NCBI GenBank assembly: GCA_040223615.1
Contig: JAVKFY010000069.1
Span: 1 to 64,000, forward strand
Direction: 5' to 3'
From: Alphaproteobacteria bacterium
GTDB taxonomy: Bacteria; Pseudomonadota; Alphaproteobacteria; GCA-2731375
Length of the DNA: 64,000 nt
Part shown: one piece after another, positions 1 to 64,000 of the stretch
How the letters are laid out: each line of letters opens with the position of its first letter
Position numbering within the stretch: the stretch's first letter is position 1
Notes under the pieces: model-generated
The model's input: only the letters and a program-made list of their open reading frames with translations
Database searches by the model: none
Told to the model about the DNA's origin: nothing
Made by a program: the position numbers and the translations under genes

Positions 1-63
1 CAGGCCACGGCCGCCGGCGCCTTGCGTCGGCGGCGTGCCCCATCAGGTGGAGAGGACGCGCGA

Positions 64-390
64 ATGAAGTTTCTGCAGGCACGGCGCTACAGGCTGCTGC
101 ACTTCGTGCTGCTGGTGGCGCTCGTCGCGGTCGCGCTGAGCACCGCCATCTCCGCCACCCGCGCCGCCGACATGCCGGCAAACGCGCACGCTCGCACCTA
201 TGGCAGCGGATGGGAATGCGACCGCGGCTATCGCGTCGCGATTTTCCCGATGGATCGACCGTGGCAGGACGTCCCGCCATCGAGCCGGGCCGCGACGATG
301 TTGCGCACCACCGGCGTATCGCTGATGTCCGTCGGCGCCGATCCCGACGATACCGTCGACGCCGACCTGGAGCGGCCGGCGCGGATGTAG
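64..390 (+). CDS. hypothetical small secreted protein (N-terminal hydrophobic segment)
   Basis: ORF from internal Met (MKFLQARRYRLLHFVLLVALVAVALSTAISA...) with signal-peptide-like N-terminus; no recognisable family. Confidence 0.3.
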   Translation: MKFLQARRYRLLHFVLLVALVAVALSTAISATRAADMPANAHARTYGSGWECDRGYRVAIFPMDRPWQDVPPSSRAATMLRTTGVSLMSVGADPDDTVDADLERPARM

Positions 391-532
391 CGACGAGCAA
401 CCTGCGCGACCGCGACGCAGTGCCGGGCCGTAAGTCCGGCACTTTTCTGACACAGGTCATGCTCAATCAATTTTTTGCATATACGGTGTCGATACTGGAT
501 ATTCGCCCAGGTATGAAACGAGGGGGTGTGTC

Positions 533-1123
533 GTGGTGATTGGTGCATCGAAGGCATCTCGATGGCGTTTGGATCAGATGCCGCGGCCCGATGCCTGCTC
601 GCCTGGCGCACGCGGCTCTATCGACGACCCGACGCTCAACTGTCTGCACCCGGTGGGCAACGAGCTGGTCCGCCACTGGCGCAGCCTTCGGCCTGGCGAT
701 GGGTTCCCGTCCGAAGACGCCGTCGACCCCAATGCGATCCGTGCAATCTTGCCCCACATTCTCATGATCGACGTGGTGCACAACGAACCGCACAACTCCT
801 TCAAGTTTCGGTATCGCCTGGCCGGCACCGAGGTCACGCGGAGCTACGGCGCGATCACGGGAAAGTTCGTCGACGAGGCGCTGCGACCTGCGGCCCGGGA
901 GCGCTATGTCTGGGTACTGGATCGCGTGCTCGGCGAACGCTTGCCGTTGCGCAACATCGGGTACGCGCAACTCATCGAGCAGCGCTGGCAAATATCGGAA
1001 GTCGTGGTGCTACCGCTGGTCGACGGCGACGACATTAACGTGATGATCGGTTCGATCATCCGGTGGTACGACGACAATCCGCCGCCGACTGTGCAAGAAG
1101 CCTGGACCCGGCAGGCCGGATGA
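533..1123 (+). CDS. PAS-fold domain protein (small cytoplasmic sensor-like)
   Basis: 196-aa ORF, GTG start preceded by GAGGGGG; sequence pattern (…IDVVHNEPHNSFKFRYRLAGTEVTRSYGAITGKFVDE…) resembles single-PAS-domain proteins. Confidence 0.5.
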   Translation: MVIGASKASRWRLDQMPRPDACSPGARGSIDDPTLNCLHPVGNELVRHWRSLRPGDGFPSEDAVDPNAIRAILPHILMIDVVHNEPHNSFKFRYRLAGTEVTRSYGAITGKFVDEALRPAARERYVWVLDRVLGERLPLRNIGYAQLIEQRWQISEVVVLPLVDGDDINVMIGSIIRWYDDNPPPTVQEAWTRQAG

Positions 1124-1466
1124 AAAGGAACTACACGATGCCGGGACATGCAGCCGATAGCATCCTGCAGGGCGCCATCGAGGCGGAGGAATAGGGATCG
1201 GTCGTATCGGGCGACCAGTTCTACCGGCCAAAGACTCGACCCAGACCGTGCCGGCCTCTTTCGGGGAACGAGAACATCGCGCCAGTGAGGCGCCATCACC
1301 TCGAATCGTATTATCGAGAGGGCACGACAAGCCGTGGCGATCTGGAAGGAGGGAAACGATTTCCGCATCGGGCAGCGGACATCGAATTTCTAATGGTTCG
1401 CTGCTAACCAGAACGTTGCCCAAACCGCTGTCTTGATTGCGAAATCGCCTCAAAGTCATCGAAATT

Positions 1467-1542
1467 TGGTGCCGGCGGCAGGGCTCGAACCCGCGACCCC
1501 CTGATTACAAATCAGGTGCTCTTCCAGCTGAGCTACGCCGGC
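1467..1542 (-). tRNA. tRNA-Thr (anticodon UGU)
   Basis: 76-nt cloverleaf on the reverse strand: 7-bp acceptor GCCGGCG/CGCCGGC, D-arm GCTC-AGCTGGAA-GAGC, anticodon stem CCTGA/TCAGG with loop TTTGTAA (anticodon TGT), T-arm GCGGG-TTCGAGC-CCTGC, discriminator A + CCA encoded. Confidence 0.85.
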
Positions 1543-1611
1543 GCCGATCGGGTGACCTAGGTAGCCTCTCGATCGACGCGCGGCAACGGTTAACTCGTTC
1601 GGGTGTCGTCG

Positions 1612-2478
1612 CTATTGCCGCGGCACCAGACGGATCGGGCCGGCGCCGGTCGCGGGCGTGGCGTCGGCGGTTGTCAGCGCCGCGGTCGGCATCGGCGCAG
1701 CGGCGGTCGTCGGCGCCGGCGCCGGTGCTGCCAGGGCGGCCGCCGCCTGTCGGCGCTCGGCCAGCGCCCGCGTCATCGCCTGCACGCGCGGGTCCTTCGG
1801 CGCCAGTTCGCGCGCCTTGTCCGCGAAGCTCTCCGCCAGCGCCAGGTCGCCGCGCTTGCTTACCTTGTGGGCCAGATCGACATAGCGGATGCCGAGGTGC
1901 AGCAGGCCGTCATGCGCCGGCTGGTGTTCGGGCGCCAGCGCCAGAACCTGTTCGTAGCTCTCGCGGGCGTTGTCGCCAGCCGGCGTGGTCAGCTTCAACT
2001 CCCGGGTCTGCCGCACGGCGCGCTCCATCAGGGTGGCGATCCGGGTCGCCTGGTCGTCGACGGACACGCCATCGTCGCGCGGCGCGGCGGCCGGCTCGGC
2101 GACGGTGAACGCCTCTTCCACGGACCGGACGGTGGGCACCTGAGCCCCGGGCTGCTCGCGCGCCGTGGCGCTGTTGACCAGGCGCGGCATCAGGTCCGTC
2201 AACGTCGCCGCGGTTTGTTGCGAGGTCGACGGCACGGGTGCCGACACCTCGGCGACATCACCGGGACGCCAGTTGTACTGCGTTGCGTACCAGACCACGC
2301 CCGCCGCGCCGGCGGTGAAGCCGACTCCCATCACCCCGCCGGCAACGACGCACTGCAACAGCCGCGCGGCCCAGCGCCGGCGCGGTTTGCGCGTAGGTGC
2401 CAGGTGAGGAGCGGGTCGCTCGGCAGCGACATCGGCGCCAAGCGACGGCGAATTCAGGCGTGCGCTATCGTTGTACAT
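1612..2478 (-). CDS. membrane-anchored TPR-like repeat protein (hypothetical)
   Basis: 288-aa ORF with one N-terminal TM helix (LLQCVVAGGVMGVGFTAGAAGVVWY) and TPR-like helical repeats in the C-terminal half; Ala/Pro-rich tail. Confidence 0.45.
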   Translation of the reverse strand: MYNDSARLNSPSLGADVAAERPAPHLAPTRKPRRRWAARLLQCVVAGGVMGVGFTAGAAGVVWYATQYNWRPGDVAEVSAPVPSTSQQTAATLTDLMPRLVNSATAREQPGAQVPTVRSVEEAFTVAEPAAAPRDDGVSVDDQATRIATLMERAVRQTRELKLTTPAGDNARESYEQVLALAPEHQPAHDGLLHLGIRYVDLAHKVSKRGDLALAESFADKARELAPKDPRVQAMTRALAERRQAAAALAAPAPAPTTAAAPMPTAALTTADATPATGAGPIRLVPRQ

Positions 2479-2586
2479 GGAGCCTCCTCCATGCAGCTGT
2501 CGGCCTTCCTGCCACGGGGCCTTCAGATGCGGGTTTTCGATCCAGTTACCGATTCAACGGGGTGCTACCGGATTCGGTTCCGCGAC

Positions 2587-3819
2587 CTATTCGTGGCGCA
2601 GGGCGTCGATCGGGTTCAAACGGCTGGCGCGGTGCGCCGGATACAGGCCGAAAAACATGCCGACCAGGGCCGAGGACGCCACCGATAGCGCGATGATCGT
2701 CGGCTCGATAACCACCGGGAATTCGCCGCCGCGCGCAATCACCACCGTGACCAGCACGCCGGCGGCCAGGCCGATCAGGCCGCCGGTCAGGCACAGCACC
2801 ACCGCTTCGACCAGGAACTGGTTGCGGATGTCGCGCCGGCGCGCGCCCAAAGCCATGCGCAGGCCGATCTCGCGGGTCCGTTCGGTCACCGCGACCAGCA
2901 TGATGTTCATGATCCCGATGCCACCGACCACCAGCGAGATGCCAGCGGTCGCGGCCAGCAGCAGGCCGAGCTGGCTGGAGGTCTCGTTGCGCGCCATCAC
3001 CGACTCGGTGGCGTCACGCACGTAGAAATCGTCCTCGCCGCCGGGCGGCACCTTGCGCCGCGCCCGCAACACCGCTTCCATCTCCGACTTCACCGCGTCG
3101 AGCTGATCCGGCAACGCCGCCTCGGCGAGTATCAACCGGACCTCGTCGCGCACCGTCACCCGGCGCCCGAACAGCCGCTTGCGCGCCGTGGTGATCGGCA
3201 CGATCACCTGGTCGTCCTGATCCGATCCCCAGGCCGACTCGCCCTTGCGGTCGAGCACGCCGATGACGTCGAACGGCACCGCCCCGATCCGCACCGTGCT
3301 GCCAAGCGGCGAGGTATCGCCGAACAGTTCCTCGCGCACTTTCTCGCCGAGTAGCGCCACCTTGACGCCGCCGCGCACCTCGGCGTCGCTGAACGCGCGC
3401 CCCTCCGCCACCGACCAGTCACGCACTTCCAGGTAGTCGGCGTCGGCGCCGATGATGCCGGTGGTCCAGTTGGCGTTGCCGTAGACCAGCGGCTGGTTGC
3501 GACGCATGTAGCCGGCCACCGCGACCAGGCCCGGCACCTCGTCGCGCAGCGCCGCGACGTCGCGGTCGGTCAGCGGCGACGGCGGCTCCTCGCCCTGCTG
3601 GCGCGGCCGGCGCGAACTGTCGCCGGCCCGCACGGTCAGCAGGTTGGCACCGATATTGGCGATCTCCTCCTCGACCTTCTGCTTGGCGCCGCTGCTCACC
3701 GAGACCATGACGATGACCGAGCCGACGCCGATGATCACGCCCAGCATCGCCAGCAGGCTGCGCAACGCGTTGACCCTGAGCGCGACCAGCGCGATGCGCA
3801 CCGAGACCAGCAGGTTCAT
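2587..3819 (-). CDS. ABC transporter permease, MacB/FtsX family (DevC-like)
   Basis: 410 aa; N-terminal TM, large periplasmic domain, C-terminal FtsX-type 3-TM bundle; ATGA overlap with upstream ATPase gene. Confidence 0.85.
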   Translation of the reverse strand: MNLLVSVRIALVALRVNALRSLLAMLGVIIGVGSVIVMVSVSSGAKQKVEEEIANIGANLLTVRAGDSSRRPRQQGEEPPSPLTDRDVAALRDEVPGLVAVAGYMRRNQPLVYGNANWTTGIIGADADYLEVRDWSVAEGRAFSDAEVRGGVKVALLGEKVREELFGDTSPLGSTVRIGAVPFDVIGVLDRKGESAWGSDQDDQVIVPITTARKRLFGRRVTVRDEVRLILAEAALPDQLDAVKSEMEAVLRARRKVPPGGEDDFYVRDATESVMARNETSSQLGLLLAATAGISLVVGGIGIMNIMLVAVTERTREIGLRMALGARRRDIRNQFLVEAVVLCLTGGLIGLAAGVLVTVVIARGGEFPVVIEPTIIALSVASSALVGMFFGLYPAHRASRLNPIDALRHE

Positions 3820-4529
3820 GGCGTCGTCTCGGATGGCGCGGCGGCGCTGTCCTCGGCCAGGCGGCCATCGTGGAACACCAGGCGGCGACGCGCGCAGGCG
3901 GCGATCTCGGCCTCGTGGGTGACCAGCACAACGGTAATTCCGTCACGGTTGAGCGCGTCGAAGATTGCCATGATCTCGCCCGAGGTCTGGCTGTCGAGCG
4001 CGCCGGTCGGCTCGTCGGCGAGCAGGATCGAGGGCCGGTTGACCAGTGCGCGGGCAATCGCCACGCGCTGCTGCTGGCCGCCGGAAAGCTGCGCCGGGTG
4101 GTGGTCCATGCGATCGGCCAGGCCGACTCGCTCCAGGCTCTCCGTGGCGCGGCGCCGGCGCTCGGCGGCGCCGATGCCGGCATAGACCAGCGGCAGCTCG
4201 ACATTGTGCAGCGCCGTGGTCCGGGGCAGCAGGTTGAACTGCTGGAACACGAAGCCGATGGCCCGGTTCCGAAATGCCGCCAGCGCGTCGGCGCCAAGGC
4301 CGCCGAGATCGCTGCCGTCGACGGTCAGCCTGCCGGCGCTCGGCACGTCGAGCGCACCCAGCAGGTTCATGAAGGTCGACTTGCCGGACCCGGACGGCCC
4401 CATCACCGCGACATACGCGCCGGCCTCGACGGCGAGCGACACGCCGCGCAGCGCCGCCACCTCGGTCTCGCCCATCTGGTAGGTCTTGTGCACGTCCTCC
4501 GCGCGGATCAGCGCTGTCGCGGCGGCCAT
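3816..4529 (-). CDS. ABC transporter ATP-binding protein (MacB/LolD-type, DevA-like)
   Basis: Walker A GPSGSGKST, signature LSGGQQQRVAIARAL, Walker B ILLADEPTGALD. Confidence 0.9.
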   Translation of the reverse strand: MAAATALIRAEDVHKTYQMGETEVAALRGVSLAVEAGAYVAVMGPSGSGKSTFMNLLGALDVPSAGRLTVDGSDLGGLGADALAAFRNRAIGFVFQQFNLLPRTTALHNVELPLVYAGIGAAERRRRATESLERVGLADRMDHHPAQLSGGQQQRVAIARALVNRPSILLADEPTGALDSQTSGEIMAIFDALNRDGITVVLVTHEAEIAACARRRLVFHDGRLAEDSAAAPSETTP

Positions 4530-4539
4530 TACCCGAGCC

Positions 4540-5970
4540 TCACTCGACCGCCTCGCGTGCCCGCAACACCACGACGTCGCCGGCGTTCAGCGCGTCGCTC
4601 GATACCTCGGTGACGCGCGCGTCGGAAATCCCGAGGCGGACGCGTCGAGCGGCGATCTTGCCGTCGTCGAGCCGCACCCAGACACTGCCGAACCGTATCT
4701 GCGCCACGCGCTCGGAGATCGCATCGTAGTTGGCGAGCTGCGCCGGGGACAGAACGCCGGACATCGCCTGACGGAACCGTTGGCGCATCGCTTCGCGATC
4801 GACATCGCCCGTAGTCATCTGGGCGGCCATGCCGGCGAAGGCTTGCTTCAGTGCCGCCTGGGCCTGCTCGACCTGCTCCGGCGTCATCTCCAGCTGCGGC
4901 GCCAGCCGTTCCAGGATGCGCGTTGACCGGCCGCCTTCCTGATCGGATCTCTGCACCAGCGCCCGCGCGCCGCCACGCGGGCGGAACCGCAAGGCCCCGT
5001 TCGGCACGGTCAGCACGCCCGCCCGCTCGCCGGTGACGATATCGACATTCGCGGTCATGCCAGGCAACAGCAGCCGGCGCGGGTTCGCCGCCGCGATCAC
5101 CACAGTGTAGGTGACGACGTTCTGCGCCTCGACGCCGGCGAGGCGGATCTGCTGCACCCTGCCCTCAAAGTTCACGTCGGGGTGAGCGTCGACGGTGAAC
5201 TTCACGGTCTGGCCCTCCTCGACCTGGCCGATGTCGGCCTCGTCGACCTGGGCGTCAATCTGCACCTCGCGCAGATCCTGGGCGATGACGAACAGCTTCG
5301 GCGCGTTCATCGCCGCCGCCACCGTCTGGCCCAGGTCGATGGCGCGGTCGATCACCACGCCGTCGATCGGCGCCCGGATGATGGTGCGTTCCAGGTCGAT
5401 ACGGGCGCTCTTCAAGGCGGCCTGGCGCTGGCGCAGGGTCGCCTTGGCGTTGGCGAGCTGGGCCTCGGCCACCGCCACCTCGGCCTGGCTGGTGGCCAGC
5501 GCGGTCTTGGCGTTGTCGTAGGCCGCCGCCGACATGTTGCCGCGCTTCACCAGCGCCTCGGCGCGCCGGAAGCTGTCCTCCGCCTGGCTCAGGTTGGCGC
5601 GCACGCGGGCAATGGCGGCGGCCTGCACCGCGACACCGGCCTGGGCGACGGCGACCGTGGCTTCCGCCTCGCTGACCCTGGCCTCGAAGGTCTTCGGATC
5701 GAGCCGGGCGATCACGTCGCCCTCGGCGACCTGGCTATTGAAGTCGGCGCCGAGTTCGGCGATCTGACCGGAGAGCTGCGAGCCGACTTCGACGGTGACC
5801 AACGCGCGCACCTTGCCGGACGTCGAGACCAGACGGCGCACGTCGGCAACCGCGACCTCGCCGGTTTCCAGCGTGACGCTGTTCTCGGCCGGCTGTTGCC
5901 ATTGCACGACGCCATAGGCGCCAGCGCCAATCAGCAACAGCACGGCTGCGATCAGCCCGATCCGCTTCAT
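4540..5970 (-). CDS. efflux transporter periplasmic adaptor subunit (HlyD/MacA/DevB family)
   Basis: 476 aa, N-terminal signal anchor, long coiled-coil rich in A/Q/E, beta-barrel/lipoyl-like segments typical of membrane fusion proteins; immediately upstream of the ATPase/permease pair. Confidence 0.85.
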   Translation of the reverse strand: MKRIGLIAAVLLLIGAGAYGVVQWQQPAENSVTLETGEVAVADVRRLVSTSGKVRALVTVEVGSQLSGQIAELGADFNSQVAEGDVIARLDPKTFEARVSEAEATVAVAQAGVAVQAAAIARVRANLSQAEDSFRRAEALVKRGNMSAAAYDNAKTALATSQAEVAVAEAQLANAKATLRQRQAALKSARIDLERTIIRAPIDGVVIDRAIDLGQTVAAAMNAPKLFVIAQDLREVQIDAQVDEADIGQVEEGQTVKFTVDAHPDVNFEGRVQQIRLAGVEAQNVVTYTVVIAAANPRRLLLPGMTANVDIVTGERAGVLTVPNGALRFRPRGGARALVQRSDQEGGRSTRILERLAPQLEMTPEQVEQAQAALKQAFAGMAAQMTTGDVDREAMRQRFRQAMSGVLSPAQLANYDAISERVAQIRFGSVWVRLDDGKIAARRVRLGISDARVTEVSSDALNAGDVVVLRAREAVE

Positions 5971-6037
5971 CGCGTCCGTCCCCAGGGCTCAAACCATTGG
6001 CGGTTATACGCCCATTCGCGGTCGCTCCGGCGGGAAA

Positions 6038-6484
6038 TCAGGCCAGATCGGCGAGCACCTGATCGATATGCTCGGCCGGCACCACCTTGCCGTAGACCTT
6101 GGCGATCCGCCCTTCCGCGTCGATCAGGTAGCTGATCCGGGCCGGATAGCCCTGGTCGGCGCTGTCGGCCGCGCCATAGGCCATGGAGACCGACCGGTCC
6201 TCGTCCGACAGCAGGTCGTACGGGAAGTCGAACTTGGCCTTGAAGGCACGGTTGTCGGCCGGCGCGTCACAGCTGATGCCGATGACGACGGCATTGCGGC
6301 TGGTGAAGTCCTGGATTCGATCACGGAACCCTTTGCCTTCGATGGTTCAGCCCGGCGTATCGGCCTTCGGGTACCACCACAGCACCACCTGGTGCCCGCG
6401 GTAGTTCTCCAGGGCGGTGGCGACACCGTCCTGGTTGCGCAGGCTGAAGGCCGGTGCCTCGTCGCCCACTTTCAACAGCGCCAT
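6038..6484 (-). CDS. bcp: thiol peroxidase Bcp (peroxiredoxin, AhpC/TSA family) with in-frame TGA at the peroxidatic Cys position; putative selenocysteine-containing peroxiredoxin (alternatively a pseudogene)
   Basis: Manual translation of the reverse strand gives MALLKVGDEAPAFSLRNQDGVVATALENYRGHQVVLWWYPKADTPG[TGA]TIEGKGFRDRIQDFTSRNAVVIGISCDAPADNRAFKAKFDFPYDLLSDEDRSVSMAYGAADSADQGYPARISYLIDAEGRIAKVYGKVVPAEHIDQVLADLA (149 codons). It is co-linear with E. coli Bcp (YFYPKAMTPGCTVQACGLRD… LLSDED… ISFLIDADGKI). Codon 46, which is the peroxidatic Cys in Bcp, is TGA (plus-strand tca 6347-6349). RBS GGAGGA lies 7 nt upstream of the ATG at 6484. Confidence 0.6.
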
Positions 6485-6518
6485 GCGGTTTCCTCCGTCG
6501 TGGCGGCCTCGGAAATCG

Positions 6519-6947
6519 TCAGATCAACTTGGTGCAACTGGACAGCGCCATCTCCGCCGCCTGCGCCAGCGCCGCTTCTTCGGCGGCGATACCGGGCTCG
6601 GCCAGCGGCGCACTGCCGAATTGCGACTTGGTGATGCTGCGGCCGGCCAGCGTCACGCGGCACAGAACGATCAACTCGCCCTCGACCCGGCGCCGTTCGG
6701 TGATCTCGTAGCGCCAGCCCTCGGCGCCGAAGCGCTGGTCCAGCGCCTGCACGGCGGCGGAGCGTTCCGCATCCAGCGGTCCGTAGCGCTTGCGCGGTGC
6801 CAGTCCGGAACCGCTACCCGATACCGGGCTTGAGGTCGTCGCCGCGCGCGACGAGGCCGGTGTGCTCAGGATGCGGTCGAACTGCTCGCGGTTCTGCTCC
6901 AGCAGCTTGTCGAAGGCCGAGGTGAAGCCGCTGGGTTCGTCGGCCAT
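6519..6947 (-). CDS. hypothetical protein (142 aa) with weak Rad52/Mgm101-like motif
   Basis: Starts MADEPSGFTSAFDKLLEQNREQ…; its ATG overlaps the TGA of the upstream membrane-protein gene (ATGA at 6945-6949). Segment RKRYGPLDAE…ALDQRFGAEGWRYEI…LIVLCRVTLAGRS loosely resembles the Rad52 LGPEYIS…FGYNGW…VRVQLKDGS motif block. The match is low confidence. Confidence 0.4.
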   Translation of the reverse strand: MADEPSGFTSAFDKLLEQNREQFDRILSTPASSRAATTSSPVSGSGSGLAPRKRYGPLDAERSAAVQALDQRFGAEGWRYEITERRRVEGELIVLCRVTLAGRSITKSQFGSAPLAEPGIAAEEAALAQAAEMALSSCTKLI

Positions 6948-7468
6948 CAGTCGTTGCCGCGCCGGCGCACCGGCGGCTGCCGTCGGCCGGACCAGCCGCC
7001 GCGGAACAGCCGCACCAGGTGGTGCAGCAGGTAGAACACGATCGCCAGCAGCACCAGCAGCACGATCGCCAGCAACTGCTCGCCGAAGGTGCCGCCAATC
7101 ACCTCGCCCTTGCCGACCAGGTGTTCGCCCATCATCTCGATGATCTGCAGGATGCCGCCGGCGCAGAAGATCACCGCGACCAGGATCGCCACCTGCAGTG
7201 TCTCGAACACCAGCGCCTCGACGTCGAGCGAGTCGACCTTGCGGAAGATGTGCCGGGCGAAGGACGACCAGTGCGCCACCACGTAGCCGACCACGCCGAT
7301 CAGCGACGCGAACCAGAACACCGCGTTGTGGAATCGAATGTTCGGGATCGCCTCGACAACGAACTGCTCGAACGGCTGATAGTAGTAAAGGAAGATCAGC
7401 CCGATCACGACGGCGACGACGACAATCCAGAACCGGTTGCGTCGGAGGTCGTCGCTGTCGTCTGCCAT
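6947..7468 (-). CDS. small integral membrane protein (4 predicted TM helices), unknown function
   Basis: 173 aa, MADDSDDLRRNRFWIVVVAVVIGLIFLYYY…; natural codon usage and strongly hydrophobic helices; translationally coupled to the downstream gene. Confidence 0.55.
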   Translation of the reverse strand: MADDSDDLRRNRFWIVVVAVVIGLIFLYYYQPFEQFVVEAIPNIRFHNAVFWFASLIGVVGYVVAHWSSFARHIFRKVDSLDVEALVFETLQVAILVAVIFCAGGILQIIEMMGEHLVGKGEVIGGTFGEQLLAIVLLVLLAIVFYLLHHLVRLFRGGWSGRRQPPVRRRGND

Positions 7469-7662
7469 GATGTGCTGTCGCCGCCGCTAGCCTGTTGCGC
7501 GGCGAAATCCTAACCCAAATGCCCGACCTGTCAAAACCGTCCGCCCATCTGCGCATTGACGGTTTTCCACCTTCGGGCGAACATCGGTCCTGCCCACGGC
7601 TCGCTCATCGACGCCGGGGCCAAGGGGCGCCGTCTGAGCGCCGGTTTTGGGAGGAGTTCAAA

Positions 7663-8835
7663 ATGTACAAGGCCCTTATGGCCGCGACGGCGCTCGCGGC
7701 GCTGTCCTGGTCCGCCGCCGCGACGGCAGCGGACGTGAAGATCGGCGTGCTCTATCCGATCACCGGCGGCGGCGCCGTCTACGGCGTGCCGGCGATGGAA
7801 GGCAACCGGATGGCCGTCGAGGAGGTGAATGCCGCCGGCGGCATCCTCGGCAACAAAGTTGTGATCGTCGAGCGCGACAGCAAGCTGAATCCGGCCGAGG
7901 CCGCCGCTGCCGCCAAGGAAATGATCACCAAGGACGGCGTCAACGTGATCCTCGGCGGGCTCAGCTCGGCGGTCGGACTGGCGGTCTCGGAGGTCGCGCG
8001 ACAGGAGAAGGTGATCTACATCGCCACCATCCCCAAGACCATCCAGATGACCACGACGAAGCTGCACCCCTACGTGTTCCGCACCGCCTCGCACACCGAC
8101 TTCGAAGGTGACGCGATGGCGCAACTGGTGAAGCAGGTCGGCACCAAGAAGCTGTGCGACATCCAGCTCGACTACGCCTACGGCCACGACCTGGCCGCCG
8201 GCATCGAGAAGGGCATGAAGCGGCACGCGCCTGACATCCCGAAGGTGCTGGACCTGCGCTCCAAGCTCGGCGCCACCGACTACAACGCGGTGATCACCCA
8301 GCTCCTGGGCGCCGACTGCGACACCGTGACCAGCGGCCTGTGGGGCTCGCACTTCGTCAACTTCGCGCAGCAGGCCAAGCCGTTCGGCTTCTTCGAGCAG
8401 AAGCGCTACATCTCCGGCGGCGAGATCGCCAGCCACGAGATCGCCGGCAAGATGGGCAAGGACTATCCGGAGAACGTGTGGTCGAACACCTACGAGCTCT
8501 GGTACGACCACCCGACCAAGATGCACGAGGAGTTCCACGCCCGCCTGTCGAAGCGCACCGGCAGCGAGGAAACCGCGATGTGGCCGGTGCTGGCCTGGAT
8601 CGGCGTGAAGTTCTACGCCGGTGCCGCCAATGCCGCCGGCAGCCTGGACGCGGACAAGGTCGCGGAAAAGCTGAAGGGCATGTCGATCGACACGCCGGTC
8701 GGCAAGCGCACGATCAACCCCGCCGACCACCAGGCCGACACCGGTCAGTTCTGGGGTCCGATGGTGAACAAGGAAGGGTTCAAGTATCGGGTCATGGACC
8801 CGGTCACCTACATCCCGGCCAAGATCGACAACTAG
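7663..8835 (+). CDS. branched-chain amino acid ABC transporter substrate-binding protein (LivK/LivJ family)
   Basis: Start MYKALMAATALAALSWSAAATA (signal peptide) preceded by GGGAGGAG; periplasmic binding protein type I features (VKIGVLYPITGGGAVYG…). Confidence 0.85.
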   Translation: MYKALMAATALAALSWSAAATAADVKIGVLYPITGGGAVYGVPAMEGNRMAVEEVNAAGGILGNKVVIVERDSKLNPAEAAAAAKEMITKDGVNVILGGLSSAVGLAVSEVARQEKVIYIATIPKTIQMTTTKLHPYVFRTASHTDFEGDAMAQLVKQVGTKKLCDIQLDYAYGHDLAAGIEKGMKRHAPDIPKVLDLRSKLGATDYNAVITQLLGADCDTVTSGLWGSHFVNFAQQAKPFGFFEQKRYISGGEIASHEIAGKMGKDYPENVWSNTYELWYDHPTKMHEEFHARLSKRTGSEETAMWPVLAWIGVKFYAGAANAAGSLDADKVAEKLKGMSIDTPVGKRTINPADHQADTGQFWGPMVNKEGFKYRVMDPVTYIPAKIDN

Positions 8836-8862
8836 GTCTGGCTTACGCCTGAACCCCGGCTC

Positions 8863-8895
8863 CCGGCCCCGTCGTCGCGCAGGCGGCGGGGCCGG
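8863..8895 (+). promoter_or_regulatory. intergenic GC-rich hairpin between the substrate-binding-protein gene and livH (possible mRNA stabiliser/attenuator)
   Basis: CCGGCCCCG-15 nt-CGGGGCCGG perfect 9-bp inverted repeat; no following T-run, so not a canonical intrinsic terminator. Confidence 0.3.
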
Positions 8896-8930
8896 ACGCC
8901 ACCCTTACTCGCATCACAGGCACGCCGCAC

Positions 8931-9875
8931 ATGGACGCGCTGGTCGAATTCTTTCGCCAGGATCTCGGCAATCCTGGATTGGCGATGCTGTTCGCCAATC
9001 CGAATTTCGCCTTCATCCAGCTCATGAACGCGCTATCGATGGGCATGTACCTGTTCACCATCGCCGCCGGTCTGTCGCTGATCTTCGGCGTGCTGAAGGT
9101 GATCAACTTCGCGCATGGCGCGTTCTACATGTTCGGCGCCTACATCGTGTACACGGTGACCCAGACCTGGGGACTGAACTTCTGGGTCGCCATCGTCGCC
9201 GCGGCGGCCGGGCTGGCGGTGATCGCCATCGTCGTCGAACGCGGCCTGTTCCAGTTCCTGTACGACAAAGAACACCTGATGCAGCTGCTGCTGACCTTCG
9301 CGGTGGTGCTGATCATGGGCGACCTCGCGAAGGTGATCTGGGGCACCGACCAGTACGCCGTCTCCTACCCCGCCGGCATGGACGGCGCGCTCGATCTCGG
9401 CATCACCCGCTATCCGACCTACCGGCTGTTCCTGGGCCTGGTCGGGCCGGCGATCGCCATCGGCCTGTGGCTGTTCATCGAGCGCACCCGCTGGGGCCGC
9501 CTGACCCGCGCCGCCACGCAGGACCGCGAGATGCTGTCGGCGCTCGGAATCAACGTGCCGATGATCTACACCGGCGTCTTCGTCCTCGGCTCGGCGCTGG
9601 CCGGTGTCGGCGGCGCGCTGGCCTCGCCGTTCAACAGCCCGACACCGGGCATGGACGCGACCATCATCGTCGACTGCTTCGTCATCGTGATCATCGGCGG
9701 CCTGGGCAGCCTGTGGGGCAGCTTCATCGGCGCGCTGATCTACGGCCTAGTCTACAACTACGGATCGGTCATCGTACCGAACTGGCAGGACGTGTTCGCC
9801 TTCATCATCCTGATGGTGGTGCTGCTGGTCCGGCCGTGGGGCCTGTTCGGCCGGCCGATCTCCGAAGGGCATTGA
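8931..9875 (+). CDS. livH: branched-chain amino acid ABC transporter permease LivH
   Basis: 314 aa polytopic membrane protein, LivH family pattern. Confidence 0.85.
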   Translation: MDALVEFFRQDLGNPGLAMLFANPNFAFIQLMNALSMGMYLFTIAAGLSLIFGVLKVINFAHGAFYMFGAYIVYTVTQTWGLNFWVAIVAAAAGLAVIAIVVERGLFQFLYDKEHLMQLLLTFAVVLIMGDLAKVIWGTDQYAVSYPAGMDGALDLGITRYPTYRLFLGLVGPAIAIGLWLFIERTRWGRLTRAATQDREMLSALGINVPMIYTGVFVLGSALAGVGGALASPFNSPTPGMDATIIVDCFVIVIIGGLGSLWGSFIGALIYGLVYNYGSVIVPNWQDVFAFIILMVVLLVRPWGLFGRPISEGH

Positions 9876-9876
9876 G

Positions 9877-10818
9877 ATGACGCAGCCAATGTCCCTCCCG
9901 GTGATGGCCTTGTGCGCCATCCTGCTGGTGCTGGTGGCGCTGGTGCCGATGGCCGGTTCCGCCTACCTGATCGACGTGGCCACCGAGATTCTGATCTACG
10001 CGCTGTTCGCGCTGTCGTTGAACGTGATCATCGGCTACTCCGGCAACGTCTCGTTCGGCCACGCCGCCTACTTCGCCATCGGCGGCTACGTCAACGCGAT
10101 CCTGCTGACCACCTACGGCTGGCCGCTGTTCGCTGCGTTCGCCGCGGCCGTGCTGGTCTCGATGATCGCCGCCGGGGTGGTCGCCTACTTCTGCACCCGG
10201 CTGACCGACATCTACTTCGCCATGCTGACGCTGGCCTTCGCCATGTTCGTGTGGGCGGTGTGCTTCAAGTGGCGTTCGGTGACCGGCGGCGACGACGGCT
10301 TCGTCGGCATCTCGGTGCCCGAATGGATCGACGACCGCCACCGCTTCTTCTATTTCACCCTGGTCGTGGTGACGGTCTCTTCCGGCGTGCTGTGGATGAT
10401 CTGCCACTCCGCCTTCGGCCGGGCGCTGATCGCGGTGCGCGAGAACAGCACCCGGGCCGGCTTCGTCGGCATCGACACCCGGCTGATGCGCTGGTCGGCC
10501 TTCGTCGTCGCCGGCACCTTCGCCGGCATCGCCGGCGCCATCTTCGGCATGTTCCACCACGGCATGTACGTCGAATCGGCGTTCTGGACGCAATCGGCGA
10601 CGGTGCTGATCATGACCCTGCTGGGCGGGCTCTACTCGTTCTTCGGCCCGGCGATCGGCGCCGCCACGCTGTTCATCCTGCAGCGGCTGACCAACGAGTA
10701 CACCGAGTACTGGCCCACCGTGCTCGGCGTGATTCTACTCATCATCCTGCTGTTCCTGCCGGAGGGCCTGGCGGGCTTGGCCGGCCGGATCCGCGCGCGA
10801 CTGGCCCCGGGGCGCTAG
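9877..10818 (+). CDS. livM: branched-chain amino acid ABC transporter permease LivM
   Basis: 313 aa polytopic membrane protein; start 1 nt after livH stop. Confidence 0.85.
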   Translation: MTQPMSLPVMALCAILLVLVALVPMAGSAYLIDVATEILIYALFALSLNVIIGYSGNVSFGHAAYFAIGGYVNAILLTTYGWPLFAAFAAAVLVSMIAAGVVAYFCTRLTDIYFAMLTLAFAMFVWAVCFKWRSVTGGDDGFVGISVPEWIDDRHRFFYFTLVVVTVSSGVLWMICHSAFGRALIAVRENSTRAGFVGIDTRLMRWSAFVVAGTFAGIAGAIFGMFHHGMYVESAFWTQSATVLIMTLLGGLYSFFGPAIGAATLFILQRLTNEYTEYWPTVLGVILLIILLFLPEGLAGLAGRIRARLAPGR

Positions 10819-10820
10819 CG

Positions 10821-11573
10821 ATGCTGGAAATCACCGGACTGCACAAGAACTTCGCCGGCTTCCAGGCCATCACCAACGTGAACTTCACGCTCAACGAGGG
10901 TGAGCGTCACGCCATCATCGGCCCGAACGGCGCCGGCAAGACCACCTTCTTCAACCTGATCACCGGCCACCTGGAGCCCAGCTCGGGCAAGGTCGAGTTC
11001 CGCGGCCGCGACATCACCGGCATGGCGCCGCACAAGATCGTCAAGCAGGGCATCGCCCGCTCGTTCCAGCGCATCAACATCTACCCGCGCATGAGCGTGT
11101 TCGAGAATGTCCAGGTGGCGCTGATCGCGCGCGACAACCGCCATCTTCGGATGTTCACTCCGGCCTGGAAGCTGAACCTGGGCGAAACCGCCGAGTTGCT
11201 TGACCTCGTCGGCCTGGCCGAGGAACGCGACGAGGTTGCCGGCGAACTCGCCTACGGCCGCCAGAAACAGCTTGAGCTGGCGATCTCGCTGGCCGCCCAG
11301 CCGCAGGTGCTGCTGCTCGACGAGCCGACCGCCGGCATGTCGCCGTCGGAGACCGCCGATTCGATCCGGCTGATTGACGAGGTCGCCAGGGCGCGCGGCC
11401 TGACCTTGCTGTTCACCGAGCACGACATGTCGGTGGTGTTCGGCATCGCCGACCGCATCACCGTGCTGCACCTCGGCGAGATCCTGGCCAGCGGCACCCC
11501 GGAGGAGGTGCGCAGCAACCCGCAGGTACGCTCGGTGTATCTCGGCGAGGAGGTCGACGATGCCGCAGCTTGA
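10821..11573 (+). CDS. livG: branched-chain amino acid ABC transporter ATP-binding protein LivG
   Basis: MLEITGLHKNFAGFQAITNVNFTLNEGERHAIIGPNGAGKTTFFN; Walker A/B and signature present; the longer 553-aa ORF in this frame is a read-through artefact. Confidence 0.85.
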   Translation: MLEITGLHKNFAGFQAITNVNFTLNEGERHAIIGPNGAGKTTFFNLITGHLEPSSGKVEFRGRDITGMAPHKIVKQGIARSFQRINIYPRMSVFENVQVALIARDNRHLRMFTPAWKLNLGETAELLDLVGLAEERDEVAGELAYGRQKQLELAISLAAQPQVLLLDEPTAGMSPSETADSIRLIDEVARARGLTLLFTEHDMSVVFGIADRITVLHLGEILASGTPEEVRSNPQVRSVYLGEEVDDAAA

Positions 11574-12264
11574 GGTCGATGACGTCCATACCTCCTACGG
11601 TCTGTCCAAGGTCCTGTTCGGGGTCTCCTTTACCGTCGAGCCGGGTCAGTGCATCTCGCTGATCGGCCGCAACGGCGTCGGCAAGACCACCACCATGCGC
11701 TCGGTCATCGGCCTGACCCCGCCGCGCCAGGGCAAGGTAGTGTTCGAGGGCACCGACATCAGCCGCATGGCGACGCACAAGATCGCCAAGCTGGGCATCG
11801 GTTTCGTGCCTGAGGAGCGGCGCATCTTCCCCGACCTGACGGTGTGGGAGAATCTCGACATCGCCCGGCGCACGGCATCGAACGGCGCCGGCTGGGACGA
11901 GGACCAGGTGTTCTCGCTGTTCCCCGACCTCGGCGCGATCAAGACCCGCCAGGGCGGCGTGCTCTCCGGCGGGCAGCAGCAGATGCTGACCATCGCCCGC
12001 TCGCTGATGGCCAACCCGCGACTGCTGCTGCTGGACGAGCCGTCGGAGGGGCTGGCGCCGCGCGTCGTCGAGCAGCTCCTGGAGCGCGTGCAGCAGCTCA
12101 AGGCGTCCGGCCTGTCGATCGTGCTGGCCGAGCAGAACCTGAAGTTCGTGCTGGCGCTGTCCGACTACTGCCATCTGATGGAAAAGGGCCAGGTGCAGTA
12201 TTCCGGGAGCCCCGCCGACCTGCGCGACAACCCGGAGATACTTGAGCGCCACCTCACGCTCTAG
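11560..12264 (+). CDS. livF: branched-chain amino acid ABC transporter ATP-binding protein LivF
   Basis: GRNGVGKTTT Walker A, LSGGQQQMLTIARSL signature; overlaps livG end. Confidence 0.85.
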   Translation: MPQLEVDDVHTSYGLSKVLFGVSFTVEPGQCISLIGRNGVGKTTTMRSVIGLTPPRQGKVVFEGTDISRMATHKIAKLGIGFVPEERRIFPDLTVWENLDIARRTASNGAGWDEDQVFSLFPDLGAIKTRQGGVLSGGQQQMLTIARSLMANPRLLLLDEPSEGLAPRVVEQLLERVQQLKASGLSIVLAEQNLKFVLALSDYCHLMEKGQVQYSGSPADLRDNPEILERHLTL

Positions 12265-12295
12265 CCTCGGCCGGCAACACCGCAACGGGCATGGA

Positions 12296-12943
12296 ATGAG
12301 CGAGCCAGTCAGCAAGACCAGGATGTACGACGGGCTCAGCGACCTGCCGCCGCTGGTGGCAAAGGCGGTGGCGCTGTCGCTGGAAGCCGACTTCCATCAC
12401 TCCTGTTTCCCGGAACAAGGGCGGCTGCTGCAGTTGCTGGCCGGCGGGCGCAAGGGCGGCCGCATCGGCGAGACCGGCACTGGCTGCGGCGTCGGTCTGG
12501 CCTGGATGCTCAGCGCCGTGGACGCCGACACCACCATCGTCTCGGTGGAACGCGACGCGACGCGTGCCGGGCTCTGCCGCGACCTGTTTGCCAGCTATCC
12601 GAACGTTATCCTCATCGAGGGCGACTGGACCGAGATCGCCGCCCATGGCCCCTTCGATCTGCTCGTGCTGGATGGCGGTGGCGGCGGCAAGCGCGCCAGC
12701 ACGGCCGCAGCCGACCCCGTGCAGTTGCTGCGACCCGCAGGCACGCTCGTGCTCGACGATTTCCATCCGCCCGCCAAGCGCTGGCCGCCGTTGACCGCCG
12801 CCGAAGCCGACAGCTACGGCCGCGACCTGGATCACGCCCGGCGCTACTGGTTCGATCATCCGGCGATGCTGACCACCGAATTCCGCGTGCATCCCCAGTG
12901 TTCCGCCCTGGTCGGCATGCGCCGCGAAACTATCGAGCGTTGA
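12296..12943 (+). CDS. class I SAM-dependent methyltransferase (O-methyltransferase family 3-like)
   Basis: Motif I IGETGTGCGVGLAWM and acidic motif II region; start at MSEPVSK (alternative upstream Met at 12242). Confidence 0.6.
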   Translation: MSEPVSKTRMYDGLSDLPPLVAKAVALSLEADFHHSCFPEQGRLLQLLAGGRKGGRIGETGTGCGVGLAWMLSAVDADTTIVSVERDATRAGLCRDLFASYPNVILIEGDWTEIAAHGPFDLLVLDGGGGGKRASTAAADPVQLLRPAGTLVLDDFHPPAKRWPPLTAAEADSYGRDLDHARRYWFDHPAMLTTEFRVHPQCSALVGMRRETIER

Positions 12944-13028
12944 TCCGGCGTCGTCTGGTTGACCGCGCTTCGCGGGTGCGAGAAGCTTGTCGACGGGGCG
13001 CGGGTAAGTTGATTTTCGGGGAGTTGCC

Positions 13029-15032
13029 ATGGGTTGCCGCTTGGGCATCGACGTCGGCGGGACCTTCACGGACCTGTTGATGCTCGACGACCGCAGCGGC
13101 GAGGTGCGGCTGCTGAAGACCCCCAACACTCCCGACGATCCGGCCGCCGGCGCCATCGCCGGCGTGCGCCAATTGCTGGCCGAGGCCGGCATCGAGCCGA
13201 GCCAGATCGAGCAGGTGCGCTGCGCCACCACCGTGCCGCGCCGCCTGATCGCCGAGCGTGCCGGCGCCCAGGTCGGCCTGCTGGTCACCGAAGGCTTCGA
13301 GCAAGTCCTGCACATGGCGCGCGGCCGCACACCGGCGCCGGTCGGCGGCTGGGTCGGTATGCGCCTGCCCCGCCCGCTGGTCGACCTGGCCAATACCCGG
13401 GGCGTGCCGGAACGCATCAACGCCCAGGGCGAGATCGTCGCCGCCCTCGATGAGGCCGTGGCGGAACGTGCGATCCGCGAACTGGTCGCCGCCGGTGTCG
13501 ACGCCATCGCCGTCTGCCTGATGCACGCCTACGCCAACCGCGCGCACGAGCGCCGGCTGGGTGCGCTGATCGCCGAGATCGCGCCCGGTGTCGACGCTGT
13601 GCTGTCGGCCGACCACCTGCGCGAGCGCCAGGAATACGAGCGCACCGTCCTGACGGTCATGAACGCCATGCTGGGCGAGCGCCTCGGCAAGCATCTCGAC
13701 GACCTGCAGAGCCGCCTGCGCGAGATCCAGGTCGGCGCGCCGATTGCCGTCGCCCGTTCCGACGGCGGCGCCATGAAGCTGGGCGAGGCCGCCGCGCACG
13801 GCGCCCACATGCTGCGTGCCGGCCCGGCCGGCGGCGCCATGGCCGCCGCCTTCATCGCCAACCGCGCCGGCCAGCGCGACGCCATCAGCCTCGACATGGG
13901 TGGCGGCGCCGCCGACCTGGCCGCGATCCGCGACGGCGCCCCGGCCCTGGCCGGCAGCGCCCGCATCGACGGCCTCACCGTGACCGGCGCCACGATCGAC
14001 ATCCACAACGCCGGCATCGGCGGCGGCGCGGTCGCGCGGGTCGGCGGCGGCGGCGTGCTGCGGGTTGGACCGACCCACGCCAAGCCGGCGTGTTTCGGTG
14101 GCGGCGACGACGCCACGCTCACCGATGCCAACGTCGTGCTCGGCCGCCTGCCGACCCGGCTCGGCAAGCTGACGCTGGAATCCCGCGCGTCGGAAGACGC
14201 CGTCGGCCAGGTCGCGCGCCGCCTCGACATGGACCTGTACCAGGCCGCCGAGGCGATCATCGCGCTGGCCGAGGAAAGTATCGCCGGCGCCGCCCGCCTG
14301 CTCGCCGCGCGGCGCGGGTTGGACGGCGACCGCGCCGCGCTGGTCGCTTTCGGCGGCGCCGGCCCGCTGCACGGCAATGCCGTGGCGGCGATCAACGGCA
14401 TGTACCCGCTCATCGTCCCGCCGCTGCCCGGCGTGATGTCGGCGCTGGGCTTCGTCACCGCGCCGGCGCGTGAGGACGTGATGCAGTCGCTGCTGCGTCC
14501 GCTCGACACGGCGCATGGCGACGAGATCGCTGGCCTGCTGGACAAGCTCGCCGACCTGGTGCGCGAGCGGCTGGGCGACGCGGCCGACGCCGAGATCGGC
14601 TGCCTGGCGATGATCCGCTACCAGCGCGGCGACAACGTGCTGACCCTGCCGGTCGATCCGGCGACGATGGACGTCGCCGACCTGGCGCAGCGTTTCGTCG
14701 CCGAGCACGAACGCCGGCACGGCTTCGCGCTCGACCGCGCCATCGAGCTCACCGGCCTGCGTGCCTTCGGCACCGCCGGCGGCCTGGCGCCGGAACGCGC
14801 GCGCACCGGACGCGGCGGTGACACCAGCACGGCGCTGACCGGCCAGCAGCGACTTTACGCCGGCGGCGAGTTCGTCTCCGCCAACGTCTACGACCGCGAC
14901 AAGCTCGGCGCTGGCGCTCGAATTGCCGGGCCGGCACTGGTCACGCAGAGCGACGCCACCACGCTCGTACTGCCCGGCCACGTGGCCGAAGTCGACGGCC
15001 ACGGCGCCCTCTTGATCCAGCCGGCGGCCTGA
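13029..15032 (+). CDS. hydantoinase/oxoprolinase family protein, A (beta) subunit
   Basis: MGCRLGIDVGGTFTDLLMLDD… ASKHA-fold N-terminus typical of HyuA / N-methylhydantoinase A. Confidence 0.85.
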   Translation: MGCRLGIDVGGTFTDLLMLDDRSGEVRLLKTPNTPDDPAAGAIAGVRQLLAEAGIEPSQIEQVRCATTVPRRLIAERAGAQVGLLVTEGFEQVLHMARGRTPAPVGGWVGMRLPRPLVDLANTRGVPERINAQGEIVAALDEAVAERAIRELVAAGVDAIAVCLMHAYANRAHERRLGALIAEIAPGVDAVLSADHLRERQEYERTVLTVMNAMLGERLGKHLDDLQSRLREIQVGAPIAVARSDGGAMKLGEAAAHGAHMLRAGPAGGAMAAAFIANRAGQRDAISLDMGGGAADLAAIRDGAPALAGSARIDGLTVTGATIDIHNAGIGGGAVARVGGGGVLRVGPTHAKPACFGGGDDATLTDANVVLGRLPTRLGKLTLESRASEDAVGQVARRLDMDLYQAAEAIIALAEESIAGAARLLAARRGLDGDRAALVAFGGAGPLHGNAVAAINGMYPLIVPPLPGVMSALGFVTAPAREDVMQSLLRPLDTAHGDEIAGLLDKLADLVRERLGDAADAEIGCLAMIRYQRGDNVLTLPVDPATMDVADLAQRFVAEHERRHGFALDRAIELTGLRAFGTAGGLAPERARTGRGGDTSTALTGQQRLYAGGEFVSANVYDRDKLGAGARIAGPALVTQSDATTLVLPGHVAEVDGHGALLIQPAA

Positions 15033-15036
15033 CGCG

Positions 15037-17016
15037 ATGTCGGACAAGGGACCTCTGGCTACCTCGGTGTCGCTCGACGACCTGCTGCGGTCCAGCCGCG
15101 ATGCCTTCGACAACATCCTGCGCCGTTCGACAACCGGCGAACCCGCCCCGGCACCGGCCGCCCGCGAGTCCGCTCCTGACGCGCCAGCGTCGACCACGAC
15201 CACGCAACCGCGCGCGGCCGAGACCGCGCCCACGCCGTCACCGGCCCGTCGCGCGGCGCCAACGACGGTCCAGCTCGACGTGCTCGGCAAGGCGCTGGGC
15301 AACATCCGTGACGAGATGGACTCGATACTGCGCCGCCGCGCGGCGTCGGCTGCGCTGCACGAGCGTCACGGCGAGGCGCCGATCCTGGCCGACGCCCAAG
15401 GGCGCATGGTCGCCGGCGAGTTCGGCGGCGCCGTCGCGGCGGCGATCCGTGGCGCCCGGCGCGGCGGCGTGCACCCCGGCGACGTGCTGCTGGTCGCCGA
15501 TCCCTACGGCGCGGAGGGCACCGTCAGTTCGTTGAACGAATGGCTGCTGGTGGTGCCGGCCTTCCTCGACGACGACCTGGTCGGCTACGCCGCCATCCTG
15601 GGCCAGATGCAGGCCGACCACGCCGGCGCCGTCACCAGCATCCGCGACGAGGGCCTGCGCATCCCGCCGCTGAAGCTGGTCGAGCGCGGCACCACGATGC
15701 AGGCGGTGCTCGATCTGGTGGCGGTCAACGCCGCCGAACCGGCGGTCCGTCACGCCGACCTGATGGCGATGCTGGCCGCCGCCCGGCTCGGCGAGCGCCG
15801 GCTGGCCGAGCTGGCGCGACGCTTCGGCGCCGGCCGGCTGCGCGACGGGCTGACCGCCCTGCTGGCCCGCAGCGGCCGGCAGATCGCAAAGCGCATCCAG
15901 GCATTGCTGCCGCCAGAGCCGCGCACCTTCCATGACCACATCGACGCCGACGGTCTCCGCAACGGTCCGTTCCGGTTGAAGCTGACGGTGTGGCGCGAGG
16001 GCGAGCGCGGTTTCTTCGATTGGACCGGCAGCGCCGCGCAGGCTGCCGGACCGGCCAACCTGATGCTGAGTCCGGGCCTGTTCAAGACCTATGTCGCCCG
16101 CTACCTGCTCGGCAGCGCGGACCCTTCGGTCGGCTTCAACGACGGCCACGTCGAGCAGATTGACGTCACCCTGCCGCGCGGCAGCATCCTGCGCCCGCGT
16201 CAGCCGGCACCGCTCGGCGGCGGGCGCCAGGCGCTGGCGCGACAGTTCGAGGTACTGGTCGGCGCACTCAGCCGCGGCGCCCCCGAGACGGCGGCGGCCG
16301 GCGGCTATGGCGGGGCGGCGCAGTTCGAGTTCGCCGGCACTGACCGCGACGGCGAGCCCTTTCATCTGGTCGACGCCGTGCTCGGCGGCCTGGCCGGACG
16401 CCCGGCCGGCGACGGCGCCGACGGCCACGCCTGGTGGCCACGCCAGGATGCGGCGTCCACCGAGGACATCGAGAGCGCCTGGCCGGTCCTGGTCGAGCGT
16501 CACACCACCCTTGCCGACAGCGGCGGCCCCGGCCAGCACCGCGGCGGCCACGGCGTGGAGAAAATCTACCGCGTTCTGGCCGACGGCCTGGTGACGCTGC
16601 ACGACGACCGTGAGATCACGCCGGCGTGGGGCAACAATGGCGGCCAGGCCGGCCAGCACGCCGGCAAGTGGCTGCAACGCAAGGACGGCGGACGCGAGAC
16701 GCTGCCGCCGAACGCCGCGCGGGTATCGGTGAAAACCGGCGACCGCATCATTTTCCGCACCGCCGGCGGCGGCGGCTGGGGCGACCCGCTGGCCCGCGAT
16801 CCGGCTGCCGTGCGCGACGATGTCGCCCGTCGGCTGGTCAGCGCCCAGGCGGCACGCGAACATTACGGTGTGGTGGTCTCCGGGCCGACCGCGACGCTCG
16901 ATCGCGGCGCCACCGAGGCGCTGCGCGAACAATTGCGCCGACGCCGGCCGACCCCGCCATCGGCCGATCACGGACAAAGACGCGAAGCAGGTGGCGACGG
17001 CGGCACAAGCGGGTAA
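15037..17016 (+). CDS. hydantoinase B/oxoprolinase family protein
   Basis: 659 aa immediately following the A subunit (4-nt gap); HyuB-like conserved core. Confidence 0.8.
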   Translation: MSDKGPLATSVSLDDLLRSSRDAFDNILRRSTTGEPAPAPAARESAPDAPASTTTTQPRAAETAPTPSPARRAAPTTVQLDVLGKALGNIRDEMDSILRRRAASAALHERHGEAPILADAQGRMVAGEFGGAVAAAIRGARRGGVHPGDVLLVADPYGAEGTVSSLNEWLLVVPAFLDDDLVGYAAILGQMQADHAGAVTSIRDEGLRIPPLKLVERGTTMQAVLDLVAVNAAEPAVRHADLMAMLAAARLGERRLAELARRFGAGRLRDGLTALLARSGRQIAKRIQALLPPEPRTFHDHIDADGLRNGPFRLKLTVWREGERGFFDWTGSAAQAAGPANLMLSPGLFKTYVARYLLGSADPSVGFNDGHVEQIDVTLPRGSILRPRQPAPLGGGRQALARQFEVLVGALSRGAPETAAAGGYGGAAQFEFAGTDRDGEPFHLVDAVLGGLAGRPAGDGADGHAWWPRQDAASTEDIESAWPVLVERHTTLADSGGPGQHRGGHGVEKIYRVLADGLVTLHDDREITPAWGNNGGQAGQHAGKWLQRKDGGRETLPPNAARVSVKTGDRIIFRTAGGGGWGDPLARDPAAVRDDVARRLVSAQAAREHYGVVVSGPTATLDRGATEALREQLRRRRPTPPSADHGQRREAGGDGGTSG

Positions 17017-17063
17017 GCTAGGGCAGCCGGCGCGAACAACCGGGAAGAACAGGGACGACGACT

Positions 17064-19799
17064 ATGCTGGGTATTGGAATTGCGTTGTTGGTTACCGCGA
17101 TCATCGTGATCGCGATCCTGTACGTGATTTCGATCTGGATATACAAACGCGCGCCCGCGAATATGTGCTTCATCCGCACCGGCTTCCTGGGCACCAAGGT
17201 CTGCCTCGGCAAGGGCGCCCTGGTCCTGCCGGTGTTCCACGAGGTCACCTGGGTCTCGCTGGAGACCATCAAGATCATCGTCAGCCGCGCCCGCGAGCAG
17301 GCGGTGCTGACGATCGACAATATCCGCGTCGACATCGGCGTCGAGCTCTATGCCCACGTCGGCCACACCGACGACATGGTGCTGACCGCCTCGCGCTCGC
17401 TGGGTGAGAAGACTTTCGATGCCGAACAGGTCCGCGCCCTGCTGGAGGCCAAGGTGGTCTCCGCCGTGCGCTCCTATGCGGCGACCATGACGCTGCAGCA
17501 GTTGCACGAGAACCGCGACGCCTTCGCCAAGGGCATCAAGGAGGCGGTGCTGGAGAGCTTCTCCGCCAACGGCCTGATGCTGGAGGAGGTGACCATCACC
17601 TCGCTGGAGCAGGCCTCCAAGGAATTCTTCAAGACCGACAACGTGTTCGACGCCGAGGGCCTGAAGGTGATCACCGACATCACCTCCAACGCCCGGCGCG
17701 AGGTGCACTCGACCGAGAAGCGCACCACCGTGGCGATCCGCCAGAAGGAACTCGACACCCAGCTCGAACTGCTGGAGATCGAGCGCAACGAGGCCTTCGC
17801 GCGCGCCAACCAGGACAAGGAAGTCGCCAACGAGCAGGCCCAGCAGCTCGGCCAGAAGCAGATCTTCGTGCTCGACCAGCGCCGCGCGGTCGAAGAGAAG
17901 GAGATCGAGAACGAAAAGGAACTGAACCGCACGCGCACCGAGCGCGACATATCCGCCAGCGAGGAAGAGCGCCGCCGCGAGGTCTCCGAGATCCGCAATG
18001 CGCTGACCCTGGAGCAGGAGCGCCGCGACCGCGAGATCGCCATCATCGCCAAGGCGCAGGAAGAGGAACTGGCCAACATCAGCCGCCGCCTCACCCTGGA
18101 GAAGGCCGAGCGCGACCGCGAGATCGAGTTGCTGTCGAAGTCGGAGCAGGTCGAGCTGGCGGAGATCCGCCGCGGCCTGACCCGGGAGCGGGCCGAGAAG
18201 GACCGAGAGATCGAGCTGATCGACAAGGACCGCGAACGCGAGCAGGCCGACATCCAGCGTCTGACCGCGATCACCCGGGAGTCCGAGACCGCCCGCGACG
18301 AACGCCATCGCGCCGAGCGCGAGGCCGGCCTCGCGATCCGCCAGCGCGAGAAGGAAGTCCACCTCCTGAATCTCGACATCGAGAAGACCGAGGCCTTCGC
18401 CGACGCCCTGCAGGAGACCGAGGTCTCCAACGAGCGCGCCCGCGTACTGGCCGAGCAGCAGCGCTACATCCTCGACCGCCGGCTGGAGGTCGCGGAGGAA
18501 GAGATCGACAAGGCGCTGGCCATCGAGAAGGCGCAGATCGCCAAGGAGGCCGCTGCCGCCGAGGCCGCCAAGGCGCAGGACGCAGCTGAAATCGCCCGCG
18601 CGTTGGCCCGCGAGACCGAGGAACGCGCCCGCGCCATCGCGCTGGCCGGCAAGGACGCCGAACTACGCCGCACCGAGGTCCAGCAGGCGCTGACCGTCGA
18701 GGTCGAGGAGCGCAACCGCGAAATCGCCCTGATCGCCAAGGACCAGGAGCGCGAGAGCGCCGACATCCGCCGCATGCTGGCGCGCGAGCTGGAGGAGCGC
18801 GACCGCGAGATCGCACTGACCCAGAAGCAGAAGCAGCTCGAGGCGGCCGAGGTCGACAAGCTGACCACCACCGCCGAACGCGAGCGCGCCGCGCACGAGG
18901 TCGAATCCGTTCGCCACGTCGCCGACGCCCAGCGGACCAAGGAGATCGAGCTGATCGCCGCTGCCCAGGCCGCCGAGCGCCAGCGCATCGAGGAAGACGC
19001 CAAGGCGCAGATCACGCGCATGCACATGGTCACCCAGTCCGAGGCCCGCAAAGCCTCGGCCAAGGACGATGCCGAGGCGATCATGGTGCGCGCCCAGGCC
19101 GGCGCCGACGCGCAGAAGATCACCGCCGACGGCATCGAGCGCGAGGCCGGCGCGGTCGGGCGCGCCGAGGCCGAGGTCGAGGGCCTGCGCGTGCGCAACA
19201 CGCAACGCGCGCTGGAGGCCGAGGCCAAGGGCATCGAGGCCAAGGCCGAGGCGCTGGCCAAGTACAACGAGGCCGCGACCTTCCTGGAGCTTGCCAAGCT
19301 GCGCATCGAGGCCGAGCGCGAGATCCACGTGCAGCAGGCCACCTCGATGGGCACAGCACTCAGCGGCGCGCAGATCCGCATGTACGGCGACGGCGGCAAT
19401 GGCACCGTCGACACCATCCGCGGCATGTTCACCAAGGGCTTCGCGCTGGGCGAGGTGCTGGAGGGCGTGGCGCAGTCGCTGCCCGAAGGACTGCGCCGGC
19501 GGCTCTCGGCGACCGGCCTGGCCGGCCTGATCGGCGCCGCGCCGTCGAACCGCGACCTGCTGGCGGCGATGGGCGCGTTGCAGGACCTGGTGCGTGGCAG
19601 CTTGAGCAACCGCGAGGCCCGCTCGGTGCCGTTCCCCGAGGCGGTGCAGACGCTCGCGGATGCGGCCGATGGCGACAGCCAGACCCGCGCGGTGGAGCTG
19701 CTGGGCGCGCTGAACGCCGACGACGTGCTGGCCGACGTGCCGTTCGAGACCGTCTGGTCGCTGCTTCAGGCCATGGCCCGCGCCGCCTCCGACGAGTAG
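17064..19799 (+). CDS. flotillin/SPFH (band 7) family protein with extended coiled-coil repeat region
   Basis: N-terminal TM helix plus SPFH domain (…VLPVFHEVTWVSLETIKIIVSRAREQAVLTIDNIRVDIGVELYAHV…). This is followed by ~450 aa of E/R/K-rich heptad repeats (…ERDREIELL…, ≥6 units of ~29 aa) and a C-terminal flotillin tail. Confidence 0.8.
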   Translation: MLGIGIALLVTAIIVIAILYVISIWIYKRAPANMCFIRTGFLGTKVCLGKGALVLPVFHEVTWVSLETIKIIVSRAREQAVLTIDNIRVDIGVELYAHVGHTDDMVLTASRSLGEKTFDAEQVRALLEAKVVSAVRSYAATMTLQQLHENRDAFAKGIKEAVLESFSANGLMLEEVTITSLEQASKEFFKTDNVFDAEGLKVITDITSNARREVHSTEKRTTVAIRQKELDTQLELLEIERNEAFARANQDKEVANEQAQQLGQKQIFVLDQRRAVEEKEIENEKELNRTRTERDISASEEERRREVSEIRNALTLEQERRDREIAIIAKAQEEELANISRRLTLEKAERDREIELLSKSEQVELAEIRRGLTRERAEKDREIELIDKDREREQADIQRLTAITRESETARDERHRAEREAGLAIRQREKEVHLLNLDIEKTEAFADALQETEVSNERARVLAEQQRYILDRRLEVAEEEIDKALAIEKAQIAKEAAAAEAAKAQDAAEIARALARETEERARAIALAGKDAELRRTEVQQALTVEVEERNREIALIAKDQERESADIRRMLARELEERDREIALTQKQKQLEAAEVDKLTTTAERERAAHEVESVRHVADAQRTKEIELIAAAQAAERQRIEEDAKAQITRMHMVTQSEARKASAKDDAEAIMVRAQAGADAQKITADGIEREAGAVGRAEAEVEGLRVRNTQRALEAEAKGIEAKAEALAKYNEAATFLELAKLRIEAEREIHVQQATSMGTALSGAQIRMYGDGGNGTVDTIRGMFTKGFALGEVLEGVAQSLPEGLRRRLSATGLAGLIGAAPSNRDLLAAMGALQDLVRGSLSNREARSVPFPEAVQTLADAADGDSQTRAVELLGALNADDVLADVPFETVWSLLQAMARAASDE

Positions 19800-19809
19800 T
19801 CGCGCCCCG

Positions 19810-20919
19810 ATGGCCGCCTACGACGTCGTCCTGGAGCACGTTGACAAGACCTACCCCGGCGGCGTGCGCGCGGTGATCGACTTCAATGCCGAGATCGAAC
19901 GCGGCGAGTTCGTCGCCATGCTCGGCCCCTCCGGCTGCGGCAAGACCACGACATTGCGCATGATCGGCGGCCTGGAAGAGGCCACGACGGGCAAGATCTA
20001 CATCTCCGGCGAGGACGTCACCGACCTGCCGCCCTCGCACCGCAACACCGCGATGATGTTCCAGTCCTTCGCCCTGTTCCCGCACCGGACGGTGGCGCAG
20101 AATGTCGAGTTCTCGCTGAAGATGAAGGGCATCGACCGCGACGCCCGCATGCGCGAGGTCTACCGCATGCTGGAGATGGTCGGGCTGGACCAGCTCGCCA
20201 ACCGGCGCCCGGCCGACTTGTCCGGCGGCCAGCAGCAGCGCGTGGCACTGGCCCGCGCGCTGATCAGCCGGCCGACCGTGCTGCTGCTCGACGAGCCGCT
20301 GGGCGCGCTCGACTACTCGCTGCGTCAGCAGATGATGGTCGAGCTGAAGCGCATCCAGCGCGAGCTGAACATCACCTTCGTCATGGTCACGCACAGCCAG
20401 CAGGAGGCGATGTCGATGGCCGACAAGGTGATCGTGATGTCCGACGCGCTGATCCAGCAGACCGGTACCAGCAAGGAAATCCACGAGCAGCCGAAGACCC
20501 GGTTCGTCGCCGAGTTCATCGGCAACAACAATCTGTTCCAGGGCCGGATTACCTCGCGCTCCGGTTCCATGGTGTTCGTGGAATCGCTGGGCAACCTGTT
20601 CTACGTGCGCGTCGCCGACGACCAGCGCGACGTCGAGATCGGCCGCGAGGTGCATTTCTCGGTGCGCTCCGACCTGATGGCGACCGGCGTGCGCGAAGAC
20701 ATGGCCAACCGGGTGGAGGGCACGTTCGTGGCCTCCGAATTCCTCGGCACCTTGCAGACCGACGTGTTCGAGATCGCGCCCAAGCTCTACGTCTCCGTCG
20801 AGCACCACCGCCAGGCACAAGACCGCGAATACCGCGTCGGCGAGGTCGAGACCCTGTGCTGGCCCGCCGATGCCGGCGTCCTGCTGGAAGAAGCCGCCCG
20901 CCCGCCGGAAGCGGCTTAG
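19810..20919 (+). CDS. ABC transporter ATP-binding protein, PotA/MalK/FbpC type with C-terminal TOBE-like domain (orphan; no adjacent permease)
   Basis: Walker A GPSGCGKTT, signature LSGGQQQRVALARAL, Walker B LLLDEPLGALD; starts 11 nt after flotillin stop. Confidence 0.85.
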   Translation: MAAYDVVLEHVDKTYPGGVRAVIDFNAEIERGEFVAMLGPSGCGKTTTLRMIGGLEEATTGKIYISGEDVTDLPPSHRNTAMMFQSFALFPHRTVAQNVEFSLKMKGIDRDARMREVYRMLEMVGLDQLANRRPADLSGGQQQRVALARALISRPTVLLLDEPLGALDYSLRQQMMVELKRIQRELNITFVMVTHSQQEAMSMADKVIVMSDALIQQTGTSKEIHEQPKTRFVAEFIGNNNLFQGRITSRSGSMVFVESLGNLFYVRVADDQRDVEIGREVHFSVRSDLMATGVREDMANRVEGTFVASEFLGTLQTDVFEIAPKLYVSVEHHRQAQDREYRVGEVETLCWPADAGVLLEEAARPPEAA

Positions 20920-20976
20920 CCTCTGCGCCTCGTCATCCCGGGCAAGCGCAGTGCGGCCGGGATGACGGATGGCGCG

Positions 20977-23900
20977 CTACCGAAAACTCCGTCCCTTCGG
21001 CAGCACCTCGCGCGGATCGCGACCGAGGCGTTTCACCTCGTCGGCGCGGGCCAACACCGCCGGCATGTTCTCTTGCGCCGTCAGGATCGCCAGCGCCGTC
21101 GACCGATCCGTGATCTCGTCCGCCATCACGTGGATGACGATGCCCTCGCGCTCGACCCGGCCGCGCACCGCGATCAGCCGGCTGGCCAGCACCACGCGGC
21201 GGAAGCGCTCGAAGATCGGCGACCGGACGATCAGGTTGGCGACCCCGGTCTCGTCCTCCAGGGTGACGAAGATGACGCCCTTGGCGGTGCCCGGGCGCTG
21301 GCGCACCAGCACCAGCCCGGCGACCTCCACCCGCGTCCCCTGGCGCAGCGCCATCAGCCGGCTGGCCTGCACCGCGCGTGGAAAATGATCGCGCAGCAGT
21401 TCCATCGGGTGCGCCTTCAGCGACAGGCGCAGCGCCTCGTAGTCCTGCACCACGTGCTCGCCCAGTGCCATCGCCGGCAGCGTCACGGCGGGCTCGACAG
21501 CCGCGTCCGGGCTGGCGGCGCGCGCCTCGGCGGCGGCGAACAGCGGCAGCGGCGGTTCGCCCAGGCCGCGGATCGCCCACAGCGCCTGGCGTCGATCCAG
21601 CCCGCATGAGCGCCAGGCGTCGGCATGCGCCAGCTTCTGCAACGTCGCCGGCCGCAAGCCCACCCGCTCCCACAAGGCGCGCGGGTCGGCATAGCCGTCG
21701 CCGCGCAACGCCACCAGGCGGCGCATCTCGTCCTCGCGCAGCCCCTTCATCTGGCGAAAGCCCAGCCGCAGCGCGACCACCGCATCCGGCCCCTGCCCGC
21801 CGACCGGCTCCAGCGTGTTGTCCCAGTCCGACAGGTTCACGTCGACCGGCCGCGCTTCCACGCCATGCTCGCGCGCGTCGCGCACGATCTGCGCCGGCGC
21901 GTAGAACCCCATCGGCTGGCTGTTGAGGAGCGCGGCGGCGAACACCGCCGGGTAATGACACTTCATCCAGGCCGAGACATAGACCAGCAGCGCGAACGAA
22001 GCCGCGTGGCTCTCCGGGAAGCCATATTCGCCGAAGCCCTCGATCTGCTTGAAGCAGCGCTCGGCGAAGTCGCGCTCGTAGCCACGCATCACCATGCCGT
22101 CGACCATCTTGGCGTGGAAGTCGCCGATCGTGCCGGTGCGCCGGAAGGTCGCCATCGCGCGGCGCAGCTGGTCGGCCTCCGACGGCGTGAAGCCGGCGGC
22201 GACGATGGCGATCTTCATCGCCTGTTCCTGGAACAGCGGGATGCCGAGCGTCTTGCCCAGCACCTGCTCCAGGGCCTTCGACGGGAAGCTCACCGCCTCC
22301 TTGCCGGCACGCCGGCGCAGGTAGGGATGCACCATGTCGCCCTGGATCGGGCCGGGTCGCACGATCGCCACCTCGATCACCAGGTCGTAGAAGTCGCGCG
22401 GGCGCAACCGGGGCAGCATCGTCATCTGCGCCCGGCTCTCGACCTGGAACACGCCCAGCGAGTCGGCCCGGCACAGCATGTCGTAGGTCGGCGCGTCCTC
22501 CGCCGGCACGCCGGCCAGGTCGAGGTCGAGGTCATGGTGCGCGCGCAGCAGGTCGAAGCCCTTGGCGATGCAGGTCAGCATGCCGAGCGCCAACAGGTCG
22601 ATCTTCAGAATGCGCAAGGTGTCGAGGTCGTCCTTGTCCCACTCGATCACGGTGCGGTCGTCCATCGCCGCGTTCTCGATCGGCACCACCTGGCTCAGCG
22701 GCCCGCGGGTGATGACGAAGCCGCCGACATGTTGCGACAGATGGCGCGGGAAGCCGATCAGCGCGCGCGCCAGCTCGAGCGCCTGACCCAGGCGGCGGTC
22801 GTCCGGGTCCAGGCCGATCTCGCGCACCTTGGCCGCGTCGACGTCCTCGCTGCCCCAGCCCCAGATATTGTCGGCCAGCGCGCCGACCACGTCGGCCGAC
22901 AGCCCCATCGCCTTGCCGACCTCGCGGATCGCGCTCTTGGCGCGATAGCTGATCACGGTGGCGGCCAGACCGGCGCGGTCACGGCCGTATTTCGCGTAGA
23001 CATATTGCAGCACTTCCTCGCGCCGCTCGTGCTCGAAGTCGACGTCGATGTCGGGCGGCTCGTTGCGTTCCGCCGACACGAAGCGCTCGAACAGCAGGTC
23101 GAGCTTGGCCGGGTCGACCGCGGTGATGCCCAGGCAATAGCAGACCGCGGAGTTCGCCGCCGAGCCGCGCCCCTGGCACAGGATGTTCTTCGAGCGCGCG
23201 AAACGCACGATGTCGGCGACGGTCAGGAAATAGGGCGCGTAGTCGAGCTCGCCAATCAGGCTCAGCTCGTGGCGCAGGGTGGCGCGCACGGCTTCGGGGA
23301 TGTCGCCGTCGTAGCGGCCATGCGCGCCCTGCCAGGTCTGCTGCTCCAGTTCCTGCTGCGGCGTCATGCCATCAGGCACCGGCTCGGCCGGATACTCGTA
23401 GCGCAGCTCGTCCAGCGAGAAGGTGCAGCGCGCGACGATCTCGCCGGTGCGCGCGACGGCTGGCGCGTGGTCGGCGAACAGGCGCGCCATCTCCACCGGC
23501 GGCTTCAGGTGGCGCTCGGCATTGGCGGCCAGGCGCCAGCCAGCGGTGTCGACCGTGCAATGCGCGCGAATGCAGGCCAGCACGTCCTGCAGCGGCCGGC
23601 GCGAGGGCACGTGGTAGAGCACGTCGTTGGTCGCCAGCAGCGCTGCACCGGTCCGGTCGGCCTGCGCCGCCAGCTCGGCGATGCGCCGGCGGTCGTCGCC
23701 GCGATAGAGAAAGCTCGCCGCCAGGTAGCAGCGCCCGGCCCAGCGTTCGGCCAGGCGACGCAGCGTGCCGTCGTCGACCGGCGGCAACACGACGAAGACC
23801 TGGCCCTCGTCGTGCTGCAGCACATCGTCCAGGCGCAGCCAGCACTGGCCCTTCGGCGCGCGGCGGCGGCCCACGGTGAGTAGCTGCGACAGCCGGCCGT

Positions 23901-24189
23901 AGGCGGCGCGGTCGGTCGGATAGCACAGGACGCTCAAGGATGGCTCGGCGGCGTGCTTGTCGAGGCCGAGGTCGAGCCGGGCGCCAACCACCAGCCGCAG
24001 CCCGGCCTTCTTCGCCGCCGCGTGCGCGCGCACCACCCCGGCCAGCGTGTTGCGGTCGGTCACGGCGATCGCCTCGTGGCCGAGTGCGGCGGCGGTCAGC
24101 ACCAGCTCGTCGGGATGGCTGCCGCCGTTCAGGAAGCTGAAATTGGTGGTGACCTGGAGTTCTGTGTAGGTCATGGCATCGGCCACCAC
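20977..24189 (-). CDS. dnaE2: error-prone DNA polymerase DnaE2 (ImuC)
   Basis: 1070 aa; PHP domain N-terminus (TYTELQVTTNFSFLNGGSHPDELV), Pol III alpha core, OB fold. Confidence 0.9.
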   Translation of the reverse strand: MVADAMTYTELQVTTNFSFLNGGSHPDELVLTAAALGHEAIAVTDRNTLAGVVRAHAAAKKAGLRLVVGARLDLGLDKHAAEPSLSVLCYPTDRAAYGRLSQLLTVGRRRAPKGQCWLRLDDVLQHDEGQVFVVLPPVDDGTLRRLAERWAGRCYLAASFLYRGDDRRRIAELAAQADRTGAALLATNDVLYHVPSRRPLQDVLACIRAHCTVDTAGWRLAANAERHLKPPVEMARLFADHAPAVARTGEIVARCTFSLDELRYEYPAEPVPDGMTPQQELEQQTWQGAHGRYDGDIPEAVRATLRHELSLIGELDYAPYFLTVADIVRFARSKNILCQGRGSAANSAVCYCLGITAVDPAKLDLLFERFVSAERNEPPDIDVDFEHERREEVLQYVYAKYGRDRAGLAATVISYRAKSAIREVGKAMGLSADVVGALADNIWGWGSEDVDAAKVREIGLDPDDRRLGQALELARALIGFPRHLSQHVGGFVITRGPLSQVVPIENAAMDDRTVIEWDKDDLDTLRILKIDLLALGMLTCIAKGFDLLRAHHDLDLDLAGVPAEDAPTYDMLCRADSLGVFQVESRAQMTMLPRLRPRDFYDLVIEVAIVRPGPIQGDMVHPYLRRRAGKEAVSFPSKALEQVLGKTLGIPLFQEQAMKIAIVAAGFTPSEADQLRRAMATFRRTGTIGDFHAKMVDGMVMRGYERDFAERCFKQIEGFGEYGFPESHAASFALLVYVSAWMKCHYPAVFAAALLNSQPMGFYAPAQIVRDAREHGVEARPVDVNLSDWDNTLEPVGGQGPDAVVALRLGFRQMKGLREDEMRRLVALRGDGYADPRALWERVGLRPATLQKLAHADAWRSCGLDRRQALWAIRGLGEPPLPLFAAAEARAASPDAAVEPAVTLPAMALGEHVVQDYEALRLSLKAHPMELLRDHFPRAVQASRLMALRQGTRVEVAGLVLVRQRPGTAKGVIFVTLEDETGVANLIVRSPIFERFRRVVLASRLIAVRGRVEREGIVIHVMADEITDRSTALAILTAQENMPAVLARADEVKRLGRDPREVLPKGRSFR

Positions 24190-24243
24190 CTCGTCACCCC
24201 GGCCTGGGCCCCGGGTCTTCGCCCGGAGTGACGAGGTGGTACG

Positions 24244-25797
24244 TCACGCGAAGAAACCGTGCACGTACCAGCGCGGCTCGGCGGCGGCGGGATAGAGGCC
24301 GTCGCGGTAGACCCACAGGCGCTGCCCCTCGCCGTCTTCCAGCCGGTAGTAGTCGCGCGTCGTCGTCGCCAGCTCGGTCTCATCCTGGCGCCACCATTCC
24401 GGCGCGATGCGTTCCGGGCCGTCGGCGCGGCGGATGCGCCACGACCGGCCGCGCCAGCGTAGAAGCACCGGCGGCCCGTCCGGCACCTCCGCGACCGCGT
24501 CCACCGGTTCCGGCCGGTGCAGCAATTCCACCGGACGCGGCACGGTCTCGGCCCAACTCACCTTTGCCGGCGGCGCCAGCGCCGGCGCGGCGATGACCGC
24601 GCGCTCCGGCAGGTGGCTCTCGTGCGGGTCGAGCCGGACCACGGCCCGCGGTCCCAGCCGGTTGGTCAGCCGGTCGACCAGCAACGCCAGCGCCGGGTCG
24701 TGCGCCGCCTCCGGCCCGAAGCTGGGGAGGTTGACCTGCCGGTCGGCCAGCGCCTCGGTACGTGGCGCCGCCAGGGTCAGCACATCGGCGCCAAGCCCGA
24801 GGTCGAGGTCCTCCAGCCGCTCGCGCACCAGCCGGGCGAGGTGCGCCGGCGTGCGGCTCGGCCGGGTCAGGCCGGCGACCAGCTCGCTGACCTCGCCGTC
24901 GCTGCGATAGGCGCGGAACACCAGCCGGCGCGCGCCACGCCCGGCCTGACGCAGCGAACGGCACAGCGTGGCGCTGAGCCGTTCCGCGGCGGCAGCGAGG
25001 TCATCCAAGTGGCCGATCGGCTCGGGGAACACCATGCGGGCCAGGAAGGCCGGCGCCGGCTGGCGCGGCGTCAGGCTCTCGTTCTGCCGGCCGGCCGCGA
25101 GATCGAGCCGACTCGCCAGGGCCGGCCCGAACCGCTGCGCCAGCGCGGCGCGCGGCAGCGACGCGACCTGCGCCACCGTGTGCAGGCCGAGTCGGCCCAG
25201 TTCGTCGGCCTGTCCGGCCGGCAGCCGCAGCGCCGCCACCGGCAGCGGCGCCAGCGCCACCAGGTCCTCGCCCGGCGGCACGATGGTGCGCGACAGGTGC
25301 GCGAAACGGGCGATGCCCCAGGCCGCGGCGGCCGAGCCGGCGATGGCCAGGCGCGCCGCGATGCCCGCCTCGCCGAGCCGTCGCGCCAGGTCGGCCAGGA
25401 GCTTGGCCTCACCGCCGAACAGGTGCGCGCAGCCGGTCAGGTCGACGACCAGTCCGTCGTCGCCGTCGACCGCCGCCCACGGGCTGTAGCGCGTCGCCCA
25501 GTCGGCCAGCGCCACCAAGGCTTTCGCATCGGCCGCCGGCGCCGCGTCGCGCACCGTCAACGCCGGCACGATGGCGCGGGCGTCGGCCAGCGAGCGTCCC
25601 GGCGCCAGGCCGATCAACCCGGCGGCCTCGTTGACCGCGGTGAGCCTGAGCGCGCCGGCCTCCGGCGCCACCAGCACCAGCGGCCGTTCAGGCGATGGCG
25701 GCGCGCTTCCCGGTTGCGCGTTCTTCTGGCGCCGCCAGGCCCGGTTCAAGCGGTCGGTCGGCCACCTCGGCAGCCAGATGGACAGTACTCGACGCAT
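24244..25797 (-). CDS. imuB: ImuB, Y-family DNA polymerase-like protein of the imuA-imuB-dnaE2 mutasome
   Basis: MRRVLSIWLPRWPTDRL… N-terminus characteristic of ImuB. Confidence 0.85.
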   Translation of the reverse strand: MRRVLSIWLPRWPTDRLNRAWRRQKNAQPGSAPPSPERPLVLVAPEAGALRLTAVNEAAGLIGLAPGRSLADARAIVPALTVRDAAPAADAKALVALADWATRYSPWAAVDGDDGLVVDLTGCAHLFGGEAKLLADLARRLGEAGIAARLAIAGSAAAAWGIARFAHLSRTIVPPGEDLVALAPLPVAALRLPAGQADELGRLGLHTVAQVASLPRAALAQRFGPALASRLDLAAGRQNESLTPRQPAPAFLARMVFPEPIGHLDDLAAAAERLSATLCRSLRQAGRGARRLVFRAYRSDGEVSELVAGLTRPSRTPAHLARLVRERLEDLDLGLGADVLTLAAPRTEALADRQVNLPSFGPEAAHDPALALLVDRLTNRLGPRAVVRLDPHESHLPERAVIAAPALAPPAKVSWAETVPRPVELLHRPEPVDAVAEVPDGPPVLLRWRGRSWRIRRADGPERIAPEWWRQDETELATTTRDYYRLEDGEGQRLWVYRDGLYPAAAEPRWYVHGFFA

Positions 25798-26443
25798 CGT
25801 CCCACTCCATCAGCCAGTGCCGCGGCCGGCCGCCGCGGCAACGTTGCAGGTCGACTCGCCAGCGCGTCGCCCCGACGCCGGCATAGCCTTCGGTCGGCCG
25901 GCTCGGCGCCGGCGCCACCAGCCAGCGGGTCGCGGCCGCGGTCGGCGCCAGGCGGCTTTGCGGCGGCCGCAGCGCGATCGCCGTGACTCCGCCGGCCTCG
26001 GCCGCGAGCTGCAGCCGCCGGCTGGCGGTCAGGTCGAGACGATCCAGGCGCGCGACCACGACCGCCGGCCGGCCCGACTTCAGCCCCTCCTCCATCGCCC
26101 ACAGCCGGTCCTCCGGACGCCGGCCGGCGACGCAGACCAGCCGCACCGGATCGAGTCCGAACGCGCGCAGCCCCGGCGGATAGGGCAGCCAGGCGCCGCA
26201 CCACAGCACGATCCCGTCGGCCCCGGCGCGCCGCGCCGCGAGCCAGGCGGCGAAGCCGGTGCCAACGCCATCGCTGGCGCCGACCACCTCGTGCAGCGCC
26301 GCACTGGCCAGGCCGTCGCCCAACGCCTCGTCGACCGCGTCGACGGCGAGGCAAAAGCGCCCGGCGCGCGCCGGTGCCGCCCGCTCCAGCCGCGCCACCT
26401 GACGCTGCAGGCGCGCCACCACACCCCGCCGGGCACCAGCCAT
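25688..26443 (-). CDS. imuA: ImuA (SulA/RecA-like translesion synthesis protein)
   Basis: RecA-fold remnant (…AALHEVVGASDGVGTGFAAWLAARRAG…); alternative start at 26461; overlaps imuB start by ~110 nt. Confidence 0.8.
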   Translation of the reverse strand: MAGARRGVVARLQRQVARLERAAPARAGRFCLAVDAVDEALGDGLASAALHEVVGASDGVGTGFAAWLAARRAGADGIVLWCGAWLPYPPGLRAFGLDPVRLVCVAGRRPEDRLWAMEEGLKSGRPAVVVARLDRLDLTASRRLQLAAEAGGVTAIALRPPQSRLAPTAAATRWLVAPAPSRPTEGYAGVGATRWRVDLQRCRGGRPRHWLMEWDDASSTVHLAAEVADRPLEPGLAAPEERATGKRAAIA

Positions 26444-26463
26444 GTGTCTCGATCCTGACATAT

Positions 26464-26478
26464 GTTCCTATTATGTTC
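26464..26478 (-). promoter_or_regulatory. alphaproteobacterial-type LexA (SOS) box GTTC-N7-GTTC upstream of imuA
   Basis: gttcctattatgttc (direct repeat GTTC N7 GTTC) 20 nt upstream of the 26443 start of imuA. Confidence 0.6.
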
Positions 26479-26568
26479 TCATTTGAGGCGCAGTCAACCA
26501 CCGACCGGCCCGGGCCGACCGCGTCCGCCTCACGTCACAGGAAAAGGGGTTGAACCGCCCGCTGCAGC

Positions 26569-27129
26569 TTAAGGGTTGGAATCCCCCATCAGGGCCAACC
26601 GCAGATCGGACGAAACCGGCGTCTCGCCAACCCACTGCTCCAGCATCGAGCGCATCAGGCCGTGCCCCGGATCGAACACCACCACCTCGTCGTTGATCAG
26701 GATCCAGGTGCCTTCCGTCGGCACGTAGCGGAACAGGACCACGTCGCCGCCGGATACGTCGCGGTAGGCCGCGCGCAGGCGGGAGAACATCTTGGTCGTC
26801 ACTTCCGAACGCACCGCCTCGCGCCACTGCTCGGGCAAACGGTCGGGGAGGTCGTCGTGGATTACCGATATCCGGATCGCCGACGCGGTCCGCTTGTCCA
26901 TGATGAAGGGCATCGATCGGCTCCGCTCCGGCAGATAGAGCGCACACTCGTAAACCCGCATGAAGTACATCACCCGCGTGCCAACGCCGTTCAGCACCAG
27001 CGCATGCTTGTCGGACTGCAACACCCGCGGTGGCAGCGGCTCCATCGCCCTGGCTGCGCCGGAGATGGCAACCGCACCCAGGCACGACGCCATTAGCGCC
27101 ATCGACACTCGCCAAATCATACCGCGCAA
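26569..27129 (-). CDS. chalcone isomerase-like family protein (periplasmic, unknown function)
   Basis: 186 aa with signal peptide; pattern HALVLNGVGTRVMYFMRVYECALYLPE typical of bacterial Chalcone_3 proteins. Confidence 0.5.
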   Translation of the reverse strand: MRGMIWRVSMALMASCLGAVAISGAARAMEPLPPRVLQSDKHALVLNGVGTRVMYFMRVYECALYLPERSRSMPFIMDKRTASAIRISVIHDDLPDRLPEQWREAVRSEVTTKMFSRLRAAYRDVSGGDVVLFRYVPTEGTWILINDEVVVFDPGHGLMRSMLEQWVGETPVSSDLRLALMGDSNP

Positions 27130-27308
27130 CCGCTTTCACTCCCGAGCGACCAACATCCCTCCCGGAAAATTCACCGACAGATGCCGTTCTAATGTAACAC
27201 GGACGAACCTGACGGGTTCCGGCCGACCACGAGACCGTGACCGAAACCGGCACCATGCCGGACCGCCAACGCGGTGAAAGCGCGACTGGTATCCGAGGCG
27301 CTCTCGCG

Positions 27309-28844
27309 TTACCAGTCCGGCGGCTGCCAGTCGACGCCCGCATCGAGCGGCAGGACCGGGCGCGGCAAGCCCTTCCAATCGAACCGCTCCAGCACCGGCG
27401 AGGTCAGGCCGGCGGTGTCGACCTCGACGACCTGCTCGGGCTTGAACCACGGCGCGAAGCCGGCCCGGAAGTGGCCACGCGATTTCACCACCACGGTCCG
27501 CGCGCTTCCCGGATCGAAACCGAAATGCTCGAAATAGGCCGGGTCGGCGCATTGCTGGCGGTTCGAGATCACCACAACGGTGGCGCCGCCGATCCTCAGC
27601 GCCGCGGCCGGGCCGATGTCGACCAGCCGGTTGGCGGTGATGCCGAGCCGGCCGACGAATGTCGGCCCGGCCAGCTTCACCACCTCCGCCTCGGCCTCGA
27701 TGCGCTTGCCGAAGCGGCTGTTGCCGGCGCGGTTGAACACGGCGTTGAACGTCGCGCCCTCGCCCAGCGCGACGGCTTCCTCGGCCAGCGCCGGGTCGAC
27801 CATGCAGCCGACCAGCACGCCCTGCGCGCCGGACTCGATCAGCGCGCCGAGCAGTTCGGTGGTATCGCCGCCACCGCCGCCGCCGGGGTTGTCGCCAGCA
27901 TCGGAATAGATCATCGCCGGCAGCTTCGGATCCGCCGCGGTGCGCTTCGCCAGGTCGACCGCGTCGGCCACCGAGGTCAGCGTGCGCTTGAACCGGCCAC
28001 GCTGCGACCAGCCATATTCAGCGACCTCCTTGCACAGTGCCTTCGCCTTGACCGCGTCGTCGCGCGCGGTCACGACGATGGCGACGCCGTTCTCCGGCGT
28101 ATCGGAGAACACGAAGCCGCCCAGCACCGACACGTTCATGATGTCGCCGGCGAACTCCGCGGCGCGGCGCTGCCCCAACGCGATCATGTCGGCATACGGG
28201 CCTTCCGCGGTCAGCAGGGTGACCGACGGCGGCGTGATCGGCAGCCGGATGAAGGCCGACGTCGGACGCGCCTGCCCGGCCAGGATCAGCCGCATGTTCA
28301 CCGCCGCCTCCTGCCCACGCTGCACCATGTCGACATGCGGGTTGGTCAGGTACCCGATCAGCATGGTCGACGCCTCGACCATGCGCTCGGAGATGTTGGC
28401 GTGCAGGTCGAGCGTCACCAGGATCGGCACGTTCGGGCCAACGACGGCGCGGATCGCCGCCATCATCTCGCCGTCCGGATCGGTCGAGCCGGTCGAGGTC
28501 ATCGCGCCGTGGTTGGCCAGGAACACGCCATCGACCGGTCCCGCCGCCTTCAGCATGGCGACGATCTTGTCGAGCGTGCGGGTGAAGAAGTCGTGGTCGA
28601 TCGGCCCGTAGGGCTGCGTCGCGGCGAACACCAGCGGCACCGGCTCCCAGGCGCCGGTGGCGTTCATCGTGGCCACGAAACTCGACATCTCGCGCGGCAT
28701 CGGCGACGGGTCGGCCACCGCCACGTCGACGATCTCCTGGCCCTCCAGGTAGATGCGCTTGCGAAATTCCGCCTCGTCGGCGACCGGCGCGAAAGCGTTG
28801 CTCTCCAGCATGATGCCGGCGAGCGCGATGCGGGGGGCGGACAT
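27309..28844 (-). CDS. M81 family metallopeptidase (MlrC/microcystinase C-like; DUF1485+DUF1486)
   Basis: Start MSAPRIALAGIMLESNAF…; two-domain MlrC architecture. Confidence 0.75.
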   Translation of the reverse strand: MSAPRIALAGIMLESNAFAPVADEAEFRKRIYLEGQEIVDVAVADPSPMPREMSSFVATMNATGAWEPVPLVFAATQPYGPIDHDFFTRTLDKIVAMLKAAGPVDGVFLANHGAMTSTGSTDPDGEMMAAIRAVVGPNVPILVTLDLHANISERMVEASTMLIGYLTNPHVDMVQRGQEAAVNMRLILAGQARPTSAFIRLPITPPSVTLLTAEGPYADMIALGQRRAAEFAGDIMNVSVLGGFVFSDTPENGVAIVVTARDDAVKAKALCKEVAEYGWSQRGRFKRTLTSVADAVDLAKRTAADPKLPAMIYSDAGDNPGGGGGGDTTELLGALIESGAQGVLVGCMVDPALAEEAVALGEGATFNAVFNRAGNSRFGKRIEAEAEVVKLAGPTFVGRLGITANRLVDIGPAAALRIGGATVVVISNRQQCADPAYFEHFGFDPGSARTVVVKSRGHFRAGFAPWFKPEQVVEVDTAGLTSPVLERFDWKGLPRPVLPLDAGVDWQPPDW

Positions 28845-28918
28845 GGGCGGACCTCTCGACTGTGCCGGCATCTTCCGCGATTGCACGCCCGCCAGCCAGC
28901 CCACATCATGTGGGCGAC

Positions 28919-29779
28919 ATGGAAGATGTACTGAAGATCAGCCGGCCTACGGGCGCGCCGGCGCCGGTGGTATTCGACTCGCCGCATTCCGGCCGGCACT
29001 TTCCGGCCGATGCCGGGGCGGAGCTTGACGTCGCGCGGCTCGGCATCGGCGCCGACCGGCTGGTCGACGAACTGTTCGCGGACGCCCCGCAGCACGGCGC
29101 GGTGCTGATCGCGGCGCATTTCAGCCGCGCCTATATCGACCCGAACCGGCACGAGAACGATCTCGACCCCGGCATGCTGGACGAGCCCTGGCCGCAACCG
29201 CTGCGCCCAACCGCCTCGACCAAGCGCGGGCGCGGCCTGATCTGGCGCTACACCGGCAAGGGCGAGGCGATCTACGGCGACCGCCGGCTCGGCACGCGGG
29301 AAATCCGGCAACGGGTCGAGAATTACTGGCGGCCCTACCACGATGCGCTGGCCGAGGCGCTGGACGGCCTGCACGCCCGCTTCGGCGCGGTCTGGCACGT
29401 GAACTGCCACTCGATGGGCTCGATCGGCCGCAAGCGCCACCCCGATCCGGGCCGGCAGCGCGCCGACTTCACCATCTCCGACCGAGACGGCAGCACCTGC
29501 GATGCGGCATTCCTCGACCATGTCGGGCAGACGCTGGGCGAAATGGGCTACTCGGTGGCGATCAACGATCCGTATCTCGGCATGGAGCTGATCCGCCGCC
29601 ACGGCCGTCCGCGGCACGACCGGCACAGCATGCAGATCGAGATCAATCGCCGGCTCTACCTGGACGAGAAGACCATGCGCCGGCATGACGGCTTCGAGCG
29701 GCTGCGCGAGGATCTGTCGCGGCTGGCCGCCTCGGTCTGTGACTACGCCCGTGCCGCCAGCCGGGCCGACGTCGCGTGA
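28919..29779 (+). CDS. N-formylglutamate amidohydrolase family protein (FGase/HutG-like)
   Basis: MEDVLKISRPTGAPAPVVFDSPHSGRHFP… motif of the FGase family. Confidence 0.7.
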   Translation: MEDVLKISRPTGAPAPVVFDSPHSGRHFPADAGAELDVARLGIGADRLVDELFADAPQHGAVLIAAHFSRAYIDPNRHENDLDPGMLDEPWPQPLRPTASTKRGRGLIWRYTGKGEAIYGDRRLGTREIRQRVENYWRPYHDALAEALDGLHARFGAVWHVNCHSMGSIGRKRHPDPGRQRADFTISDRDGSTCDAAFLDHVGQTLGEMGYSVAINDPYLGMELIRRHGRPRHDRHSMQIEINRRLYLDEKTMRRHDGFERLREDLSRLAASVCDYARAASRADVA

Positions 29780-29848
29780 GCGCGCCACCGCACGCTCTCG
29801 ACTTCGACCCGGCCTCGACGCGATGCGTCGAGCCCGTAGGGCTCGGCC

Positions 29849-30940
29849 ATGAGTAGAATTCCACCGCCTTTCGCCAACAGCTACGTCGAAGCGCGCAAGC
29901 TGTTCCTGGCCGCCGCCGCGGCAGTCGGTGCCGATATCGAGACACATCGCCATCCGCTGCCGGGCCCCGACGGCGCGCCACTGTTCACCGACATCGCCTG
30001 GCTCGGCCCGGCCGACGCACGCCGGGTGATGCTGACCTGCTCCGGCACGCACGGGGTCGAAGGATACTGCGGCTCCGGCTGCCAGGTCGCGTGGCTAGGC
30101 AGCGCCGCGCCGAAGAGCTTGCCGCGCGGCACGGCGGCGGTGCTGGTACACGCGATCAACCCGTTCGGCTTCGCCTGGGACCGGCGCGTGAACGAGGACA
30201 ATGTCGACATCAACCGCAACTTCGTCGACCACGCCAAGCCGCCCGAGAATGCCCTGTGGCCGGAGATCGCCGACGTTCTGACGCCAGAGGTCTGGGACGA
30301 TGGCGCGCGCAAGGTGATGGGCGTGGCGATCAACCTGTTCATCGAGCGCCACGACCAGCGCGCCTACATCGCCGCCGCCTCGTCCGGCCAGTTCAGCCAC
30401 CCCGACGGCATTTTCTATGGCGGCGCCGCACCGGTCTGGTCGAACCGGGTGATGGACGGTTTCACCCGGCGCCGGCTGGGCCACGTGAAGCGGCTGGCGG
30501 TGATCGACTTCCACACCGGGCTGGGGCCGCGCGGCTACGGCGAACTGATCTGCCGCCACCCGACCGACAGCGAGTCCCTGGCGCGTGCACGACGCTGGTA
30601 TGGCAACGGCGTCACCTCGCCGGCCGCCGGTGAGAGCGGCTCGCCGGTGATCGACGGCAACCTGCGCATGGCCTTCGTCGGCTGGCTGCCGGAAGCCGAG
30701 GTCACCTCGGTCGCGATCGAGTACGGCACCTATCCGGAGGACAAGGTGTTCAATGCCCTGGTCGCCGACAACTGGCTGCACCTGCACGGCGACATGACCA
30801 CGCGCAAGGGCCGCGCCATCAAGGCCGACATCCGCGAGATGTTCTACCCCGACGCCGACGATTGGCGCGAGGCGGTGCTGGAACGCGCAGCGCAAGTCCA
30901 GGCCCGCGCCGTCGAAGGGCTGACCACGCCAGACGCTTGA
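29849..30940 (+). CDS. DUF2817 / M14-like (succinylglutamate desuccinylase/aspartoacylase-fold) protein
   Basis: 363 aa; HxxE…H zinc-ligand spacing pattern suggested (TCSGTHGVEGYCGS … HTGLGP). Confidence 0.55.
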   Translation: MSRIPPPFANSYVEARKLFLAAAAAVGADIETHRHPLPGPDGAPLFTDIAWLGPADARRVMLTCSGTHGVEGYCGSGCQVAWLGSAAPKSLPRGTAAVLVHAINPFGFAWDRRVNEDNVDINRNFVDHAKPPENALWPEIADVLTPEVWDDGARKVMGVAINLFIERHDQRAYIAAASSGQFSHPDGIFYGGAAPVWSNRVMDGFTRRRLGHVKRLAVIDFHTGLGPRGYGELICRHPTDSESLARARRWYGNGVTSPAAGESGSPVIDGNLRMAFVGWLPEAEVTSVAIEYGTYPEDKVFNALVADNWLHLHGDMTTRKGRAIKADIREMFYPDADDWREAVLERAAQVQARAVEGLTTPDA

Positions 30941-30950
30941 GGAGGCGGAG

Positions 30951-31364
30951 ATGATCGAAGGCCACTGCCTGTGCGGAGATGTGCGCTACGCGGCCGATGC
31001 GCCGGTGCTGTGGCAGGGCTACTGCCACTGCGAGAGCTGCCGCCGCTCGACGGCGTCGCCGGTCGCGGCCTTCCTGGGCGTGGCGGCGAAGGACTGCCGC
31101 TTTCCCGGCAGCGCGCCGGTCGCCTACGCGTCGTCGCCGGGCGTTAGGCGGTACTTCTGCGGCCGTTGCGGCACGCCGATCGCCTACGAATCCGAGGCGT
31201 TCCCGGGCGAACTGCACTTCTACGCCGCGACGCTCAACGACCCGAGCGGCTACGCCCCGACGTTTCACGTGCATGCCGGCGAGCGCCTGCCGTGGTTCGA
31301 CACGGCCGACGAATTGCCCCGCTTCCGACTGGGCACGTCGGGCGAGAAACTCGATCGCGGGTAG
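30951..31364 (+). CDS. GFA family protein (glutathione-dependent formaldehyde-activating enzyme/CENP-V fold)
   Basis: CxC…CxxC… zinc-binding pattern: HCLCGDVRY…GYCHCESCRR…YFCGRCGTPI. Confidence 0.75.
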   Translation: MIEGHCLCGDVRYAADAPVLWQGYCHCESCRRSTASPVAAFLGVAAKDCRFPGSAPVAYASSPGVRRYFCGRCGTPIAYESEAFPGELHFYAATLNDPSGYAPTFHVHAGERLPWFDTADELPRFRLGTSGEKLDRG

Positions 31365-31575
31365 CGAGATGGCCGGGTCAAGCCCACGGATGTCCCGTTA
31401 AGATTGGGGTGATTGTCCGTTTCCTGATGCCGCTCAGGCGGTTGCGCTGCTTCCGGCGGCATCGGACAGAAGAACAGCAACCGATTGGTCCAGCTTCTGG
31501 ACGTGGATGCCCCGAACAAGTCGGGGCATGACGACCTTATCAAAAGACATAGAAAACGCGTCATGGCCCAGCTTG

Positions 31576-31598
31576 TCCGGGCCATCCACGTCGCTGCG
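31576..31598 (-). terminator. putative intrinsic terminator downstream of nadK (reverse strand)
   Basis: ATGGCCC-9 nt-GGGCCAT hairpin; on the reverse strand it is followed by GACGCGUUUUCUAUGUCUUUUG (U-rich). Confidence 0.35.
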
Positions 31599-31682
31599 CT
31601 TGCAAAGACGTTGACGGGTGCGCGCAGGACCGGACGGACTTAAACGGACACCCGTGAACCTGATCCGGGCATCCAGGCGGCG

Positions 31683-32453
31683 TCAGGGAATGAACTGCTC
31701 GTTCAGGATGCGCTCTTCCAGGTTGTGTTCGGGGTCGAACATGATCTGGATGGTGATGTCGCGCGCTTCCTCGACATTCACCTCGACGATATCGCGGACC
31801 TCGGCGGCGTCGGCCACCGCGCTCACCGGGCGCTTGAAATTCTCCAGGATCTCGAACTTCACGTGCGCCTCGCGCGGCAACAGCGCGCCGCGCCAGCGCC
31901 GCGGCCGGAACGCGCTGATCGGGGTCAGCGCCAGCACCCCGGCGTTGACCGGCAGGATCGGGCCGTGCGCCGACAGGTTGTAGGCGGTCGAGCCGGCCGG
32001 CGTCGCCACCAGCAGGCCGTCGCAGATCACCTCGTTGACCCGCACCCGACCGTCGATGGAGATGCGGATCTTCGCCGCCTGGCGGGTCTGGCGCAACAGC
32101 GAGACCTCGTTGATCGCCACCGCCTGCTGTTCCATGCCGCCGTCATTGACCGTGGTCATGCGCAGCGGGTGCAGTTCGGAGGCCTGCGCCCGGGCGATCC
32201 GCGCCGGCAGGTCGTCGACCTCGTAGGTGTTCATCAGGAAGCCGACGGTGCCCTTGTTCATGCCGTAGATCGGCACCGCGCGGCGCATGTGCCGGTGCAT
32301 GGTCTGCAACATGAAGCCGTCACCGCCGAGCGCGACGATCACGTCGGCCTCGTCCGGCGCGACGAACTCGTAGCGCGACTGCAGCTCGGTCAGTCCCTCC
32401 TGGGCACTGGGCGCGGGGCTGGCGACCAGGGCCAGTTTCTGGGCCTGCGACAT
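31683..32453 (-). CDS. nadK: NAD(+) kinase
   Basis: GGDGFML motif, [30 protein letters not shown] conserved NadK blocks. Confidence 0.85.
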
Positions 32454-32560
32454 GGGATTCTCGCTCCAGGGTTGGGCGCCGGACCGGCGGGCATTGCGGC
32501 GCGGCTCAGTATAGACCAACCTCGCGGCAGCGCCATGTCGCAGCGCCTTCGGAGCCGTCC

Positions 32561-33058
32561 ATGTTGCCAATCCGCCTCACCGCCGCCCTGTTGCTCAGCC
32601 TCGTCCTCGCCGGTCCAGCCGCCGCGCAGGGCGACGACAAGGTCAAGACCGACCGTCACGCGCTGTACTACTACCCGGAGACGACCAGCGCCGAGACCTA
32701 TGTGGCCCGCGCCCGCACCCTGGACGACGCCAGCCGCGAGAAGCGCATCGGCTTCGTGGTGGCGCACACGCTGGGCCAGGCGCAACGGCCCTACCCGCCG
32801 CGCTACGCGCTCTATGCCAAGGGCGACGAGGCGGAGAAGCTGCTCCTGATCGGCCTTTACGACGAGACCTTCCTGACGCTGTACCGTGCCCGTGCGGTGC
32901 TGGCGCAGATGACCGCTTTGGCCCGCAGCTCGGACTTGTTCCGCACGCTGGCGGTGGAGGACTACTTCACGTTCTTCGACCTGCTGAAGATGCTCGGCTT
33001 CCGCCAGATCACGATTTCTGACGGCGACACCTACACGCACCAGGTGACCATCGAGTAG
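32561..33058 (+). CDS. hypothetical secreted protein
   Basis: 165 aa with cleavable signal peptide ([15 protein letters not shown]); no family recognised. Confidence 0.5.
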
Positions 33059-33318
33059 CCGCCCCGATTTGGCACAAGCTGGTCACGGTCGACCAACGTC
33101 ATCGGGCGTGCCGACTCAGGTCAATGTCCCGTGGGACAGTGATTCAGCGCACTTTCTACAGACCATAAAAATTTAGTGTTTAGGTTAAAAACTTACCCTA
33201 GTTCTTTGATATTAATAGTAAATCAGATCAAGGAACAATTTTCATAATTCCGTAACCGTGAATTGGCACGGCGCCTGCATCACCTTCCTCGACGAAGCCT
33301 ATAACGGGGGAGCCGAAG

Positions 33319-33474
33319 ATGGCCCGCACCAACGACGACTTCGACTACGAGAGCACTGAGGACGAGCGCCTGCTGCTGGATCTGGATGACCTGGACCAGG
33401 ACGAAAGCGACTGCCTGGCGATCCTGTCGGTGCACAACGGGAGTTTCGGCCGTCCGGCGCTCGACGAGTACTGA
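33319..33474 (+). CDS. putative small acidic protein (51 aa)
   Basis: MARTNDDFDYESTEDERLLLDLDDLDQDESDCLAILSVHNGSFGRPALDEY; GGGGGAG RBS 6 nt upstream; sits after an AT-rich intergenic tract. Confidence 0.35.
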   Translation: MARTNDDFDYESTEDERLLLDLDDLDQDESDCLAILSVHNGSFGRPALDEY

Positions 33475-33530
33475 GACGTTCTTGGATTGCTGACGCCGGC
33501 GGGCATCCGCCGGTCCGATCTCAGCGTGAC

Positions 33531-34553
33531 CTAGCCGCCGGTCACGCTCATGTGCCGCCCCACCGCCGGGCGCTTGTTACGGCGGTCGATCACGAAATCA
33601 TGCCCCTTGGGCTTCCGACCGATCGCCTCGTCGATCGCCTCGTCCAGCAGACTGTCATCGGCGCTGGCGCGCAGCGGCGCACGCAGGTCGGCGGCATCGT
33701 CCTGTCCCAGACACATGTAGAGCGTGCCGGTGCAGGTCAGCCGCACCCGGTTGCAGGATTCGCAGAAATTGTGCGTCAGCGGCGTGATGAAGCCGACCCG
33801 GCCGCCGGTCTCCCGCACCCGCACGTAGCGCGCCGGCCCGCCGGTCTGGTAGTCGATATCCTCCAGCGTCCAACGTTCCTGCAACCGCGCGCGCACCAGC
33901 GACAGCGGCAGGTACTGGTCGGTGCGGTCACCGTCGATATCGCCCATCGGCATGGTCTCGATCAGCGTCAGGTCCATGCCGCGATCGCCGCACCAGGCGA
34001 TCATGTCGTCGTATTCGTCCTCGTTGACGCCCTTCAGCGCCACCGCGTTGATCTTGATCTTCAGACCCGCAGCCTGCGCCGCGTCCAGCCCGGCCATGAC
34101 CTTGTCGAGCTTGCCCCAACGGGTGATGCGCAGGAACTTGTCCGGGTCCAGCGTGTCGACCGAGACGTTCACCCGGCGCACCCCGGCCTTGACCAGCGGT
34201 TCGGCGAAGCGGGCGAGCTGGCTGCCGTTGGTGGTCAGCGTCAGTTCTTCCAGGCCACCGCCATCCAGCAGCGAGCCGAGACTGTCGATCAGGGTCATGA
34301 TGTCGCGCCGCACCAGCGGCTCGCCGCCAGTCAGCCGCAGCTTCTTCACGCCGCGCCGGACGAAGGCACCGCACAGCCGGTCCAGCTCCTCCAGGCTCAG
34401 CACCTCGGCCTTCGGCAGGAAGGTCATGTCCTCCGCCATGCAGTAGACGCAGCGGAAGTCGCAGCGGTCGGTGACCGAGACGCGCAAATACGAGATCGCC
34501 CGCCCGAAGGGGTCGATCATCTGCGGATCAGAAGCATGATGTGCCATGCCCAT
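33531..34553 (-). CDS. moaA: GTP 3',8-cyclase MoaA (radical SAM)
   Basis: CDFRCVYCM radical-SAM cysteine motif, C-terminal [13 protein letters not shown] second cluster. Confidence 0.9.
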
Positions 34554-34596
34554 AATGTAGTCGCGCCGGGCCCGCGATGCCAGCGGGCGCGTCGAT

Positions 34597-35793
34597 TCAG
34601 GCGCTGGGCAATCCGTCCAGGCTGGCCAGCGCGGCGTTGTAGTCCTCGTCGCGCGCCCACTGCGCGACCACCGCCTCGGCGGCCTCGCGGCTGGTGGCGT
34701 CGTAGAACTTGACCAGCCGGCGCAGCCCGACCTGGTCCAGCTCCTCGCCGTTGTTCAGCGCCTTGCGGGTCAGCCGATAGACGCTGACGAAGGCGGCACG
34801 ATCAATGCCGATGGCGCAGCACGCCACCGCCAGCCCCTCGCCGCCGGGCTCGTAGGCGATCCGCCGCACCAGTACCGTCGGAATTCCGGTCAGCTTCGCC
34901 AGCGCCAGCTCGAACAGCGTGATCTGCCCCTGGCTCAGCGACTTGATGACGAAGCGGGGCGTCAACTCGCCGGCGACGTGCAGCTTGTCGACCAGCCGCT
35001 GCGCCGCCGACAGCGCCGCCTCGGTCGGCTCCGCCATCGCGGCGCCATCGCTGACCAGGCCGGAAAGCTGGTCGTCCAGCGCGCCAACGTCGATCTCGTA
35101 GTGCTGCACGATATGCTGGCGCAGCGCCGCGGAGACCCAGGCGCACATCTTCTTGGCCAGGGCCTCCGGCAAGTCATCGCGGCCGACAAGCGGCCGCTGG
35201 AACCGGTCGACGCGGCGCGATTCCTCCACCAGGTGCTGCATCACGTCATCGCCCAGCCGCGCGCTCGGATTGTTCAGCAGGCTGACGATCACGTCTTCGT
35301 TGCCGCTCTCGACCAGTGCCGAGCTGACCTTTTCCGACAGGCCCCGGCGCACCGACACCGCGAGCTGATGCTGCATCGACCGGTGCCGGATGATTTCGAT
35401 CAGGTCCGGATCGCGCAACAACGCGCTCTGCGCCAGGATCGGATATGCGACCTCGATCTCGTCGTTGGCGAGCAACGTCAGCAGTTCCGGCGGCACGCGC
35501 TCATTCTCCGCGACGCGCCGGGCCAATGCGGAACGTACGGCGCGCTCCACCTCGCCGGTCAGACGCTGCAGGATGTCGAGCATCAGGTCGCGCTCGGCAT
35601 CCTTCAGCGTGTTGCCACGGCGCTCGAACAGGTCGGAAATCGCGGTGAACAGGTCGGCGCGACCCTGGCGGTTCTTCTTCGCCGCGAGCGCGAGCAGGCC
35701 ACCGACCTCGGAGTCGATGCTCGCGGTCGACACCGGTAACGGTCCCGACGCGATCCGCGCCACGCTCAGTGCTTCGCTCATGGTGGTGAGCAC
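34597..35793 (-). CDS. DUF2336 domain-containing protein
   Basis: 398 aa all-helical protein matching the alphaproteobacterial DUF2336 pattern. Confidence 0.65.
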
Positions 35794-35894
35794 CCCTGCG
35801 TCCTTTGCCCCAGACCAACGCTAGGCGCCGACGCTTAACGAAGCGTTTATCTTGCCGCTTGTCCCATCTTGGTCACAAAAGCTACACCGCCAGC

Positions 35895-37253
35895 TCATTC
35901 GGTAATGGTGCGGTCCAGGTACACGGTCCCATCCACCTGGCGCGTCGTCAGGGTATGCGCGCCGGTGGCGTGGCGCTGGCCCGTTGCCGGCCCCGCCGGG
36001 GCCAGCAGGTCGCGGCCGTCCATGCCTTGGTTCGGCAGCCCCAGCAGCGTCAGAAGCGTCGGCGCCACGTCGACGATCCCGGCCGGCGTTTCGTCGCGGC
36101 GCGCATCGCCGAAGGCCGGCCCCGACAGCACCAGCACGTTGTTGAGCTCGGCCAGGGTGAGGCCGCCATGCATGCCGCAGCCGGTGGGGATGTCGCCATT
36201 GTCGTGCCGCCCGACACCAGCCGGCGCGCCGTTGGCGGCGGCCATCGACTGTGCCAGCACGAAAACGATGTCGCCGGCGCGCGGATGGTCCAGGTTCGCC
36301 GCCGCCAGCGGCAGCGCGCCGTCGATCTCGCCGCGTGCGAACACCGGCCCGCACCAGTCCTGCTGCCTCAGCCAGCGGCAGACCGGGTCCGGGTCTGCGC
36401 CGTTCAGGTACAGGCTGCCGCACAGACCCGCCACCGCGTCCACGTCAGTGCCCAGCCCCGCCCGCGCCAGCTTCGCCGGCAGACCGACCGGGCCGCCCAG
36501 CGTCGACAGGTGGCCATGATCCGACAGCACCACCAGGTTGATATCGCGCCCGTCGATCCAGGCCAGCAACCGGCCCAGCTCACGGTCGCAGGCGGTAATC
36601 GCGGCCCGCGCCGCACGGCTGCCGACACCTCGATAGTGGTAGGAGCCGTCCGGCTCGGAGAACCAGACGATGGCCACGGTCGGGTCGACCTCCGGCACCA
36701 GGAAGTCCATGTAGGCGTCGGCCAGCCAGGCGAGCTGCGCCGAATTCGGCAGGCTCGCGCGCGGCACCGGCCCGATCCGCTCGACCATCGCCGCCAGCGC
36801 GTCGGGCGTGGCCGAGCGCGCCGGCCCGTGCAGCGATACGTTGACCTCGCCATGATCCAGCGCGTCGAGGTTCAACAGCCGGTTGCCGCCCGGCGTGCCG
36901 CAGCCGGCCACCGCCAGACTGCCGCCGGCCGCGCGCAGCCGCTCCGCCAGGCTCGGCATGTCGAGCAGCCGGCCGACCTTGGTGGCCGCATCGAGCTGTT
37001 CGTAGTTGGCCGTGTTGAACATCTCGCCCGGCCGCAATTCCGGCGCGTGGAACTTGTTCGCCACCAGCCCGTGCCGCGCCGGGTGGCAACCGGTGATCAG
37101 GCTGGCCTGGTTCACCCGGGTCTCCGACGGAAACACCGACCGGCTCTCCGGAAAGTGCACGCCCTCGCCCGCCAGCCGCGAGAGGTTCGGCATCAGTTCC
37201 GGAGTGACGTGGTCGGCGCGCAGACCATCGAACACCAGCACCAGGAACTTCAT
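35895..37253 (-). CDS. alkaline phosphatase superfamily protein (type I phosphodiesterase/nucleotide pyrophosphatase)
   Basis: MKFLVLVFDGLRADHV… metal-ligand N-terminus, DHGH motif (VVLSDHGHLS). Confidence 0.75.
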   Translation of the reverse strand: MKFLVLVFDGLRADHVTPELMPNLSRLAGEGVHFPESRSVFPSETRVNQASLITGCHPARHGLVANKFHAPELRPGEMFNTANYEQLDAATKVGRLLDMPSLAERLRAAGGSLAVAGCGTPGGNRLLNLDALDHGEVNVSLHGPARSATPDALAAMVERIGPVPRASLPNSAQLAWLADAYMDFLVPEVDPTVAIVWFSEPDGSYHYRGVGSRAARAAITACDRELGRLLAWIDGRDINLVVLSDHGHLSTLGGPVGLPAKLARAGLGTDVDAVAGLCGSLYLNGADPDPVCRWLRQQDWCGPVFARGEIDGALPLAAANLDHPRAGDIVFVLAQSMAAANGAPAGVGRHDNGDIPTGCGMHGGLTLAELNNVLVLSGPAFGDARRDETPAGIVDVAPTLLTLLGLPNQGMDGRDLLAPAGPATGQRHATGAHTLTTRQVDGTVYLDRTITE

Positions 37254-37702
37254 GCCGCCGGCCGCCGCCGTGTCATCTGCAGTGCCTTCAGCGTCATCAC
37301 TGTTTCACCGTCTTGGTTGTTCACCGCGTAGGCGATGACCACGATGCCGCGATCCGGCTTGGAGCGCGATGGCCGCTTGTCTTCGACCGTGAGGTCCACA
37401 TGTATGGTATCGCCCGGCCGCACCGGTTTCAGCCACCGCAGCTCGTCCAGGCCCGGCGAGCCCAGCGACGTGCCGGTCAGGATGTTGGACAGCGTGACCA
37501 GCCGGAACGCCACCGAGCCGATCTGCCAGCCGCTGGCGATCAGCCCGCCGTAGATCGACTCCGCCGCCGCGCCCTTGTCGAGATGAAACGGCTGCGGGTC
37601 ATAGTGCATGGCAAAGTCGATGATCTGCGACTCGGTGATCGTTGCCGCCGGCGTCCGGATCACCTGCCCGACCTCGTAGTCCTCGAAATACATCCCATCC
37701 AT
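37250..37702 (-). CDS. MaoC family dehydratase (hot-dog fold)
   Basis: Start MDGMYFEDYEVGQV… with GAAAGGAGG RBS; R-hydratase motif region. Confidence 0.75.
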   Translation of the reverse strand: MDGMYFEDYEVGQVIRTPAATITESQIIDFAMHYDPQPFHLDKGAAAESIYGGLIASGWQIGSVAFRLVTLSNILTGTSLGSPGLDELRWLKPVRPGDTIHVDLTVEDKRPSRSKPDRGIVVIAYAVNNQDGETVMTLKALQMTRRRPAA

Positions 37703-37809
37703 CGCCGGCCTCCTTTCGCCCATCGCGACGACAGATACGTGAACCGACGGCACGACGCTATCCGAAGCTTGCCGTCGCCATGCTAGATTCCGACACGGGA
37801 GGAACGCCG

Positions 37810-38904
37810 ATGGACATAGCCGTCATCGGCGGCGGACACGGTTGCTACGCCGCCGCCGCGGACTTGAGCGAGCAGGGTCACAGCGTGCGCCTTTGGCGCC
37901 GGGACGGCGCCGCGCTCGAACCGCTGAAGGCACGCGGCGGGCTGGTGCTGAAAGACTTCAAGGGCAGCCGCGACGTGCCGCTGTCGATGATCACCGACGA
38001 CATCGCCGAGGCGGCACACGGTGCCGAAGTGGTGCTTTCACCGCTGCCGGCGACGGCACAGGAAGGTGTCGCCGAGGCGCTGGCGCCACACCTGGTCGAC
38101 GGCCAGATCGTGTTCATCCCGCCCGGCACGTTCGGCAGCGTGGTGATGGCCCGCATCGTCGCGCGCGCCGGCAACCGGTCCAAGGTCGTGTTCGCCGAGT
38201 CCGGCACCCTGCCCTATCTCGCCCGCCGCCACGCGCCGGACACGATCGCCATCACCACCCGCGCCACCCGGCTGCCGACCGGCGTGTTTCCGGCCGACGC
38301 ATCGGAGCCGGCGCTGGCCGCATTGCATCGGATCTATCCGGCCGTGGAGCCACTGCGCGACGCGCTGGACGCGGCAACGATGAACGCCGGCCCGATCATC
38401 CATCCGCCGCTGATCGTGATGAACGCCGGCCCGCTGGAGAGCCAGGAACGCTGGGACATCCACAACGAGGGCACCGTGCCGGCGATCCGTGCCGTCACCG
38501 ACAAGCTGGACGACGAGCGCATCGCCATCCGCGAGGCGCTGGGCTACGGCGAGCCGCACTTCCCGCTGGCCGACCACTACGACCCCTCGCGCCCGGAGTG
38601 GATGTACGGCAACGCCGCGCACGAGCGGCTGACCGACAGCGGCGACTGGCGCGAGCACATCGACCTGCATCACCACCGCTACATGCGCGAGGACGTCTCG
38701 CAGGGGCTGTGCCTGCTGGTCTCGCTGGCCGAATGGACCCGGGTGAAGGCGCCGACGGCGGCCGGCCTGCTGGCGCTGGCCAGCGCCGTGCTCGACGAGG
38801 ACCTGCGCGCCACCGGCCGGAGCTGGGAAAAGCTCGGTCTGGCCGAGATCAGCCGGGGCGGCCTGCGCCGCCTGCTCGACGCCGGCCTGCCCGGCGCGGT
38901 ATGA
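37810..38904 (+). CDS. NAD/NADP octopine/nopaline dehydrogenase family protein
   Basis: MDIAVIGGGHGCYAAAADL Rossmann N-terminus and opine dehydrogenase C-terminal domain. Confidence 0.7.
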   Translation: MDIAVIGGGHGCYAAAADLSEQGHSVRLWRRDGAALEPLKARGGLVLKDFKGSRDVPLSMITDDIAEAAHGAEVVLSPLPATAQEGVAEALAPHLVDGQIVFIPPGTFGSVVMARIVARAGNRSKVVFAESGTLPYLARRHAPDTIAITTRATRLPTGVFPADASEPALAALHRIYPAVEPLRDALDAATMNAGPIIHPPLIVMNAGPLESQERWDIHNEGTVPAIRAVTDKLDDERIAIREALGYGEPHFPLADHYDPSRPEWMYGNAAHERLTDSGDWREHIDLHHHRYMREDVSQGLCLLVSLAEWTRVKAPTAAGLLALASAVLDEDLRATGRSWEKLGLAEISRGGLRRLLDAGLPGAV

Positions 38905-38939
38905 CCGCCGGGAACCTTTCGACCTGACGGGGAGCGACG

Positions 38940-40478
38940 ATGCATCCGGGCATCCATGCGGCGCAGACGCCGGACAAGCCGGCCTATATCATGGCCAACA
39001 GCGGCCGCGCGGTGAGCTACAAGGCGCTGAACGACGCGTCGTGCCGGATGGCTCAGATGCTGACGTCGCTGGGGCTGACGTACGGCGAGTCGATCGCCAT
39101 CTTCATGGAGAACAACGAGCACTATTTCCCGCTGTGCTGGGGCGCGCACCGGGCCGGGCTCTACTACACCTGCATCTCCAGCTACCTGACCGCGCCGGAG
39201 ATCGACTACATCCTGCGCGACTGCGGCGCCAGGGCCGTGTTCACCACCGCCGCCCGCGCCGAGGTCTCCGAAAAGCTGCTGCCGCTGCTCGACGGGATCG
39301 AGCATCGCTTCGCGGTCGGCGGCGACCTGCCCGGCTACCAGCGCTACGAGACCGCGGTTGCGAATTATCCGGCCGAGCCGCTGGCCCAGGAATGGGAGGG
39401 CAGCGACATGCTGTACTCCTCCGGCACCACCGGCCGGCCCAAGGGCATCAAGATCGCGCTGAAGGACGAGCCGTTCGGCACCCCCGGCACCCTGCTCGAC
39501 CTGACCCGCAAGCTCTACGGCATGGACGAGAATGTCGTCTATCTGTCGCCGGCGCCGCTCTATCACGCCGCGCCGCTGCGCTTCAATCTGGCGGTCCAGC
39601 GCCTGGGCGGCACCTGCATCGTGATGGAGCACTTCGATGCCGAACAGGCCCTGGCGCTGATCCAGAAACACCGCTGCACGCACAGCCAATGGGTGCCCAC
39701 TCATTTCGTGCGCATGCTGAAGCTGCCGGCGGAAGCGCGCGAGACGTACGACGTCTCGTCGATGCGGGTCGCGATCCACGCCGCCGCGCCATGCCCGGCG
39801 CAGGTCAAGCAGCAGATGATCGAGTGGTGGGGCCCGGTGCTGTTCGAGTACTACGCCGGCACCGAGGGCAACGGCTTCGTTGCCATCGGCTCTAAGGACT
39901 GGCTGGAACACAAGGGCTCGGTCGGCCGTGCCCTGGTCGGCGTGCTGCATATTGTCGACGACGAGGGCAACGAACTGCCGCCCGGCGAGGCCGGCACCAT
40001 CTACTTCGCCGACGGCAACGAGTTCGCCTATCACAACGACCCGGAGAAGACCGCCGCCTCGCGCAACGAGAAGGGCTGGAGCACGCTGGGCGACGTCGGC
40101 TACGTCGACGCCGACGGCTGGCTCTACCTGACCGACCGCAAGGCCTACATGATCATCTCCGGCGGCGTGAACATCTACCCGCAGGAGGTCGAGAACCTGC
40201 TGGTCACGCACCCGGCGGTGCTCGATTGCGCCATCATCGGCGTGCCGCACGACGAGTTCGGCGAGGAGGTGAAGGCAGTGGTGCAGCCCGTCGAGGGCGT
40301 CGAGCCCGGCCCCGGCCTGGCTGAGGAATTGATCGCCTTCTGCCGCGCCGAACTCAGCCGCGTGAAATGCCCACGCAGCGTCGACTTTGTTGATGAACTG
40401 CCACGCCACGCCAACGGCAAGCTGTACAAGCGCCTGGTCCGCGACCGCTACTGGGGCAAGGAAAGCCGGATCGTATGA
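38940..40478 (+). CDS. acyl-CoA synthetase (AMP-binding, class I adenylate-forming enzyme)
   Basis: YSSGTTGRPKG AMP-binding motif, C-terminal PRHANGKLYKR lysine motif. Confidence 0.85.
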   Translation: MHPGIHAAQTPDKPAYIMANSGRAVSYKALNDASCRMAQMLTSLGLTYGESIAIFMENNEHYFPLCWGAHRAGLYYTCISSYLTAPEIDYILRDCGARAVFTTAARAEVSEKLLPLLDGIEHRFAVGGDLPGYQRYETAVANYPAEPLAQEWEGSDMLYSSGTTGRPKGIKIALKDEPFGTPGTLLDLTRKLYGMDENVVYLSPAPLYHAAPLRFNLAVQRLGGTCIVMEHFDAEQALALIQKHRCTHSQWVPTHFVRMLKLPAEARETYDVSSMRVAIHAAAPCPAQVKQQMIEWWGPVLFEYYAGTEGNGFVAIGSKDWLEHKGSVGRALVGVLHIVDDEGNELPPGEAGTIYFADGNEFAYHNDPEKTAASRNEKGWSTLGDVGYVDADGWLYLTDRKAYMIISGGVNIYPQEVENLLVTHPAVLDCAIIGVPHDEFGEEVKAVVQPVEGVEPGPGLAEELIAFCRAELSRVKCPRSVDFVDELPRHANGKLYKRLVRDRYWGKESRIV

Positions 40479-40548
40479 CGGGGACAACGCACGGCTTCCG
40501 CGATCCCCGGATCAAGTCCGGACATGACGATGGTTCAACCTATCCGTC

Positions 40549-41571
40549 ATGGCCCGGCTTGACCCGGCCATCTCCTGGGCCGGCATGACGACATTGCAGA
40601 GGCCCCGCATCGCCGCGCTCGGCGCCGGGCGCATGGGACGCGGGCTGGCACACGTCTTCGCTTATGCAGGCCACGAGGTCGCACTGATCGACCTGAAGCC
40701 GCGCGATCGCTCCATCGCCGACGAGGCGCGTCACGAGATCGCCTCGAACCTGTCGAAGCTGGCCTATCTCGGCGTGTTCGAGGCGCAACGCATCGACGAC
40801 ATGCTGGCGCGCATCACGTTCGTCGAGGCGGCCGACGCCGAGGCTGCGCTGGCCGGGGCCGACGTGGTCTTCGAGGGCGTGCCGGAGACCGCCGAGGCCA
40901 AACGGCCGGCGCTCGAACTGATGGGCCGCGCGGCGAAGGCGGACGCGATCCTGGCCTCGACCACCTCGACCATGCTGGTCGACGAGCTCGCCGCCTTCGC
41001 CGGCCGGCCGGACCGGTTTTTGAACGCGCACTGGCTCAACCCGGCCTACCTGATCCCGCTGGTCGAGGTCTCGCCGGGTGCGGCCACCGACCCGGCCGTC
41101 ACCGAGGCGATGACCGCCCTGCTCACCTCGGCCGGCAAGCAGCCGGTGGTCTGTGCCGCTCGGCCCGGCTTCATCGTGCCGCGGATCCAGGCACTGGCGA
41201 TGAACGAGGCCGCGCGCATGGTCGAGGAAGGCGTCGCCGCTCCGGCCGAGATCGACAGGGCGATCCGCTATGGCTTCGGCGTGCGCTACGCGGTGATGGG
41301 GCTGATCGAATTCATCGACTGGGGTGGCGGCGACATCCTGTACCACGCCTCGAACTACCTGACCGGCGCGCTCGGCTCCGACCGCTACGCCGCGCCGGAC
41401 ATCGTCAACCGCAACATGGCAGAAGGGAATATCGGCTTGAAGTCCGGCCAGGGCTTCTACGACTTCCGCGACCTCGACCTGGACGCGCACCAGCGCGAGA
41501 CGCTGCGCAAATTCGTCGACCTGCTGCGCCACCTCGACCTGTTGCCGCCGCCCGCCGACACGGCGCCGTAA
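40549..41571 (+). CDS. 3-hydroxyacyl-CoA dehydrogenase family protein
   Basis: IAALGAGRMGRGLA Rossmann motif; HAD N- and C-terminal domains. Confidence 0.8.
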   Translation: MARLDPAISWAGMTTLQRPRIAALGAGRMGRGLAHVFAYAGHEVALIDLKPRDRSIADEARHEIASNLSKLAYLGVFEAQRIDDMLARITFVEAADAEAALAGADVVFEGVPETAEAKRPALELMGRAAKADAILASTTSTMLVDELAAFAGRPDRFLNAHWLNPAYLIPLVEVSPGAATDPAVTEAMTALLTSAGKQPVVCAARPGFIVPRIQALAMNEAARMVEEGVAAPAEIDRAIRYGFGVRYAVMGLIEFIDWGGGDILYHASNYLTGALGSDRYAAPDIVNRNMAEGNIGLKSGQGFYDFRDLDLDAHQRETLRKFVDLLRHLDLLPPPADTAP

Positions 41572-41631
41572 ACCTTTGTTAACGACGGTTCGGCCAAGGT
41601 GCGCCGGGGTCTGTAACAAGGAAACCGAGCC

Positions 41632-42480
41632 GTGTCCGAAGCCGATATTGCCCGCGAGCGTATCCGCGCCGTCGTTGAGGAGTTGTCCTCCGACCTGTCG
41701 GTGATCCGCGACGTGGCGCGCCAGATCGAGAAGATCGCAGCGCAGACCAACCTGCTGGCGCTGAACGCCACCATCGAGGCGGCGCGCGCCGGCGATGCCG
41801 GCAAGGGCTTCGCCGTGGTCGCCGGCGAGGTGAAGAACCTGTCCGGCGCCACCAAGCGGGCGACGGTCCAGCTCGAGGACATCATCAACACCGTCGAAGG
41901 CCGCGTCAGCGAGATGAAGCAGACGCTGACCGACAGCGACAACGACAGCGGCGCGACCGGCATGGCGAAGCCGGCGATGGCGTCCGCCGCGCCGGTGGCG
42001 ACCTCGGTCGTCAAATCGGAGACGAAATCCCTGGCGCTGCCGACACGCGCGGCCAAGGCGCCGCTTTCGGCGAGCGAGATCAAGCTGGTGCGGGACAGCT
42101 TCGCCAAGGTCGAGACCATCGCCGATCAGGTCGCCGAGATGTTCTACACCCGACTGTTCGAGCTCGACCCCAGCGTGCGCGAGCTGTTCCAGGGCGACAT
42201 GGCCGAGCAGGGCCGCAACCTGATGTCGACCCTGGAGCTGGTGGTCAACGGCCTGACCAAGCTCGATTCGATCCTGCCAGCGGTCCATGTGCTGGGCCAG
42301 CGTCACGCCGGCTATGGCGTGCGCGACGACCACTACGACACCTTCGGCGCGGCTCTGGTCCAGACCCTGCAAGAGGGTCTCGGCGAGTCCTTCACCTACG
42401 AGACCGAGCAGGCCTGGCTGGCCGCCTACACCCTCCTGGCCGACGCGATGAAGCAGGCGGCACACGAACTCGCCGCCTGA
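41632..42480 (+). CDS. chimeric protein: MCP highly-conserved signalling-hairpin fragment fused N-terminally to a single-domain (VHb-like) globin
   Basis: Residues ~25-90 are [43 protein letters not shown] (MCP signal-domain tip). The C-terminal ~135 aa align with bacterial haemoglobin (…[17 protein letters not shown]…[17 protein letters not shown]…). There is no TM segment. Confidence 0.65.
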
Positions 42481-42583
42481 CCGGCGCCGCTGATCCCGTA
42501 ACCTTGTTGTCCATCGCCGGCTCTCACTACGATGCATCGGCGGGGGACAGCATGAATCCACGACAGCAACGACCAGGCGCGAC

Positions 42584-44398
42584 GTGAGCGAGAGCTCGCG
42601 CCGCCTGACCGCGACCTGGCTGCCGGTGCTGCTGCTGGCGGTGGTGCAGGGCGCGGCGATCACCCGCAATGGCGGCGCGGTGCTGAACGGCGAGCTGTTC
42701 GGCCCCGATGCCTACATGCGCCTGAACCGGGTGTGGCTGCTGCTCACCGAGGGCGACTGGTTCAGCTCGGCGATGCCGCGCGCCAACGTGCCTTACGGCG
42801 ACGTGCTGCACTGGACCCGGCCGTTCGACATCCTGATCGCCGCACTGGCCGCGCCGCTCGCCCTGTTCACCGACCTGAAGGCGGCGATCTACTGGGCCGG
42901 CCTGTTCGTCTCGCCGATCCTCTATTTCCTGTCGCTGTCGGCGTTGTACTGGGCGGTGCGGCCGCTGCTGGACAAGGAAGCCCGCTTCTACCTCGGCTTC
43001 CTGTTCCTGTTCCAGCTCGCCATCCTCGGCCAGTTCTCGATCGGCCGGCCGGACCACCACGGCCTGCTCTGCCTGCTGTTCATCGTCCAGGTCGGCCAGG
43101 GCCTGCGCCTGCTCGCCGACGACGTGGCGCCACGCACCACGATTGCCGCCGGCCTGACCACGGCGGCGTTCATCTGGGTCGCGCCGGAGGGGCTGGTCGC
43201 CGGCTTCCTGCTGACCGTCGCCGTCGGCCTGTTCTGGCTGACGCGCGGCGGCGCCGACATCGCCCGGCGCGGCCTCGGCCACGCCATCGGCGCCGCCGTC
43301 GGCATCGCCGTGGCGCTGCTGGTGGAACGGCCGCCGGCACACTGGCTCGCGATCGAACACGACAAGATCTCCGCCTTTCACCTGCTGCTGTTCTCGCTGG
43401 CGGCGGTGTTCTGGGTCGTCGCCACGTTGCCATGGCGGCGCTGGCCGACGCGGCTGGCGGTCGGCGCCGCCGGCGGCCTCGTCGTCGCCGCCTTCGTCGC
43501 GCTGCTGTATCCCGACGCGGTAGCCGGGCCGTTGGCGGCGGTCGACCCGCGGGTGCGCGAACTCTGGTTCGTGGTGATCTCCGAGGCGCAGTCGCCGGTC
43601 GACCTGTCGAATCCCGGAACCACCGCCCGTCGGATGCTGACCTACCTGGGGCCGCTGATCGTCGCGGTGCCTATGCTGGCCTGGCTGATCCGCTCGCGCG
43701 ACGGCGCGGCGCGCCGGCAATGGGGGCTGCTGGCGCTGTTGCTGGCCGCCTACGTCGCGCTGGCGCTGGATGAGCTGCGCTGGATGTATTACCCGCAGGT
43801 GCTGTTCCTGCCGGCCTACGCCGCCGCATTGATGGCGCTGCTGAACCGGCTGAACGTGGCCGAGCGGCCGGCCGGCGCCGGGCCCGGCACGGTCGCCGGC
43901 GTGACCCTGGCCCGGCTGGGTCTGATCCTGCTTTTCGGCGCCGGATTCCTGACCGTGGCGGCGCTGTTTCCGCCACCGCCCAACGCCACCCGGTCGCACA
44001 GTTGCGACCTGCAGGGCGTCGCGCGGATGCTGAACGCGAGACCGGGGCTGGGCGACCGGCCGCGCCGGATCATGGCGTTCAACTTCACCGGGGCGGAGTT
44101 CATCTACCGCACCGGCCACGGCTTCGTCGCCACGCCCTATCATCGCAACCGGCAGGGCATTCTCGACGGCTACGACTTCTTCGCCAGCACCGACCTGGCG
44201 GTCGCCAAGGAGATCGCCGATCGGCGCGGCATCGATCTGGTGCTGTTCTGCCCCACCGACAACGAAGCGCGGATGTATCGCGGCGGCGACGCGGTGACGG
44301 TGTTCGAACGGCTGCGCGACGGTCCCGTACCGGGCTGGCTACGGCCCCTGCCCGTCGATCCCGAACTCGGTTATCTGCTGTTCGAGACCGCGCGCTAA
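42584..44398 (+). CDS. polytopic membrane protein, GT-C-like (PMT/ArnT-type glycosyltransferase-like) – hypothetical
   Basis: 604 aa, ~11 predicted TM helices with periplasmic C-terminal soluble domain. Confidence 0.45.
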   Translation: MSESSRRLTATWLPVLLLAVVQGAAITRNGGAVLNGELFGPDAYMRLNRVWLLLTEGDWFSSAMPRANVPYGDVLHWTRPFDILIAALAAPLALFTDLKAAIYWAGLFVSPILYFLSLSALYWAVRPLLDKEARFYLGFLFLFQLAILGQFSIGRPDHHGLLCLLFIVQVGQGLRLLADDVAPRTTIAAGLTTAAFIWVAPEGLVAGFLLTVAVGLFWLTRGGADIARRGLGHAIGAAVGIAVALLVERPPAHWLAIEHDKISAFHLLLFSLAAVFWVVATLPWRRWPTRLAVGAAGGLVVAAFVALLYPDAVAGPLAAVDPRVRELWFVVISEAQSPVDLSNPGTTARRMLTYLGPLIVAVPMLAWLIRSRDGAARRQWGLLALLLAAYVALALDELRWMYYPQVLFLPAYAAALMALLNRLNVAERPAGAGPGTVAGVTLARLGLILLFGAGFLTVAALFPPPPNATRSHSCDLQGVARMLNARPGLGDRPRRIMAFNFTGAEFIYRTGHGFVATPYHRNRQGILDGYDFFASTDLAVAKEIADRRGIDLVLFCPTDNEARMYRGGDAVTVFERLRDGPVPGWLRPLPVDPELGYLLFETAR

Positions 44399-45603
44399 CC
44401 CGCGTCCGATACCTCGATCACCGTCGCCATGGCGCTGTCGCCGGCGGCACAGCCGTGGAACAGGCCGATACCGCCGCCGCGCAGCGCCAGTTCCTCGATC
44501 AGCTCGATGATCAGCCGCATGCCGGTCGGCCCCTGCGGGTGACCGAAGATCAGCGAGCAGCCGTAATTGTTCATCTTCTCCAGCGGGAAGCCGGTTTCGC
44601 GTGCGAACACGATATCGTTCACGGCGAACGGGTTGTGCGACTTCACCACGTCGACAGCGTCGATGCCGATGCCGGCATGGGCGAGCGCGCGGCGGGCCGC
44701 CTCGACCGGCGCCTGCGGCATGTGGCCCTTCTCGGTGCGCGACTGGCCGAAGCCCTTCAGACGGATGCGGATGCTCGGGTCGCGCGACAATGCGGCCGCC
44801 TTGTCCGGCGTGGTGACGACGATGGCGGCGGTGCCGTCCGCCGGGTGGGTCTGGCCGCCGAACGTGACGGTGCCCTCGGGCAGCACCGGCTTCAGCGCCG
44901 CGAGCTTGTCGGCATCGGTGACGACGATGCCCTCATCGCCGGCCAGTGTCGCCTGGGTGTTGCGGAAGCGCGCGTCGGGCACCTCGAACGGCAAGGTCAT
45001 GTAGCGGCGCTGGAACGCGGCGTCATCGGCCAGCGCATCCTGGTATTGGGCGTAGCGGCGCAGCACCACGTCATGCTGCTCCTCGGTGGTGATCTGGTAC
45101 TTGGCGGCGACTCGCTCGGCGGTCTCCACCATCGCGTTCTTGGCGTAGGGATCGTGGCCGAAATTGTCCAGCACCCAGTCCTCGTGCGCGCCGGTGCCTC
45201 CGGGCCCGCCGGGCGCCGGGTAGTAGACGTGCGGCCCGTTCGAGGTCCGGTCGGCGGTCACCGCCAGCGACGTCGTCGCCATGCCGCTGTCCAGCTCCTG
45301 CGCCGCGCTCAGCAGCACACGCGCGCCGGTGGCGCAGGCCTGGTTGATCGTCGGCCCGGTCACCGCGTCGTTGCCCAGCAGCGCCGTCAGCCACGGCAGG
45401 CCCCAGAACACCTGCCGCTGGATCACCGTCATGCCGAGCACGCCATGGTCGATCGCGTCCAGCGGGATGTCGCGCCGGGCCAGTTCCGCCTTGGCGACGT
45501 GGGCACCGAACTGCAGCGCGTGCAGGTGCGCCAGGCTGCCCTGCCAACGCGCGAAAGGCGTGCTCCAGTAGGCGCCGTAGGGAATCTCCGCGTTCAGGGC
45601 CAT
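44395..45603 (-). CDS. thiolase family protein (acetyl-CoA C-acyltransferase-like)
   Basis: NQACATGA active-site Cys region, C-terminal GHPQGPTGMR and CAAGD… thiolase signatures. Confidence 0.85.
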   Translation of the reverse strand: MALNAEIPYGAYWSTPFARWQGSLAHLHALQFGAHVAKAELARRDIPLDAIDHGVLGMTVIQRQVFWGLPWLTALLGNDAVTGPTINQACATGARVLLSAAQELDSGMATTSLAVTADRTSNGPHVYYPAPGGPGGTGAHEDWVLDNFGHDPYAKNAMVETAERVAAKYQITTEEQHDVVLRRYAQYQDALADDAAFQRRYMTLPFEVPDARFRNTQATLAGDEGIVVTDADKLAALKPVLPEGTVTFGGQTHPADGTAAIVVTTPDKAAALSRDPSIRIRLKGFGQSRTEKGHMPQAPVEAARRALAHAGIGIDAVDVVKSHNPFAVNDIVFARETGFPLEKMNNYGCSLIFGHPQGPTGMRLIIELIEELALRGGGIGLFHGCAAGDSAMATVIEVSDAG

Positions 45604-45607
45604 ATCG

Positions 45608-46576
45608 CTACCTCTGGTATCCCAGCCGCTCCGGTCCCGGATCGGCCGCCATCGCCTCGCCGCCGCGCACCAGGTCGCGAAAGCGATGCGACAGCTCCAC
45701 GCCGGCCACCGCGTGCCCGCGGTTCTTGCGCAGCACCAGGTCGACCGTCTCGCGAAACGGCACCAGCGCTTCGTTGACCAGTTGCAGGTTCACCGAGTGC
45801 CAGATGTTGGCGACGTACTCGTCGAACTGCGCGGTGTCGAGGTCCTTCAGCCGCTCGAAATATTCGTTGTCCTTGTCCGCGGTGGCCTCGCGCGCCTGCA
45901 CGAAACGGTCGTGGAACCAGCTCTCCACATCGTCCGGCGCCGCCTCGACGTAGACCGCGCAGTCCAGGAAGTCGCGCACGCCATAGGCCTCGCCGTGATA
46001 GTGGAACTGTTCCGACAGCAGGTTCACGCCCTCCAGGACCATCACCTCGCCGATTTCGATCAGGCGGCTCTGGCCGGCGACGATGTCCTTCTGCTCGTGG
46101 CTGTAGACCGGGATCTCCTGCGGCGCCCGCGACGGATGGCGCAGGCCGGTCAGGAACGCCAGCAAACGTGCCACGTCGAAGCTCTCCGGAAAGCCCTTGC
46201 GGCTCATCCGGCCCATGCCCTCCAGCATGTGATTGGGATAGAGGAAGGCGTCGGTGGTGACCACCACGGTCCCGTCCAGGCCGAGCCGCGACAGCCGGTT
46301 GCGCAGTTGCAGCGCCAGCGTCGACTTGCCGACCGCCACCGAGCCGGTGATGCCGACCAGGAACGGCCCGGCGTCGTAGGCCAGCCGCCGGTGCCGGTTG
46401 TGCAAGTGCCACAGCAGTTGCGCCAGCGCCACCACGCCGGGGTCGCCATCGACCGTTCCCAGGCTCGACGACCCCTCCTCCGCGGCGACGAAGCGCGCGA
46501 ACGCTTCCGGGGTCAATCGATCGAAGCGAGCGTCCATGGCGACCATATGCCCCCAGCCATCTCGCGGTTGCAACAT
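45608..46576 (-). CDS. coaA: type I pantothenate kinase
   Basis: GITGSVAVGKST P-loop and overall co-linearity with CoaA; 4 nt upstream of the thiolase gene. Confidence 0.75.
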   Translation of the reverse strand: MLQPRDGWGHMVAMDARFDRLTPEAFARFVAAEEGSSSLGTVDGDPGVVALAQLLWHLHNRHRRLAYDAGPFLVGITGSVAVGKSTLALQLRNRLSRLGLDGTVVVTTDAFLYPNHMLEGMGRMSRKGFPESFDVARLLAFLTGLRHPSRAPQEIPVYSHEQKDIVAGQSRLIEIGEVMVLEGVNLLSEQFHYHGEAYGVRDFLDCAVYVEAAPDDVESWFHDRFVQAREATADKDNEYFERLKDLDTAQFDEYVANIWHSVNLQLVNEALVPFRETVDLVLRKNRGHAVAGVELSHRFRDLVRGGEAMAADPGPERLGYQR

Positions 46577-46659
46577 GCGGCATGAAAAAGCCGCCGCAGA
46601 ACCTGCGGCGGCTTCTTAGGTTCGAACCCTAGTCGATTCTATAGGCTGCCTTATTAGCG

Positions 46660-47490
46660 CTATTGCGAAATCCACAGACGCATATTCTCGCGGGCGACGA
46701 AGGCGCCTTCCCAGGCGAAGCGCGCTTCGCTCTCCAGACGCTCCATGAAGATGTCCTCATGGTCCGGGTCGTGGTGGAAGATCGCCAGCCGCTTGGCGTT
46801 CGCCATCTGGCACAGCCGCACGCCCTCCTCCCAGGTCGAGTGGCCCCAGCCGACCTTGGAGAGGAACTCCTTCTCCGTGTAGGTGCTGTCGTAGATCACC
46901 AGGTCGGCACCCTCGATCAGGTCGAGGATATTCTGGTTCGGCTTGCCAGGTATGTGCTCGGTGTCGGTGACGTAGCACAGCGAATTGCCGCGATAGTTGA
47001 TGCGGTAGCCGGTGGCGTTGTCGGGGTGGTTGAGCTGCGTGGTGACGATCTCGACCTCATCGCCGAGCATGAAGTTGTCGCCGGCGACGAAATCCTCGAA
47101 GTCCATCTGCGACTGCATGGTCTCCAGCGGCACCGGGAAGGTCGGCTGATTCATCTGCCCGGCGATCACGTCGCGGATGCCGATATTCTTGTCGAACAGA
47201 TGGCCGGCCATGATCTTGAAGCTGAAGTCCGGCCGAAACGCCGGCGAGAAGAACGGGAAGCCGTTGATGTGATCCCAATGCGTATGCGACAGCAGGATCG
47301 TGGCCTCCTTGCAGTTCTTCTTGGTCAGCCAGTGGCCGAGATTGCGCAGGCCGGTACCACAATCGAAGATGATCTTGTGGCCGCCGCAGCTCACCTCGAT
47401 ACAGCTGGTGTTGCCGCCAAAGGCGACATATTTGGCCGACGGGCAAGCGATACTGCCGCGCACGCCCCAGAACTTCAGCTTGAAACTCAT
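46660..47490 (-). CDS. MBL-fold metallo-hydrolase
   Basis: HTHWDH motif (LLSHTHWDHINGFP) and downstream His/Asp ligands. Confidence 0.8.
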   Translation of the reverse strand: MSFKLKFWGVRGSIACPSAKYVAFGGNTSCIEVSCGGHKIIFDCGTGLRNLGHWLTKKNCKEATILLSHTHWDHINGFPFFSPAFRPDFSFKIMAGHLFDKNIGIRDVIAGQMNQPTFPVPLETMQSQMDFEDFVAGDNFMLGDEVEIVTTQLNHPDNATGYRINYRGNSLCYVTDTEHIPGKPNQNILDLIEGADLVIYDSTYTEKEFLSKVGWGHSTWEEGVRLCQMANAKRLAIFHHDPDHEDIFMERLESEARFAWEGAFVARENMRLWISQ

Positions 47491-47759
47491 GCCGGGCCTC
47501 GTCCATCAAATTCAGCCTCGGCGACACGTCCTGGCAAGGCCAACCGAGGCAATTCATCGCGCGTGCCGCTCGTCGGCATCACGGTCCCTCTATGGGCAAC
47601 GGGTATTGTTGTTTTTCCGCATGCCCTCGAAAACGGTCACATTGCATTTAGGCCGATACGCCCCCGAATCACTGAGCGCGAATGATTATAGGTCTCTTCA
47701 GCCGCATCTCGCCAAAATAAGTCACAAGGCTTAACAACGAATGTGACGGCAATCACTCA

Positions 47760-48932
47760 TCATCGCGCCAGAAGCTCTTGTTCCACCAGCGTCGCCCAGT
47801 AGCTGGCGCCCATCGGCAGGATCTCGTCGTTGAAGTCGTAATTCGGGTTGTGGACCATGCAGCCGCCCTCCTGTCCGACCCCGTTGCCGAGCCAGATGTA
47901 GCAGCCCGGCTTGGCTTTCAGCATCCAGGCGAAGTCCTCCGAGCCCATCATCGGCTGCAGATGGCGCAGCACGTTCGGCTCGCCGACGATGTCGGCCGCC
48001 GCGCGGGCCGCGATCTCGGTTTCCGTGTCGGTATTGATGGTCGGCGGGTAGCGCCTGTCGTAGCTCACCTTGACCGTGGCGCCATGCGCGGCGGCGACGC
48101 CGGCCGCGATGCGCCGGATTTCGGCCTCGATCATGTCCTGGGTCGTCTCGGAAAAGGCGCGGCAGGTCCCCGAAAAGGTCGCGGTCTCCGGAATGACGTT
48201 GGTGGTGAAGCCGCTATGGAACTGCGTCACCGAGACCACCGCCTGGTCCAGCGGATCGGTGCTGCGCGAGACGATCCGCTGCATCGCGGTCACCATCTCC
48301 GCGCCGATCACGATCGGGTCGATGCCCTTGTGCGGGAAGGCGCCATGCGCGCCGACGCCAGTCACCTCGACCTCGAAGAAATCGGCCGAGGCCATCGCCG
48401 GACCGTTCAGCACCCCGACCTTGCCGACCTCGATGCCCGGCATGTTGTGCATGCCATAGACCTGTTCGGCCGGGAACATGTCGAACAGGCCGTCGTCGAC
48501 CATCACCCGGCCGCCGGCCTCGTTCTCCTCCGCCGGCTGGAAGATGAAATAGACGGTGCCGTCGAAATTCCTGGTCTCGGCCAGATACTTGGCGGCGCCC
48601 AGCAGCATCGTGGTGTGACCGTCGTGGCCGCAGGCATGCATCTTGCCGTCATGCTGGCTCTTGTGCGCGAAGCCGTTCAGCTCCTGCAGGTCGAGCGCGT
48701 CCATGTCGGCGCGCAGGCCGATCTTCTTCGCCGAGCTGCCCGCGCTCAGCGTGCCGACGACCCCGGTCTTGGCCAGGCCGCGATGCACCTCGATGCCGAA
48801 CTCGCCCAGCTTCTTGGCGACGATCTCCGAAGTGCGGTGTTCCTCGAAGGCGGTTTCCGGATGGGCGTGAATATCATGACGCCACGCGACCATCTCGGGC
48901 TGGAATTCGGCGATACGGTTCTTGATCGGCAT
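47760..48932 (-). CDS. M20 family amidohydrolase (hippurate hydrolase/N-acyl-amino acid amidohydrolase type)
   Basis: MHACGHDGH metal-binding motif, dimerisation domain. Confidence 0.85.
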   Translation of the reverse strand: MPIKNRIAEFQPEMVAWRHDIHAHPETAFEEHRTSEIVAKKLGEFGIEVHRGLAKTGVVGTLSAGSSAKKIGLRADMDALDLQELNGFAHKSQHDGKMHACGHDGHTTMLLGAAKYLAETRNFDGTVYFIFQPAEENEAGGRVMVDDGLFDMFPAEQVYGMHNMPGIEVGKVGVLNGPAMASADFFEVEVTGVGAHGAFPHKGIDPIVIGAEMVTAMQRIVSRSTDPLDQAVVSVTQFHSGFTTNVIPETATFSGTCRAFSETTQDMIEAEIRRIAAGVAAAHGATVKVSYDRRYPPTINTDTETEIAARAAADIVGEPNVLRHLQPMMGSEDFAWMLKAKPGCYIWLGNGVGQEGGCMVHNPNYDFNDEILPMGASYWATLVEQELLAR

Positions 48933-48999
48933 CCCGACCTCGTTGCGAAAAGAGTTAGCGGTTCAGAGGCTTATAGCCGATCCCAGGGCGCTGGGCCAG

Positions 49000-49740
49000 C
49001 TAGCTTGCAGCCTTGCGGCGCGCGGCGACAAACCGTTCGACGGCGGCGAGCGCGGCGCGCAGCTCGGCGATGCGGGTATCGCGCTCGGCACCGGCCGGCG
49101 GCTCGGCCTCCACGCGCGCGGCCAGCTCGCCCAGGTCGAACGCGCCGATGCCGCGCGCCGCGCCCTTCAACGCATGCGCGGTGCGCGACCAGTCGTCGTC
49201 GTTCAAGGTGCCGGAGAGCTGCTCGATGTAGCGTCCGGCGCTCGGCAGGAAGGCCTCGAACAGCTCGGTCTCCAGCGCCGCCTCGCCCAGCGTGTAGCGG
49301 CGCAGGTGTTCCAGGTCGACCGCCGGCGCGCCGCCGGCTCGTGGCGCCAGCGCCCGCAACCGCGCGCCCAGGTCGGCCGGATCGAGCGGCAGGTCGAGCA
49401 CGTCGACGAAACCTTCCAGAAGCTGGCGCGGCCGCTGCGCCGGGTTTGACCCCGCCGGCAGCAGCGCCAGCACCGCCGCCCGGCCATGCCCGCCCGGCAG
49501 CCCGGCGATCGCTTCGCGACATTGCGCACCGTTCAGCACCGGCAGGTCGACATGCACCAGCACCAGGTCGAACACCGATTGCGCCGCCCGCTCCACGGCG
49601 GTAGCGCCATCGCCGGCCTCGACCACGCGGCAGCCGGCGCCATCCAGCGCCGCCCGCGCCGTCGCGCGCGCGCCGTCATCGTCGGCCGCCAGCAGCACCC
49701 GCAGCGGCGGCGCCGCCGCCGTCCTGCCCATCGTGTCCAT
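49000..49740 (-). CDS. response regulator receiver domain fused to Hpt domain
   Basis: Start MDTMGRT…; LRVLLAADDD…DLVLVHVDLP receiver; C-terminal HALKGAARGIGA Hpt histidine motif. Confidence 0.7.
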   Translation of the reverse strand: MDTMGRTAAAPPLRVLLAADDDGARATARAALDGAGCRVVEAGDGATAVERAAQSVFDLVLVHVDLPVLNGAQCREAIAGLPGGHGRAAVLALLPAGSNPAQRPRQLLEGFVDVLDLPLDPADLGARLRALAPRAGGAPAVDLEHLRRYTLGEAALETELFEAFLPSAGRYIEQLSGTLNDDDWSRTAHALKGAARGIGAFDLGELAARVEAEPPAGAERDTRIAELRAALAAVERFVAARRKAAS

Positions 49741-49781
49741 GCTCACATCGTTTCTTCTTCTTGGTTGCGGAATGCTTGCCG

Positions 49782-50984
49782 TCAGTCGGCCGGCACGAAA
49801 ATCTCGCGCGCCCGCGCCACGCCCTTGAACTGCTGCGGACCGAGGCCGCGCACCGGCCGGTCGAGCCCGGCGGCGAAATCGTCGGACAGCAGCAACAGCT
49901 CGCCCAGCGGCCGGCACAGCGACTCGATGCGCGTCACCAGGTTCACCGCCGGCCCGATCACCGTGAAATCGAGCCGGTCGACGGCGCCGATATTGCCGTA
50001 CATCACTTCGCCGACATGCAGCGCCAGGCCGAACTCGATCGCCACCTGCCCGGCGGCGGTCCGGGCTTCGTTCAGCGCCGACGCGGCGGTCACCGCCTTT
50101 TGCGCCGCGGCCAGCGCGCGCCGGCACACCGCGCCGGCTTCATCGGCGGCCTCGATCGGGAAGATCGCCAGCATGGCATCGCCGATGAACTTCAGCACCG
50201 TGCCGTCCTCGGCGTCGACCGCCTCGGCCATGCACTGGAAATAGTCGTTCAGCAGGTCGATCAGCGCCTGACGCTCCAGCCGGTCGGACAGCTGGGTGAA
50301 GCCGCGCAGATCGCAGTACCACAGCACCGCGCGGATGCTGTCGCCGTCGCCGCGCTTGATCCGGCCCTGCAGGATCTGTTCGCCGGCGTCATGGCCGACA
50401 TAGGTGTCGAGCAGGTTGATCGCGGTCTCGCGCAGCGAATGGGTCTCGACGATGCGGCTGAACAGGAAATGCAGCGCGTACATCCGGTCCAGGTGTTCGC
50501 GGCTAAACCCGTCCGGCCCGTCGGATGCGACCGACAAGGCGTCGACATGGCCGTCGCCGAAGATCACCGGCATGACCACATAGTCACTCACGCCCTCCGC
50601 CTTGAGCTGCTTGAGGAACGGATAGGACGGCTCGACGTCGCGCAGCCGGACCCGGATCGACTTCTTCTCGGCGTAAACCTTGGGCAGCGGATTATCGAGA
50701 AAGTCTGCATCCTGGAGTATCGAGTGCCGCGCGCGCGCGACCTCGATCGTCTGGCCGCGGCGCCAGAAGAAGCCGGTGCCCATGTATTCGGGGTGCAGCG
50801 CGCGGCGGAAGTAGCTCAGCCGGTAAAGCGGGATGCCGGCGGCGACGAGCTGCTCGCCGGTCTTCTCGACCAGCTCGGCGGTATCGGTGAGCTGGAAGGC
50901 ATCGGTCGCGAACCATCGCGCCACGGCATCGCCGTAGTCGAAATGCGCGTAGTCGATGGCGATGTGCGAGGCGGGCTGATTCAT
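49782..50984 (-). CDS. class III adenylate/guanylate cyclase with N-terminal regulatory domain
   Basis: CYTH-like cyclase homology domain motifs (VLWYCDLRGFT…FIGDAMLAIF…HVGEVMYGNIG). Confidence 0.75.
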   Translation of the reverse strand: MNQPASHIAIDYAHFDYGDAVARWFATDAFQLTDTAELVEKTGEQLVAAGIPLYRLSYFRRALHPEYMGTGFFWRRGQTIEVARARHSILQDADFLDNPLPKVYAEKKSIRVRLRDVEPSYPFLKQLKAEGVSDYVVMPVIFGDGHVDALSVASDGPDGFSREHLDRMYALHFLFSRIVETHSLRETAINLLDTYVGHDAGEQILQGRIKRGDGDSIRAVLWYCDLRGFTQLSDRLERQALIDLLNDYFQCMAEAVDAEDGTVLKFIGDAMLAIFPIEAADEAGAVCRRALAAAQKAVTAASALNEARTAAGQVAIEFGLALHVGEVMYGNIGAVDRLDFTVIGPAVNLVTRIESLCRPLGELLLLSDDFAAGLDRPVRGLGPQQFKGVARAREIFVPAD

Positions 50985-51047
50985 CGCCACGGCAGCGTGC
51001 CACACCGCCCGCCGGCGCGCTAGGATCGCGGCCAGGGGAGAAACGCC

Positions 51048-51233
51048 ATGACCGACACGGTGATCGACGCCGACGGGCATATCTGCGAGCCGCCGGAGAT
51101 GTGGCGCGACTATGTCCCGGCCAGATTCCGCGACCGGGTGATCCGGGTCGAGCGCGGCGACGACGGCCGCGACTGGCTATGGGTGAACGGCAAGGAACGG
51201 CGCGAGCGACATGTGCAAGGACGGCGCAATTGA
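51048..51233 (+). pseudogene. 5' fragment of an amidohydrolase-2 family gene (truncated at island boundary)
   Basis: MTDTVIDADGHICEPPEMWRDYVPARFRDRV… matches the conserved N-terminus of PF04909-type amidohydrolases but stops after 61 codons, where GC content drops. Confidence 0.5.
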
Positions 51234-51351
51234 CGACTGTGTCGACGCTAAAGCTGTCGCAACCTGATCAGAACGGTTTGAAAACCCTCTGGGCGGCGAA
51301 GCGCCTGGAACGCCGCTCTTCGAGGGAAGGGCGTAGCTCCTTCCCCGTTCA

Positions 51352-52071
51352 TTAATTGCCGAACTCGTACCCAAACAAGGCGATATCCTTGCAGTATATA
51401 TCCGCTACAAGATTGCGCGTGTCCGTATCGTATAGATCGACGTATCCGACCGTGCTGGGAGAAGCATCCTGAACCAGGGTGCGTCCCAGCTCGGGAAATC
51501 CTATCCTTTCGCGTACGATCGCTAGACTCTCTTCCCTGTTCTCAAGTCGACCGACGTAGTCAACGATCAAATTCTCCCGTTCATCCAGAACGAAATCAGC
51601 CGCTCCCAGGCTGTGAGCTGGATTATTGAACCAGCGGCCACTTCCCCCTCGCCTATGCGCGTCCAGTCCCCGCACATAGTCTTGAAAGGACACATCTGCC
51701 GGTATGCTCTGAACCTTGAGCCTCCAATGATACATGGAGGCTAGCCTTGCCCAAGGGTTTCTGACCATCGCGAAGGTGAACAGGTTGCCCCAGGCCTCCT
51801 CACCGATAAACTTTCGCATATTCACGGCTGGCACATGATCAGGGAAAATCTGCAGCGTCCAGCCTTTCCGCCCCCAGATGTTGTGCTTTCTGTAAACCAC
51901 ACCGCCATGCTTATACAAGTCGGTTCGGATGCTTGAAGAAGAGGTTCTCGGCACGTCAACAAACCAGTAGCCGTTGCTAACGATTCGGTATTTACCGTAC
52001 AAATGAAGAGCTGAGCTCATCCCTTTCCGAACAGCATTTGGCATTTCAGCCAACCTTGGGAAGGATGGCAT
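51352..52071 (-). CDS. sulfotransferase family protein (Sulfotransfer_2-like)
   Basis: 5'-PSB-like YWFVDVPRTSSSSIR and 3'-PB-like RNPWARLASMY motifs; AT-rich codon usage. Confidence 0.55.
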   Translation of the reverse strand: MPSFPRLAEMPNAVRKGMSSALHLYGKYRIVSNGYWFVDVPRTSSSSIRTDLYKHGGVVYRKHNIWGRKGWTLQIFPDHVPAVNMRKFIGEEAWGNLFTFAMVRNPWARLASMYHWRLKVQSIPADVSFQDYVRGLDAHRRGGSGRWFNNPAHSLGAADFVLDERENLIVDYVGRLENREESLAIVRERIGFPELGRTLVQDASPSTVGYVDLYDTDTRNLVADIYCKDIALFGYEFGN

Positions 52072-52095
52072 TTGATGTCCAGTGTCGGTAGTGTC

Positions 52096-53100
52096 TCACT
52101 TTGAATTCTGAGTCGCCCGCTTCTTGTACGGGCCGCGCGGGCCAGGCTTCGGCGCCCGCGCATCGATCAGCCCCACGATCCACGCCATGTCGCGCAACTC
52201 GGTCGCCACGCCAGCAGCCATTGCCGGCGACAGGCCCTTGAGGCTCTTGTGCTGCCGGCAGAAGTTATACCAGACGAAGTACAGCGACAGCGCGTGCGTG
52301 TGGTTCTCGACCTTCTTGCTGAAGGCGTTGGTCAGGCGAGTGAACCGGCGCATGGACATGCGCATGGTCAGGTTCTGCCGCTCCACGTAGCTGGTGCTGA
52401 CGTGCTTCGGATCGGGCTTGCCCTCGACGCGGCGGCGATGCGTGCCGATGCAGACCGGCGGGCTGTACCGGCGCTGGCCTTCAGGCGCTTGGCCGTACAA
52501 CTTCACGAGCTGGGCATAGTCCACGTCACCACCAAAAGCGCCCTCGACCGCATCGAGGTAGGCGCGGTGGCCATCGGTGGTTAGCTGCACACGATTGGCC
52601 AGCCGCCTCGCAACGTCGTCCATGAACTCCATCGCGAAGTCACCGTCGCGGCCGGGCGTTACCAGCCACGACACGATCAGCTTGGAGTCGCTGTCCAGCG
52701 CCGTCCACGTCCACACGTCGCCAGCGCCGTCCGGAGCCGCCTTCGCCGTCTTGACGTTCTTGGCCTTGGCGTAGGCGAAGCTCCAAATCTCGTCGGCCTG
52801 CACTCGCTTCGCTTTTACGTCGCGCACCGCCTCATCGTGGTAGGCGGCGCAGGCGTTGCCGGCGTCGACCAGCAGCTTGGTCACGGTGTTGATCGACACA
52901 TCGCACACGCGGCTGATCGACCGCATGGACGAGCCCTCGCACAGCATGGAGAGGATTTGGACGCGCTTCGCGAGGGGCAGCTTGTTAGCCATACCCTCAA
53001 TATATGAACTTCGATGCTTAGCGTCAAGAAATTTGTTCATAATGAAGCCGCATAGCGCCCTGCGACGGCTGGTCGCGGGAAATGACTCGTGCATTGTCAA
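52096..53100 (-). CDS. IS1-family-like DDE transposase (fused InsA-InsB-type single ORF)
   Basis: HTH N-terminus (…MRSISRVCDVSINTVTKLL…). InsB-like block ADEIWSF…W…TDGHRAY…ERQNL…FSK is co-linear with IS1 InsB (DEMWSF…TDGWPLY…ERHNL…FSK). Confidence 0.6.
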   Translation of the reverse strand: MTMHESFPATSRRRALCGFIMNKFLDAKHRSSYIEGMANKLPLAKRVQILSMLCEGSSMRSISRVCDVSINTVTKLLVDAGNACAAYHDEAVRDVKAKRVQADEIWSFAYAKAKNVKTAKAAPDGAGDVWTWTALDSDSKLIVSWLVTPGRDGDFAMEFMDDVARRLANRVQLTTDGHRAYLDAVEGAFGGDVDYAQLVKLYGQAPEGQRRYSPPVCIGTHRRRVEGKPDPKHVSTSYVERQNLTMRMSMRRFTRLTNAFSKKVENHTHALSLYFVWYNFCRQHKSLKGLSPAMAAGVATELRDMAWIVGLIDARAPKPGPRGPYKKRATQNSK

Positions 53101-53127
53101 GGCTAATGTGGTACCAAATATAGTACT

Positions 53128-53436
53128 ATGACGCCTCGCAAGCTAGCCCGCATTGAGGCTGACCTCGAATCCCTGCGGCGGTCGCCTCACAAGGCCGTCG
53201 CATATGAGCGTGTGGCGCAGAAGCTGGGACGGGTGCGGAAGAGTAGAGGAAAGGAGCCGATGTGGGAGAATCCGGAACTGCCAGGGCAGTTCCCCCTCGC
53301 GATTCCGCACCACGGAGGAAGGGACATACCAGTCGGCACACGCAACTCAATTTGCGACCAGCTAGAAAGCGACGTTCTGGCGTGGAGAGAAAAACTGGAA
53401 AGAGCAGCAAGAGCCAACGGTGGTAGTCATGGATAA
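53128..53436 (+). CDS. hicA: HicA-like toxin (type II TA), with N-terminal extension
   Basis: C-terminal IPHHGGRDIPVGTRNSICDQL resembles HicA …HPxKDLPxGTLxSILKQ…; directly upstream of and overlapping hicB. Confidence 0.5.
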   Translation: MTPRKLARIEADLESLRRSPHKAVAYERVAQKLGRVRKSRGKEPMWENPELPGQFPLAIPHHGGRDIPVGTRNSICDQLESDVLAWREKLERAARANGGSHG

Positions 53437-53950
53437 CCTTCAGGCAAAAGTAATGGAGCATCTAAGGAAGCCGTATGCTCGCGTGGTAACGCCAGAAGAT
53501 GACGGAACATTCCGCGCAGAAATTCTAGAGTTCTCTGGCTGTCTGGCCACCGGTGACACTGCGGCAAAAGCGCTTGAAGCGCTAGAACGTGTAGCAGAGA
53601 GCTGGCTAGAGTTCGTATTGGAGAAGGGGCAGCGCGTTCCTGACCCGATTGAAACAGCAGAGTACAGCGGCAAGTTGATGCTGCGACTTCCGAAGAGCCT
53701 CCACAAGAAGGCGGCACATGCAGCAGATCGGGACGGAGTAAGCCTTAACCAGTTCATTGTCAGCAGTGTTGCCCTTGAAGTGGGAGAGCGCGTCGCACCC
53801 CAGCAAGTAGCCCAGCCCCAAAGCGTAGTGTTCGTGGCAGTGGCAAATGCCGGTGCGCAATGGATTGCGACTGGGTTCAATTCCGCAGCAACTACCGCCG
53901 GCATCCTTACCCCGTTGACCGTCCCAATAGGAGCACTCCGTCATGCCTGA
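53420..53950 (+). CDS. hicB: HicB family antitoxin (HicB_lk N-domain + C-terminal RHH)
   Basis: N-terminal VVTPEDDGTFRAEILEFSGCLATGDTAAKALEALERVAESWLEF HicB fold; C-terminal MLRLPKSLHKKAAHAADRDGVSLNQFIVSSVA ribbon-helix-helix. Confidence 0.65.
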   Translation: MVVMDNLQAKVMEHLRKPYARVVTPEDDGTFRAEILEFSGCLATGDTAAKALEALERVAESWLEFVLEKGQRVPDPIETAEYSGKLMLRLPKSLHKKAAHAADRDGVSLNQFIVSSVALEVGERVAPQQVAQPQSVVFVAVANAGAQWIATGFNSAATTAGILTPLTVPIGALRHA

Positions 53951-54227
53951 GATTGACCAGTACTCCCTCAGCCACAAGGAGCTTCTTGAGATTCTGATAA
54001 AGAAGTTCGGCGTGCACGAAGGGCGCTGGGCGTTATCAATGCAGTTCGGCATAGCCACGGGGCTCAACCTCCCGTCGCCATCTGGAGGCCCCGGGCTGGG
54101 GTTTGGAGTACTGATTGACAAGTTAGGGATACAGCGCGCGGCTGGGGAGCCGTCTGGCTTGGTGCTTGACGCCGCTGAAGTAAATCCAACGCCAGCAGAG
54201 TCGAAAGGACGGCGCAAGAAAGCCTAG
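53943..54227 (+). CDS. hypothetical protein (94 aa), start overlaps hicB stop
   Basis: ATGCCTGA overlap with hicB; no recognisable domain. Confidence 0.3.
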   Translation: MPEIDQYSLSHKELLEILIKKFGVHEGRWALSMQFGIATGLNLPSPSGGPGLGFGVLIDKLGIQRAAGEPSGLVLDAAEVNPTPAESKGRRKKA

Positions 54228-54463
54228 CGCTTCCACCGCTTCGCCGCAGCCTTCCGAGCGATTTCGGTCCGCTGCTCGGGAGTCAGCTTCTTCGCTCGGG
54301 CAGCGCCACCCTTCCGGCCGAGCGCCTGGGCGGCCTTGTCCTTGCCGTCGTCGTCGCGCTCGGTGTCGTCCTCGACCTCGCCCGTGGCGATCTGCGCCAC
54401 GCGGATGGCGTTACCGATCACGTCGGCCGGGCGCTTCTGGCCCTTTGGTCCCTTCGGCATCAA
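54224..54463 (-). CDS. small lysine/arginine-rich basic protein (possible nucleic-acid binding)
   Basis: 79 aa, MMPKGPKGQKRPADVIGNAIRVAQIATGEVEDD… RKGGAARAKKLTPEQRTEIARKAAAKRWKR. Confidence 0.35.
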   Translation of the reverse strand: MMPKGPKGQKRPADVIGNAIRVAQIATGEVEDDTERDDDGKDKAAQALGRKGGAARAKKLTPEQRTEIARKAAAKRWKR

Positions 54464-54590
54464 CCCTCCTGGATATGCTTGTCGCTAAGCATATAGGGGC
54501 TTGGCCAAGAACACCAACAGCTACCGGTAGACATAACGCCCCGAATCGTGCGTTGCTCTCGCTACCCTGAACAGCACCGGAACTCAGCAG

Positions 54591-55304
54591 TTGTCGATAT
54601 TCGACCACGCCAACAGCAAGTACCTGTATTTACGCACCAAATTCTCAGTCTACCAGTCAATCGACCTGTTCCACGATCTTGCCGACGATATGCCCGACGA
54701 AGCCAGGGTGTTCTTTCTCCGCGTCGCCGGGATGCCGATGCCCTGGGAGAACGGCACCGTCATCAAAATCTGCGCGCCCCAAGCGCTCAATGACCTTGTC
54801 GGAGCGCTACGACCAACCTTGTCCGAGTTCGATGCGTGGGCAATGGTCGACGGCCGTGGCGAGTGGTCCGAGAGCTTAGGCGAGGGGCCGCTAAGCCTGT
54901 ACTGGTCAGCGGCCAGCCTCGAATCAGGTCGGGCCGGCATGGCTCAGATGGCCCTCGTCTTCCGGTTCAACGACAGAGACAAGGATGGTACAGCGGACAG
55001 GGTGCGCCAGGCACTGCGACCGCTAACCGCCCGCCCAGTATTCTGGACCGATCCTGGCAGGGTGCTTTTTATCCATACCGACCAACCAGCGAGTACCCTA
55101 GCCCGACGTATCGAACGGCACCTGCCGGCCCTTTACTCGTGGTTTGTGTGCGACGCAAACGGCAACACGTTATCCGGCTTCGTGGGGCGCGACATCGACC
55201 CTTGGCGGATGGTCGATATGCGGTCGGTCGGATATGTGCCCGATGACGAGTTCGAAGTCTGGCCCGATGACGAGTTAGACGACGATTCCCAAGAGAGCGC
55301 CTGA
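54591..55304 (+). CDS. hypothetical protein (237 aa) with acidic C-terminal tail
   Basis: No recognisable family; C-terminus DDEFEVWPDDELDDDSQESA. Confidence 0.35.
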   Translation: MSIFDHANSKYLYLRTKFSVYQSIDLFHDLADDMPDEARVFFLRVAGMPMPWENGTVIKICAPQALNDLVGALRPTLSEFDAWAMVDGRGEWSESLGEGPLSLYWSAASLESGRAGMAQMALVFRFNDRDKDGTADRVRQALRPLTARPVFWTDPGRVLFIHTDQPASTLARRIERHLPALYSWFVCDANGNTLSGFVGRDIDPWRMVDMRSVGYVPDDEFEVWPDDELDDDSQESA

Positions 55305-55764
55305 AGGCCGAGCACCTGCCTGACAGTCACAGGCGGCAAACTCGGATCGAATGCCCTGGCCACCGATCCGTAGGCCGCTACGCTGTTCAAGTGGAAGTAG
55401 GCTCGCTCGGGCAGCCAGCGTTGGAACAACTTGAGCACACGAAGCGTCCAATAGGCTGGGCGGGAGCGCCACGCATCTCGCATGTCAACCCCGCCCGTTT
55501 TCAAACTGAGACACTACCCCAGTGTCTTCTTTTCGCCTGTTGTGAACAAATTTGTAACGGACGGCGAGCGTCTGATAAGCCGATGTACGAAACCTATTCC
55601 TGCTGCAATCGGAACGACGCCACACTCTGTTGAGGACAGAAGTCGTCGGCACAGGCGATACGGTGCGCCGTTCGCCTGGCGCACAACTCAGAAGCTTCGA
55701 TTCATCCGAAAGCGTCAGTCAGCTCATAGCCTGCGGCTATTCGCGGTCGTTAACTGAAGCTGAG

Positions 55765-56763
55765 CTAGATCCGCCCCTCTTCGACCGCGTGGCAGGCAAC
55801 GTGGGCCTCGGCCACGGTGCGCAGCACCGGGCGTTCGGCCATGCACCGGTCGTTGGCGTGCGGACAGCGCGGGTGGAACGGACAGCCAGACGGCGGGTTG
55901 ATCGGGCTTGGCACCTCGCCGGCGACCGGCACCCGTTGCCGCCCGGTCATGTCGAGGTCCGGGATCGCGTCCAGCAGCATCCGCGTGTACGGATGACGCG
56001 GATTGCGGAACAGGTACTTGGTCTCCGCCCACTCCACCAGCCGGCCCAGGTACATCACCCCGACATGGGTCGAGACGTGATAGACCACGGCCAGGTCGTG
56101 GCTGATGAACAGGTAGGTCAGCCCCAATTGCCGTTGTAAGTCGCGCATCAGGTTCAGGATCTGCGCCTGCACCGAGACGTCCAGCGCCGAGGTCGGCTCG
56201 TCGCAGACCAGGAAGTCCGGCTCGCCGGCCAGCGCCCGGGCGATCGAGATGCGCTGGCGCTGTCCGCCGGAGAATTCGTGCGGGTATTTCTCCGCATCCA
56301 GCGGCGACAGCCCGACCTGACTCAGCAGCTCGCCGGCACGCTTTCGCAGATCCATGCCGCCGGCCCGGCGCAGCGCCACGATCGGCTCGACCACGATCTC
56401 GCCGACGCGCCAGCGCGGGTTCAGCGAGGCATAGGGATCCTGGAAGATCATCTGCATGCGCGGCTGCACCTGTGCGCGCGCCGCACCGTGGCCCTTGGCG
56501 CCGATCTCCACGCCCTCGAAAAGGATCGACCCGGCCGACGCGCCGTACAGCCCGACGATCAGGCGTGCCACCGTTGACTTGCCGCAACCGCTCTCGCCGA
56601 CCAGCGAGAAGGTCTCGCCCTTGGCGATGCGGAAGTCGATGCCGTCGACCGCCTTCACCACCGCGCGCGGGCGCCGCTCGATGACCCGGTTCAGCCACGG
56701 CGGCGACACGTCGAAGTAGCGTGCCAGGTCGGCGACCTGGAGCAGCGGCGTCGCCTCGCTCAT
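55765..56763 (-). CDS. dppF: dipeptide/oligopeptide ABC transporter ATP-binding protein DppF
   Basis: Start MSEATPLLQVADL…; Walker A GESGCGKST, signature FSGGQRQRISIARAL, C-terminal oligopeptide-ABC extension (CPFHPRCP). Confidence 0.85.
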   Translation of the reverse strand: MSEATPLLQVADLARYFDVSPPWLNRVIERRPRAVVKAVDGIDFRIAKGETFSLVGESGCGKSTVARLIVGLYGASAGSILFEGVEIGAKGHGAARAQVQPRMQMIFQDPYASLNPRWRVGEIVVEPIVALRRAGGMDLRKRAGELLSQVGLSPLDAEKYPHEFSGGQRQRISIARALAGEPDFLVCDEPTSALDVSVQAQILNLMRDLQRQLGLTYLFISHDLAVVYHVSTHVGVMYLGRLVEWAETKYLFRNPRHPYTRMLLDAIPDLDMTGRQRVPVAGEVPSPINPPSGCPFHPRCPHANDRCMAERPVLRTVAEAHVACHAVEEGRI

Positions 56764-56940
56764 GGCCGTGCCCAGCAGGACACGGCCTGTCCGTAAATAT
56801 GAGCGTGCTGTTGCGCGCTCATGGCCGTGCCCAGCAGGACACGGCCTGTCCAAAGTTATGAGCGTGCTGTTGCGGGCTCATGGCCGTGCCCAACAGGACA
56901 CGGCCTGTCCAAAGTTATGAGCGTGCTGTTGCGCGCTCAT
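56761..56940 (-). repeat. three tandem copies of a 59-bp element at the dppD/dppF junction, each carrying a hairpin and an ATGA-coupled 20-codon mini-ORF
   Basis: Unit starts at 56761, 56820 and 56879 (plus strand catggccgtgccca[g/a]caggacacggcctgtcc[gt/aa]aa[at/gt]tatgagcgtgctgttgcg[c/g]gct), with a fourth CATG at 56938. Reverse-strand mini-ORFs 56940..56878, 56881..56819 and 56822..56760 encode MSAQQHAHNFGQAVSCWARP, MSPQQHAHNFGQAVSCWARP and MSAQQHAHIYGQAVSCWARP. Confidence 0.8.
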
Positions 56941-57926
56941 GCCGGCACCTCTTCGAACAGGTGGCAGGCGGTGTCGACCCCGTCGACATTGCGCAGTTCC
57001 GGCCGCTGTTCGCGGCACCGGTCCATCACCCTCGGGCAGCGCGGATGGAAGGCGCAGCCGGTGGGGTGATCGGTCAGCCGCGGCATCGAGCCCTCGATCT
57101 GCACCAGCCGGTCGACGTCGGCGCCGACATGCGGGATCGAGCCCATCAGGCCCACCGTGTAGGGATGCTTGGCATTGCGCACAACCTCGCGCACCGGCCC
57201 GACCTCGACGATGCGGCCGGCATACATCACCGCGACCCGGTCGGCCGCCTCGGCAATCACGCCCATGTCGTGCGTCACCAGCATCACCGCGGTGTGGTGT
57301 TCGCGGCAAAGCCGTTTCAGCAGACTGATGATCTGCGCCTGGATCGACACGTCCAGCGCCGTGGTCGGCTCGTCGGCGATGATCAGCCGCGGCTCCGCGC
57401 ACAGCGCCAGCGCGATCACCACCCGTTGCCGCATGCCGCCGGAGAACTGGTGCGGATAATGGTCGAGGCGTTCTTCCGCCGCCGGAATGCCGACCTCCTT
57501 GAGCAGGTCCAGCGCCCGCGCCCGGGCCTGCTTCTCGGTCATCGGCAAGTGCGTCTGGATCGTCTCGATGAGCTGCTTGGAGACCCGGTAGAGCGGGTTC
57601 AGGCTGGTCAGCGGGTCCTGGAAGATCGCGCCGATACGGCGGCCGCGAATTCGGCGCATCTGCTCGTAGGGCAAATCGTCGATGCGCTCGCCCTCCAGCC
57701 GGATTTCGCCGTCGGCGATGCGCCCCGGGGGCTCCAGCAGGCCGATCACGGCAGCACCTGTCATCGACTTGCCGGCGCCGCTCTCGCCGACCACGCCCAG
57801 CACCTCGCCGGGGTCGATATGCAGTGACACGTCGTGCACCGCGACCAGCGTGCCACGCCGGGTTGGGAACTCGACCCGCAGGTTCTTGACCTCCAGGAGA
57901 GGCTGGTTGGCGGGGATCTTGGTCAT
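56937..57926 (-). CDS. dppD: dipeptide/oligopeptide ABC transporter ATP-binding protein DppD
   Basis: Start MTKIPANQPLLEVKNL… (ATGA overlap with dppC stop); Walker A GESGAGKS, signature FSGGMRQRVVIALAL; the 702-aa ORF in the track is an unstopped upstream extension of this frame. Confidence 0.85.
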   Translation of the reverse strand: MTKIPANQPLLEVKNLRVEFPTRRGTLVAVHDVSLHIDPGEVLGVVGESGAGKSMTGAAVIGLLEPPGRIADGEIRLEGERIDDLPYEQMRRIRGRRIGAIFQDPLTSLNPLYRVSKQLIETIQTHLPMTEKQARARALDLLKEVGIPAAEERLDHYPHQFSGGMRQRVVIALALCAEPRLIIADEPTTALDVSIQAQIISLLKRLCREHHTAVMLVTHDMGVIAEAADRVAVMYAGRIVEVGPVREVVRNAKHPYTVGLMGSIPHVGADVDRLVQIEGSMPRLTDHPTGCAFHPRCPRVMDRCREQRPELRNVDGVDTACHLFEEVPA

Positions 57927-58861
57927 CGCAGCTTCGGGTTCAGCGCGTCGCGCAGCCAGTCGCCCAGCAGGTTCACCGCCAGCACCAGGGTCGCGAGCAT
58001 CACCGAGGGGAAGATCACGATCCACCACTCGCCGGAGAACATGAAATCGTTGCCGATGCGGATCAGGGTGCCAAGCGACGGCTCGGTCGGCGGCAGGCCG
58101 ACGCCCAGGAACGACAGCGCCGCCTCCAGCAGGATCGCGGTGGCCAGCGAGATGGTGGCGATCACCAGCACCGGTCCCATCACGTTGGGCAGGACGTGGC
58201 GCGCCATGATGGTGATCGGGTTGCGGCCGATCACCCGCGCCGCCTGAACGTACTCCTTGCTCTTCTCCACCATGGTGGAGCCGCGCACGGTGCGCGCGAA
58301 ATTCGGCCAGATCGACACGGCGATCGCCAGCACCACCACCGGCAGCGCCAGGTCGGCGTGCTGGTCGTGCGGCAATATCCCGCGCATCACGCCGTCGATC
58401 AGCAGCACGATGAGGATCGCCGGAAAGCTGATCTGCACGTCGGCGATGCGCATGATCACCGCGTCGATGGTGCCGCCGACATAGCCGGAGATCAGCCCCA
58501 GGCCGATGCCGATCGCCATCGCCAGCAGCACCGCGGCGATGCCGACGCCGATCGAGACACGGCTGCCGTACAGGATGGCGGAGTACATGTCGCGGCCGAG
58601 ATTGTCGGTGCCGAGCCAGAACCGCGCCTCGCCGTCCGCCGCCCAGGCCGGCGGCAGGAACGCATCCAGCAGGTCGAGCTGGCCCGGGTCGAACGGGTCC
58701 TGCGGCGTGATCAGCGGCGCCAGCAGTGCCGCGACAAAGATCACCAGCGTCACCGCCGCCGCGACCATGGTCAGGGTCGAGCCCTTGAAGCTGTGGTAGA
58801 TGTCGCTGTCGAGCGCCCGATCCACGGTGTCGCGCATGCGGTTGCTGGTGGTCACCGACAT
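57923..58861 (-). CDS. dppC: dipeptide ABC transporter permease DppC
   Basis: 312 aa; N-terminal OppC_N-like region and BPD-transport motif. Confidence 0.85.
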   Translation of the reverse strand: MSVTTSNRMRDTVDRALDSDIYHSFKGSTLTMVAAAVTLVIFVAALLAPLITPQDPFDPGQLDLLDAFLPPAWAADGEARFWLGTDNLGRDMYSAILYGSRVSIGVGIAAVLLAMAIGIGLGLISGYVGGTIDAVIMRIADVQISFPAILIVLLIDGVMRGILPHDQHADLALPVVVLAIAVSIWPNFARTVRGSTMVEKSKEYVQAARVIGRNPITIMARHVLPNVMGPVLVIATISLATAILLEAALSFLGVGLPPTEPSLGTLIRIGNDFMFSGEWWIVIFPSVMLATLVLAVNLLGDWLRDALNPKLR

Positions 58862-58864
58862 GGC

Positions 58865-59851
58865 TCAGGCCCCCGTCGCGGCGCTTGTGTCGATGCGCAG
58901 CCGCGGGTCGACCACGTAGTAAAGCAGGTCGACGATCAGGTTGATCACCACGAAGAAGAACGACACCAGCATCAGGTAGGCCGACATCACCGGGATATCG
59001 ACGAACTGCACCGCCTGCAGGAACAGCAGGCCCATGCCCGGCCACTGAAACACCGTCTCGGTGATGATCGCGAAGGCGATGATGTTACCGACCTGCAGGC
59101 CGGTGATGGTGATCACCGGCACCAGCGTGTTCTTCAGCGCATGGCCGAAGTTGACCGCGCGGTTGGTCAGGCCGCGGGCGCGGGCGAACTTGACGAAGTC
59201 GGTGCGCAGCACCTCCAGCATCTCCGAACGCACCAGCCGCATGATCAGCGTGAGCTGGAACATGCCCAGCGTGAACGCCGGCATCAGGATCGAGGCCCAG
59301 CCGCTGCTCGTCAGCAGTCCGGTGGACCAGAAGCCGAGCTGGATCACCTCGCCGCGGCCGTTGGTCGGCAGCCAGCCGAGCTGCACCCCGAAGAACAGGA
59401 TCAGTAGGATGCCGATCACGAAGGTCGGCAGCGAGATGCCGACCAGCGAGATGGTCAGGAAGAATTTCGACAGCATCCGGCGGGGATAGAGCCCGGTATA
59501 GACGCCCATCGGGATGCCGACGAGGAGCGAATAGAACGCCGCCACCAGGCTCAGCTCCAGGGTCGCCGGCAGCCGTTCGGCGATGATCTCGTCGACCGGC
59601 AGGCCGATCCGGTAGGAGATCCCGAACTTGCCTTCCAGCACGCGGCCGACATAGCGCGCGAATTGGATCGGCACCGGGTCGTTCAGTCCCAGGCTCTCGC
59701 GCAGCTTCTCGCGCTCGGCGATCGGGGTGTCCTGGCCGACCATCGAACTGATCGGGTCGCCCAGGAAGGTGAACATCGAGAAGGCCAGCAGCGAGACGAC
59801 CAGCATCACCAGGACCGACTGCATCAGCCGGCGCACAATGAAGGCGATCAT
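58865..59851 (-). CDS. dppB: dipeptide ABC transporter permease DppB
   Basis: 328 aa; MIAFIVRRLMQSVLVMLVVSLLAF… typical DppB/OppB. Confidence 0.85.
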   Translation of the reverse strand: MIAFIVRRLMQSVLVMLVVSLLAFSMFTFLGDPISSMVGQDTPIAEREKLRESLGLNDPVPIQFARYVGRVLEGKFGISYRIGLPVDEIIAERLPATLELSLVAAFYSLLVGIPMGVYTGLYPRRMLSKFFLTISLVGISLPTFVIGILLILFFGVQLGWLPTNGRGEVIQLGFWSTGLLTSSGWASILMPAFTLGMFQLTLIMRLVRSEMLEVLRTDFVKFARARGLTNRAVNFGHALKNTLVPVITITGLQVGNIIAFAIITETVFQWPGMGLLFLQAVQFVDIPVMSAYLMLVSFFFVVINLIVDLLYYVVDPRLRIDTSAATGA

Positions 59852-59938
59852 TTAGCCCTGCCCCATGACGGGAGCGGCCCGGCGTCACGCTCGCGCGCCA
59901 ACACCGGGCCGTACCGTGTTTGCTTCAACAAAGCGACG

Positions 59939-61510
59939 TCAGTTGACGGTGACGTGGCGCCAGTCGAAGACGTTGTCCGGGCGCTGCTTGACCTCGATAT
60001 TCTTGCGCGCGCCCCAGGCCAGCGCCTGCTGATGCAGCGGGATGGTGGCGATGTCGTCGTGGACGATCTTCCAGGCATCCTGGATCAGCTTGCCGCGCTT
60101 GTCGGCGTCGGTCTCCGACAGGATCATGGCGGTCAGCTCGTCCACCTTCGGGTTGCAGTAGCGGCCTAGGTTGAACTTGCCCTTGCCGCTGTCGTCCATG
60201 CAGCTCAGCAGGTTGTGCAGCGGGTTCCACGAGTCGAGCGAACCCGGGGTCCAGCCGATCAGGTAGAAGTTGGTGTCCAGGCTCGGCGCCAGCACCTTCT
60301 TGAAGTACTTCGCCTTCGGCTGCGCCAGCAGGTCGACCTTGATGCCGATCTTGGCCATCATCGACACCACCGCCTGACAGATCGCCTCGTCGTTGACGTA
60401 GCGGTCGTTCGGGCAGTCCATGCCGACGCTGAAGCCATCCGGATAGCCGGCTTCGGCGAGCAGCGCCTTGGCCTTGTCCGGATCGTACTCGTAGCGGCTG
60501 GAACCGTCCGGGTAGCCGTTGATGCCCGGCGCGACCATCGCAGCGGTCGGGTTCGACAGCCCGCGCATCACCTTCTTCTGGATCGCCACGGTATCGACGG
60601 CGCGGTACATCGCCTCGCGCACGCGACGATCCTGGAACGGGTTCTTACCCTTCACGTTGGAGGTCTTCAGCTCCTTGTTGAAGTGGTCGACGCCCAGGTA
60701 GATCGTGCGCAGCTCCGGCCCGACCAGCATCTTGGTGTTGGCGTCGCCCTCGACCCGGCCCATGTCCTGCACCGGTACCGGGTAGGCCATGTCGACCTCG
60801 CCCGACAGCAGCGCCGCAACCCGGGTCGGGTCGGACGCGATCGGGGTGAAGGTCACCTTGGTGACGTTATGCGTCGCGTTGTCCCACCAGCCGGAATTGA
60901 CCTCGGCCACGGTCTTCACGTCGATCTCGCGGCTGACCAGCTTGAAGGCGCCGGTGCCGTTGGCGTGACGGGTGGCGTAGTTCTCCTGGTCGGAGGTCAC
61001 CTGCTGCGGGCTGACCGCGTTGTGCTCTTCCGCCCACGCCTTCGACATGATGTACCAGGTCGCCCACTCGTAGTGGATGATCGGGTTCGGTGCCGTGGTG
61101 ATGAAGTCGACCGTATGATCGTCGACCTTGACCACCTTGGTGTCGGCGGCGATGCGCGTCTTCAGGTCGGAGCCGTCGGCCCGCACACGCTCGGCCGAGA
61201 ACACCACGTCGTCGGCGGTGAAGTCGCGGCCGTCGTGGAACTTCACGCCCTTGCGCAGGTAGAAGCGCCAGCGGGTCGGCTCCATCACCTCGAACCGCTC
61301 GGCAAGCGCGCCCTCGATCGCCAGGTCCGGCCCGCGCCGGATCAGGCCCTCGTAGATGTTGCCGAGGAAACCGAGCGTGAAGGTCTCGTTCAGATTGTAC
61401 GGGTCCATCGAATTCGCATCGCCCTGGAAAGCGAACTTGAACTCGGCCGCCGACGCCGCGCTGGCTGTGACGAGCAACGTGCTCGCCAGCAGCATGCCGT
61501 GAAGTTTCAT
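59939..61510 (-). CDS. dppA: dipeptide ABC transporter substrate-binding protein DppA (family 5 SBP)
   Basis: Start MKLHGMLLASTLLVTASAASAAEF (signal peptide); SBP_bac_5 architecture. Confidence 0.85.
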   Translation of the reverse strand: MKLHGMLLASTLLVTASAASAAEFKFAFQGDANSMDPYNLNETFTLGFLGNIYEGLIRRGPDLAIEGALAERFEVMEPTRWRFYLRKGVKFHDGRDFTADDVVFSAERVRADGSDLKTRIAADTKVVKVDDHTVDFITTAPNPIIHYEWATWYIMSKAWAEEHNAVSPQQVTSDQENYATRHANGTGAFKLVSREIDVKTVAEVNSGWWDNATHNVTKVTFTPIASDPTRVAALLSGEVDMAYPVPVQDMGRVEGDANTKMLVGPELRTIYLGVDHFNKELKTSNVKGKNPFQDRRVREAMYRAVDTVAIQKKVMRGLSNPTAAMVAPGINGYPDGSSRYEYDPDKAKALLAEAGYPDGFSVGMDCPNDRYVNDEAICQAVVSMMAKIGIKVDLLAQPKAKYFKKVLAPSLDTNFYLIGWTPGSLDSWNPLHNLLSCMDDSGKGKFNLGRYCNPKVDELTAMILSETDADKRGKLIQDAWKIVHDDIATIPLHQQALAWGARKNIEVKQRPDNVFDWRHVTVN

Positions 61511-61733
61511 TTGTTTTCTCCCGATCACTGGTTCCGTGCCGGCGTTTGTACTGGCCGACGAACGCACCCAAACTCCCTGTCCCGCCAGCTTGTACCAGCG
61601 GGCGGCAGCATTCCAGCCTGTTTAAGTGAGCCTCCCGAGGCACGTCAACGTCAATCGCCCCCGACGCGGGCACAGTTGCGCGAGCACGTTTGCGGCTAGG
61701 ATGTCCCGGCCTGCACAAATACGGAGCCCGACG

Positions 61734-62171
61734 ATGACCGACACCGCCGATCGCCGCACTGTCAACGCCTGGATCGACGACTGGGGTACTTGCGTCGCCG
61801 CGGTCGATTTCGAGGCCGCCAAACCGCTCTTCGCCGCCGACGTGGTCGGCTTTGGCACCCACAAAGCTTTCGTCGAGGGTCTGGCGGCGTTGGCGGCGGA
61901 GCAGTGGGGCACCGTCTGGCCGACGATCCGGGATTTCCGGTTCCAGACCGAAGACCTGATCTGCATGGTTTCGCCGGACCGGCTGCAGGCCTGCGCGATC
62001 GTGCCCTGGTCCTCGACCGGTTTTCACAAGGACGGCCGCGATTTCGACCGTCCCGGCCGCGCCACCATCGTGCTCACCCGCACCGACCCCGACGCGCCAT
62101 GGCAGGGCCGCCACACGCACTTCTCGCTACGCCCCGGCGTGCCGGAACGTTCGTACGCGCTGCAGCACTAG
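61734..62171 (+). CDS. NTF2-like/SnoaL-like domain protein
   Basis: 146 aa; start MTDTADRRTVNAWIDDW… cone-shaped alpha+beta fold signature residues (W, D/H pairs). Confidence 0.55.
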   Translation: MTDTADRRTVNAWIDDWGTCVAAVDFEAAKPLFAADVVGFGTHKAFVEGLAALAAEQWGTVWPTIRDFRFQTEDLICMVSPDRLQACAIVPWSSTGFHKDGRDFDRPGRATIVLTRTDPDAPWQGRHTHFSLRPGVPERSYALQH

Positions 62172-62632
62172 CGATTCTTGGTGCGTTCGGTCTCCGAGGT
62201 CTGGCCGCGGCGGAAGCGCAGGTTCAGGCGCCGCGAGGCGAAGCGCCAGCCGAGCCGGTCGAGCACGAATTCGTCCTCATAGTGGCCGACGAAGGACGGC
62301 CCGCGGATGGCGATCTCGCCGGACGGCTCCGGGCCTGCATACTGGTGACGGTAGATGGTCACGTAGGTCACGCCGACCGCGCGCGTCTCATCGATCACGT
62401 CGACCATGAGGTTGGTGCAGACGTGACGGGTGACCTGTTGCTGGTAGCGCTGGCGCACGCCAGTGCGGATTTCGTCCAGGTTGCGGTAATGCATCCGGCC
62501 GACATGCAGTACCGCATCGTCGGCGAACAGCTTCGCCAGCGCGTCGAAATTGCCGAAATCGAGGTGGTAGGCATAGGCCAGCGAGAGTTGCTCGCAAGCC
62601 CTTTCGATCATCATTTGCTGGACTGGATCCAT
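62168..62632 (-). CDS. nuclear transport factor 2 family (SnoaL-like) protein
   Basis: 154 aa; MDPVQQMMIERACEQLSLAYAYHLDFGNFDALAKLFADDAVL… pattern. Confidence 0.6.
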   Translation of the reverse strand: MDPVQQMMIERACEQLSLAYAYHLDFGNFDALAKLFADDAVLHVGRMHYRNLDEIRTGVRQRYQQQVTRHVCTNLMVDVIDETRAVGVTYVTIYRHQYAGPEPSGEIAIRGPSFVGHYEDEFVLDRLGWRFASRRLNLRFRRGQTSETERTKNR

Positions 62633-62710
62633 ATTCCGGAGGCCCCTTTTTGATTATTTGCCGGCAGCTTACGGAAATATCCGGTGATTCCAAGTTAAAC
62701 TCGAACCGGC

Positions 62711-63931
62711 TCACGCAATATCAAATTTGAGGTGCGCGTACGCCTCGCGCAGGGCCGCCACCACCGCCGCCGGGCTCTCGCCATGGGCGATGACGAAACC
62801 GAGATATCGACTGCCTTCGGGCAGCATCTCCACGTCGTCGCCCACCGGTATGGTGATCGAAACCTCGGCGATCAGGTCGACCGCCTCCGCCGCGCGGACG
62901 CCGGTAACGCCGCGTAGGCTGCCGCTGGCCGGGATCGGGATCATCATCACGCCCCCTGCCCCGGCCTGTGCGAAGGAGGGGATCGGCAGGCCGGCGGCCT
63001 GGCGCAGGATCACGTCCTCCAGCCGCAGGCCTTCGCCGAACCGCAAGGAGCGGCCGCAACGCCCGCCGATCGAGCGCGCGTCGACCTCCAGGATGGTGAC
63101 GGTCTCGTCCGGGCCGACGCGCAGGTCGATATGCGTCGGTCCGGCGACCAGGCCCAGCGCCGTCGCGGCCGCGGCGGCAGTGTGCTGGATTGCCTCACGC
63201 CGCGCCTTCGAGATATCGGCCGGGGCGACGTAGATGGTCTCCTCGAAATACGGGCCATCCAGCGGGTCCGGCTTGTCGAACACCGCCAGCAGCTCCAGCC
63301 GGCCGTCGTGGATCAGCCCCTCGACGGCATACTCGCGGCCCTCGACGTAGCTTTCGACCAGCAGGTGATCGGCGGCCAGGCCGGGCGTGTTGGCATCCGG
63401 GCGCGCGATGATGTCGGCGACCCGGTGGAACGCCTGCACGAAGCTGTTGTGGCCATCGGCGCGGATCACGCCGCGGCTCATCGCCAGGCTCAACGGTTTG
63501 AGGACGCAAGGGAACGCGACCTCGCGGGCCACCTGGCCCGGGTCGGCGTCGAGCGGCACCAGCCGGAAGTCCGGACACGGCAGGCCGGCCGCCGCCATCT
63601 TCTGCCGAAACGAATATTTGTTGCGGGCGCTGGCGACTGCATCGGGCGTGTTCTGCGCCAGGCCCAGCCGTGCCGCCGCCGCCGCCGCGACCGCGACGCC
63701 GCCGCCGTCGACCGGCACCACTGCGTCGAACGCGCCCAATGCCGCGATGCGCGCAGCCGACGTCTCGGCGTCGTCGAAATCGACCTCGACGGTGGCCCCG
63801 CCGTTCACGCTGGCCAGCACCGAGGCCTGGTCGGAACCGACCACGACCTCCACGCCCAGCCGGTCGGCGGCGGCGATGAAGTCGTGCGTGCGGTAGCTTG
63901 CGGTCGGGATCAGCAGCAGCAGCCGCGCCAT
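62711..63931 (-). CDS. ATP-grasp domain protein (carboxylate-amine ligase-like)
   Basis: Pre-ATP-grasp N-domain, then FPCVLKPLSLAMSRGVIRA lysine-loop and LLVESYVEGREYAVE…ILEVDARSIGG ATP-grasp C-terminal. Confidence 0.7.
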   Translation of the reverse strand: MARLLLLIPTASYRTHDFIAAADRLGVEVVVGSDQASVLASVNGGATVEVDFDDAETSAARIAALGAFDAVVPVDGGGVAVAAAAAARLGLAQNTPDAVASARNKYSFRQKMAAAGLPCPDFRLVPLDADPGQVAREVAFPCVLKPLSLAMSRGVIRADGHNSFVQAFHRVADIIARPDANTPGLAADHLLVESYVEGREYAVEGLIHDGRLELLAVFDKPDPLDGPYFEETIYVAPADISKARREAIQHTAAAAATALGLVAGPTHIDLRVGPDETVTILEVDARSIGGRCGRSLRFGEGLRLEDVILRQAAGLPIPSFAQAGAGGVMMIPIPASGSLRGVTGVRAAEAVDLIAEVSITIPVGDDVEMLPEGSRYLGFVIAHGESPAAVVAALREAYAHLKFDIA

Positions 63932-63949
63932 GGCCCGGCTATTTCGCGC

Positions 63950-64000
63950 CCGGGCTGTAATACGGGTTGTCGCCCGAGGCGTGGTCGGTGACGTCGCGCA
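63950..64000 (-). CDS. 3' end of an unidentified reverse-strand gene (partial, runs off window)
   Basis: Open frame ending with TAG (plus-strand cta at 63950-63952), 18 nt downstream of the ATP-grasp start. Confidence 0.25.

Follow-up and report, generated by a model that had tools for sequence, protein, structure and literature searches.

A Bcp/PrxQ-type peroxiredoxin gene with an in-frame TGA at its peroxidatic codon, a probable selenoprotein gene of a Rhodospirillales-like bacterium

What is the meaning of a stop codon that stands exactly where a peroxiredoxin should have its catalytic residue, in a gene that is otherwise complete? This question is raised by prx, a gene on the minus strand of the 64,000-nucleotide stretch of DNA that we analysed (hereafter the window). 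The source genome is uncultured and Rhodospirillales-like, with ~68% GC. The original prediction described the frame as an uninterrupted, full-length homologue of Bcp whose sole stop is a TGA at the peroxidatic codon, a description that was confirmed by translation and by domain matches. When we translated the minus strand from 6038 to 6484, we obtained 148 codons plus a terminal TGA, and the sole internal stop of the frame is codon 46, a TGA (plus-strand 6347-6349) embedded in the peptide WWYPKADTPG-TGA-TIEGKGFRDR. The features of the gene are as follows.

6038..6484, minus strand: complete gene for a putative 148-residue selenoprotein, a peroxiredoxin of the Bcp/PrxQ type; ATG at 6484-6482, ordinary terminal TGA at 6040-6038
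6347..6349, minus strand: in-frame TGA, predicted to encode selenocysteine (Sec46) at the peroxidatic position; motif PxxxTxxU with P39, T43 and U46
6491..6496, minus strand: Shine-Dalgarno-like GGAGGA, 6 nt before the ATG, by direct reading of the sequence
6137..6139, minus strand: codon of Arg116 (within ARISYLID), the arginine that is conserved in the active site of peroxiredoxins, from alignments

The family searches were run with a protein in which Cys had been put in at codon 46. The Pfam domain AhpC-TSA (PF00578) was matched with 111.9 bits (cut-off 26, E 2.4e-32), residues 6-129 being aligned with positions 1-123 of the 124 in the model. Both the active-site motif P39-K-A-D-T43-P-G-U46 and the distal Arg116 are present, the latter without variation in our alignment A1 and aligned with the arginine of RI[ST]F[LV]ID in the structure 3DRN and in Escherichia coli Bcp. 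The best NCBIfam model is that of Bcp, PRK09437 (E 1.6e-33, residues 1-147 against positions 1-152 of 156), with a score of 115.8 bits, which is below the equivalog cut-off of 140. The nearest solved structures all belong to BCP/PrxQ proteins, 3DRN being the first (E 1.3e-25), followed by 5ENU, 5IPH and 3GKK. Judged by these matches the protein is Bcp-like, yet no equivalog of E. coli Bcp, because PRK09437 is its best model and is nevertheless missed at the cut-off, while its top relatives in the PDB are all BCP/PrxQ.

When we aligned the protein with the sequence of E. coli Bcp, we found 40% identity over 149 aa, with the TGA aligned with the peroxidatic Cys and Gly51 aligned with the +5 resolving Cys. 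With Gly at that position, the protein lacks the +5 resolving Cys that defines the atypical 2-Cys type. The likeness to E. coli Bcp and the PrxQ-BCP proteins (PRK09437; 3DRN, 3GKK, 5IPH) extends to a collinear full length, to the active-site Pro, Thr and Arg and to a monomer size of ~150 aa; the differences from E. coli Bcp are the predicted Sec at the peroxidatic site and Gly51 at +5. Nor is there a Cys at the helix-alpha3 position that carries the resolving Cys in Xanthomonas Bcp; our protein has Lys82 there.

Two other selenoprotein families were considered and rejected. Membership in PrxU, the type that the original prediction had in mind when it spoke of a selenocysteine peroxiredoxin, does not hold, since the score with the 233-residue model NF040737 was 36.6 bits, far below its cut-off of 270, and the protein belongs instead to the Bcp/COG1225-type family named "Prx, TxxU". 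It shares with PrxU of Eubacterium acidaminophilum a Sec at the peroxidatic position that would come from UGA; PrxU is a separate peroxiredoxin subfamily, of which our protein is no orthologue. The thiol peroxidase selenoprotein Prx-SUH was discarded on a score of 25.7 bits against a cut-off of 298 (NF045827) and on the motif, which is TxxU and not CxxU.

How the codon is dealt with in sequence databases could be seen from a protein search that returned 1090 relatives. We read the column of codon 46 in the best 120 of the 1090 and found W in 61 and Cys in 39, while 19 were fragments of 101-104 aa that start with "MEGKGFRD...", two codons past the position of the TGA. The W entries read "TPGWT". 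We fetched the DNA of two of them and the codon was TGA in 2/2, because of which we regard W at this column as an artefact of code-4 gene calling on short contigs. The Cys forms P0001, P0002 and P0007 have TPGC or TPVC at the Sec column, and the peroxidatic Cys of the BCPs in the PDB is likewise aligned with the TGA.

A scan of genomes, in which each GTDB species was represented by one, yielded 353 relatives, and in the best 80 of these 353, which come from 80 species, the homologous codon is TGA without exception (80/80). With tandem paralogues and the window included, TGA was found in 86/86 genes from 81 loci, which contain 83 distinct 84-mers. The labels of the best 80 loci include Alphaproteobacteria/Rhodospirillales, Gammaproteobacteria, Immundisolibacterales, Ectothiorhodospiraceae, Gemmatimonadetes, Latescibacterota, SAR324, Lambdaproteobacteria and Verrucomicrobiales, and many of the related loci are from marine MAGs. 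The closest relative, locus L002 from an uncultured Rhodospirillales MAG, is 93% identical and syntenic, and has the TGA. At this very column, where the original prediction had proposed to look for an alternation of Cys and Sec, TGA stands in 86 genes and Cys in the forms named above.

Could the TGA be an error of sequencing or assembly, the true codon being TGC or TGT? It is one base away from either, and Cys forms do exist (P0001, P0002). Against this, a Logan contig (L084, from SRR26209086) is identical to the window in the 84 nt around codon 46, TGA included, and the TGA is also present in the 93%-identical L002 and in 79 other species, so that we give this explanation practically no weight.

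A second possibility is that prx is a pseudogene, a Bcp gene whose catalytic codon was turned from TGC/TGT into TGA by a nonsense mutation, or one stranded after a recent loss of the Sec machinery. In favour of this, standard gene callers split prx into fragments of 45 aa and 48 aa. However, 86 homologous genes from many phyla share this TGA, and all are intact on either side of it and 145-185 aa long; further disabling mutations in relatives, which the original prediction had named as the mark of a pseudogene, were looked for and none was seen in 86/86 genes. Nei-Gojobori comparisons of the window gene with its relatives, 3′ of the TGA, gave dN/dS values of 0.14 for L002, 0.18 for L003, 0.29 for L004 and 0.26 for L013 (the ungapped comparison with L007 was left out because an indel makes it invalid), and the values upstream of the TGA are comparable. 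Because dN/dS lies between 0.14 and 0.29 there, the downstream two-thirds of prx is, by its substitution pattern, translated and under purifying selection, which argues against a pseudogene.

If the codon is translated, it might be translated as something other than Sec. UGA46 could stand for Trp, Cys or Gly, through genetic code 4 or 25 or through near-cognate suppression, and the product would be a protein without selenium, made by SECIS-independent read-through or reassignment. Many database entries do translate the codon as W, and the Sec machinery itself can misinsert Cys at Sec codons under limiting selenium. However, the W calls are code-4 prediction artefacts on short contigs where the DNA reads TGA, and Trp or Gly at the peroxidatic site would abolish catalysis, yet P39, T43 and R116 are conserved. 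Moreover, TGA is the commonest ordinary stop in the window (23/40 GC3-supported ORFs) and also terminates prx, so that decoding at codon 46, if it takes place as we propose, must be local and context-dependent, with a genetic code that is not reassigned. A local conserved hairpin, as described below, is predicted by SelB-dependent recoding and would be needless under a global reassignment. We consider this reading very improbable. When we scanned the window for other in-frame TGAs flanked by GC3-supported coding sequence, only prx and three ordinary gene junctions or antisense frames came up, and no further candidate Sec gene was found within the 64 kb.

The preferred reading, insertion of Sec at codon 46, predicts a SECIS element in the mRNA close to the UGA. 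Two candidate hairpins had been put forward for this role in the original prediction, and only one of them stood. The sequence GAACC-N13-GGUUC, which spans the UGA, is indeed present in the window, but was rejected, since its 5′ arm varies among relatives (TGAACC, TGAACG or TGAAGC) and its pairing is in competition with that of the conserved hairpin. The other, GGGUUC-CGUGAUC-GAAUCC, is conserved, and when the RNA following the UGA was folded, as had been suggested, the first 48 nt gave this hairpin as their MFE structure. The elements of the candidate SECIS are the following.

6313..6331, minus strand: predicted upper hairpin of the SECIS, with a 6-bp stem GGGUUC/GAAUCC and a 7-nt loop CGUGAUC; from MFE folding and conservation
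6305..6340, minus strand: whole predicted SECIS, including a tentative 4-bp lower stem and an internal loop; from MFE folding

In the upper stem, 6331-6326 is paired with 6318-6313, and in the lower stem GAAG (6340-6337) with CUUC (6308-6305). The hairpin lies at +18 to +36 nt after the UGA and its loop starts 24 nt after the U of the UGA, with GU at loop positions 2-3, that is, at nucleotides 26-27 when this U is counted as 1. Such a position agrees with what has been published on SECIS elements in bacteria.

A comparison with the SECIS of E. coli fdhF illustrates this. Both hairpins are part of the coding sequence and follow the UGA closely on its 3′ side, and the apical loop of both has a GU, at much the same distance; in fdhF the loop nucleotides are G23 and U24. 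In contrast to fdhF, the window hairpin has another sequence, an upper stem that is shorter, with 6 bp, a loop of 7 nt and no obvious bulged U, and its spacing is one codon longer.

The conservation of the hairpin is strong at the level of the RNA. Among 72 distinct sequences, 98.8% of the cells of the upper hairpin are paired; pair 21-35 is GU in 56, AU in 10 and GC in 6 of them, and never AC. In the set of 83 sequences the equivalent counts for the one variable stem pair are G-U in 67, A-U in 10 and G-C in 6, and A-C never occurs, while pair 21-33 is a U-U or C-U mismatch in 5/83. The apical loop CGUGA, including its G, is invariant in 83 distinct sequences. The lower helix is paired in 93.4%, with one-sided changes only (G-C/G-U and A-U/G-U) and with pair 13-42 open in 18/72 sequences.

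The synonymous sites tell the same story. Within the hairpin, Phe is encoded by TTC in 82/82 cases, whereas outside of it Phe is TTC in 62 and TTT in 21; Ile is ATC in 76/76, against 24 ATC and 11 ATT outside. The first hairpin Arg is CGT in 83/83, and the second is CGA (64) or AGA (19), so that its third base is A in 83/83. The neighbouring codons have a synonymous entropy of 0.7-1.8 bits, and the flanking four-fold sites one of 1.4-1.8 bits. In its own genome, the hairpin is spelled with rare codons (GGG, CGT, GAT and CGA account for 10.8%, 7.9%, 15.8% and 2.7% of the codons of their amino acids, respectively), and codon usage alone would yield this spelling of G-F-R-D-R-I with a joint probability of ~3e-5. 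The motif occurs once in the window, where 0.01 occurrences are expected by chance, and has 0 mismatches to the family consensus. A conserved hairpin with synonymous sites frozen in this way is characteristic of SECIS elements in bacteria, and this is the function that we propose for it.

Two Cys forms are informative in this respect. In L085 (P0001) the residues GFRDR are encoded as GGT TTC CGG GAT CGG and the hairpin is destroyed, while in L086 (P0002) the hairpin is still present, as expected if the change from Sec to Cys there was recent.

Other tests of the structure gave null results. A covariation test of the hairpin found no double compensatory changes, and its score was not above those of shuffled alignments (142/500); support for an RNA structure comes for this reason from conservation, from one-sided changes and from the freezing of synonymous sites. 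There is no thermodynamic excess compared with shuffled sequences, either for the 48 nt (-9.5 kcal/mol, z = +0.2) or for an 83-nt fold (z = -1.07), and at gathering thresholds Rfam reported only a tRNA-Thr in the window and no family for the hairpin.

Taken together, the 86 TGA genes, the purifying selection and the near-invariant SECIS-like hairpin strongly support the claim of the original prediction that this TGA encodes Sec and is no random nonsense mutation. We put the probability that prx is a functional Sec-decoding peroxiredoxin gene, with Sec46 at the peroxidatic position, at about 90%, on the strength of comparative sequence data. In such a gene, a ribosome arriving at UGA46 would meet the hairpin 18-36 nt downstream, possibly extended by the 4-bp lower stem, and the hairpin would act as a SECIS that recruits SelB-GTP-Sec-tRNA(Sec), with the result that Sec would be inserted instead of termination taking place. 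The terminal TGA of prx has no such hairpin and would end translation normally.

We also looked for the decoding machinery. With E. coli queries, tblastn found no selA, selB or selD in the 64-kb window or in the ±10-kb flanks of the related loci; when SelA, SelB and SelD were searched for in the window and in 84 loci, the outcome was two weak matches only, which we take to be spurious. No tRNA-Sec was detected by ARAGORN in the window and 60 loci, nor by Rfam in the window. A 64-kb stretch that has no sel genes says nothing about the rest of the genome. Their absence from the window would nonetheless suit a pseudogene, the second form of which supposes a loss of the Sec machinery. The shared TGA, the low dN/dS and a hairpin that matches the family consensus and has been retained in rare codons cannot be accounted for by a simple nonsense mutation; a loss of the machinery could be reconciled with them only if it was very recent, and we therefore hold a pseudogene to be improbable. 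With prx recognised as a Sec gene, the Rhodospirillales-like source genome is flagged as probably selenium-utilising.

A Sec-containing family that corresponds to our gene is well established. "Prx (TxxU)", assigned to COG1225/PF00578, is listed as a bacterial selenoprotein family in four surveys and reviews (PMC1088965, Tables 1 and 3; PMC2398784, Table 2; PMC13188914, Table 1; PMC1794560, Table 1). It was reported in 2005, and among the selenoprotein families of the sea it is one of the most abundant (PMC1088965, PMC2398784, PMC13188914). The surveys by Zhang, Gladyshev and co-workers counted 43 TxxU genes in the Sargasso Sea, 253 genes of Prx, PF00578, in the GOS data (PMC2398784, Table 2) and 12 genes among completely sequenced bacteria, for which five changes from Cys to Sec were inferred (PMC1794560, Table 1), and a Prx with the motif PxxxTxxU is still listed in a 2026 review (PMC13188914). 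The first Sec-peroxiredoxin shown experimentally was PrxU of E. acidaminophilum (cited in PMC13188914).

Our protein shares with Prx (TxxU) the AhpC/TSA fold, the Bcp-like COG1225 type and the predicted replacement of the peroxidatic Cys by Sec in PxxxTxxU; the genes have in common a SECIS stem-loop just downstream, whose small apical loop contains a G, and in both cases Cys homologues are widespread and marine and other environmental bacteria are a rich source of members. We infer from motif, COG and MAG habitats, by which the sub-clade was matched, that prx is a further member of Prx (TxxU) that differs in nothing essential. It is one more member of a selenoprotein family known since 2005 and no new kind of system, and by itself the gene opens no new question.

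The next point concerns the residue with which Sec46 might react. The original prediction suggested that the Cys of GISCDAP could pair with it as a selenenyl-sulfide. When we examined the distinct Sec forms, we found Cys72 (GISCD) in 23/85 and Phe at this position in 50; Cys93 is likewise present in 23/85, and 39/86 Sec forms (45%) are without any Cys. Cys72 was consequently rejected as a family-wide resolving residue and the proposed pairing is no family feature; in this one protein a Sec46-Cys72 selenenyl-sulfide is possible and is not required. In the aligned Sec forms there is no conserved resolving Cys, so that the chemistry conserved in the family would be a 1-Sec cycle with reduction by an external thiol. 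In this proposed cycle, which is modelled on the family, H2O2 or organic hydroperoxides would be reduced through a selenolate to selenenic acid cycle at a standard peroxiredoxin active site (Pro39, Thr43, Sec46 and Arg116), and the selenenic acid would most likely be reduced directly by an external thiol, that is, by thioredoxin or by glutaredoxin/GSH. Such a "1-Sec" mechanism would be analogous to that of the 1-Cys BCPs.

As for the origin of the Sec forms, a crude NJ tree, which is indicative only, groups 145 TGA forms in a single clade, within which 4 Cys tips are nested, and puts 1 TGA form inside a Cys clade, with 6 changes by the Fitch count. This topology suggests that Sec had one main origin from Cys and that it reverted occasionally. 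A broader proposal, which we advance tentatively and hold to be somewhat doubtful, is that the clade is an obligate "1-Sec" lineage which arose once from a Cys-Bcp and spread over at least six phyla, with a near-invariant SECIS within GFRDRIQ, with no resolving Cys and with occasional reversion to Cys, P0002/L086 being a revertant that carries a "fossil" SECIS. If this were true, the lineage would offer a clean natural system for asking why an aerobic peroxidase keeps Sec, and also for studying the co-evolution of SECIS and protein constraints. In any case, the data set assembled here, with 86 TGA genes, a near-invariant SECIS candidate, Cys revertants with and without the hairpin and members free of Cys, is material for work on Sec/Cys exchange and on SECIS evolution.

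Recognition of the gene also matters for annotation. Among the best 120 of the 1090 proteins, 61 with Trp and 19 truncated, it is mis-annotated almost everywhere, and reading the codon as Sec corrects the annotation and rescues a gene that is otherwise split or mis-translated.

Finally, the surroundings of prx are as the original prediction had given them, both intergenic distances being correct: a gap of 34 nt separates it from the end of the upstream ORF at 6519, and 67 nt from the start of the downstream HlyD-like gene at 5970. Its upstream neighbours are two unknown ORFs, 173 and 142 aa long, and downstream is a set of genes for an HlyD-like protein, a MacB ATPase and a MacB-FtsX permease. 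No operon partner conserved across the related prx loci was found. Among the related loci compared, only L002 has this neighbourhood in synteny, and a homologue of the 142-aa upstream protein is also located just upstream of prx in L005, L007 and L056.

The clade of selenocysteine (Sec) peroxiredoxins to which the window gene (6038-6484, minus strand; TGA at 6347-6349) belongs contains two relatives with cysteine at the catalytic position, one at 120-572 of locus L086 (protein P0002) and the other at 10001-10447 of locus L085 (protein P0001). In the former the SECIS-like hairpin is intact (GGG TTC CGT GAT AGA ATC C) and is apparently a fossil SECIS left after a recent Sec-to-Cys change; in the latter the hairpin has been lost through synonymous changes.

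Most public protein entries of the clade carry tryptophan at the catalytic position (61 entries within P0003-P0093, among the 120 closest database proteins), because the TGA was read with genetic code 4 on short contigs. The DNA behind two such entries was checked at L088 1009-1470 and L089 139-582, where the codon is TGA in each case, and the tryptophan-carrying entries include the NCBI-sourced P0013, P0019 and P0022. Another 19 entries are 5′-truncated fragments that start at an M or V two codons past the TGA.

A second TGA-containing peroxiredoxin paralogue was observed directly 3′ of the first in an ENA contig (L001, 10312-10890), an Immundisolibacterales MAG (L006, about 10736) and a gammaproteobacterial MAG (L010, about 6759). 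In all three the downstream paralogue has the motif YPKAGTYG-U-S, it carries the GGGUUCCGUGAUCGAAUCC hairpin as in the first copy, and in L001 its C-terminus is longer. The arrangement in the three loci is a tandem Sec-Prx pair. About 9 kb from the pair in L001, a gene with a Molydop_binding domain (19512-20315, minus strand) reaches past the locus end; this domain forms the C-terminus of molybdopterin oxidoreductases, FdhA among them.

The surroundings of the peroxiredoxin gene in the window are as follows.

2587-5970, minus strand, tripartite efflux set directly 3′ of the gene: HlyD-family membrane-fusion protein (476 aa), MacB-type ABC ATPase (237 aa) and MacB_PCD/FtsX permease (410 aa)
6519-7468, minus strand, two unknown ORFs upstream of the gene and on its strand
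7507-7534, minus strand, sigma-70-like promoter (TTGACA-16-TAGGAT) upstream of the 173-aa ORF

No terminator-like site was found between this promoter and the MacAB-like genes (5800-7700), so a single transcript could span the ORF pair, the peroxiredoxin gene and the efflux set. The 173-aa ORF had no Pfam match, and its homologues occur in L002, L003, L004, L020 and L041; the sole match of the 142-aa ORF was a sub-threshold DSRM_2, and a homologue adjoins the peroxiredoxin gene on its upstream side in L005, L007 and L056. The arrangement with the efflux set is kept only in L002, a syntenic uncultured Rhodospirillales MAG.

Three further in-frame TGAs with high-GC3 flanks occur in the window.

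24244-24246, minus strand, ordinary stop between adjacent same-frame genes
49447-49449, plus strand, probably in an antisense frame
58865-58867, minus strand, ordinary stop between adjacent same-frame genes

None of the three has the SECIS motif. The GC content is 0.59-0.62 at 46001-48000 and 50001-56000, compared with about 0.68-0.70 in the remaining window, and this segment may be foreign or otherwise atypical.

Follow-up and report, generated by a model that had tools for sequence, protein, structure and literature searches.

The window, by which we mean the whole stretch of 64,000 nucleotides that was analysed, contains a low-GC islet in which the GC content, taken in 400-nt windows, falls from 0.63–0.72 in the flanks to 0.54–0.60 across about 51.2–55.76 kb and partly recovers in the transposase region. 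This profile bears out the abrupt drop after nt ~51234 claimed in a preliminary description of the locus, and it supports the foreign nature of this segment of lower GC; all ORFs listed there, including those of 79, 237 and 123 aa, were found where it had placed them. Within the islet we found a complete insertion sequence of the IS1 family that carries cargo genes, i.e., a transporter IS, of 3,432 bp (52087–55518, with the transposase on the minus strand). The element is intact between well-defined boundaries. Its terminal inverted repeats of 19 nt follow the pattern GGTAGTGTCTCA[C/G]TTTGAA, which occurs twice in the window against 0.01 expected occurrences. The right repeat, IRR (GGTAGTGTCTCACTTTGAA, 52087–52105), overlaps the transposase stop codon; the left repeat, IRL (55500–55518), is the reverse complement of GGTAGTGTCTCAGTTTGAA, and the two agree at 18 of their 19 positions. 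Each inverted repeat is directly abutted by a copy of the 8-mer CCAGTGTC (52079–52086 and 55519–55526); the two copies are identical and form a perfect target duplication, whereas no direct repeats were found at 51.2 and 55.7 kb, where the preliminary description had proposed to look for them. The insertion point lies 8 bp upstream of the start codon of a sulfotransferase gene. One copy of the element was detected in the window, and likewise one in the only assembly that matched.

Read in transposase orientation, the element consists of IRL, cargo A, a first palindrome (site 1) with ribosome-binding site and orf79, cargo B, a second palindrome (site 2) with a promoter, the transposase and IRR. 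In cargo A, orf123 is sense and orf237 antisense to the transposase, and the three genes of cargo B, hicA-like, hicB and orf94, are all antisense to it. The transposase would move this whole unit via the 19-nt repeats.

Core genes of the transposon family

The transposase is a DDE enzyme of 298 aa with an N-terminal HTH, encoded by a single intact ORF (52096–52992, ORF to 53100, minus strand). It matched Pfam DDE_Tnp_IS1 at its cut-off and NCBIfam transpos_IS1 with E = 3e-15, and the conserved residues D103, D176 and E240 (334-aa numbering) are all present. We found more than 570 relatives, with 68–87% identity among those kept; one homologue carries the NCBI annotation 'IS1 family transposase'. 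The single-ORF IS1-like transposase proposed earlier is real, and IS1 models were its best matches.

Beside the window's own element, 70 related elements with the same terminal repeats were found, and these 71 elements range from 2.2 to 5.6 kb. The inverted repeat is near-identical across the family, with no exact match among 120 unrelated loci. Target duplications flank 60 of the 70 assessable elements, the window's included, and measure 8 bp in 58 cases, 9 bp in one and 7 bp in one. Two loci sampled independently via orf79 homologues again contained repeat-bounded elements with a transposase. The transposase and orf79 are the only genes that cluster across all 71 elements, and at the DNA level only the left repeat (1–36) and the blocks of orf79 and of the transposase are conserved. 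Cargo can sit in three slots, with one to three genes in a slot; the one between orf79 and the transposase is never empty and spans 699–3,597 nt. Cargo is swapped between backbones that are otherwise 84–85% identical: this is the identity of the closest relative, L002, to the window element in the conserved blocks, and its cargo is unrelated. The family, mostly found in Alphaproteobacteria, is large and apparently undescribed, but it may already have a name.

The 79-aa K/R-rich protein had been taken for an unknown passenger. Instead, orf79 (54224–54460, minus strand; 78 aa from its ATG, with an AGGAGG ribosome-binding site upstream) encodes a basic protein that is found in 71 of 71 elements on the transposase strand, and such family-wide conservation marks it as the second core gene and not as cargo. 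In a wider search, 4,663 homologues were found, which NCBI names 'RNA-binding protein', 'histone H1' or hypothetical; these homologues matched no Pfam family, and a DNA-binding domain was not detected in orf79. Site 1, a perfect palindrome ATGCTT-N6-AAGCAT (54475–54492), lies 14 nt upstream of the orf79 start codon. Site 2 (53014–53031), with two mismatches here to the consensus ATGCTTGACgCTAAGCAT, lies just upstream of the transposase ATG. It carries a TTGAC −35, and here it shares bases with the −35 of a promoter-like sequence on the minus strand, TTGACG-17-TATATT (53027 to 52999), although the count of promoter-like sites in the region was not above chance. Across the 71 elements, the palindrome with at most one mismatch occurs 80 times, whereas shuffled sequences gave 0.3 matches. 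Of these elements, 56 have site 1, normally 51–78 nt from the left repeat; in the window element it is found at position 1027, displaced by cargo A. Site 2 keeps a constant spacing to the transposase, on its upstream side, in at least 35 elements out of 71.

Taken together, the universality of orf79, its position and the shared palindrome are consistent with a role that serves the element itself. We hence regard orf79 as a putative small nucleic-acid-binding regulator that would act at both palindromes and is positioned like InsA in IS1. The names given to its homologues might instead point to a nucleoid-associated, RNA-binding or cargo-silencing protein, or orf79 might have a conserved addiction or defence function, in either case without regulating transposition. 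In agreement with this, the 30 residues at its C-terminus are similar to the N-terminal part of P63C-domain proteins of phages (PHROG 2384, E = 7e-7), and in 47 of 71 elements its translation is coupled to that of small, variable ORFs. Such a role is possible but less probable, given the conservation of orf79 in every element, near the left repeat and on the transposase strand, and the presence of the same palindrome before orf79 and the transposase.

In the ISfinder classification, the IS1 family includes single-ORF / long ISMhu11-type members, and IS1-family ends follow the pattern GGnnnTG. The repeat ends of the window element, GGTAGTG, fit this pattern, and its target duplication of 8 bp is a further likeness. 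In contrast to IS1, which has InsA and a frameshifted InsAB', the transposase here is encoded by one ORF and has an HTH of its own, and it scores below the NCBIfam IS1 cut-off (56.5 vs 100 bits). The second universal gene, orf79, is unrelated to InsA, and a cargo slot lies between it and the transposase; the three slots and the palindrome shared by both core genes are likewise features that set the family apart from IS1. With passenger genes inside its repeats, the window element corresponds to the concept of a transporter IS (tIS) (PMC9330008).

Cargo of the window element

Cargo B starts with a HicA-like gene of a divergent subfamily (53128–53436, plus strand), whose 102-aa product has an N-terminal helix extension. 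It stayed below the Pfam HicA_toxin cut-off (23.5 vs 27 bits) and has an RGKEP motif where canonical HicA has G-S-H; in an alignment with HicA 9svk, Glu occupies the position of the catalytic His. The hicB ATG overlaps the hicA stop (ATGGATAA). HicB (53429–53950, ORF from 53420, plus strand) is an antitoxin of 173 aa with a UPF0150/HicB N-terminal domain (Pfam HicB 50.2 bits, cut-off 21; UPF0150 36 bits) and a ribbon-helix-helix domain; about 60 further aa form a C-terminal extension that is not conserved. Of the hicA–hicB pair reported before, the antitoxin is hence real by its Pfam match, whereas its partner is HicA-like at a sub-threshold level and deviates in the catalytic residue. Downstream, orf94 (53943–54227, plus strand) shares the stop-start overlap ATGCCTGA with hicB at 53943–53950. 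Members of the orf94 family have 82–105 aa with invariant HEG and DAAEVNP motifs. We found no match for orf94 in Pfam, PDB, PADLOC or PHROGs; its AlphaFold model was unreliable, with a pLDDT of 43. A search of 5.8 billion proteins yielded three homologues, and eight more were found in viral contigs.

The hicAB-orf94 operon, flagged earlier as unusual, is a genuine three-gene module, found again at no fewer than 11 other loci. Wherever upstream sequence was available, the orf94-type gene immediately follows the gene of a HicB or XRE antitoxin: the HicA-HicB-orf94 triad is conserved in L083, L173, L174, L176, L179 and L180, and in L085 and L175 the antitoxin before orf94 is of the XRE type. The RGKEP motif is also present in L173 and L179, and the His is retained in L083, L174, L176 and L180. 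All partner antitoxins have C-terminal extensions of 49–99 aa and overlapping stop and start codons. The association of orf94 with antitoxins extended in this way is conserved.

A comparable architecture is known from toxin-antitoxin-chaperone (TAC) systems, in which a HigBA, MqsRA or HicAB pair with a variable antitoxin C-terminal extension is combined with a dedicated third protein (Bordes et al. 2016, PMC5105189). As in TAC, cargo B is an operon of three genes, its relatives contain toxin-antitoxin pairs of different families including HicAB, and a conserved third gene travels with a variable, non-conserved antitoxin extension. However, the TAC third protein is SecB-like and orf94 has no similarity to SecB, and the putative toxin here is often a divergent HicA-like protein with Glu for the catalytic His. 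Cargo B may thus be a tripartite toxin-antitoxin-type module, in which HicB would neutralise the HicA-like protein and orf94 would act on the HicB C-terminal extension in analogy to SecB; the architecture suggests a chaperone-like role of orf94. From its place behind the antitoxin, orf94 could equally be a toxin. An antitoxin gene whose end overlaps a following gene for a protein of ~90 aa corresponds to the usual type II order, and orf94 pairs with two antitoxin classes. orf94 would then be the toxin, or a second toxin, of an antitoxin-then-toxin pair, and the HicA-like protein, with its Glu, a degenerating or auxiliary partner. We consider this fuller scenario rather unlikely. The toxin position upstream of the antitoxin is already filled in every locus with upstream sequence (seven HicA-type genes and one 132-aa gene), the long non-conserved extensions of all partner antitoxins are a hallmark of chaperone-addicted antitoxins, and conservation of the RGKEP variant in three divergent loci argues for selection rather than decay.

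The abstract of the survey by Gerdes 2024 (PMC10865869) gives 14 HicA contexts, eight bicistronic, four fused and two beside Viperin genes, and a hicA-hicB-X tricistron is absent from these 14. Compared with classical hicAB, class 4 of that survey, cargo B likewise has hicA upstream of hicB with overlapping codons, and a HicB with an N-terminal HicB/UPF0150 domain followed by the ribbon-helix-helix domain, but its 102-aa HicA-like protein differs by the N-terminal extension and the RGKEP motif.

In cargo A, orf237 (54591–55304, plus strand) is a member of a real protein family whose fold is built of ferredoxin-like repeats; its product comprises about three such domains (beta-alpha-beta-beta-alpha-beta) in tandem and has an acidic tail. 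The tail of orf123 (55133–55504, minus strand) is antisense to the 3' end of orf237. Its conserved core (residues 22–70, 55295–55441) and 53% amino-acid identity to the equivalent ORF in L086 (pairwise E = 4e-16), where the DNA is barely alignable, indicate that orf123 is probably a real small gene; it is absent beside stand-alone orf237 homologues. Cargo A may be a further accessory or defence candidate.

Origin of the islet and role of the family

Upstream of the element, a 61-codon ORF (51048–51233, plus strand) is the N-terminal remnant of an Amidohydro_2-like gene of the amidohydrolase superfamily. The fragment alone had no Pfam match; its residues 7–52 align with residues 8–52 of the 356-aa PtmU3 (PDB 6omp, E = 2.9e-5), and homology ends at about codon 52. 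Only 238 nt separate the IS from the dppF stop, so the remaining ~290 codons cannot fit there. The preliminary description had thus recognised a genuine truncated N-terminus, but the gene was not simply split by an insertion: its 3' part is absent, and a replacement or deletion event must therefore be assumed. The sulfotransferase family 2 gene (51352–52071, minus strand), also noted earlier, is a real gene outside the transposon, with a Pfam Sulfotransfer_2 score of 27.8 bits above the cut-off of 22 and a match to PHROG 3347 (E = 6e-16). Distant homologues (22–28% identity) are annotated as sulfotransferase family 2 and found on alphaproteobacterial plasmids. The gene lies in a foreign low-GC segment of ~1.1 kb (51234–52086 plus 55527–55764), the ends of which are not marked by repeats.

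The islet as a whole is best explained by two nested events, to which we assign a probability of about 80%. First, the ~1.1-kb sulfotransferase segment would have replaced the 3' ~85% of the amidohydrolase-superfamily gene, leaving its first ~52 codons; then the transporter IS would have transposed into the sulfotransferase upstream region and duplicated its 8-bp target. The perfect duplication suggests recent activity. Single copy number, the non-canonical HicA-like protein and the mismatches in site 2 might be expected of an immobile fossil with decaying, non-functional cargo, but this is improbable for an element in which all ORFs are intact and have the full length of their homologues, the two repeats differ at a single one of their 19 positions beside that perfect duplication, the conserved D, D and E residues of the transposase are kept and the cargo proteins have conserved homologues elsewhere. 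The first description, in which one ~4.5-kb genomic island with the genes for sulfotransferase, transposase and hicAB and the unknown ones entered a previously intact amidohydrolase gene in one piece, is very hard to sustain: although low GC is contiguous over about 51.23–55.76 kb and begins exactly where the amidohydrolase ORF ends, repeats and duplication delimit 52087–55518 only, taking out this interval gives back an unbroken sulfotransferase upstream region, the outer edges have no direct or inverted repeats, no integrase was found, and no tRNA between 40 and 64 kb, and the remainder of the amidohydrolase gene is missing, not displaced.

A neighbourhood of defence or accessory genes, as suggested earlier, is present at the family level, although PADLOC found no known defence system in the window element's own cargo. 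Toxin-antitoxin pairs occur in Tn3-family transposons (PMC7157771). Like these, and like Tn7-like elements with defence cargo, the family combines a mobile backbone with a variable slot for defence and toxin-antitoxin genes; in contrast, its elements are much smaller, built on an IS1-type backbone, limited to a few genes per slot and mostly alphaproteobacterial. Cargo of the sister elements is dominated by such genes: PADLOC detected RmrA (Rosmer) in 14 elements (best E = 2e-187), PD-Lambda-2_B in 4, RmrT in 3–4 and PD-T4-5 in 3, and further cargo includes PemK, PIN, Fic, SocA, an AbiEii-type ATPase, nSTAND and P63C. In the window element, cargo B would stabilise the element and/or abort phage infection.

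Structure of the low-GC region

GC content drops abruptly from 0.63–0.72 in both flanks to 0.54–0.60 between ~51.2 and 55.76 kb, as had been claimed from the sequence; our composition profile added a partial rise at the transposase, and all ORFs listed in the preliminary description were found in the window. That description had assumed a single ~4.5-kb island inserted as a unit into an amidohydrolase gene. Our analyses showed a nested arrangement instead, in which a 3,432-bp element lies within a ~1.1-kb sulfotransferase segment. The element is bounded by a 19-nt inverted repeat (GGTAGTGTCTCA[C/G]TTTGAA) at 52087–52105 and 55500–55518, a pattern that occurs twice in the window versus 0.01 expected occurrences, and directly outside the pair stand two identical copies of an 8-bp direct repeat, CCAGTGTC (52079–52086 and 55519–55526). 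Between these ends are encoded the transposase, a HicA-like protein, HicB, orf94, orf79, orf237 and orf123. At the outer edges of the island, 51.2 and 55.7 kb, where a search for direct repeats had been suggested, no meaningful direct or inverted repeats were found. Neither was a tRNA found between 40 and 64 kb, and an attachment-site model is hence without support.

The sulfotransferase gene (51352–52071, minus strand) was correctly assigned, with 27.8 bits for Pfam Sulfotransfer_2 (PF03567) versus a gathering score of 22. It lies outside the element, its ATG (52071) 8 bp past the target duplication. Excising the element fuses 52086 with 55527 and leaves, between the amidohydrolase stub and the dppF stop codon (55765), a ~1.1-kb low-GC segment that consists of the sulfotransferase gene with its upstream region. 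The stub, 61 codons from 51048 onward, is a genuine fragment as proposed, and its residues 7–52 align to residues 8–52 of PtmU3, a 356-aa member of the amidohydrolase superfamily (E = 2.9e-5). Simple insertional truncation, however, would have left the rest of the gene on the far side of the insertion. Just 238 nt remain on the dppF side, and the ~290 missing codons are thus absent, not displaced. A syntenic locus with an intact amidohydrolase gene was found neither by scanning metagenomes for the adjacent adenylate cyclase, which yielded distant relatives only (≤47% identity), none adjoining an amidohydrolase, nor by tblastn of plasmids with the 61-aa fragment, which gave no match. In a well-supported account of this structure, a foreign sulfotransferase segment replaced most of the amidohydrolase gene, and an intact IS1-family transporter IS later inserted into the foreign segment.

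At this junction (52072–52105), transposase, right repeat and sulfotransferase are co-directional, with 15 nt from the right repeat to the sulfotransferase ATG and no evident ribosome-binding site. Through the insertion, the sulfotransferase probably lost its native promoter, so that its expression may now need read-through from the IS. Rfam searches of 50.5–56.5 kb with E up to 1 gave no non-coding RNA match. In or near the junction of the dppF/dppD-like ABC-transporter ATPase genes, a 59-nt unit is repeated 3.1 times with 94% matches (56757–56941). Each unit has a GC-rich hairpin-like segment and resembles a REP-type intergenic repeat, and the array yields a series of overlapping spurious ORFs.

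Profile searches bore out the proposed IS1-like, single-ORF transposase (52096–53100, minus strand; likely product 298 aa from 52992) as a probable IS1-type DDE enzyme with an N-terminal HTH. IS1 was its best NCBIfam family (E = 3.4e-15), yet with 56.5 bits versus a 100-bit cut-off, and the score for Pfam DDE_Tnp_IS1 equals the cut-off of 24.1. The family-invariant D, D and E residues are kept, and NCBI labels a homologue 'IS1 family transposase'. Members of the IS1 family have inverted repeats starting with GGnnnTG and target duplications of 8–9 bp; likewise, the repeats of our element start with GGTAGTG and its target duplication CCAGTGTC has 8 bp. IS1-family elements, about 0.7–1.2 kb long, typically encode insA plus insB' with a programmed −1 frameshift, whereas the window's element has 3,432 bp and a single 298-aa transposase ORF, and no InsA domain (Zn_Tnp_IS1 or HTH_Tnp_IS1) was matched by its proteins in Pfam. 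With passenger genes inside the repeats of a single IS and one target duplication flanking the whole unit, it corresponds to a transporter IS (tIS).

A transposon family with a two-gene core

A scan over one genome per species confirmed >570 relatives of the transposase, mostly in Alphaproteobacteria. Of 80 loci compared, 70 had the same repeat pair, 2.2–5.6 kb apart and mostly with 0–1 mismatch; the exact repeat was found in none of 120 unrelated loci. Flanking duplications were present in 60 of the 70 assessable elements, the window's included (8 bp in 58, 9 bp in one and 7 bp in one). In all-against-all ORF clustering, just the transposase gene and the gene of the 79-aa basic protein were shared by all 71 elements. 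The 79-aa protein, previously listed as unknown and K/R-rich, is hence the product of a second core gene, which lies in every element on the transposase strand at the left-repeat side. At the DNA level, matches of the window's element to others are confined to three blocks, in element coordinates the left repeat (1–36), the orf79 block (1022–1295) and the transposase plus right repeat (2474–3432). Even the closest relative (locus L002; L-numbers denote the other loci compared) is 84–85% identical in these blocks and unrelated between them. Reverse sampling from two orf79 homologues on large contigs led again to repeat-bounded elements with the transposase.

Among the 71 elements, the gap between orf79 and the transposase spans 699–3,597 nt and is never empty, yet neither a third conserved gene nor another conserved DNA block was detected in it. 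Further DNA follows beyond the transposase in 38 of 71 elements, and a variable small ORF is coupled upstream of orf79 in 47. Members with near-perfect repeats also occur in contigs placed in non-proteobacterial phyla, namely in a Dehalococcoidia MAG (L007) and in Candidatus Marinacidobacterales MAGs (L034 and L041), which points either to broad horizontal transfer or to contigs binned in error.

The protein collection contains 4,663 members of the orf79 family, named 'RNA-binding protein', 'histone H1' or hypothetical at the source; no relatives were found in the PDB or Pfam. An 18-bp palindrome, ATGCTT-N6-AAGCAT, gave 80 matches with at most one mismatch in the 71 elements versus 0.3 in shuffles, and it occupies two fixed positions across the family. 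Site 1 is found in 56 of 71 elements, in 53 of those 51–78 nt from the left repeat. The window's copy is perfect (54475–54492). Downstream of it come an AGGAGG ribosome-binding site and then the orf79 ATG (54460), and the insertion of cargo A separates this copy from the left repeat by 1,027 nt. Site 2, with the consensus ATGCTTGACgCTAAGCAT that includes a TTGAC −35 element, precedes a conserved codon of the transposase gene by about 63–67 nt in at least 35 elements. Its copy in the window (53014–53031) has two mismatches and overlaps TTGACG-17-TATATT, which resembles a promoter and shortly precedes the transposase ATG. That the two core genes have one palindrome in front of them suggests control by the same dimeric regulator. 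The obvious candidate would be orf79, which takes the place that insA has in IS1. A second universal small protein and a shared palindrome point to a regulatory circuit that is not described for IS1-type elements.

In several loci (L009, L011, L017, L028, L037, L040, L042, L050, L058 and L182), cargo proteins with a P63C domain start with a GG-ARA-LSPE-R-EIA-KAA-RW motif that is also the C-terminus of orf79. These cargo genes are convergent with orf79 and overlap its end.

The window's cargo

Cargo B lies between the two core genes. Its hicA-like gene (53128–53436, plus strand) and hicB (53429–53950, plus strand), directly downstream, overlap by 8 nt between stop and start. Of the proposed hicAB pair, hicB held as the gene of an antitoxin with a DNA-binding domain (Pfam HicB 50.2 bits, UPF0150 36 bits), whereas the HicA-like protein scored 23.5 bits versus the Pfam HicA cut-off of 27. 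HicA proteins carry an essential Gly-x-His motif, in which Gly22 and His24 are both essential (PMC12297915). The HicA-like subfamily is characterized by a length of 98–114 aa, an N-terminal helix and the invariant motif glycine. Alignment to 9svk and relatives showed that the histidine is kept in L083, L174, L176 and L180 and is replaced by glutamate, in a conserved RGKEP, in the window, L173 and L179; the window's protein is therefore not a HicA in the strict sense. Simple decay was set aside, since three divergent loci share the RGKEP variant, and from this conservation we read the glutamate form as a putative functional variant.

An overlapping third gene after hicB had been noted, and the three-gene operon had been called non-standard. 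The junction ATGCCTGA at 53943–53950 was confirmed, and the order hicA(-like)/hicB/orf94 recurs in L173, L174, L176, L179 and L180. In addition, L083 (Sphingomonas sp. RB56-2) has the triad without an IS, inside a degenerate head-to-tail cluster that resembles a gene transfer agent or prophage. There (JAMGBB010000001.1, 4150–5258), it is flanked by the prohead protease gene on one side and tail genes on the other, the capsid region appears to be missing, and IS repeats are absent. Other antitoxins also precede orf94: L175 has a 132-aa gene, an XRE-type antitoxin and orf94, and in L085 an XRE-like protein and orf94 are convergent with an orf79 homologue, so that this locus probably is another member of the IS family. 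The start of orf94 overlaps the antitoxin stop in all ten unambiguously readable loci, as [A/G]TGnCTGA in six of them. Relatives of orf94 are few, three in a search of 5.8 billion proteins and eight in viral contigs, and share invariant HEG and C-terminal DAAEVNP motifs. Directly after a phage portal gene, an IMG/VR contig (L178, 3095–3966) encodes a 197-aa protein, whose PRSGTS motif is sulfotransferase-like, and then a divergent orf94-like protein; this echo of the window's sulfotransferase is probably coincidental.

In toxin–antitoxin–chaperone (TAC) systems, the antitoxins of HigBA, MqsRA or HicAB pairs gain a variable C-terminal extension for 'chaperone addiction', and the pairs are joined by a dedicated third gene that is SecB-like (PMC5105189). 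Similarly, each partner antitoxin of orf94 has a non-conserved extension of 49–99 aa beyond its DNA-binding domain, about 60 aa in the window and 49–99 aa in L173, L175, L176 and L180. Unlike in TAC systems, however, orf94 is half as large as SecB and lacks a match to any family. Four members of its family gave no match to SecB or any Pfam entry with E up to 5, and profiles had no hit in PDB, Pfam, PADLOC or PHROGs. An AlphaFold2 model from a four-sequence alignment was unusable (pLDDT 43). As far as the 14 HicA contexts of the Gerdes survey are concerned (eight bicistronic, four fused and two adjoining Viperin genes), a hicA-hicB-X tricistron is absent (PMC10865869), and our literature search on three-gene HicAB modules did not find the triad described. 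Cargo B may represent a tripartite module resembling TAC systems, and the recurrent triad suggests that a distinct and much smaller partner protein may follow the chaperone-addiction logic of SecB-type systems.

Cargo A comprises orf123 and orf237. For orf237, a word-indexed search matched only the protein itself, and exhaustive phmmer found 102 relatives. AlphaFold2 confidently predicted about three tandem ferredoxin-like units (pLDDT 89.5), for which structure searches returned generic single-domain matches only. A homologue in L086 belongs to another family member, where it likewise lies in the slot near the repeat and adjoins a PD-Lambda-2_B-like gene; the remaining homologues stand alone in varied and partly mobile contexts. 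The antisense ORF orf123 is probably a real gene, as its residues 22–70 are 53% identical to the equivalent ORF of L086, where the DNA barely aligns.

Cargo slots and anti-phage defence

The 70 sister elements contained 135 non-core ORFs of at least 110 aa, which we scanned with Pfam and PADLOC. Pfam assigned IrrE/Peptidase_M78 (16), HTH_3 (15), P63C (9), SDH protease (4), AAA_16 (4), nSTAND1 (3), PemK (3) and PIN (2), and one each of Fic, SocA/Panacea, an AbiEii-type ATPase and a nested Mutator-family transposase. PADLOC models matched RmrA of Rosmer (14; best E = 2e-187), RmrT (3–4), PD-Lambda-2_B (4; E = 6e-50) and PD-T4-5 (3). Sister cargo is thus dominated by anti-phage defence and toxin–antitoxin genes. 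The suspected defence neighbourhood therefore holds for the sister elements with their RmrA, RmrT, PD-Lambda-2_B and PD-T4-5 genes, but PADLOC 2.0 found no system model in the window's own cargo, where the match of orf237 to HEC-01B was insignificant (E = 0.022). The nested Mutator/IS256-family transposase lies in the cargo slot of L041 (3946–5253; Pfam Transposase_mut, E = 1e-77), which shows that cargo slots also trap other insertion sequences.

From gene architecture and family context, we infer a functional account in which orf79 would act as regulator, cargo B as tripartite module and cargo A as an accessory or defence candidate. As an element, the window's transposon is of a known kind. 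Our literature searches (IS1 with passenger genes, the repeat sequence and Rosmer on IS1) did not find the family described. In the papers searched, ISfinder and TnCentral entries aside, neither its organisation nor the three-gene module appears to have been described.

We may speculate on an IS1-derived 'defence shuttle' family with a slotted two-gene core and a new tripartite toxin–antitoxin class. It would be a large, undescribed and compact family, mainly of Alphaproteobacteria (>570 transposase loci, about 4,700 orf79 homologues), in which a transposase and a novel small regulator at a shared palindrome enclose cassette-like cargo slots, and in which a ~90-aa DAAEVNP-motif protein other than SecB partners C-terminally extended HicB or XRE antitoxins. 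Taken jointly, these three claims remain doubtful, with a probability of roughly 0.3.

At the level of this genome, the outcome is of an ordinary kind: a vague island becomes an exact mobile element with its insertion site and a gene-by-gene account. For the family, a fixed backbone with variable slots that hold RmrA, PD-Lambda-2_B-like and toxin–antitoxin genes provides an anchor for guilt by association, and orf237, orf94 and other uncharacterised slot cargo could enter screens as candidates for defence or addiction. If the joint reading were true, the slots could act as a natural trap for discovering new defence systems.

Follow-up and report, generated by a model that had tools for sequence, protein, structure and literature searches.

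A Tandem 59-nt Repeat at a dppD–dppF Junction as a Probable MIRU-Type Element of Alphaproteobacterial Operons

The dppD–dppF junction in the 64,000-nt stretch of metagenome-assembled alphaproteobacterial DNA analysed here (the window) is interrupted by a tandem array in which a 59-nt unit occurs three times; the unit is probably a small, non-coding interspersed element of the MIRU type, tolerated in operons by virtue of regenerated −4 overlaps, with translation of the downstream gene maintained by a relay of termination and reinitiation. The unit starts with (A/G)TGA, ends immediately before ATGA, is 3n−1 nt long and carries an open frame, so that insertion at a 4-nt stop/start overlap regenerates two overlaps; each further tandem copy would add one more. 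The same element is found at unrelated gene junctions of a second genome, and the corresponding dpp junction of close relatives is a single ATGA.

Results and Discussion

Organization of the dppD–dppF Junction

The two genes flanking the array encode ABC ATPases, both with ABC_tran and oligo_HPY domains, and belong to an operon of SBP_bac_5, two permease and two ATPase genes (Pfam). The NCBI annotation of the source genome contains the same 332-aa DppF product (P0001, 100% identical). TRF detected one array, at 56757–56941 on the minus strand, with a period of 59, 3.1 copies, 94% matches, no indels and a score of 328, bearing out the triplicated 59-bp unit described in an earlier, sequence-only reading of this DNA; as the source is a metagenome-assembled genome (MAG), the copy number of three could reflect assembly. 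The units differ from one another at 2–6 positions. Units 1 and 2 share a common centre, while that of unit 3 is different.

Minus-strand sequence and translation also agree with that reading on the ATGA chain, the frame shift introduced by each copy, and the three 20-codon peptides (Table 1). The mini-ORFs start at ATG codons at 56940, 56881 and 56822, and every TGA overlaps the following ATG, giving the order dppD-TGA/ATG...TGA/ATG-dppF with three mini-ORFs in between. The dppD-like product ends in ...EEVPA*, and the TGA of its gene (56939–56937) lies within the first ATGA.

Table 1. Features of the array at the dppD–dppF junction and of a diverged copy elsewhere in the window.
Feature	Position	Strand	Basis
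Diverged relative of the element, 77 nt (29776–29852); 26-codon GTG mini-ORF to 29856	29776..29856	+	nhmmer match; ORFs; fold
dppF-like ABC ATPase gene, 332 aa, no SD-like sequence 5′ of ATG	55765..56763	-	ORF; Pfam; NCBI product
Unit 3 / mini-ORF 3, MSAQQHAHIYGQAVSCWARP; TGA overlaps dppF ATG (56763–56761)	56760..56822	-	Sequence, TRF
Right-arm hairpin, unit 3, ends at dppF AUG	56764..56787	-	Fold
Unit 2 / mini-ORF 2, MSPQQHAHNFGQAVSCWARP	56819..56881	-	Sequence, TRF
Right-arm hairpin, unit 2, loop UGCU	56823..56846	-	Fold
Left-arm hairpins of units 2 and 3, equivalents of that of unit 1	56858–56881; 56799–56822	-	Fold
Unit 1 / mini-ORF 1, MSAQQHAHNFGQAVSCWARP, ATG 56940, TGA 56878	56878..56940	-	Sequence, TRF
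Right-arm hairpin, unit 1, 10 bp, loop UGUU, −20.5 kcal/mol, ends at next AUG	56882..56905	-	Fold
Left-arm hairpin, unit 1, AUGAGCG...CGCUCAU, 7+2 bp, −12.7 kcal/mol, includes mini-ORF start codon	56917..56940	-	Fold
dppD-like ABC ATPase gene, 329 aa	56937..57926	-	ORF/translation; Pfam ABC_tran + oligo_HPY
GAGG Shine-Dalgarno-like motif, 7 nt 5′ of mini-ORF 1 ATG	56948..56951	-	Anti-SD duplex energy; sequence

Hairpins and Ribosome-Binding Sites

Folding reproduced the hairpin previously described at every start, a stem of the form GGCCGUGUCC-UG(C/U)U-GGGCACGGCC with 10 bp including one G·U pair (−20.5 kcal/mol) that directly abuts the AUG. Each unit also has a left-arm hairpin, absent from that description. 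The 221-nt region folds with z = −7.6 relative to shuffled sequences, and 100 shuffles of the window contained neither the left nor the right arm. Covariation was limited to one informative pair (1–24: AU 6, GC 4, other 4), so that a role at the RNA level is neither proved nor disproved, and, because the search pattern fixed the stems, part of the right hairpin's conservation is built into the search. No Rfam family reached its gathering threshold (best 12–21 bits against thresholds of 40–197), and a promoter and terminator scan of 56400–57300 returned no such sites. An intrinsic terminator or attenuator was rejected on the basis that the hairpins have no U-run, each being followed by AUGAGC.

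The sole SD-like sequence of the dpp array lies 5′ of the first mini-ORF; the internal starts and that of dppF are SD-less and abut the −20.5 kcal/mol hairpin. The GAGG motif forms an anti-SD duplex of −7.1 kcal/mol at the array and −7.2 kcal/mol at the empty site of a relative (L068), and represents the original dppF ribosome-binding site, conserved in that relative and now serving mini-ORF 1. Across the family, an SD-like site (≤ −5 kcal/mol, spacing 5–7) is located 5′ of the left start at 8 of 12 loci, and the anti-SD energy 5′ of the right start is always −3.0, the sequence in question lying inside the stem. At one locus without coupling to the upstream gene (L041), GGGGGAGG is found 6 nt 5′ of the mini-ORF ATG. 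A split SD, in which the hairpin would bring a purine-rich end of the centre to the AUG, was discarded because the motif is inconsistent among copies.

Dispersed Copies in a Second Genome

A scan of 185,579 species-representative genomes using the 24-nt hairpin alone, with a pattern that did not include ATGA, identified the 59-nt element at 13 loci of CAZVLI01, an uncultured Rhodospirillales MAG. This is the only genome other than the source in which the element was found among those scanned, giving two carriers, both MAGs. Of the 66 genome matches to the hairpin pattern, about 50 resembled the element in the stem alone; these were unrelated hairpins, terminator-like or within coding sequence, from actinobacteria, Verrucomicrobia and other groups. 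A metagenome scan with the left arm, TGAGCGCGCARCAGCACGCTCA, yielded a single match (L067), a chance occurrence inside a coding region and without the hairpin. There was no match to the 301 nt around the array in the plasmid collection (blastn), and a search with a doubled 40-aa profile of the mini-ORF revealed no protein sharing words with it. A window-wide direct-repeat search gave no further copy and no other intercistronic family.

In the CAZVLI01 copies the next motif is ATGA (12) or GTGA (1) and forms the start of a co-oriented ORF with a GC3 of 0.84–0.96. The element has the orientation of its flanking genes at 14/14 loci with readable flanks, never forming inverted pairs, and in all 14 copies belonging to the 59-nt family its right end provides an xTGA overlap on the downstream start. 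The left xTGA holds the stop of the upstream ORF directly at nine CAZVLI01 loci and at two more when a nested insertion (L029) and a tandem copy (L055) are allowed for. Overall, a left-end xTGA overlap is present at 12 loci; L035 is separated by +4 nt and L041 is uncoupled. There are three units at dpp, two at L055 (2233–2355) and one elsewhere.

The flanking gene pairs are unrelated to one another and include ccmC/ccmD, flgI and a gene for a rod-binding (flgJ-like) protein, mraZ/rsmH, livH/livM, livM/livG and unrelated enzyme genes. The sequence-only reading had held that copies at many unrelated sites without CATGA phasing would indicate a generic REP insertion. Many unrelated sites were found, but all of them have the phasing, which is thus a property of the family and not of the dpp locus.

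A Diverged Copy and Empty Sites

A diverged, 77-nt relative of the element occurs elsewhere in the window (Table 1), between an FGase gene, whose stop lies inside GTGA, and a DUF2817 gene starting at ATG 29849 (Pfam). This copy has a −8 overlap and a different C-terminal peptide. The FGase/DUF2817 junction lacks the element in two relatives, with GTGA in the syntenic L072 (~86% nucleotide identity) and ATGA in L073. At dppD/dppF, L068 and L069 have one plain ATGA, and the closest DppF relative, P0002 (92% aa identity), has the junction ...GAGGTGCCGGCATGAGTGCG, again with a single ATGA. The plain junction of this closest relative identifies the 177-nt array as an insertion. An alternative raised by the sequence-only reading, that a REP/RIME-like miniature element had captured the coupling site, therefore comes close to the truth, given 14 further junctions and an empty dpp site in the nearest relative.

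Conservation of the Arms and of the Reading Frame

The element consists of nearly invariant arms around a hypervariable centre of 9–10 nt. Between the two carrier genomes the arms are ~94–95% identical and the centre ~39–45%, with genes and host DNA at ~72–78%. The mini-ORF is open in 18/18 units, including two length variants, L029 with a 60-nt nested insertion and L055 with a 60-nt unit, each of which retains a 40-codon ORF ending in ATGA. No in-frame stop is found in the 15 distinct hypervariable centres, versus eight in frame +2 (shuffle P 0.012–0.019). Polymorphisms recur at three arm columns (12, 24 and 48), all of them synonymous third positions of the mini-ORF, and the same columns are also loop or closing-pair positions, so that structure alone explains them.

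At the borders, the termini TGAGCGCGC and TGGCCGTGC (reverse complement) match by eye at 6/9 positions, and the flank repeats 3–10 nt of the 5′ end of the element, the TGA always being shared. TGAG occurs at the right flank of 11/15 loci versus 2–4/17 natural −4 overlaps. The xTGA on the left preserves whichever start codon was originally there, GTG or ATG, and the ATGA on the right does not vary, a pattern compatible with insertion 3′ of a short target and equally explained by duplication of the TGA.

Proposed Translational Relay and Alternative Explanations

As the element sits on overlapping stop and start codons and contributes a 20-codon frame of its own, translation probably still passes from gene to gene. 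A ribosome ending dppD, or starting at the old dppF ribosome-binding site, would translate mini-ORF 1 and melt both hairpins, stop at UGA and reinitiate at the overlapping AUG, with three such relays leading to dppF. Since polarity is avoided in this way, copies would be retained in operons; those inserted at other sites, or with a lost frame, would be purged. A probable by-product is that less DppF is made relative to DppD, and DppF would become strictly dependent on upstream translation. The tandem arrangement may have originated by duplication (units 1 and 2), with unit 3 going back to an earlier duplication or to another insertion, into an ATGA that the element had itself created. The two conserved hairpin arms are the likely part recognized at the DNA level by a putative mobilising agent; with a census of two MAG carriers, no candidate transposase can be named. 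Even decay would be expected of a repeat that is purely selfish and passively tolerated, and conserved arms around a diverged centre would have to reflect an added constraint, recent horizontal spread, or gene conversion limited to the arms.

Such a constraint could come from the host. The element might be a host-selected regulatory cassette whose 20-aa nascent peptide (MSAQQHAH...AVSCWARP-stop, with its Pro-UGA end) and/or hairpins adjust reinitiation, perhaps through slow termination or a common bound factor, although we consider this unlikely. The marked junctions would then constitute a post-transcriptional regulon, in which the three dpp copies would set the DppD:DppF ratio. The contrast between arms, centre and host DNA, the synonymous nature of the arm polymorphisms and the frame kept in all units are consistent with this idea, and since no downstream start has an SD and all are occluded by structure, the element must on this argument affect output. 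Against it, the polymorphic columns are sufficiently accounted for by structure, the copy at 29776 differs in C-terminal peptide and overlap, the flanking genes have no common function, the nearest relatives lack the element at both window loci, and the peptide has no counterpart in the protein database. A real small protein was ranked low as a candidate, the diverged 29776 copy encoding a different peptide. In its broadest form, this explanation makes the repeat a portable “coupling cassette”, each copy kept by purifying selection and actively controlling termination-reinitiation, a mobile sequence that would wire a dozen or more unrelated junctions into one post-transcriptional circuit with copy number (1, 2, 3) as its strength, and we give it a small chance of being correct.

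The hairpins also recall an ordinary REP/REPIN palindrome moved by a RAYT, or a miniature element with hairpin ends derived from IS200/IS605. On that view the element would lie at start codons only because it targets sites 3′ of xTGA, and whether the mini-ORF is translated would not matter. This is quite improbable. The element does carry a GC-rich hairpin near each end and lacks obvious long terminal inverted repeats, and both the original start kept on the left beside the constant, element-supplied ATGA on the right, as for insertion 3′ of a short target, and the excess of TGAG at the right flank fit such a mode of insertion; however, copies never lie opposite to the genes or in inverted pairs, the frame is preserved across the hypervariable centre and the two length variants, the sole uncoupled copy has its own SD, and no Y1 transposase was identified in ~64 kb of source and ~80 kb of CAZVLI01 sequence, where the nearby IS is IS1-like. 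As this explanation concerns how the element moves, it is compatible with the tolerance of a MIRU-type repeat through regenerated overlaps. Highly improbable is the proposal, also made in the sequence-only reading, of an attenuator of DppF stoichiometry evolved at this locus, here by local triplication of the dppD–dppF junction. The array sits exactly at that junction, its occluded, SD-less starts would reduce DppF synthesis, and units 1 and 2 resemble a recent local duplication. The unit is nevertheless not derived from dpp, its match to the dppF 5′ end being limited to 7 nt (ATGAGCG), the same 59 nt occupy 13 unrelated junctions of another genome, including those of ccm, flagellar, mraZ-rsmH, liv and enzyme genes, and the closest relative has a single ATGA; a locus-specific device is therefore unsupported.

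Comparison with Known Intergenic Repeats

The closest parallel is provided by the MIRUs of Mycobacterium, described by Supply et al. 1997, as cited in PMC12548453, PMC3184786 and PMC4213456. MIRUs insert at start codons and contain an internal ORF coupled at −4 nt (PMC12548453, PMC3184786), and three tandem 77-bp MIRUs occupy the senX3-regX3 junction (PMC4213456). The belief that no ATGA mini-ORF relay had been described was thus mistaken, as these start-codon repeats have a −4-coupled ORF and form tandem arrays. Both families have short units (40–100 bp for MIRUs), dispersed at tens of intergenic operon sites and sharing the orientation of the genes around them; a small internal ORF with ends overlapping the upstream stop and downstream start; tandem arrays, with three 77-bp units at senX3/regX3 and three 59-nt units at dppD/dppF; and sites that are filled in one relative and empty in another, with short direct repeats. 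Of these MIRU-type features, the element displays dispersal, co-orientation, an end-overlapping ORF, differences in copy number among loci, and filled and empty sites. It differs in its host, an uncultured Rhodospirillales-like alphaproteobacterium rather than Mycobacterium, in its pair of strong hairpins, one placed directly against each start codon, and in its near-invariant arms and hypervariable 9–10-nt centre. The sequences are unrelated as far as tested, the hairpin occurring in no actinobacterial genome as part of the element (a comparison by hairpin search). A start/stop-phased repeat with its own ORF is not known to have been described before except for mycobacterial MIRUs, and the present element is best read as a new sequence family, in a new phylum, of this MIRU-like design; its apparent hallmarks are the strength of its hairpins and the contrast between conserved arms and a hypervariable centre.

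Other repeats share parts of this design. REP/BIME elements, such as that of malE-malF, and REPIN/RAYT systems comprise dispersed GC-rich stem-loops in polycistronic mRNAs that can alter relative cistron expression (PMC3184786, PMC3337134); however, REPs follow stop codons in untranslated spacers, occur in both orientations and often as inverted pairs, and have neither an ORF nor start-codon phasing, and the element differs from them in all of these respects. Neisseria REP2 and Borrelia upstream repeats supply the downstream ATG and have two internal stem-loops (PMC3184786), but REP2 provides a promoter and ribosome-binding site with a 5′ UTR role, whereas the element has no promoter-like site or SD and relies on an upstream translated frame. 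The −4 ATGA overlap is a geometry experimentally shown to give tight coupling (PMC6728339, PMC10666635, PMC12548453). Each junction of the dpp chain is such a canonical overlap; the difference is that four overlaps stand in series, separated by 20-codon spacer frames that the repeat supplies.

Significance

The dpp array is of practical relevance to annotation, since arrays of this kind look “intergenic” but are probably translated, and displace the true ribosome-binding site of the downstream gene. The junctions that naturally carry 0, 1, 2 and 3 copies are suited to testing the efficiency of serial termination-reinitiation and the effect of a hairpin abutting the start codon. To our knowledge, MIRUs have been regarded as a mycobacterial curiosity for nearly 30 years, with both their mobility and their effect on expression unexplained. 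The alphaproteobacterial family provides a cleaner model, in that its arms are sharply bounded, its hypervariable centre offers a neutral control within the element, and its length variants keep the frame. An independent, sequence-unrelated family of MIRU architecture in Alphaproteobacteria points to a general strategy, by which a short repeat can colonise operons by landing on a stop/start overlap with a 3n−1 frame that rebuilds the overlap on both sides.

The tandem array between dppD and dppF

A single strong array was identified in the window by Tandem Repeats Finder at 56757-56941, with a period of 59, 3.1 copies, 94% matches, no indels and a score of 328; its copy number comes from a MAG assembly and may reflect mis-assembly. 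On the minus strand the array reads ...GAAGAGGTGCCGGC-ATGA-(unit)-ATGA-(unit)-ATGA-(unit)-ATGA-GCGAGGCG..., and the genes on either side (see table) form the end of an operon encoding one family-5 solute-binding protein, two permeases and two ATPases. Each 59-nt unit contains a 10-bp hairpin (-20.5 kcal/mol, one G.U pair) whose last base directly precedes the next AUG, as well as a further hairpin, AUGAGCG-CGCAACAGCA-CGCUCAU (-12.7 kcal/mol), that holds the mini-ORF's own AUG and was not part of the earlier sequence-only reading. Translation returned exactly the three 20-residue peptides listed in that reading, and the chain of overlapping ATG and TGA codons with a hairpin at every start was confirmed from sequence, translation and folding. 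The array region folds far better than shuffled sequence (z = -7.6), and the hairpin arms have no other match in the window, even when three mismatches are allowed, and none in the shuffles.

The DppF start at 56763 agrees with the NCBI-annotated 332-aa source product (P0001). Upstream of this start the dppF frame continues without a stop across unit 3 and into unit 2, yielding an ORF of 362 aa that begins with TTG at 56853 on the minus strand; gene callers that favour the longest ORF would mis-annotate the dppF start and hide the array within a "coding" N-terminus. In this operon the permease gene and dppD also meet at an ATGA overlap (57923-57926, minus strand), but no element is present there; occupancy is therefore not set by the overlap alone.

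Dispersed copies in a second genome

The element described in the sequence-only reading is real and more general than that reading supposed: the 59-nt unit also occupies 12 loci in another genome. A scan by hairpin only (GGCCGTGTCCNNNNGGGCACGGCC, with no ATGA in the pattern) of one genome per species for 185,579 species yielded 66 loci, about 50 of which are unrelated hairpins. Thirteen matches at 12 loci all belong to one MAG, "uncultured Rhodospirillales bacterium SRP135972_co2_19" (CAZVLI01), in which the whole unit is present. Directly 3' of the hairpin, all 13 copies carry ATGA (12) or GTGA (1), and this xTG starts an ORF in the same orientation, between 57 and over 360 codons long, whose GC3 is 0.84-0.96. 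The left end of the unit is ATGA or GTGA, and at most loci this TGA is the stop of a long ORF lying upstream. The flanking gene pairs are mutually unrelated, and several are classic operon partners by Pfam. Phasing on the stop/start overlap is a property of the whole repeat family, at dispersed junctions.

Element copies, mini-ORFs and flanking genes
Feature	Coordinates	Strand	Details
Mini-ORF ATGs	56940, 56881, 56822	minus	each TGA overlaps next ATG; translation
Gene upstream of array (dppD-like)	57926 to 56937	minus	ABC_tran + oligo_HPY (Pfam)
Gene downstream of array (dppF-like)	56763 to 55765	minus	ABC_tran + oligo_HPY (Pfam)
Diverged 77-nt relative of element	29776-29852	plus	weak HMM match
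FGase gene	28862-29779	plus	its TGA lies within GTGA at left of 77-nt copy
DUF2817/M14-like gene	29849-30940	plus	its ATG is the terminal ATGA of 77-nt copy
CcmC/CcmD			flank CAZVLI01 copy (Pfam)
FlgI/rod-binding protein			flank CAZVLI01 copy (Pfam)
MraZ/RsmH			flank CAZVLI01 copy (Pfam)
LivH-type/LivM-type permeases			flank CAZVLI01 copy (Pfam)
LivM-type permease/LivG-type ATPase			flank CAZVLI01 copy (Pfam)
DsbB/COQ7			flank CAZVLI01 copy (Pfam)
Sulfotransferase/polysaccharide deacetylase			flank CAZVLI01 copy (Pfam)
Luciferase-like monooxygenase/NUDIX			flank CAZVLI01 copy (Pfam)
MaoC/PALP enzyme			flank CAZVLI01 copy (Pfam)
Unknown/MR_MLE enolase			flank CAZVLI01 copy (Pfam)

Several CAZVLI01 copies depart from the standard form. 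At L055 (2233-2355) two copies lie in tandem and the first is 60 nt long, which merges both frames into a single ORF of 40 codons, with its end still in the ATGA. At L029 (1387-1509, plus strand) the left-hairpin loop holds a 60-nt GC-rich, palindromic insertion (cttgccgagcggtcggccgccttcggcggcgcgccggcgacccctccggggtcgcatcggcaag), which may itself be another small element lodged within the 59-nt one; despite this insertion the mini-ORF stays open for 40 codons, spanning the interval between the upstream and downstream ATGAs. ATGC replaces ATGA at L035, where the upstream gene (GC3 0.89) ends 4 nt 5' of the mini-ORF ATG. The sole copy uncoupled to its upstream gene, L041 (4056-4140, minus strand), lies after a 72-nt gap behind a DUF2333 gene, carries its own strong SD-like GGGGGAGG 6 nt 5' of the ATG and precedes a universal-stress-protein gene; this copy looks like a leader uORF.

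Empty and filled sites

The closest DppF relative among 5.8 billion proteins (P0002, 92% amino acid identity) is encoded on two ENA metagenome contigs, where the dppD-dppF junction is a single ATGA (...CTGTTCGACGAGGTGCCGGCATGAGTGCGGAC...). The flanks are alike in the window and these contigs, but in the window 177 nt (3 x 59) separate two ATGAs; in a more distant DppF relative (81%) the dppD-dppF spacer is 7 nt. Judged by these junctions, the dpp array is an insertion.

Searching the window with an HMM from 14 units revealed the diverged 77-nt copy, reading GTGAGCGCGCCACCGCACGCTC...GGGCTCGGCC-ATGA. Of 21 left-arm positions, 19 agree with the family consensus; on the right it has a hairpin of another, branched form, in which the same GGCC/GGCC closing stem abuts the AUG. 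The GTG mini-ORF of this copy has 26 codons and runs to 29856, overlapping the downstream gene by 8 nt. The FGase/DUF2817 junction is a plain GTGA in a syntenic relative (L072, ~86% nucleotide identity) and ATGA in the relative L073. Compared with L072, the window keeps the original GTG start at the left of the filled site, and the downstream gene's new ATG comes from the element, in agreement with the GTGA at left and ATGA at right of three CAZVLI01 loci.

Anatomy and conservation

Alignment of the 14 units gives nTGAGCGCGCAnCAGCACGCTCAn, 9-10 variable nt, CnGGCCGTGTCCTGnTGGGCACGGCC and ATGA. Left-arm identity is 94-95% among the CAZVLI01 copies, and likewise between CAZVLI01 and the window; this arm was absent from every search pattern. 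In contrast, the centre is 39-45% identical; alignable genes of CAZVLI01 and the window share only ~72-78% DNA identity. Arm polymorphisms recur at columns 1, 12, 24 and 48. Columns 1 and 24 are the left-hairpin closing pair and covary weakly (AU 6, GC 4, other 4; reached by 14 of 500 shuffles), columns 12 and 48 are tetraloop positions, and columns 12, 24 and 48 are third positions of codons 4, 8 and 16. As these columns fit structure and codon third positions alike, structural and peptide constraint are inseparable in this 14-unit sample. The hypervariable centres of 15 distinct units hold no in-frame stops and eight in frame +2 (shuffle P = 0.012-0.019).

Possible sources of the arm conservation are recognition by a mobilising enzyme combined with recent spread, gene conversion limited to the arms, or host-level selection on each copy. 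Between 3 and 10 nt from the 5' end of the element recur in its right flank, with TGA common to all; TGAG recurs at 11 of 15 loci, versus 2-4 of the 17 natural -4 overlaps that these sequences contain, a pattern compatible with either a short target duplication or a target preference.

Other features of the window include an IS1-like transposase gene (52096-53100, minus strand; DDE_Tnp_IS1 at Pfam threshold, plus HTH) and a HicB-family antitoxin gene (53420-53950, plus strand), ~2-3.5 kb past the 3' end of the dpp operon, which suggest that this neighbourhood is mobile or has recently been rearranged; nothing was found to link the 59-nt element with these genes at 52096-53950. Eight degenerate repeat copies at 17976-18814 (plus strand; 87-nt spacing, or 29 codons; 60-74% identity), apparently within a coding region and with the motif ...EIR..L..E..ERDREI..., look like a repeat protein.

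Start sites and the proposed relay

At 8 of 12 loci the left start is preceded by an SD-like site (<= -5 kcal/mol in pairing with the anti-SD, 5-7 nt spacing). Among these left-start sites is GAGG at 56951-56948, and the same motif precedes dppF at the empty site of a dpp relative (L068). The 20 nt 5' of every right start is the hairpin 3' arm, scoring -3.0 at 1-nt spacing; insertion thus gives the downstream gene's ribosome-binding site to the mini-ORF. What the downstream gene retains is an SD-less start directly adjoining a -20.5 kcal/mol stem.

A putative relay follows from what is established for -4 overlaps (PMC6728339, PMC10666635, PMC12548453). Ribosomes finishing dppD, or loading at the old ribosome-binding site, would translate 20 codons and open both hairpins, terminate on the UGA and reinitiate on the overlapping AUG, with three such rounds before dppF. 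Copies that keep the relay would be tolerated inside operons, which would explain why the orientation, phasing and open frame never vary, why the length variants preserve the frame and why the single uncoupled copy has an SD. Since reinitiation falls short of full efficiency, the array probably reduces DppF relative to DppD and ties DppF strictly to upstream translation.

Comparison with known elements

The element differs from REP/REPIN sequences in its single orientation relative to the genes and its lack of inverted pairs, has no terminator-like site in 56400-57300 and scores below the threshold of every Rfam family; set beside classic MITEs, its termini match at 6 of 9 positions by eye. 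Mycobacterial interspersed repetitive units (MIRUs) are 40-100 bp elements present in 40-50 copies in polycistronic intergenic regions, with filled and empty sites, tetranucleotide direct repeats and ORFs that overlap the adjacent genes (PMC3184786), and three 77-bp MIRUs lie between senX3 and regX3 in H37Rv (PMC4213456). They are described as inserting at start codons and as carrying an ORF coupled at -4 nt (PMC12548453). The 59-nt element has the same architecture, and the functional features of MIRUs are all found here; the relay, of which the sequence-only reading knew no description, has a precedent in kind in these repeats. On this likeness, the element is rated as a MIRU-type, coupling-preserving operon repeat. 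However, its alphaproteobacterial host places it outside the MIRU sequence family, and its strong start-abutting hairpins and contrast in conservation between arms and centre are absent from MIRU descriptions. The literature searched, whose coverage is incomplete, describes no MIRU-like element beyond mycobacteria, and no further genome among the 185,579 species representatives carries the hairpin as part of such an element. As represented by two MAGs, the 59-nt element is a new sequence family and a new phylum for MIRU-type repeats. A second, independent example makes a mycobacterial oddity a possible general strategy, and the family offers natural 0-, 1-, 2- and 3-copy junctions.
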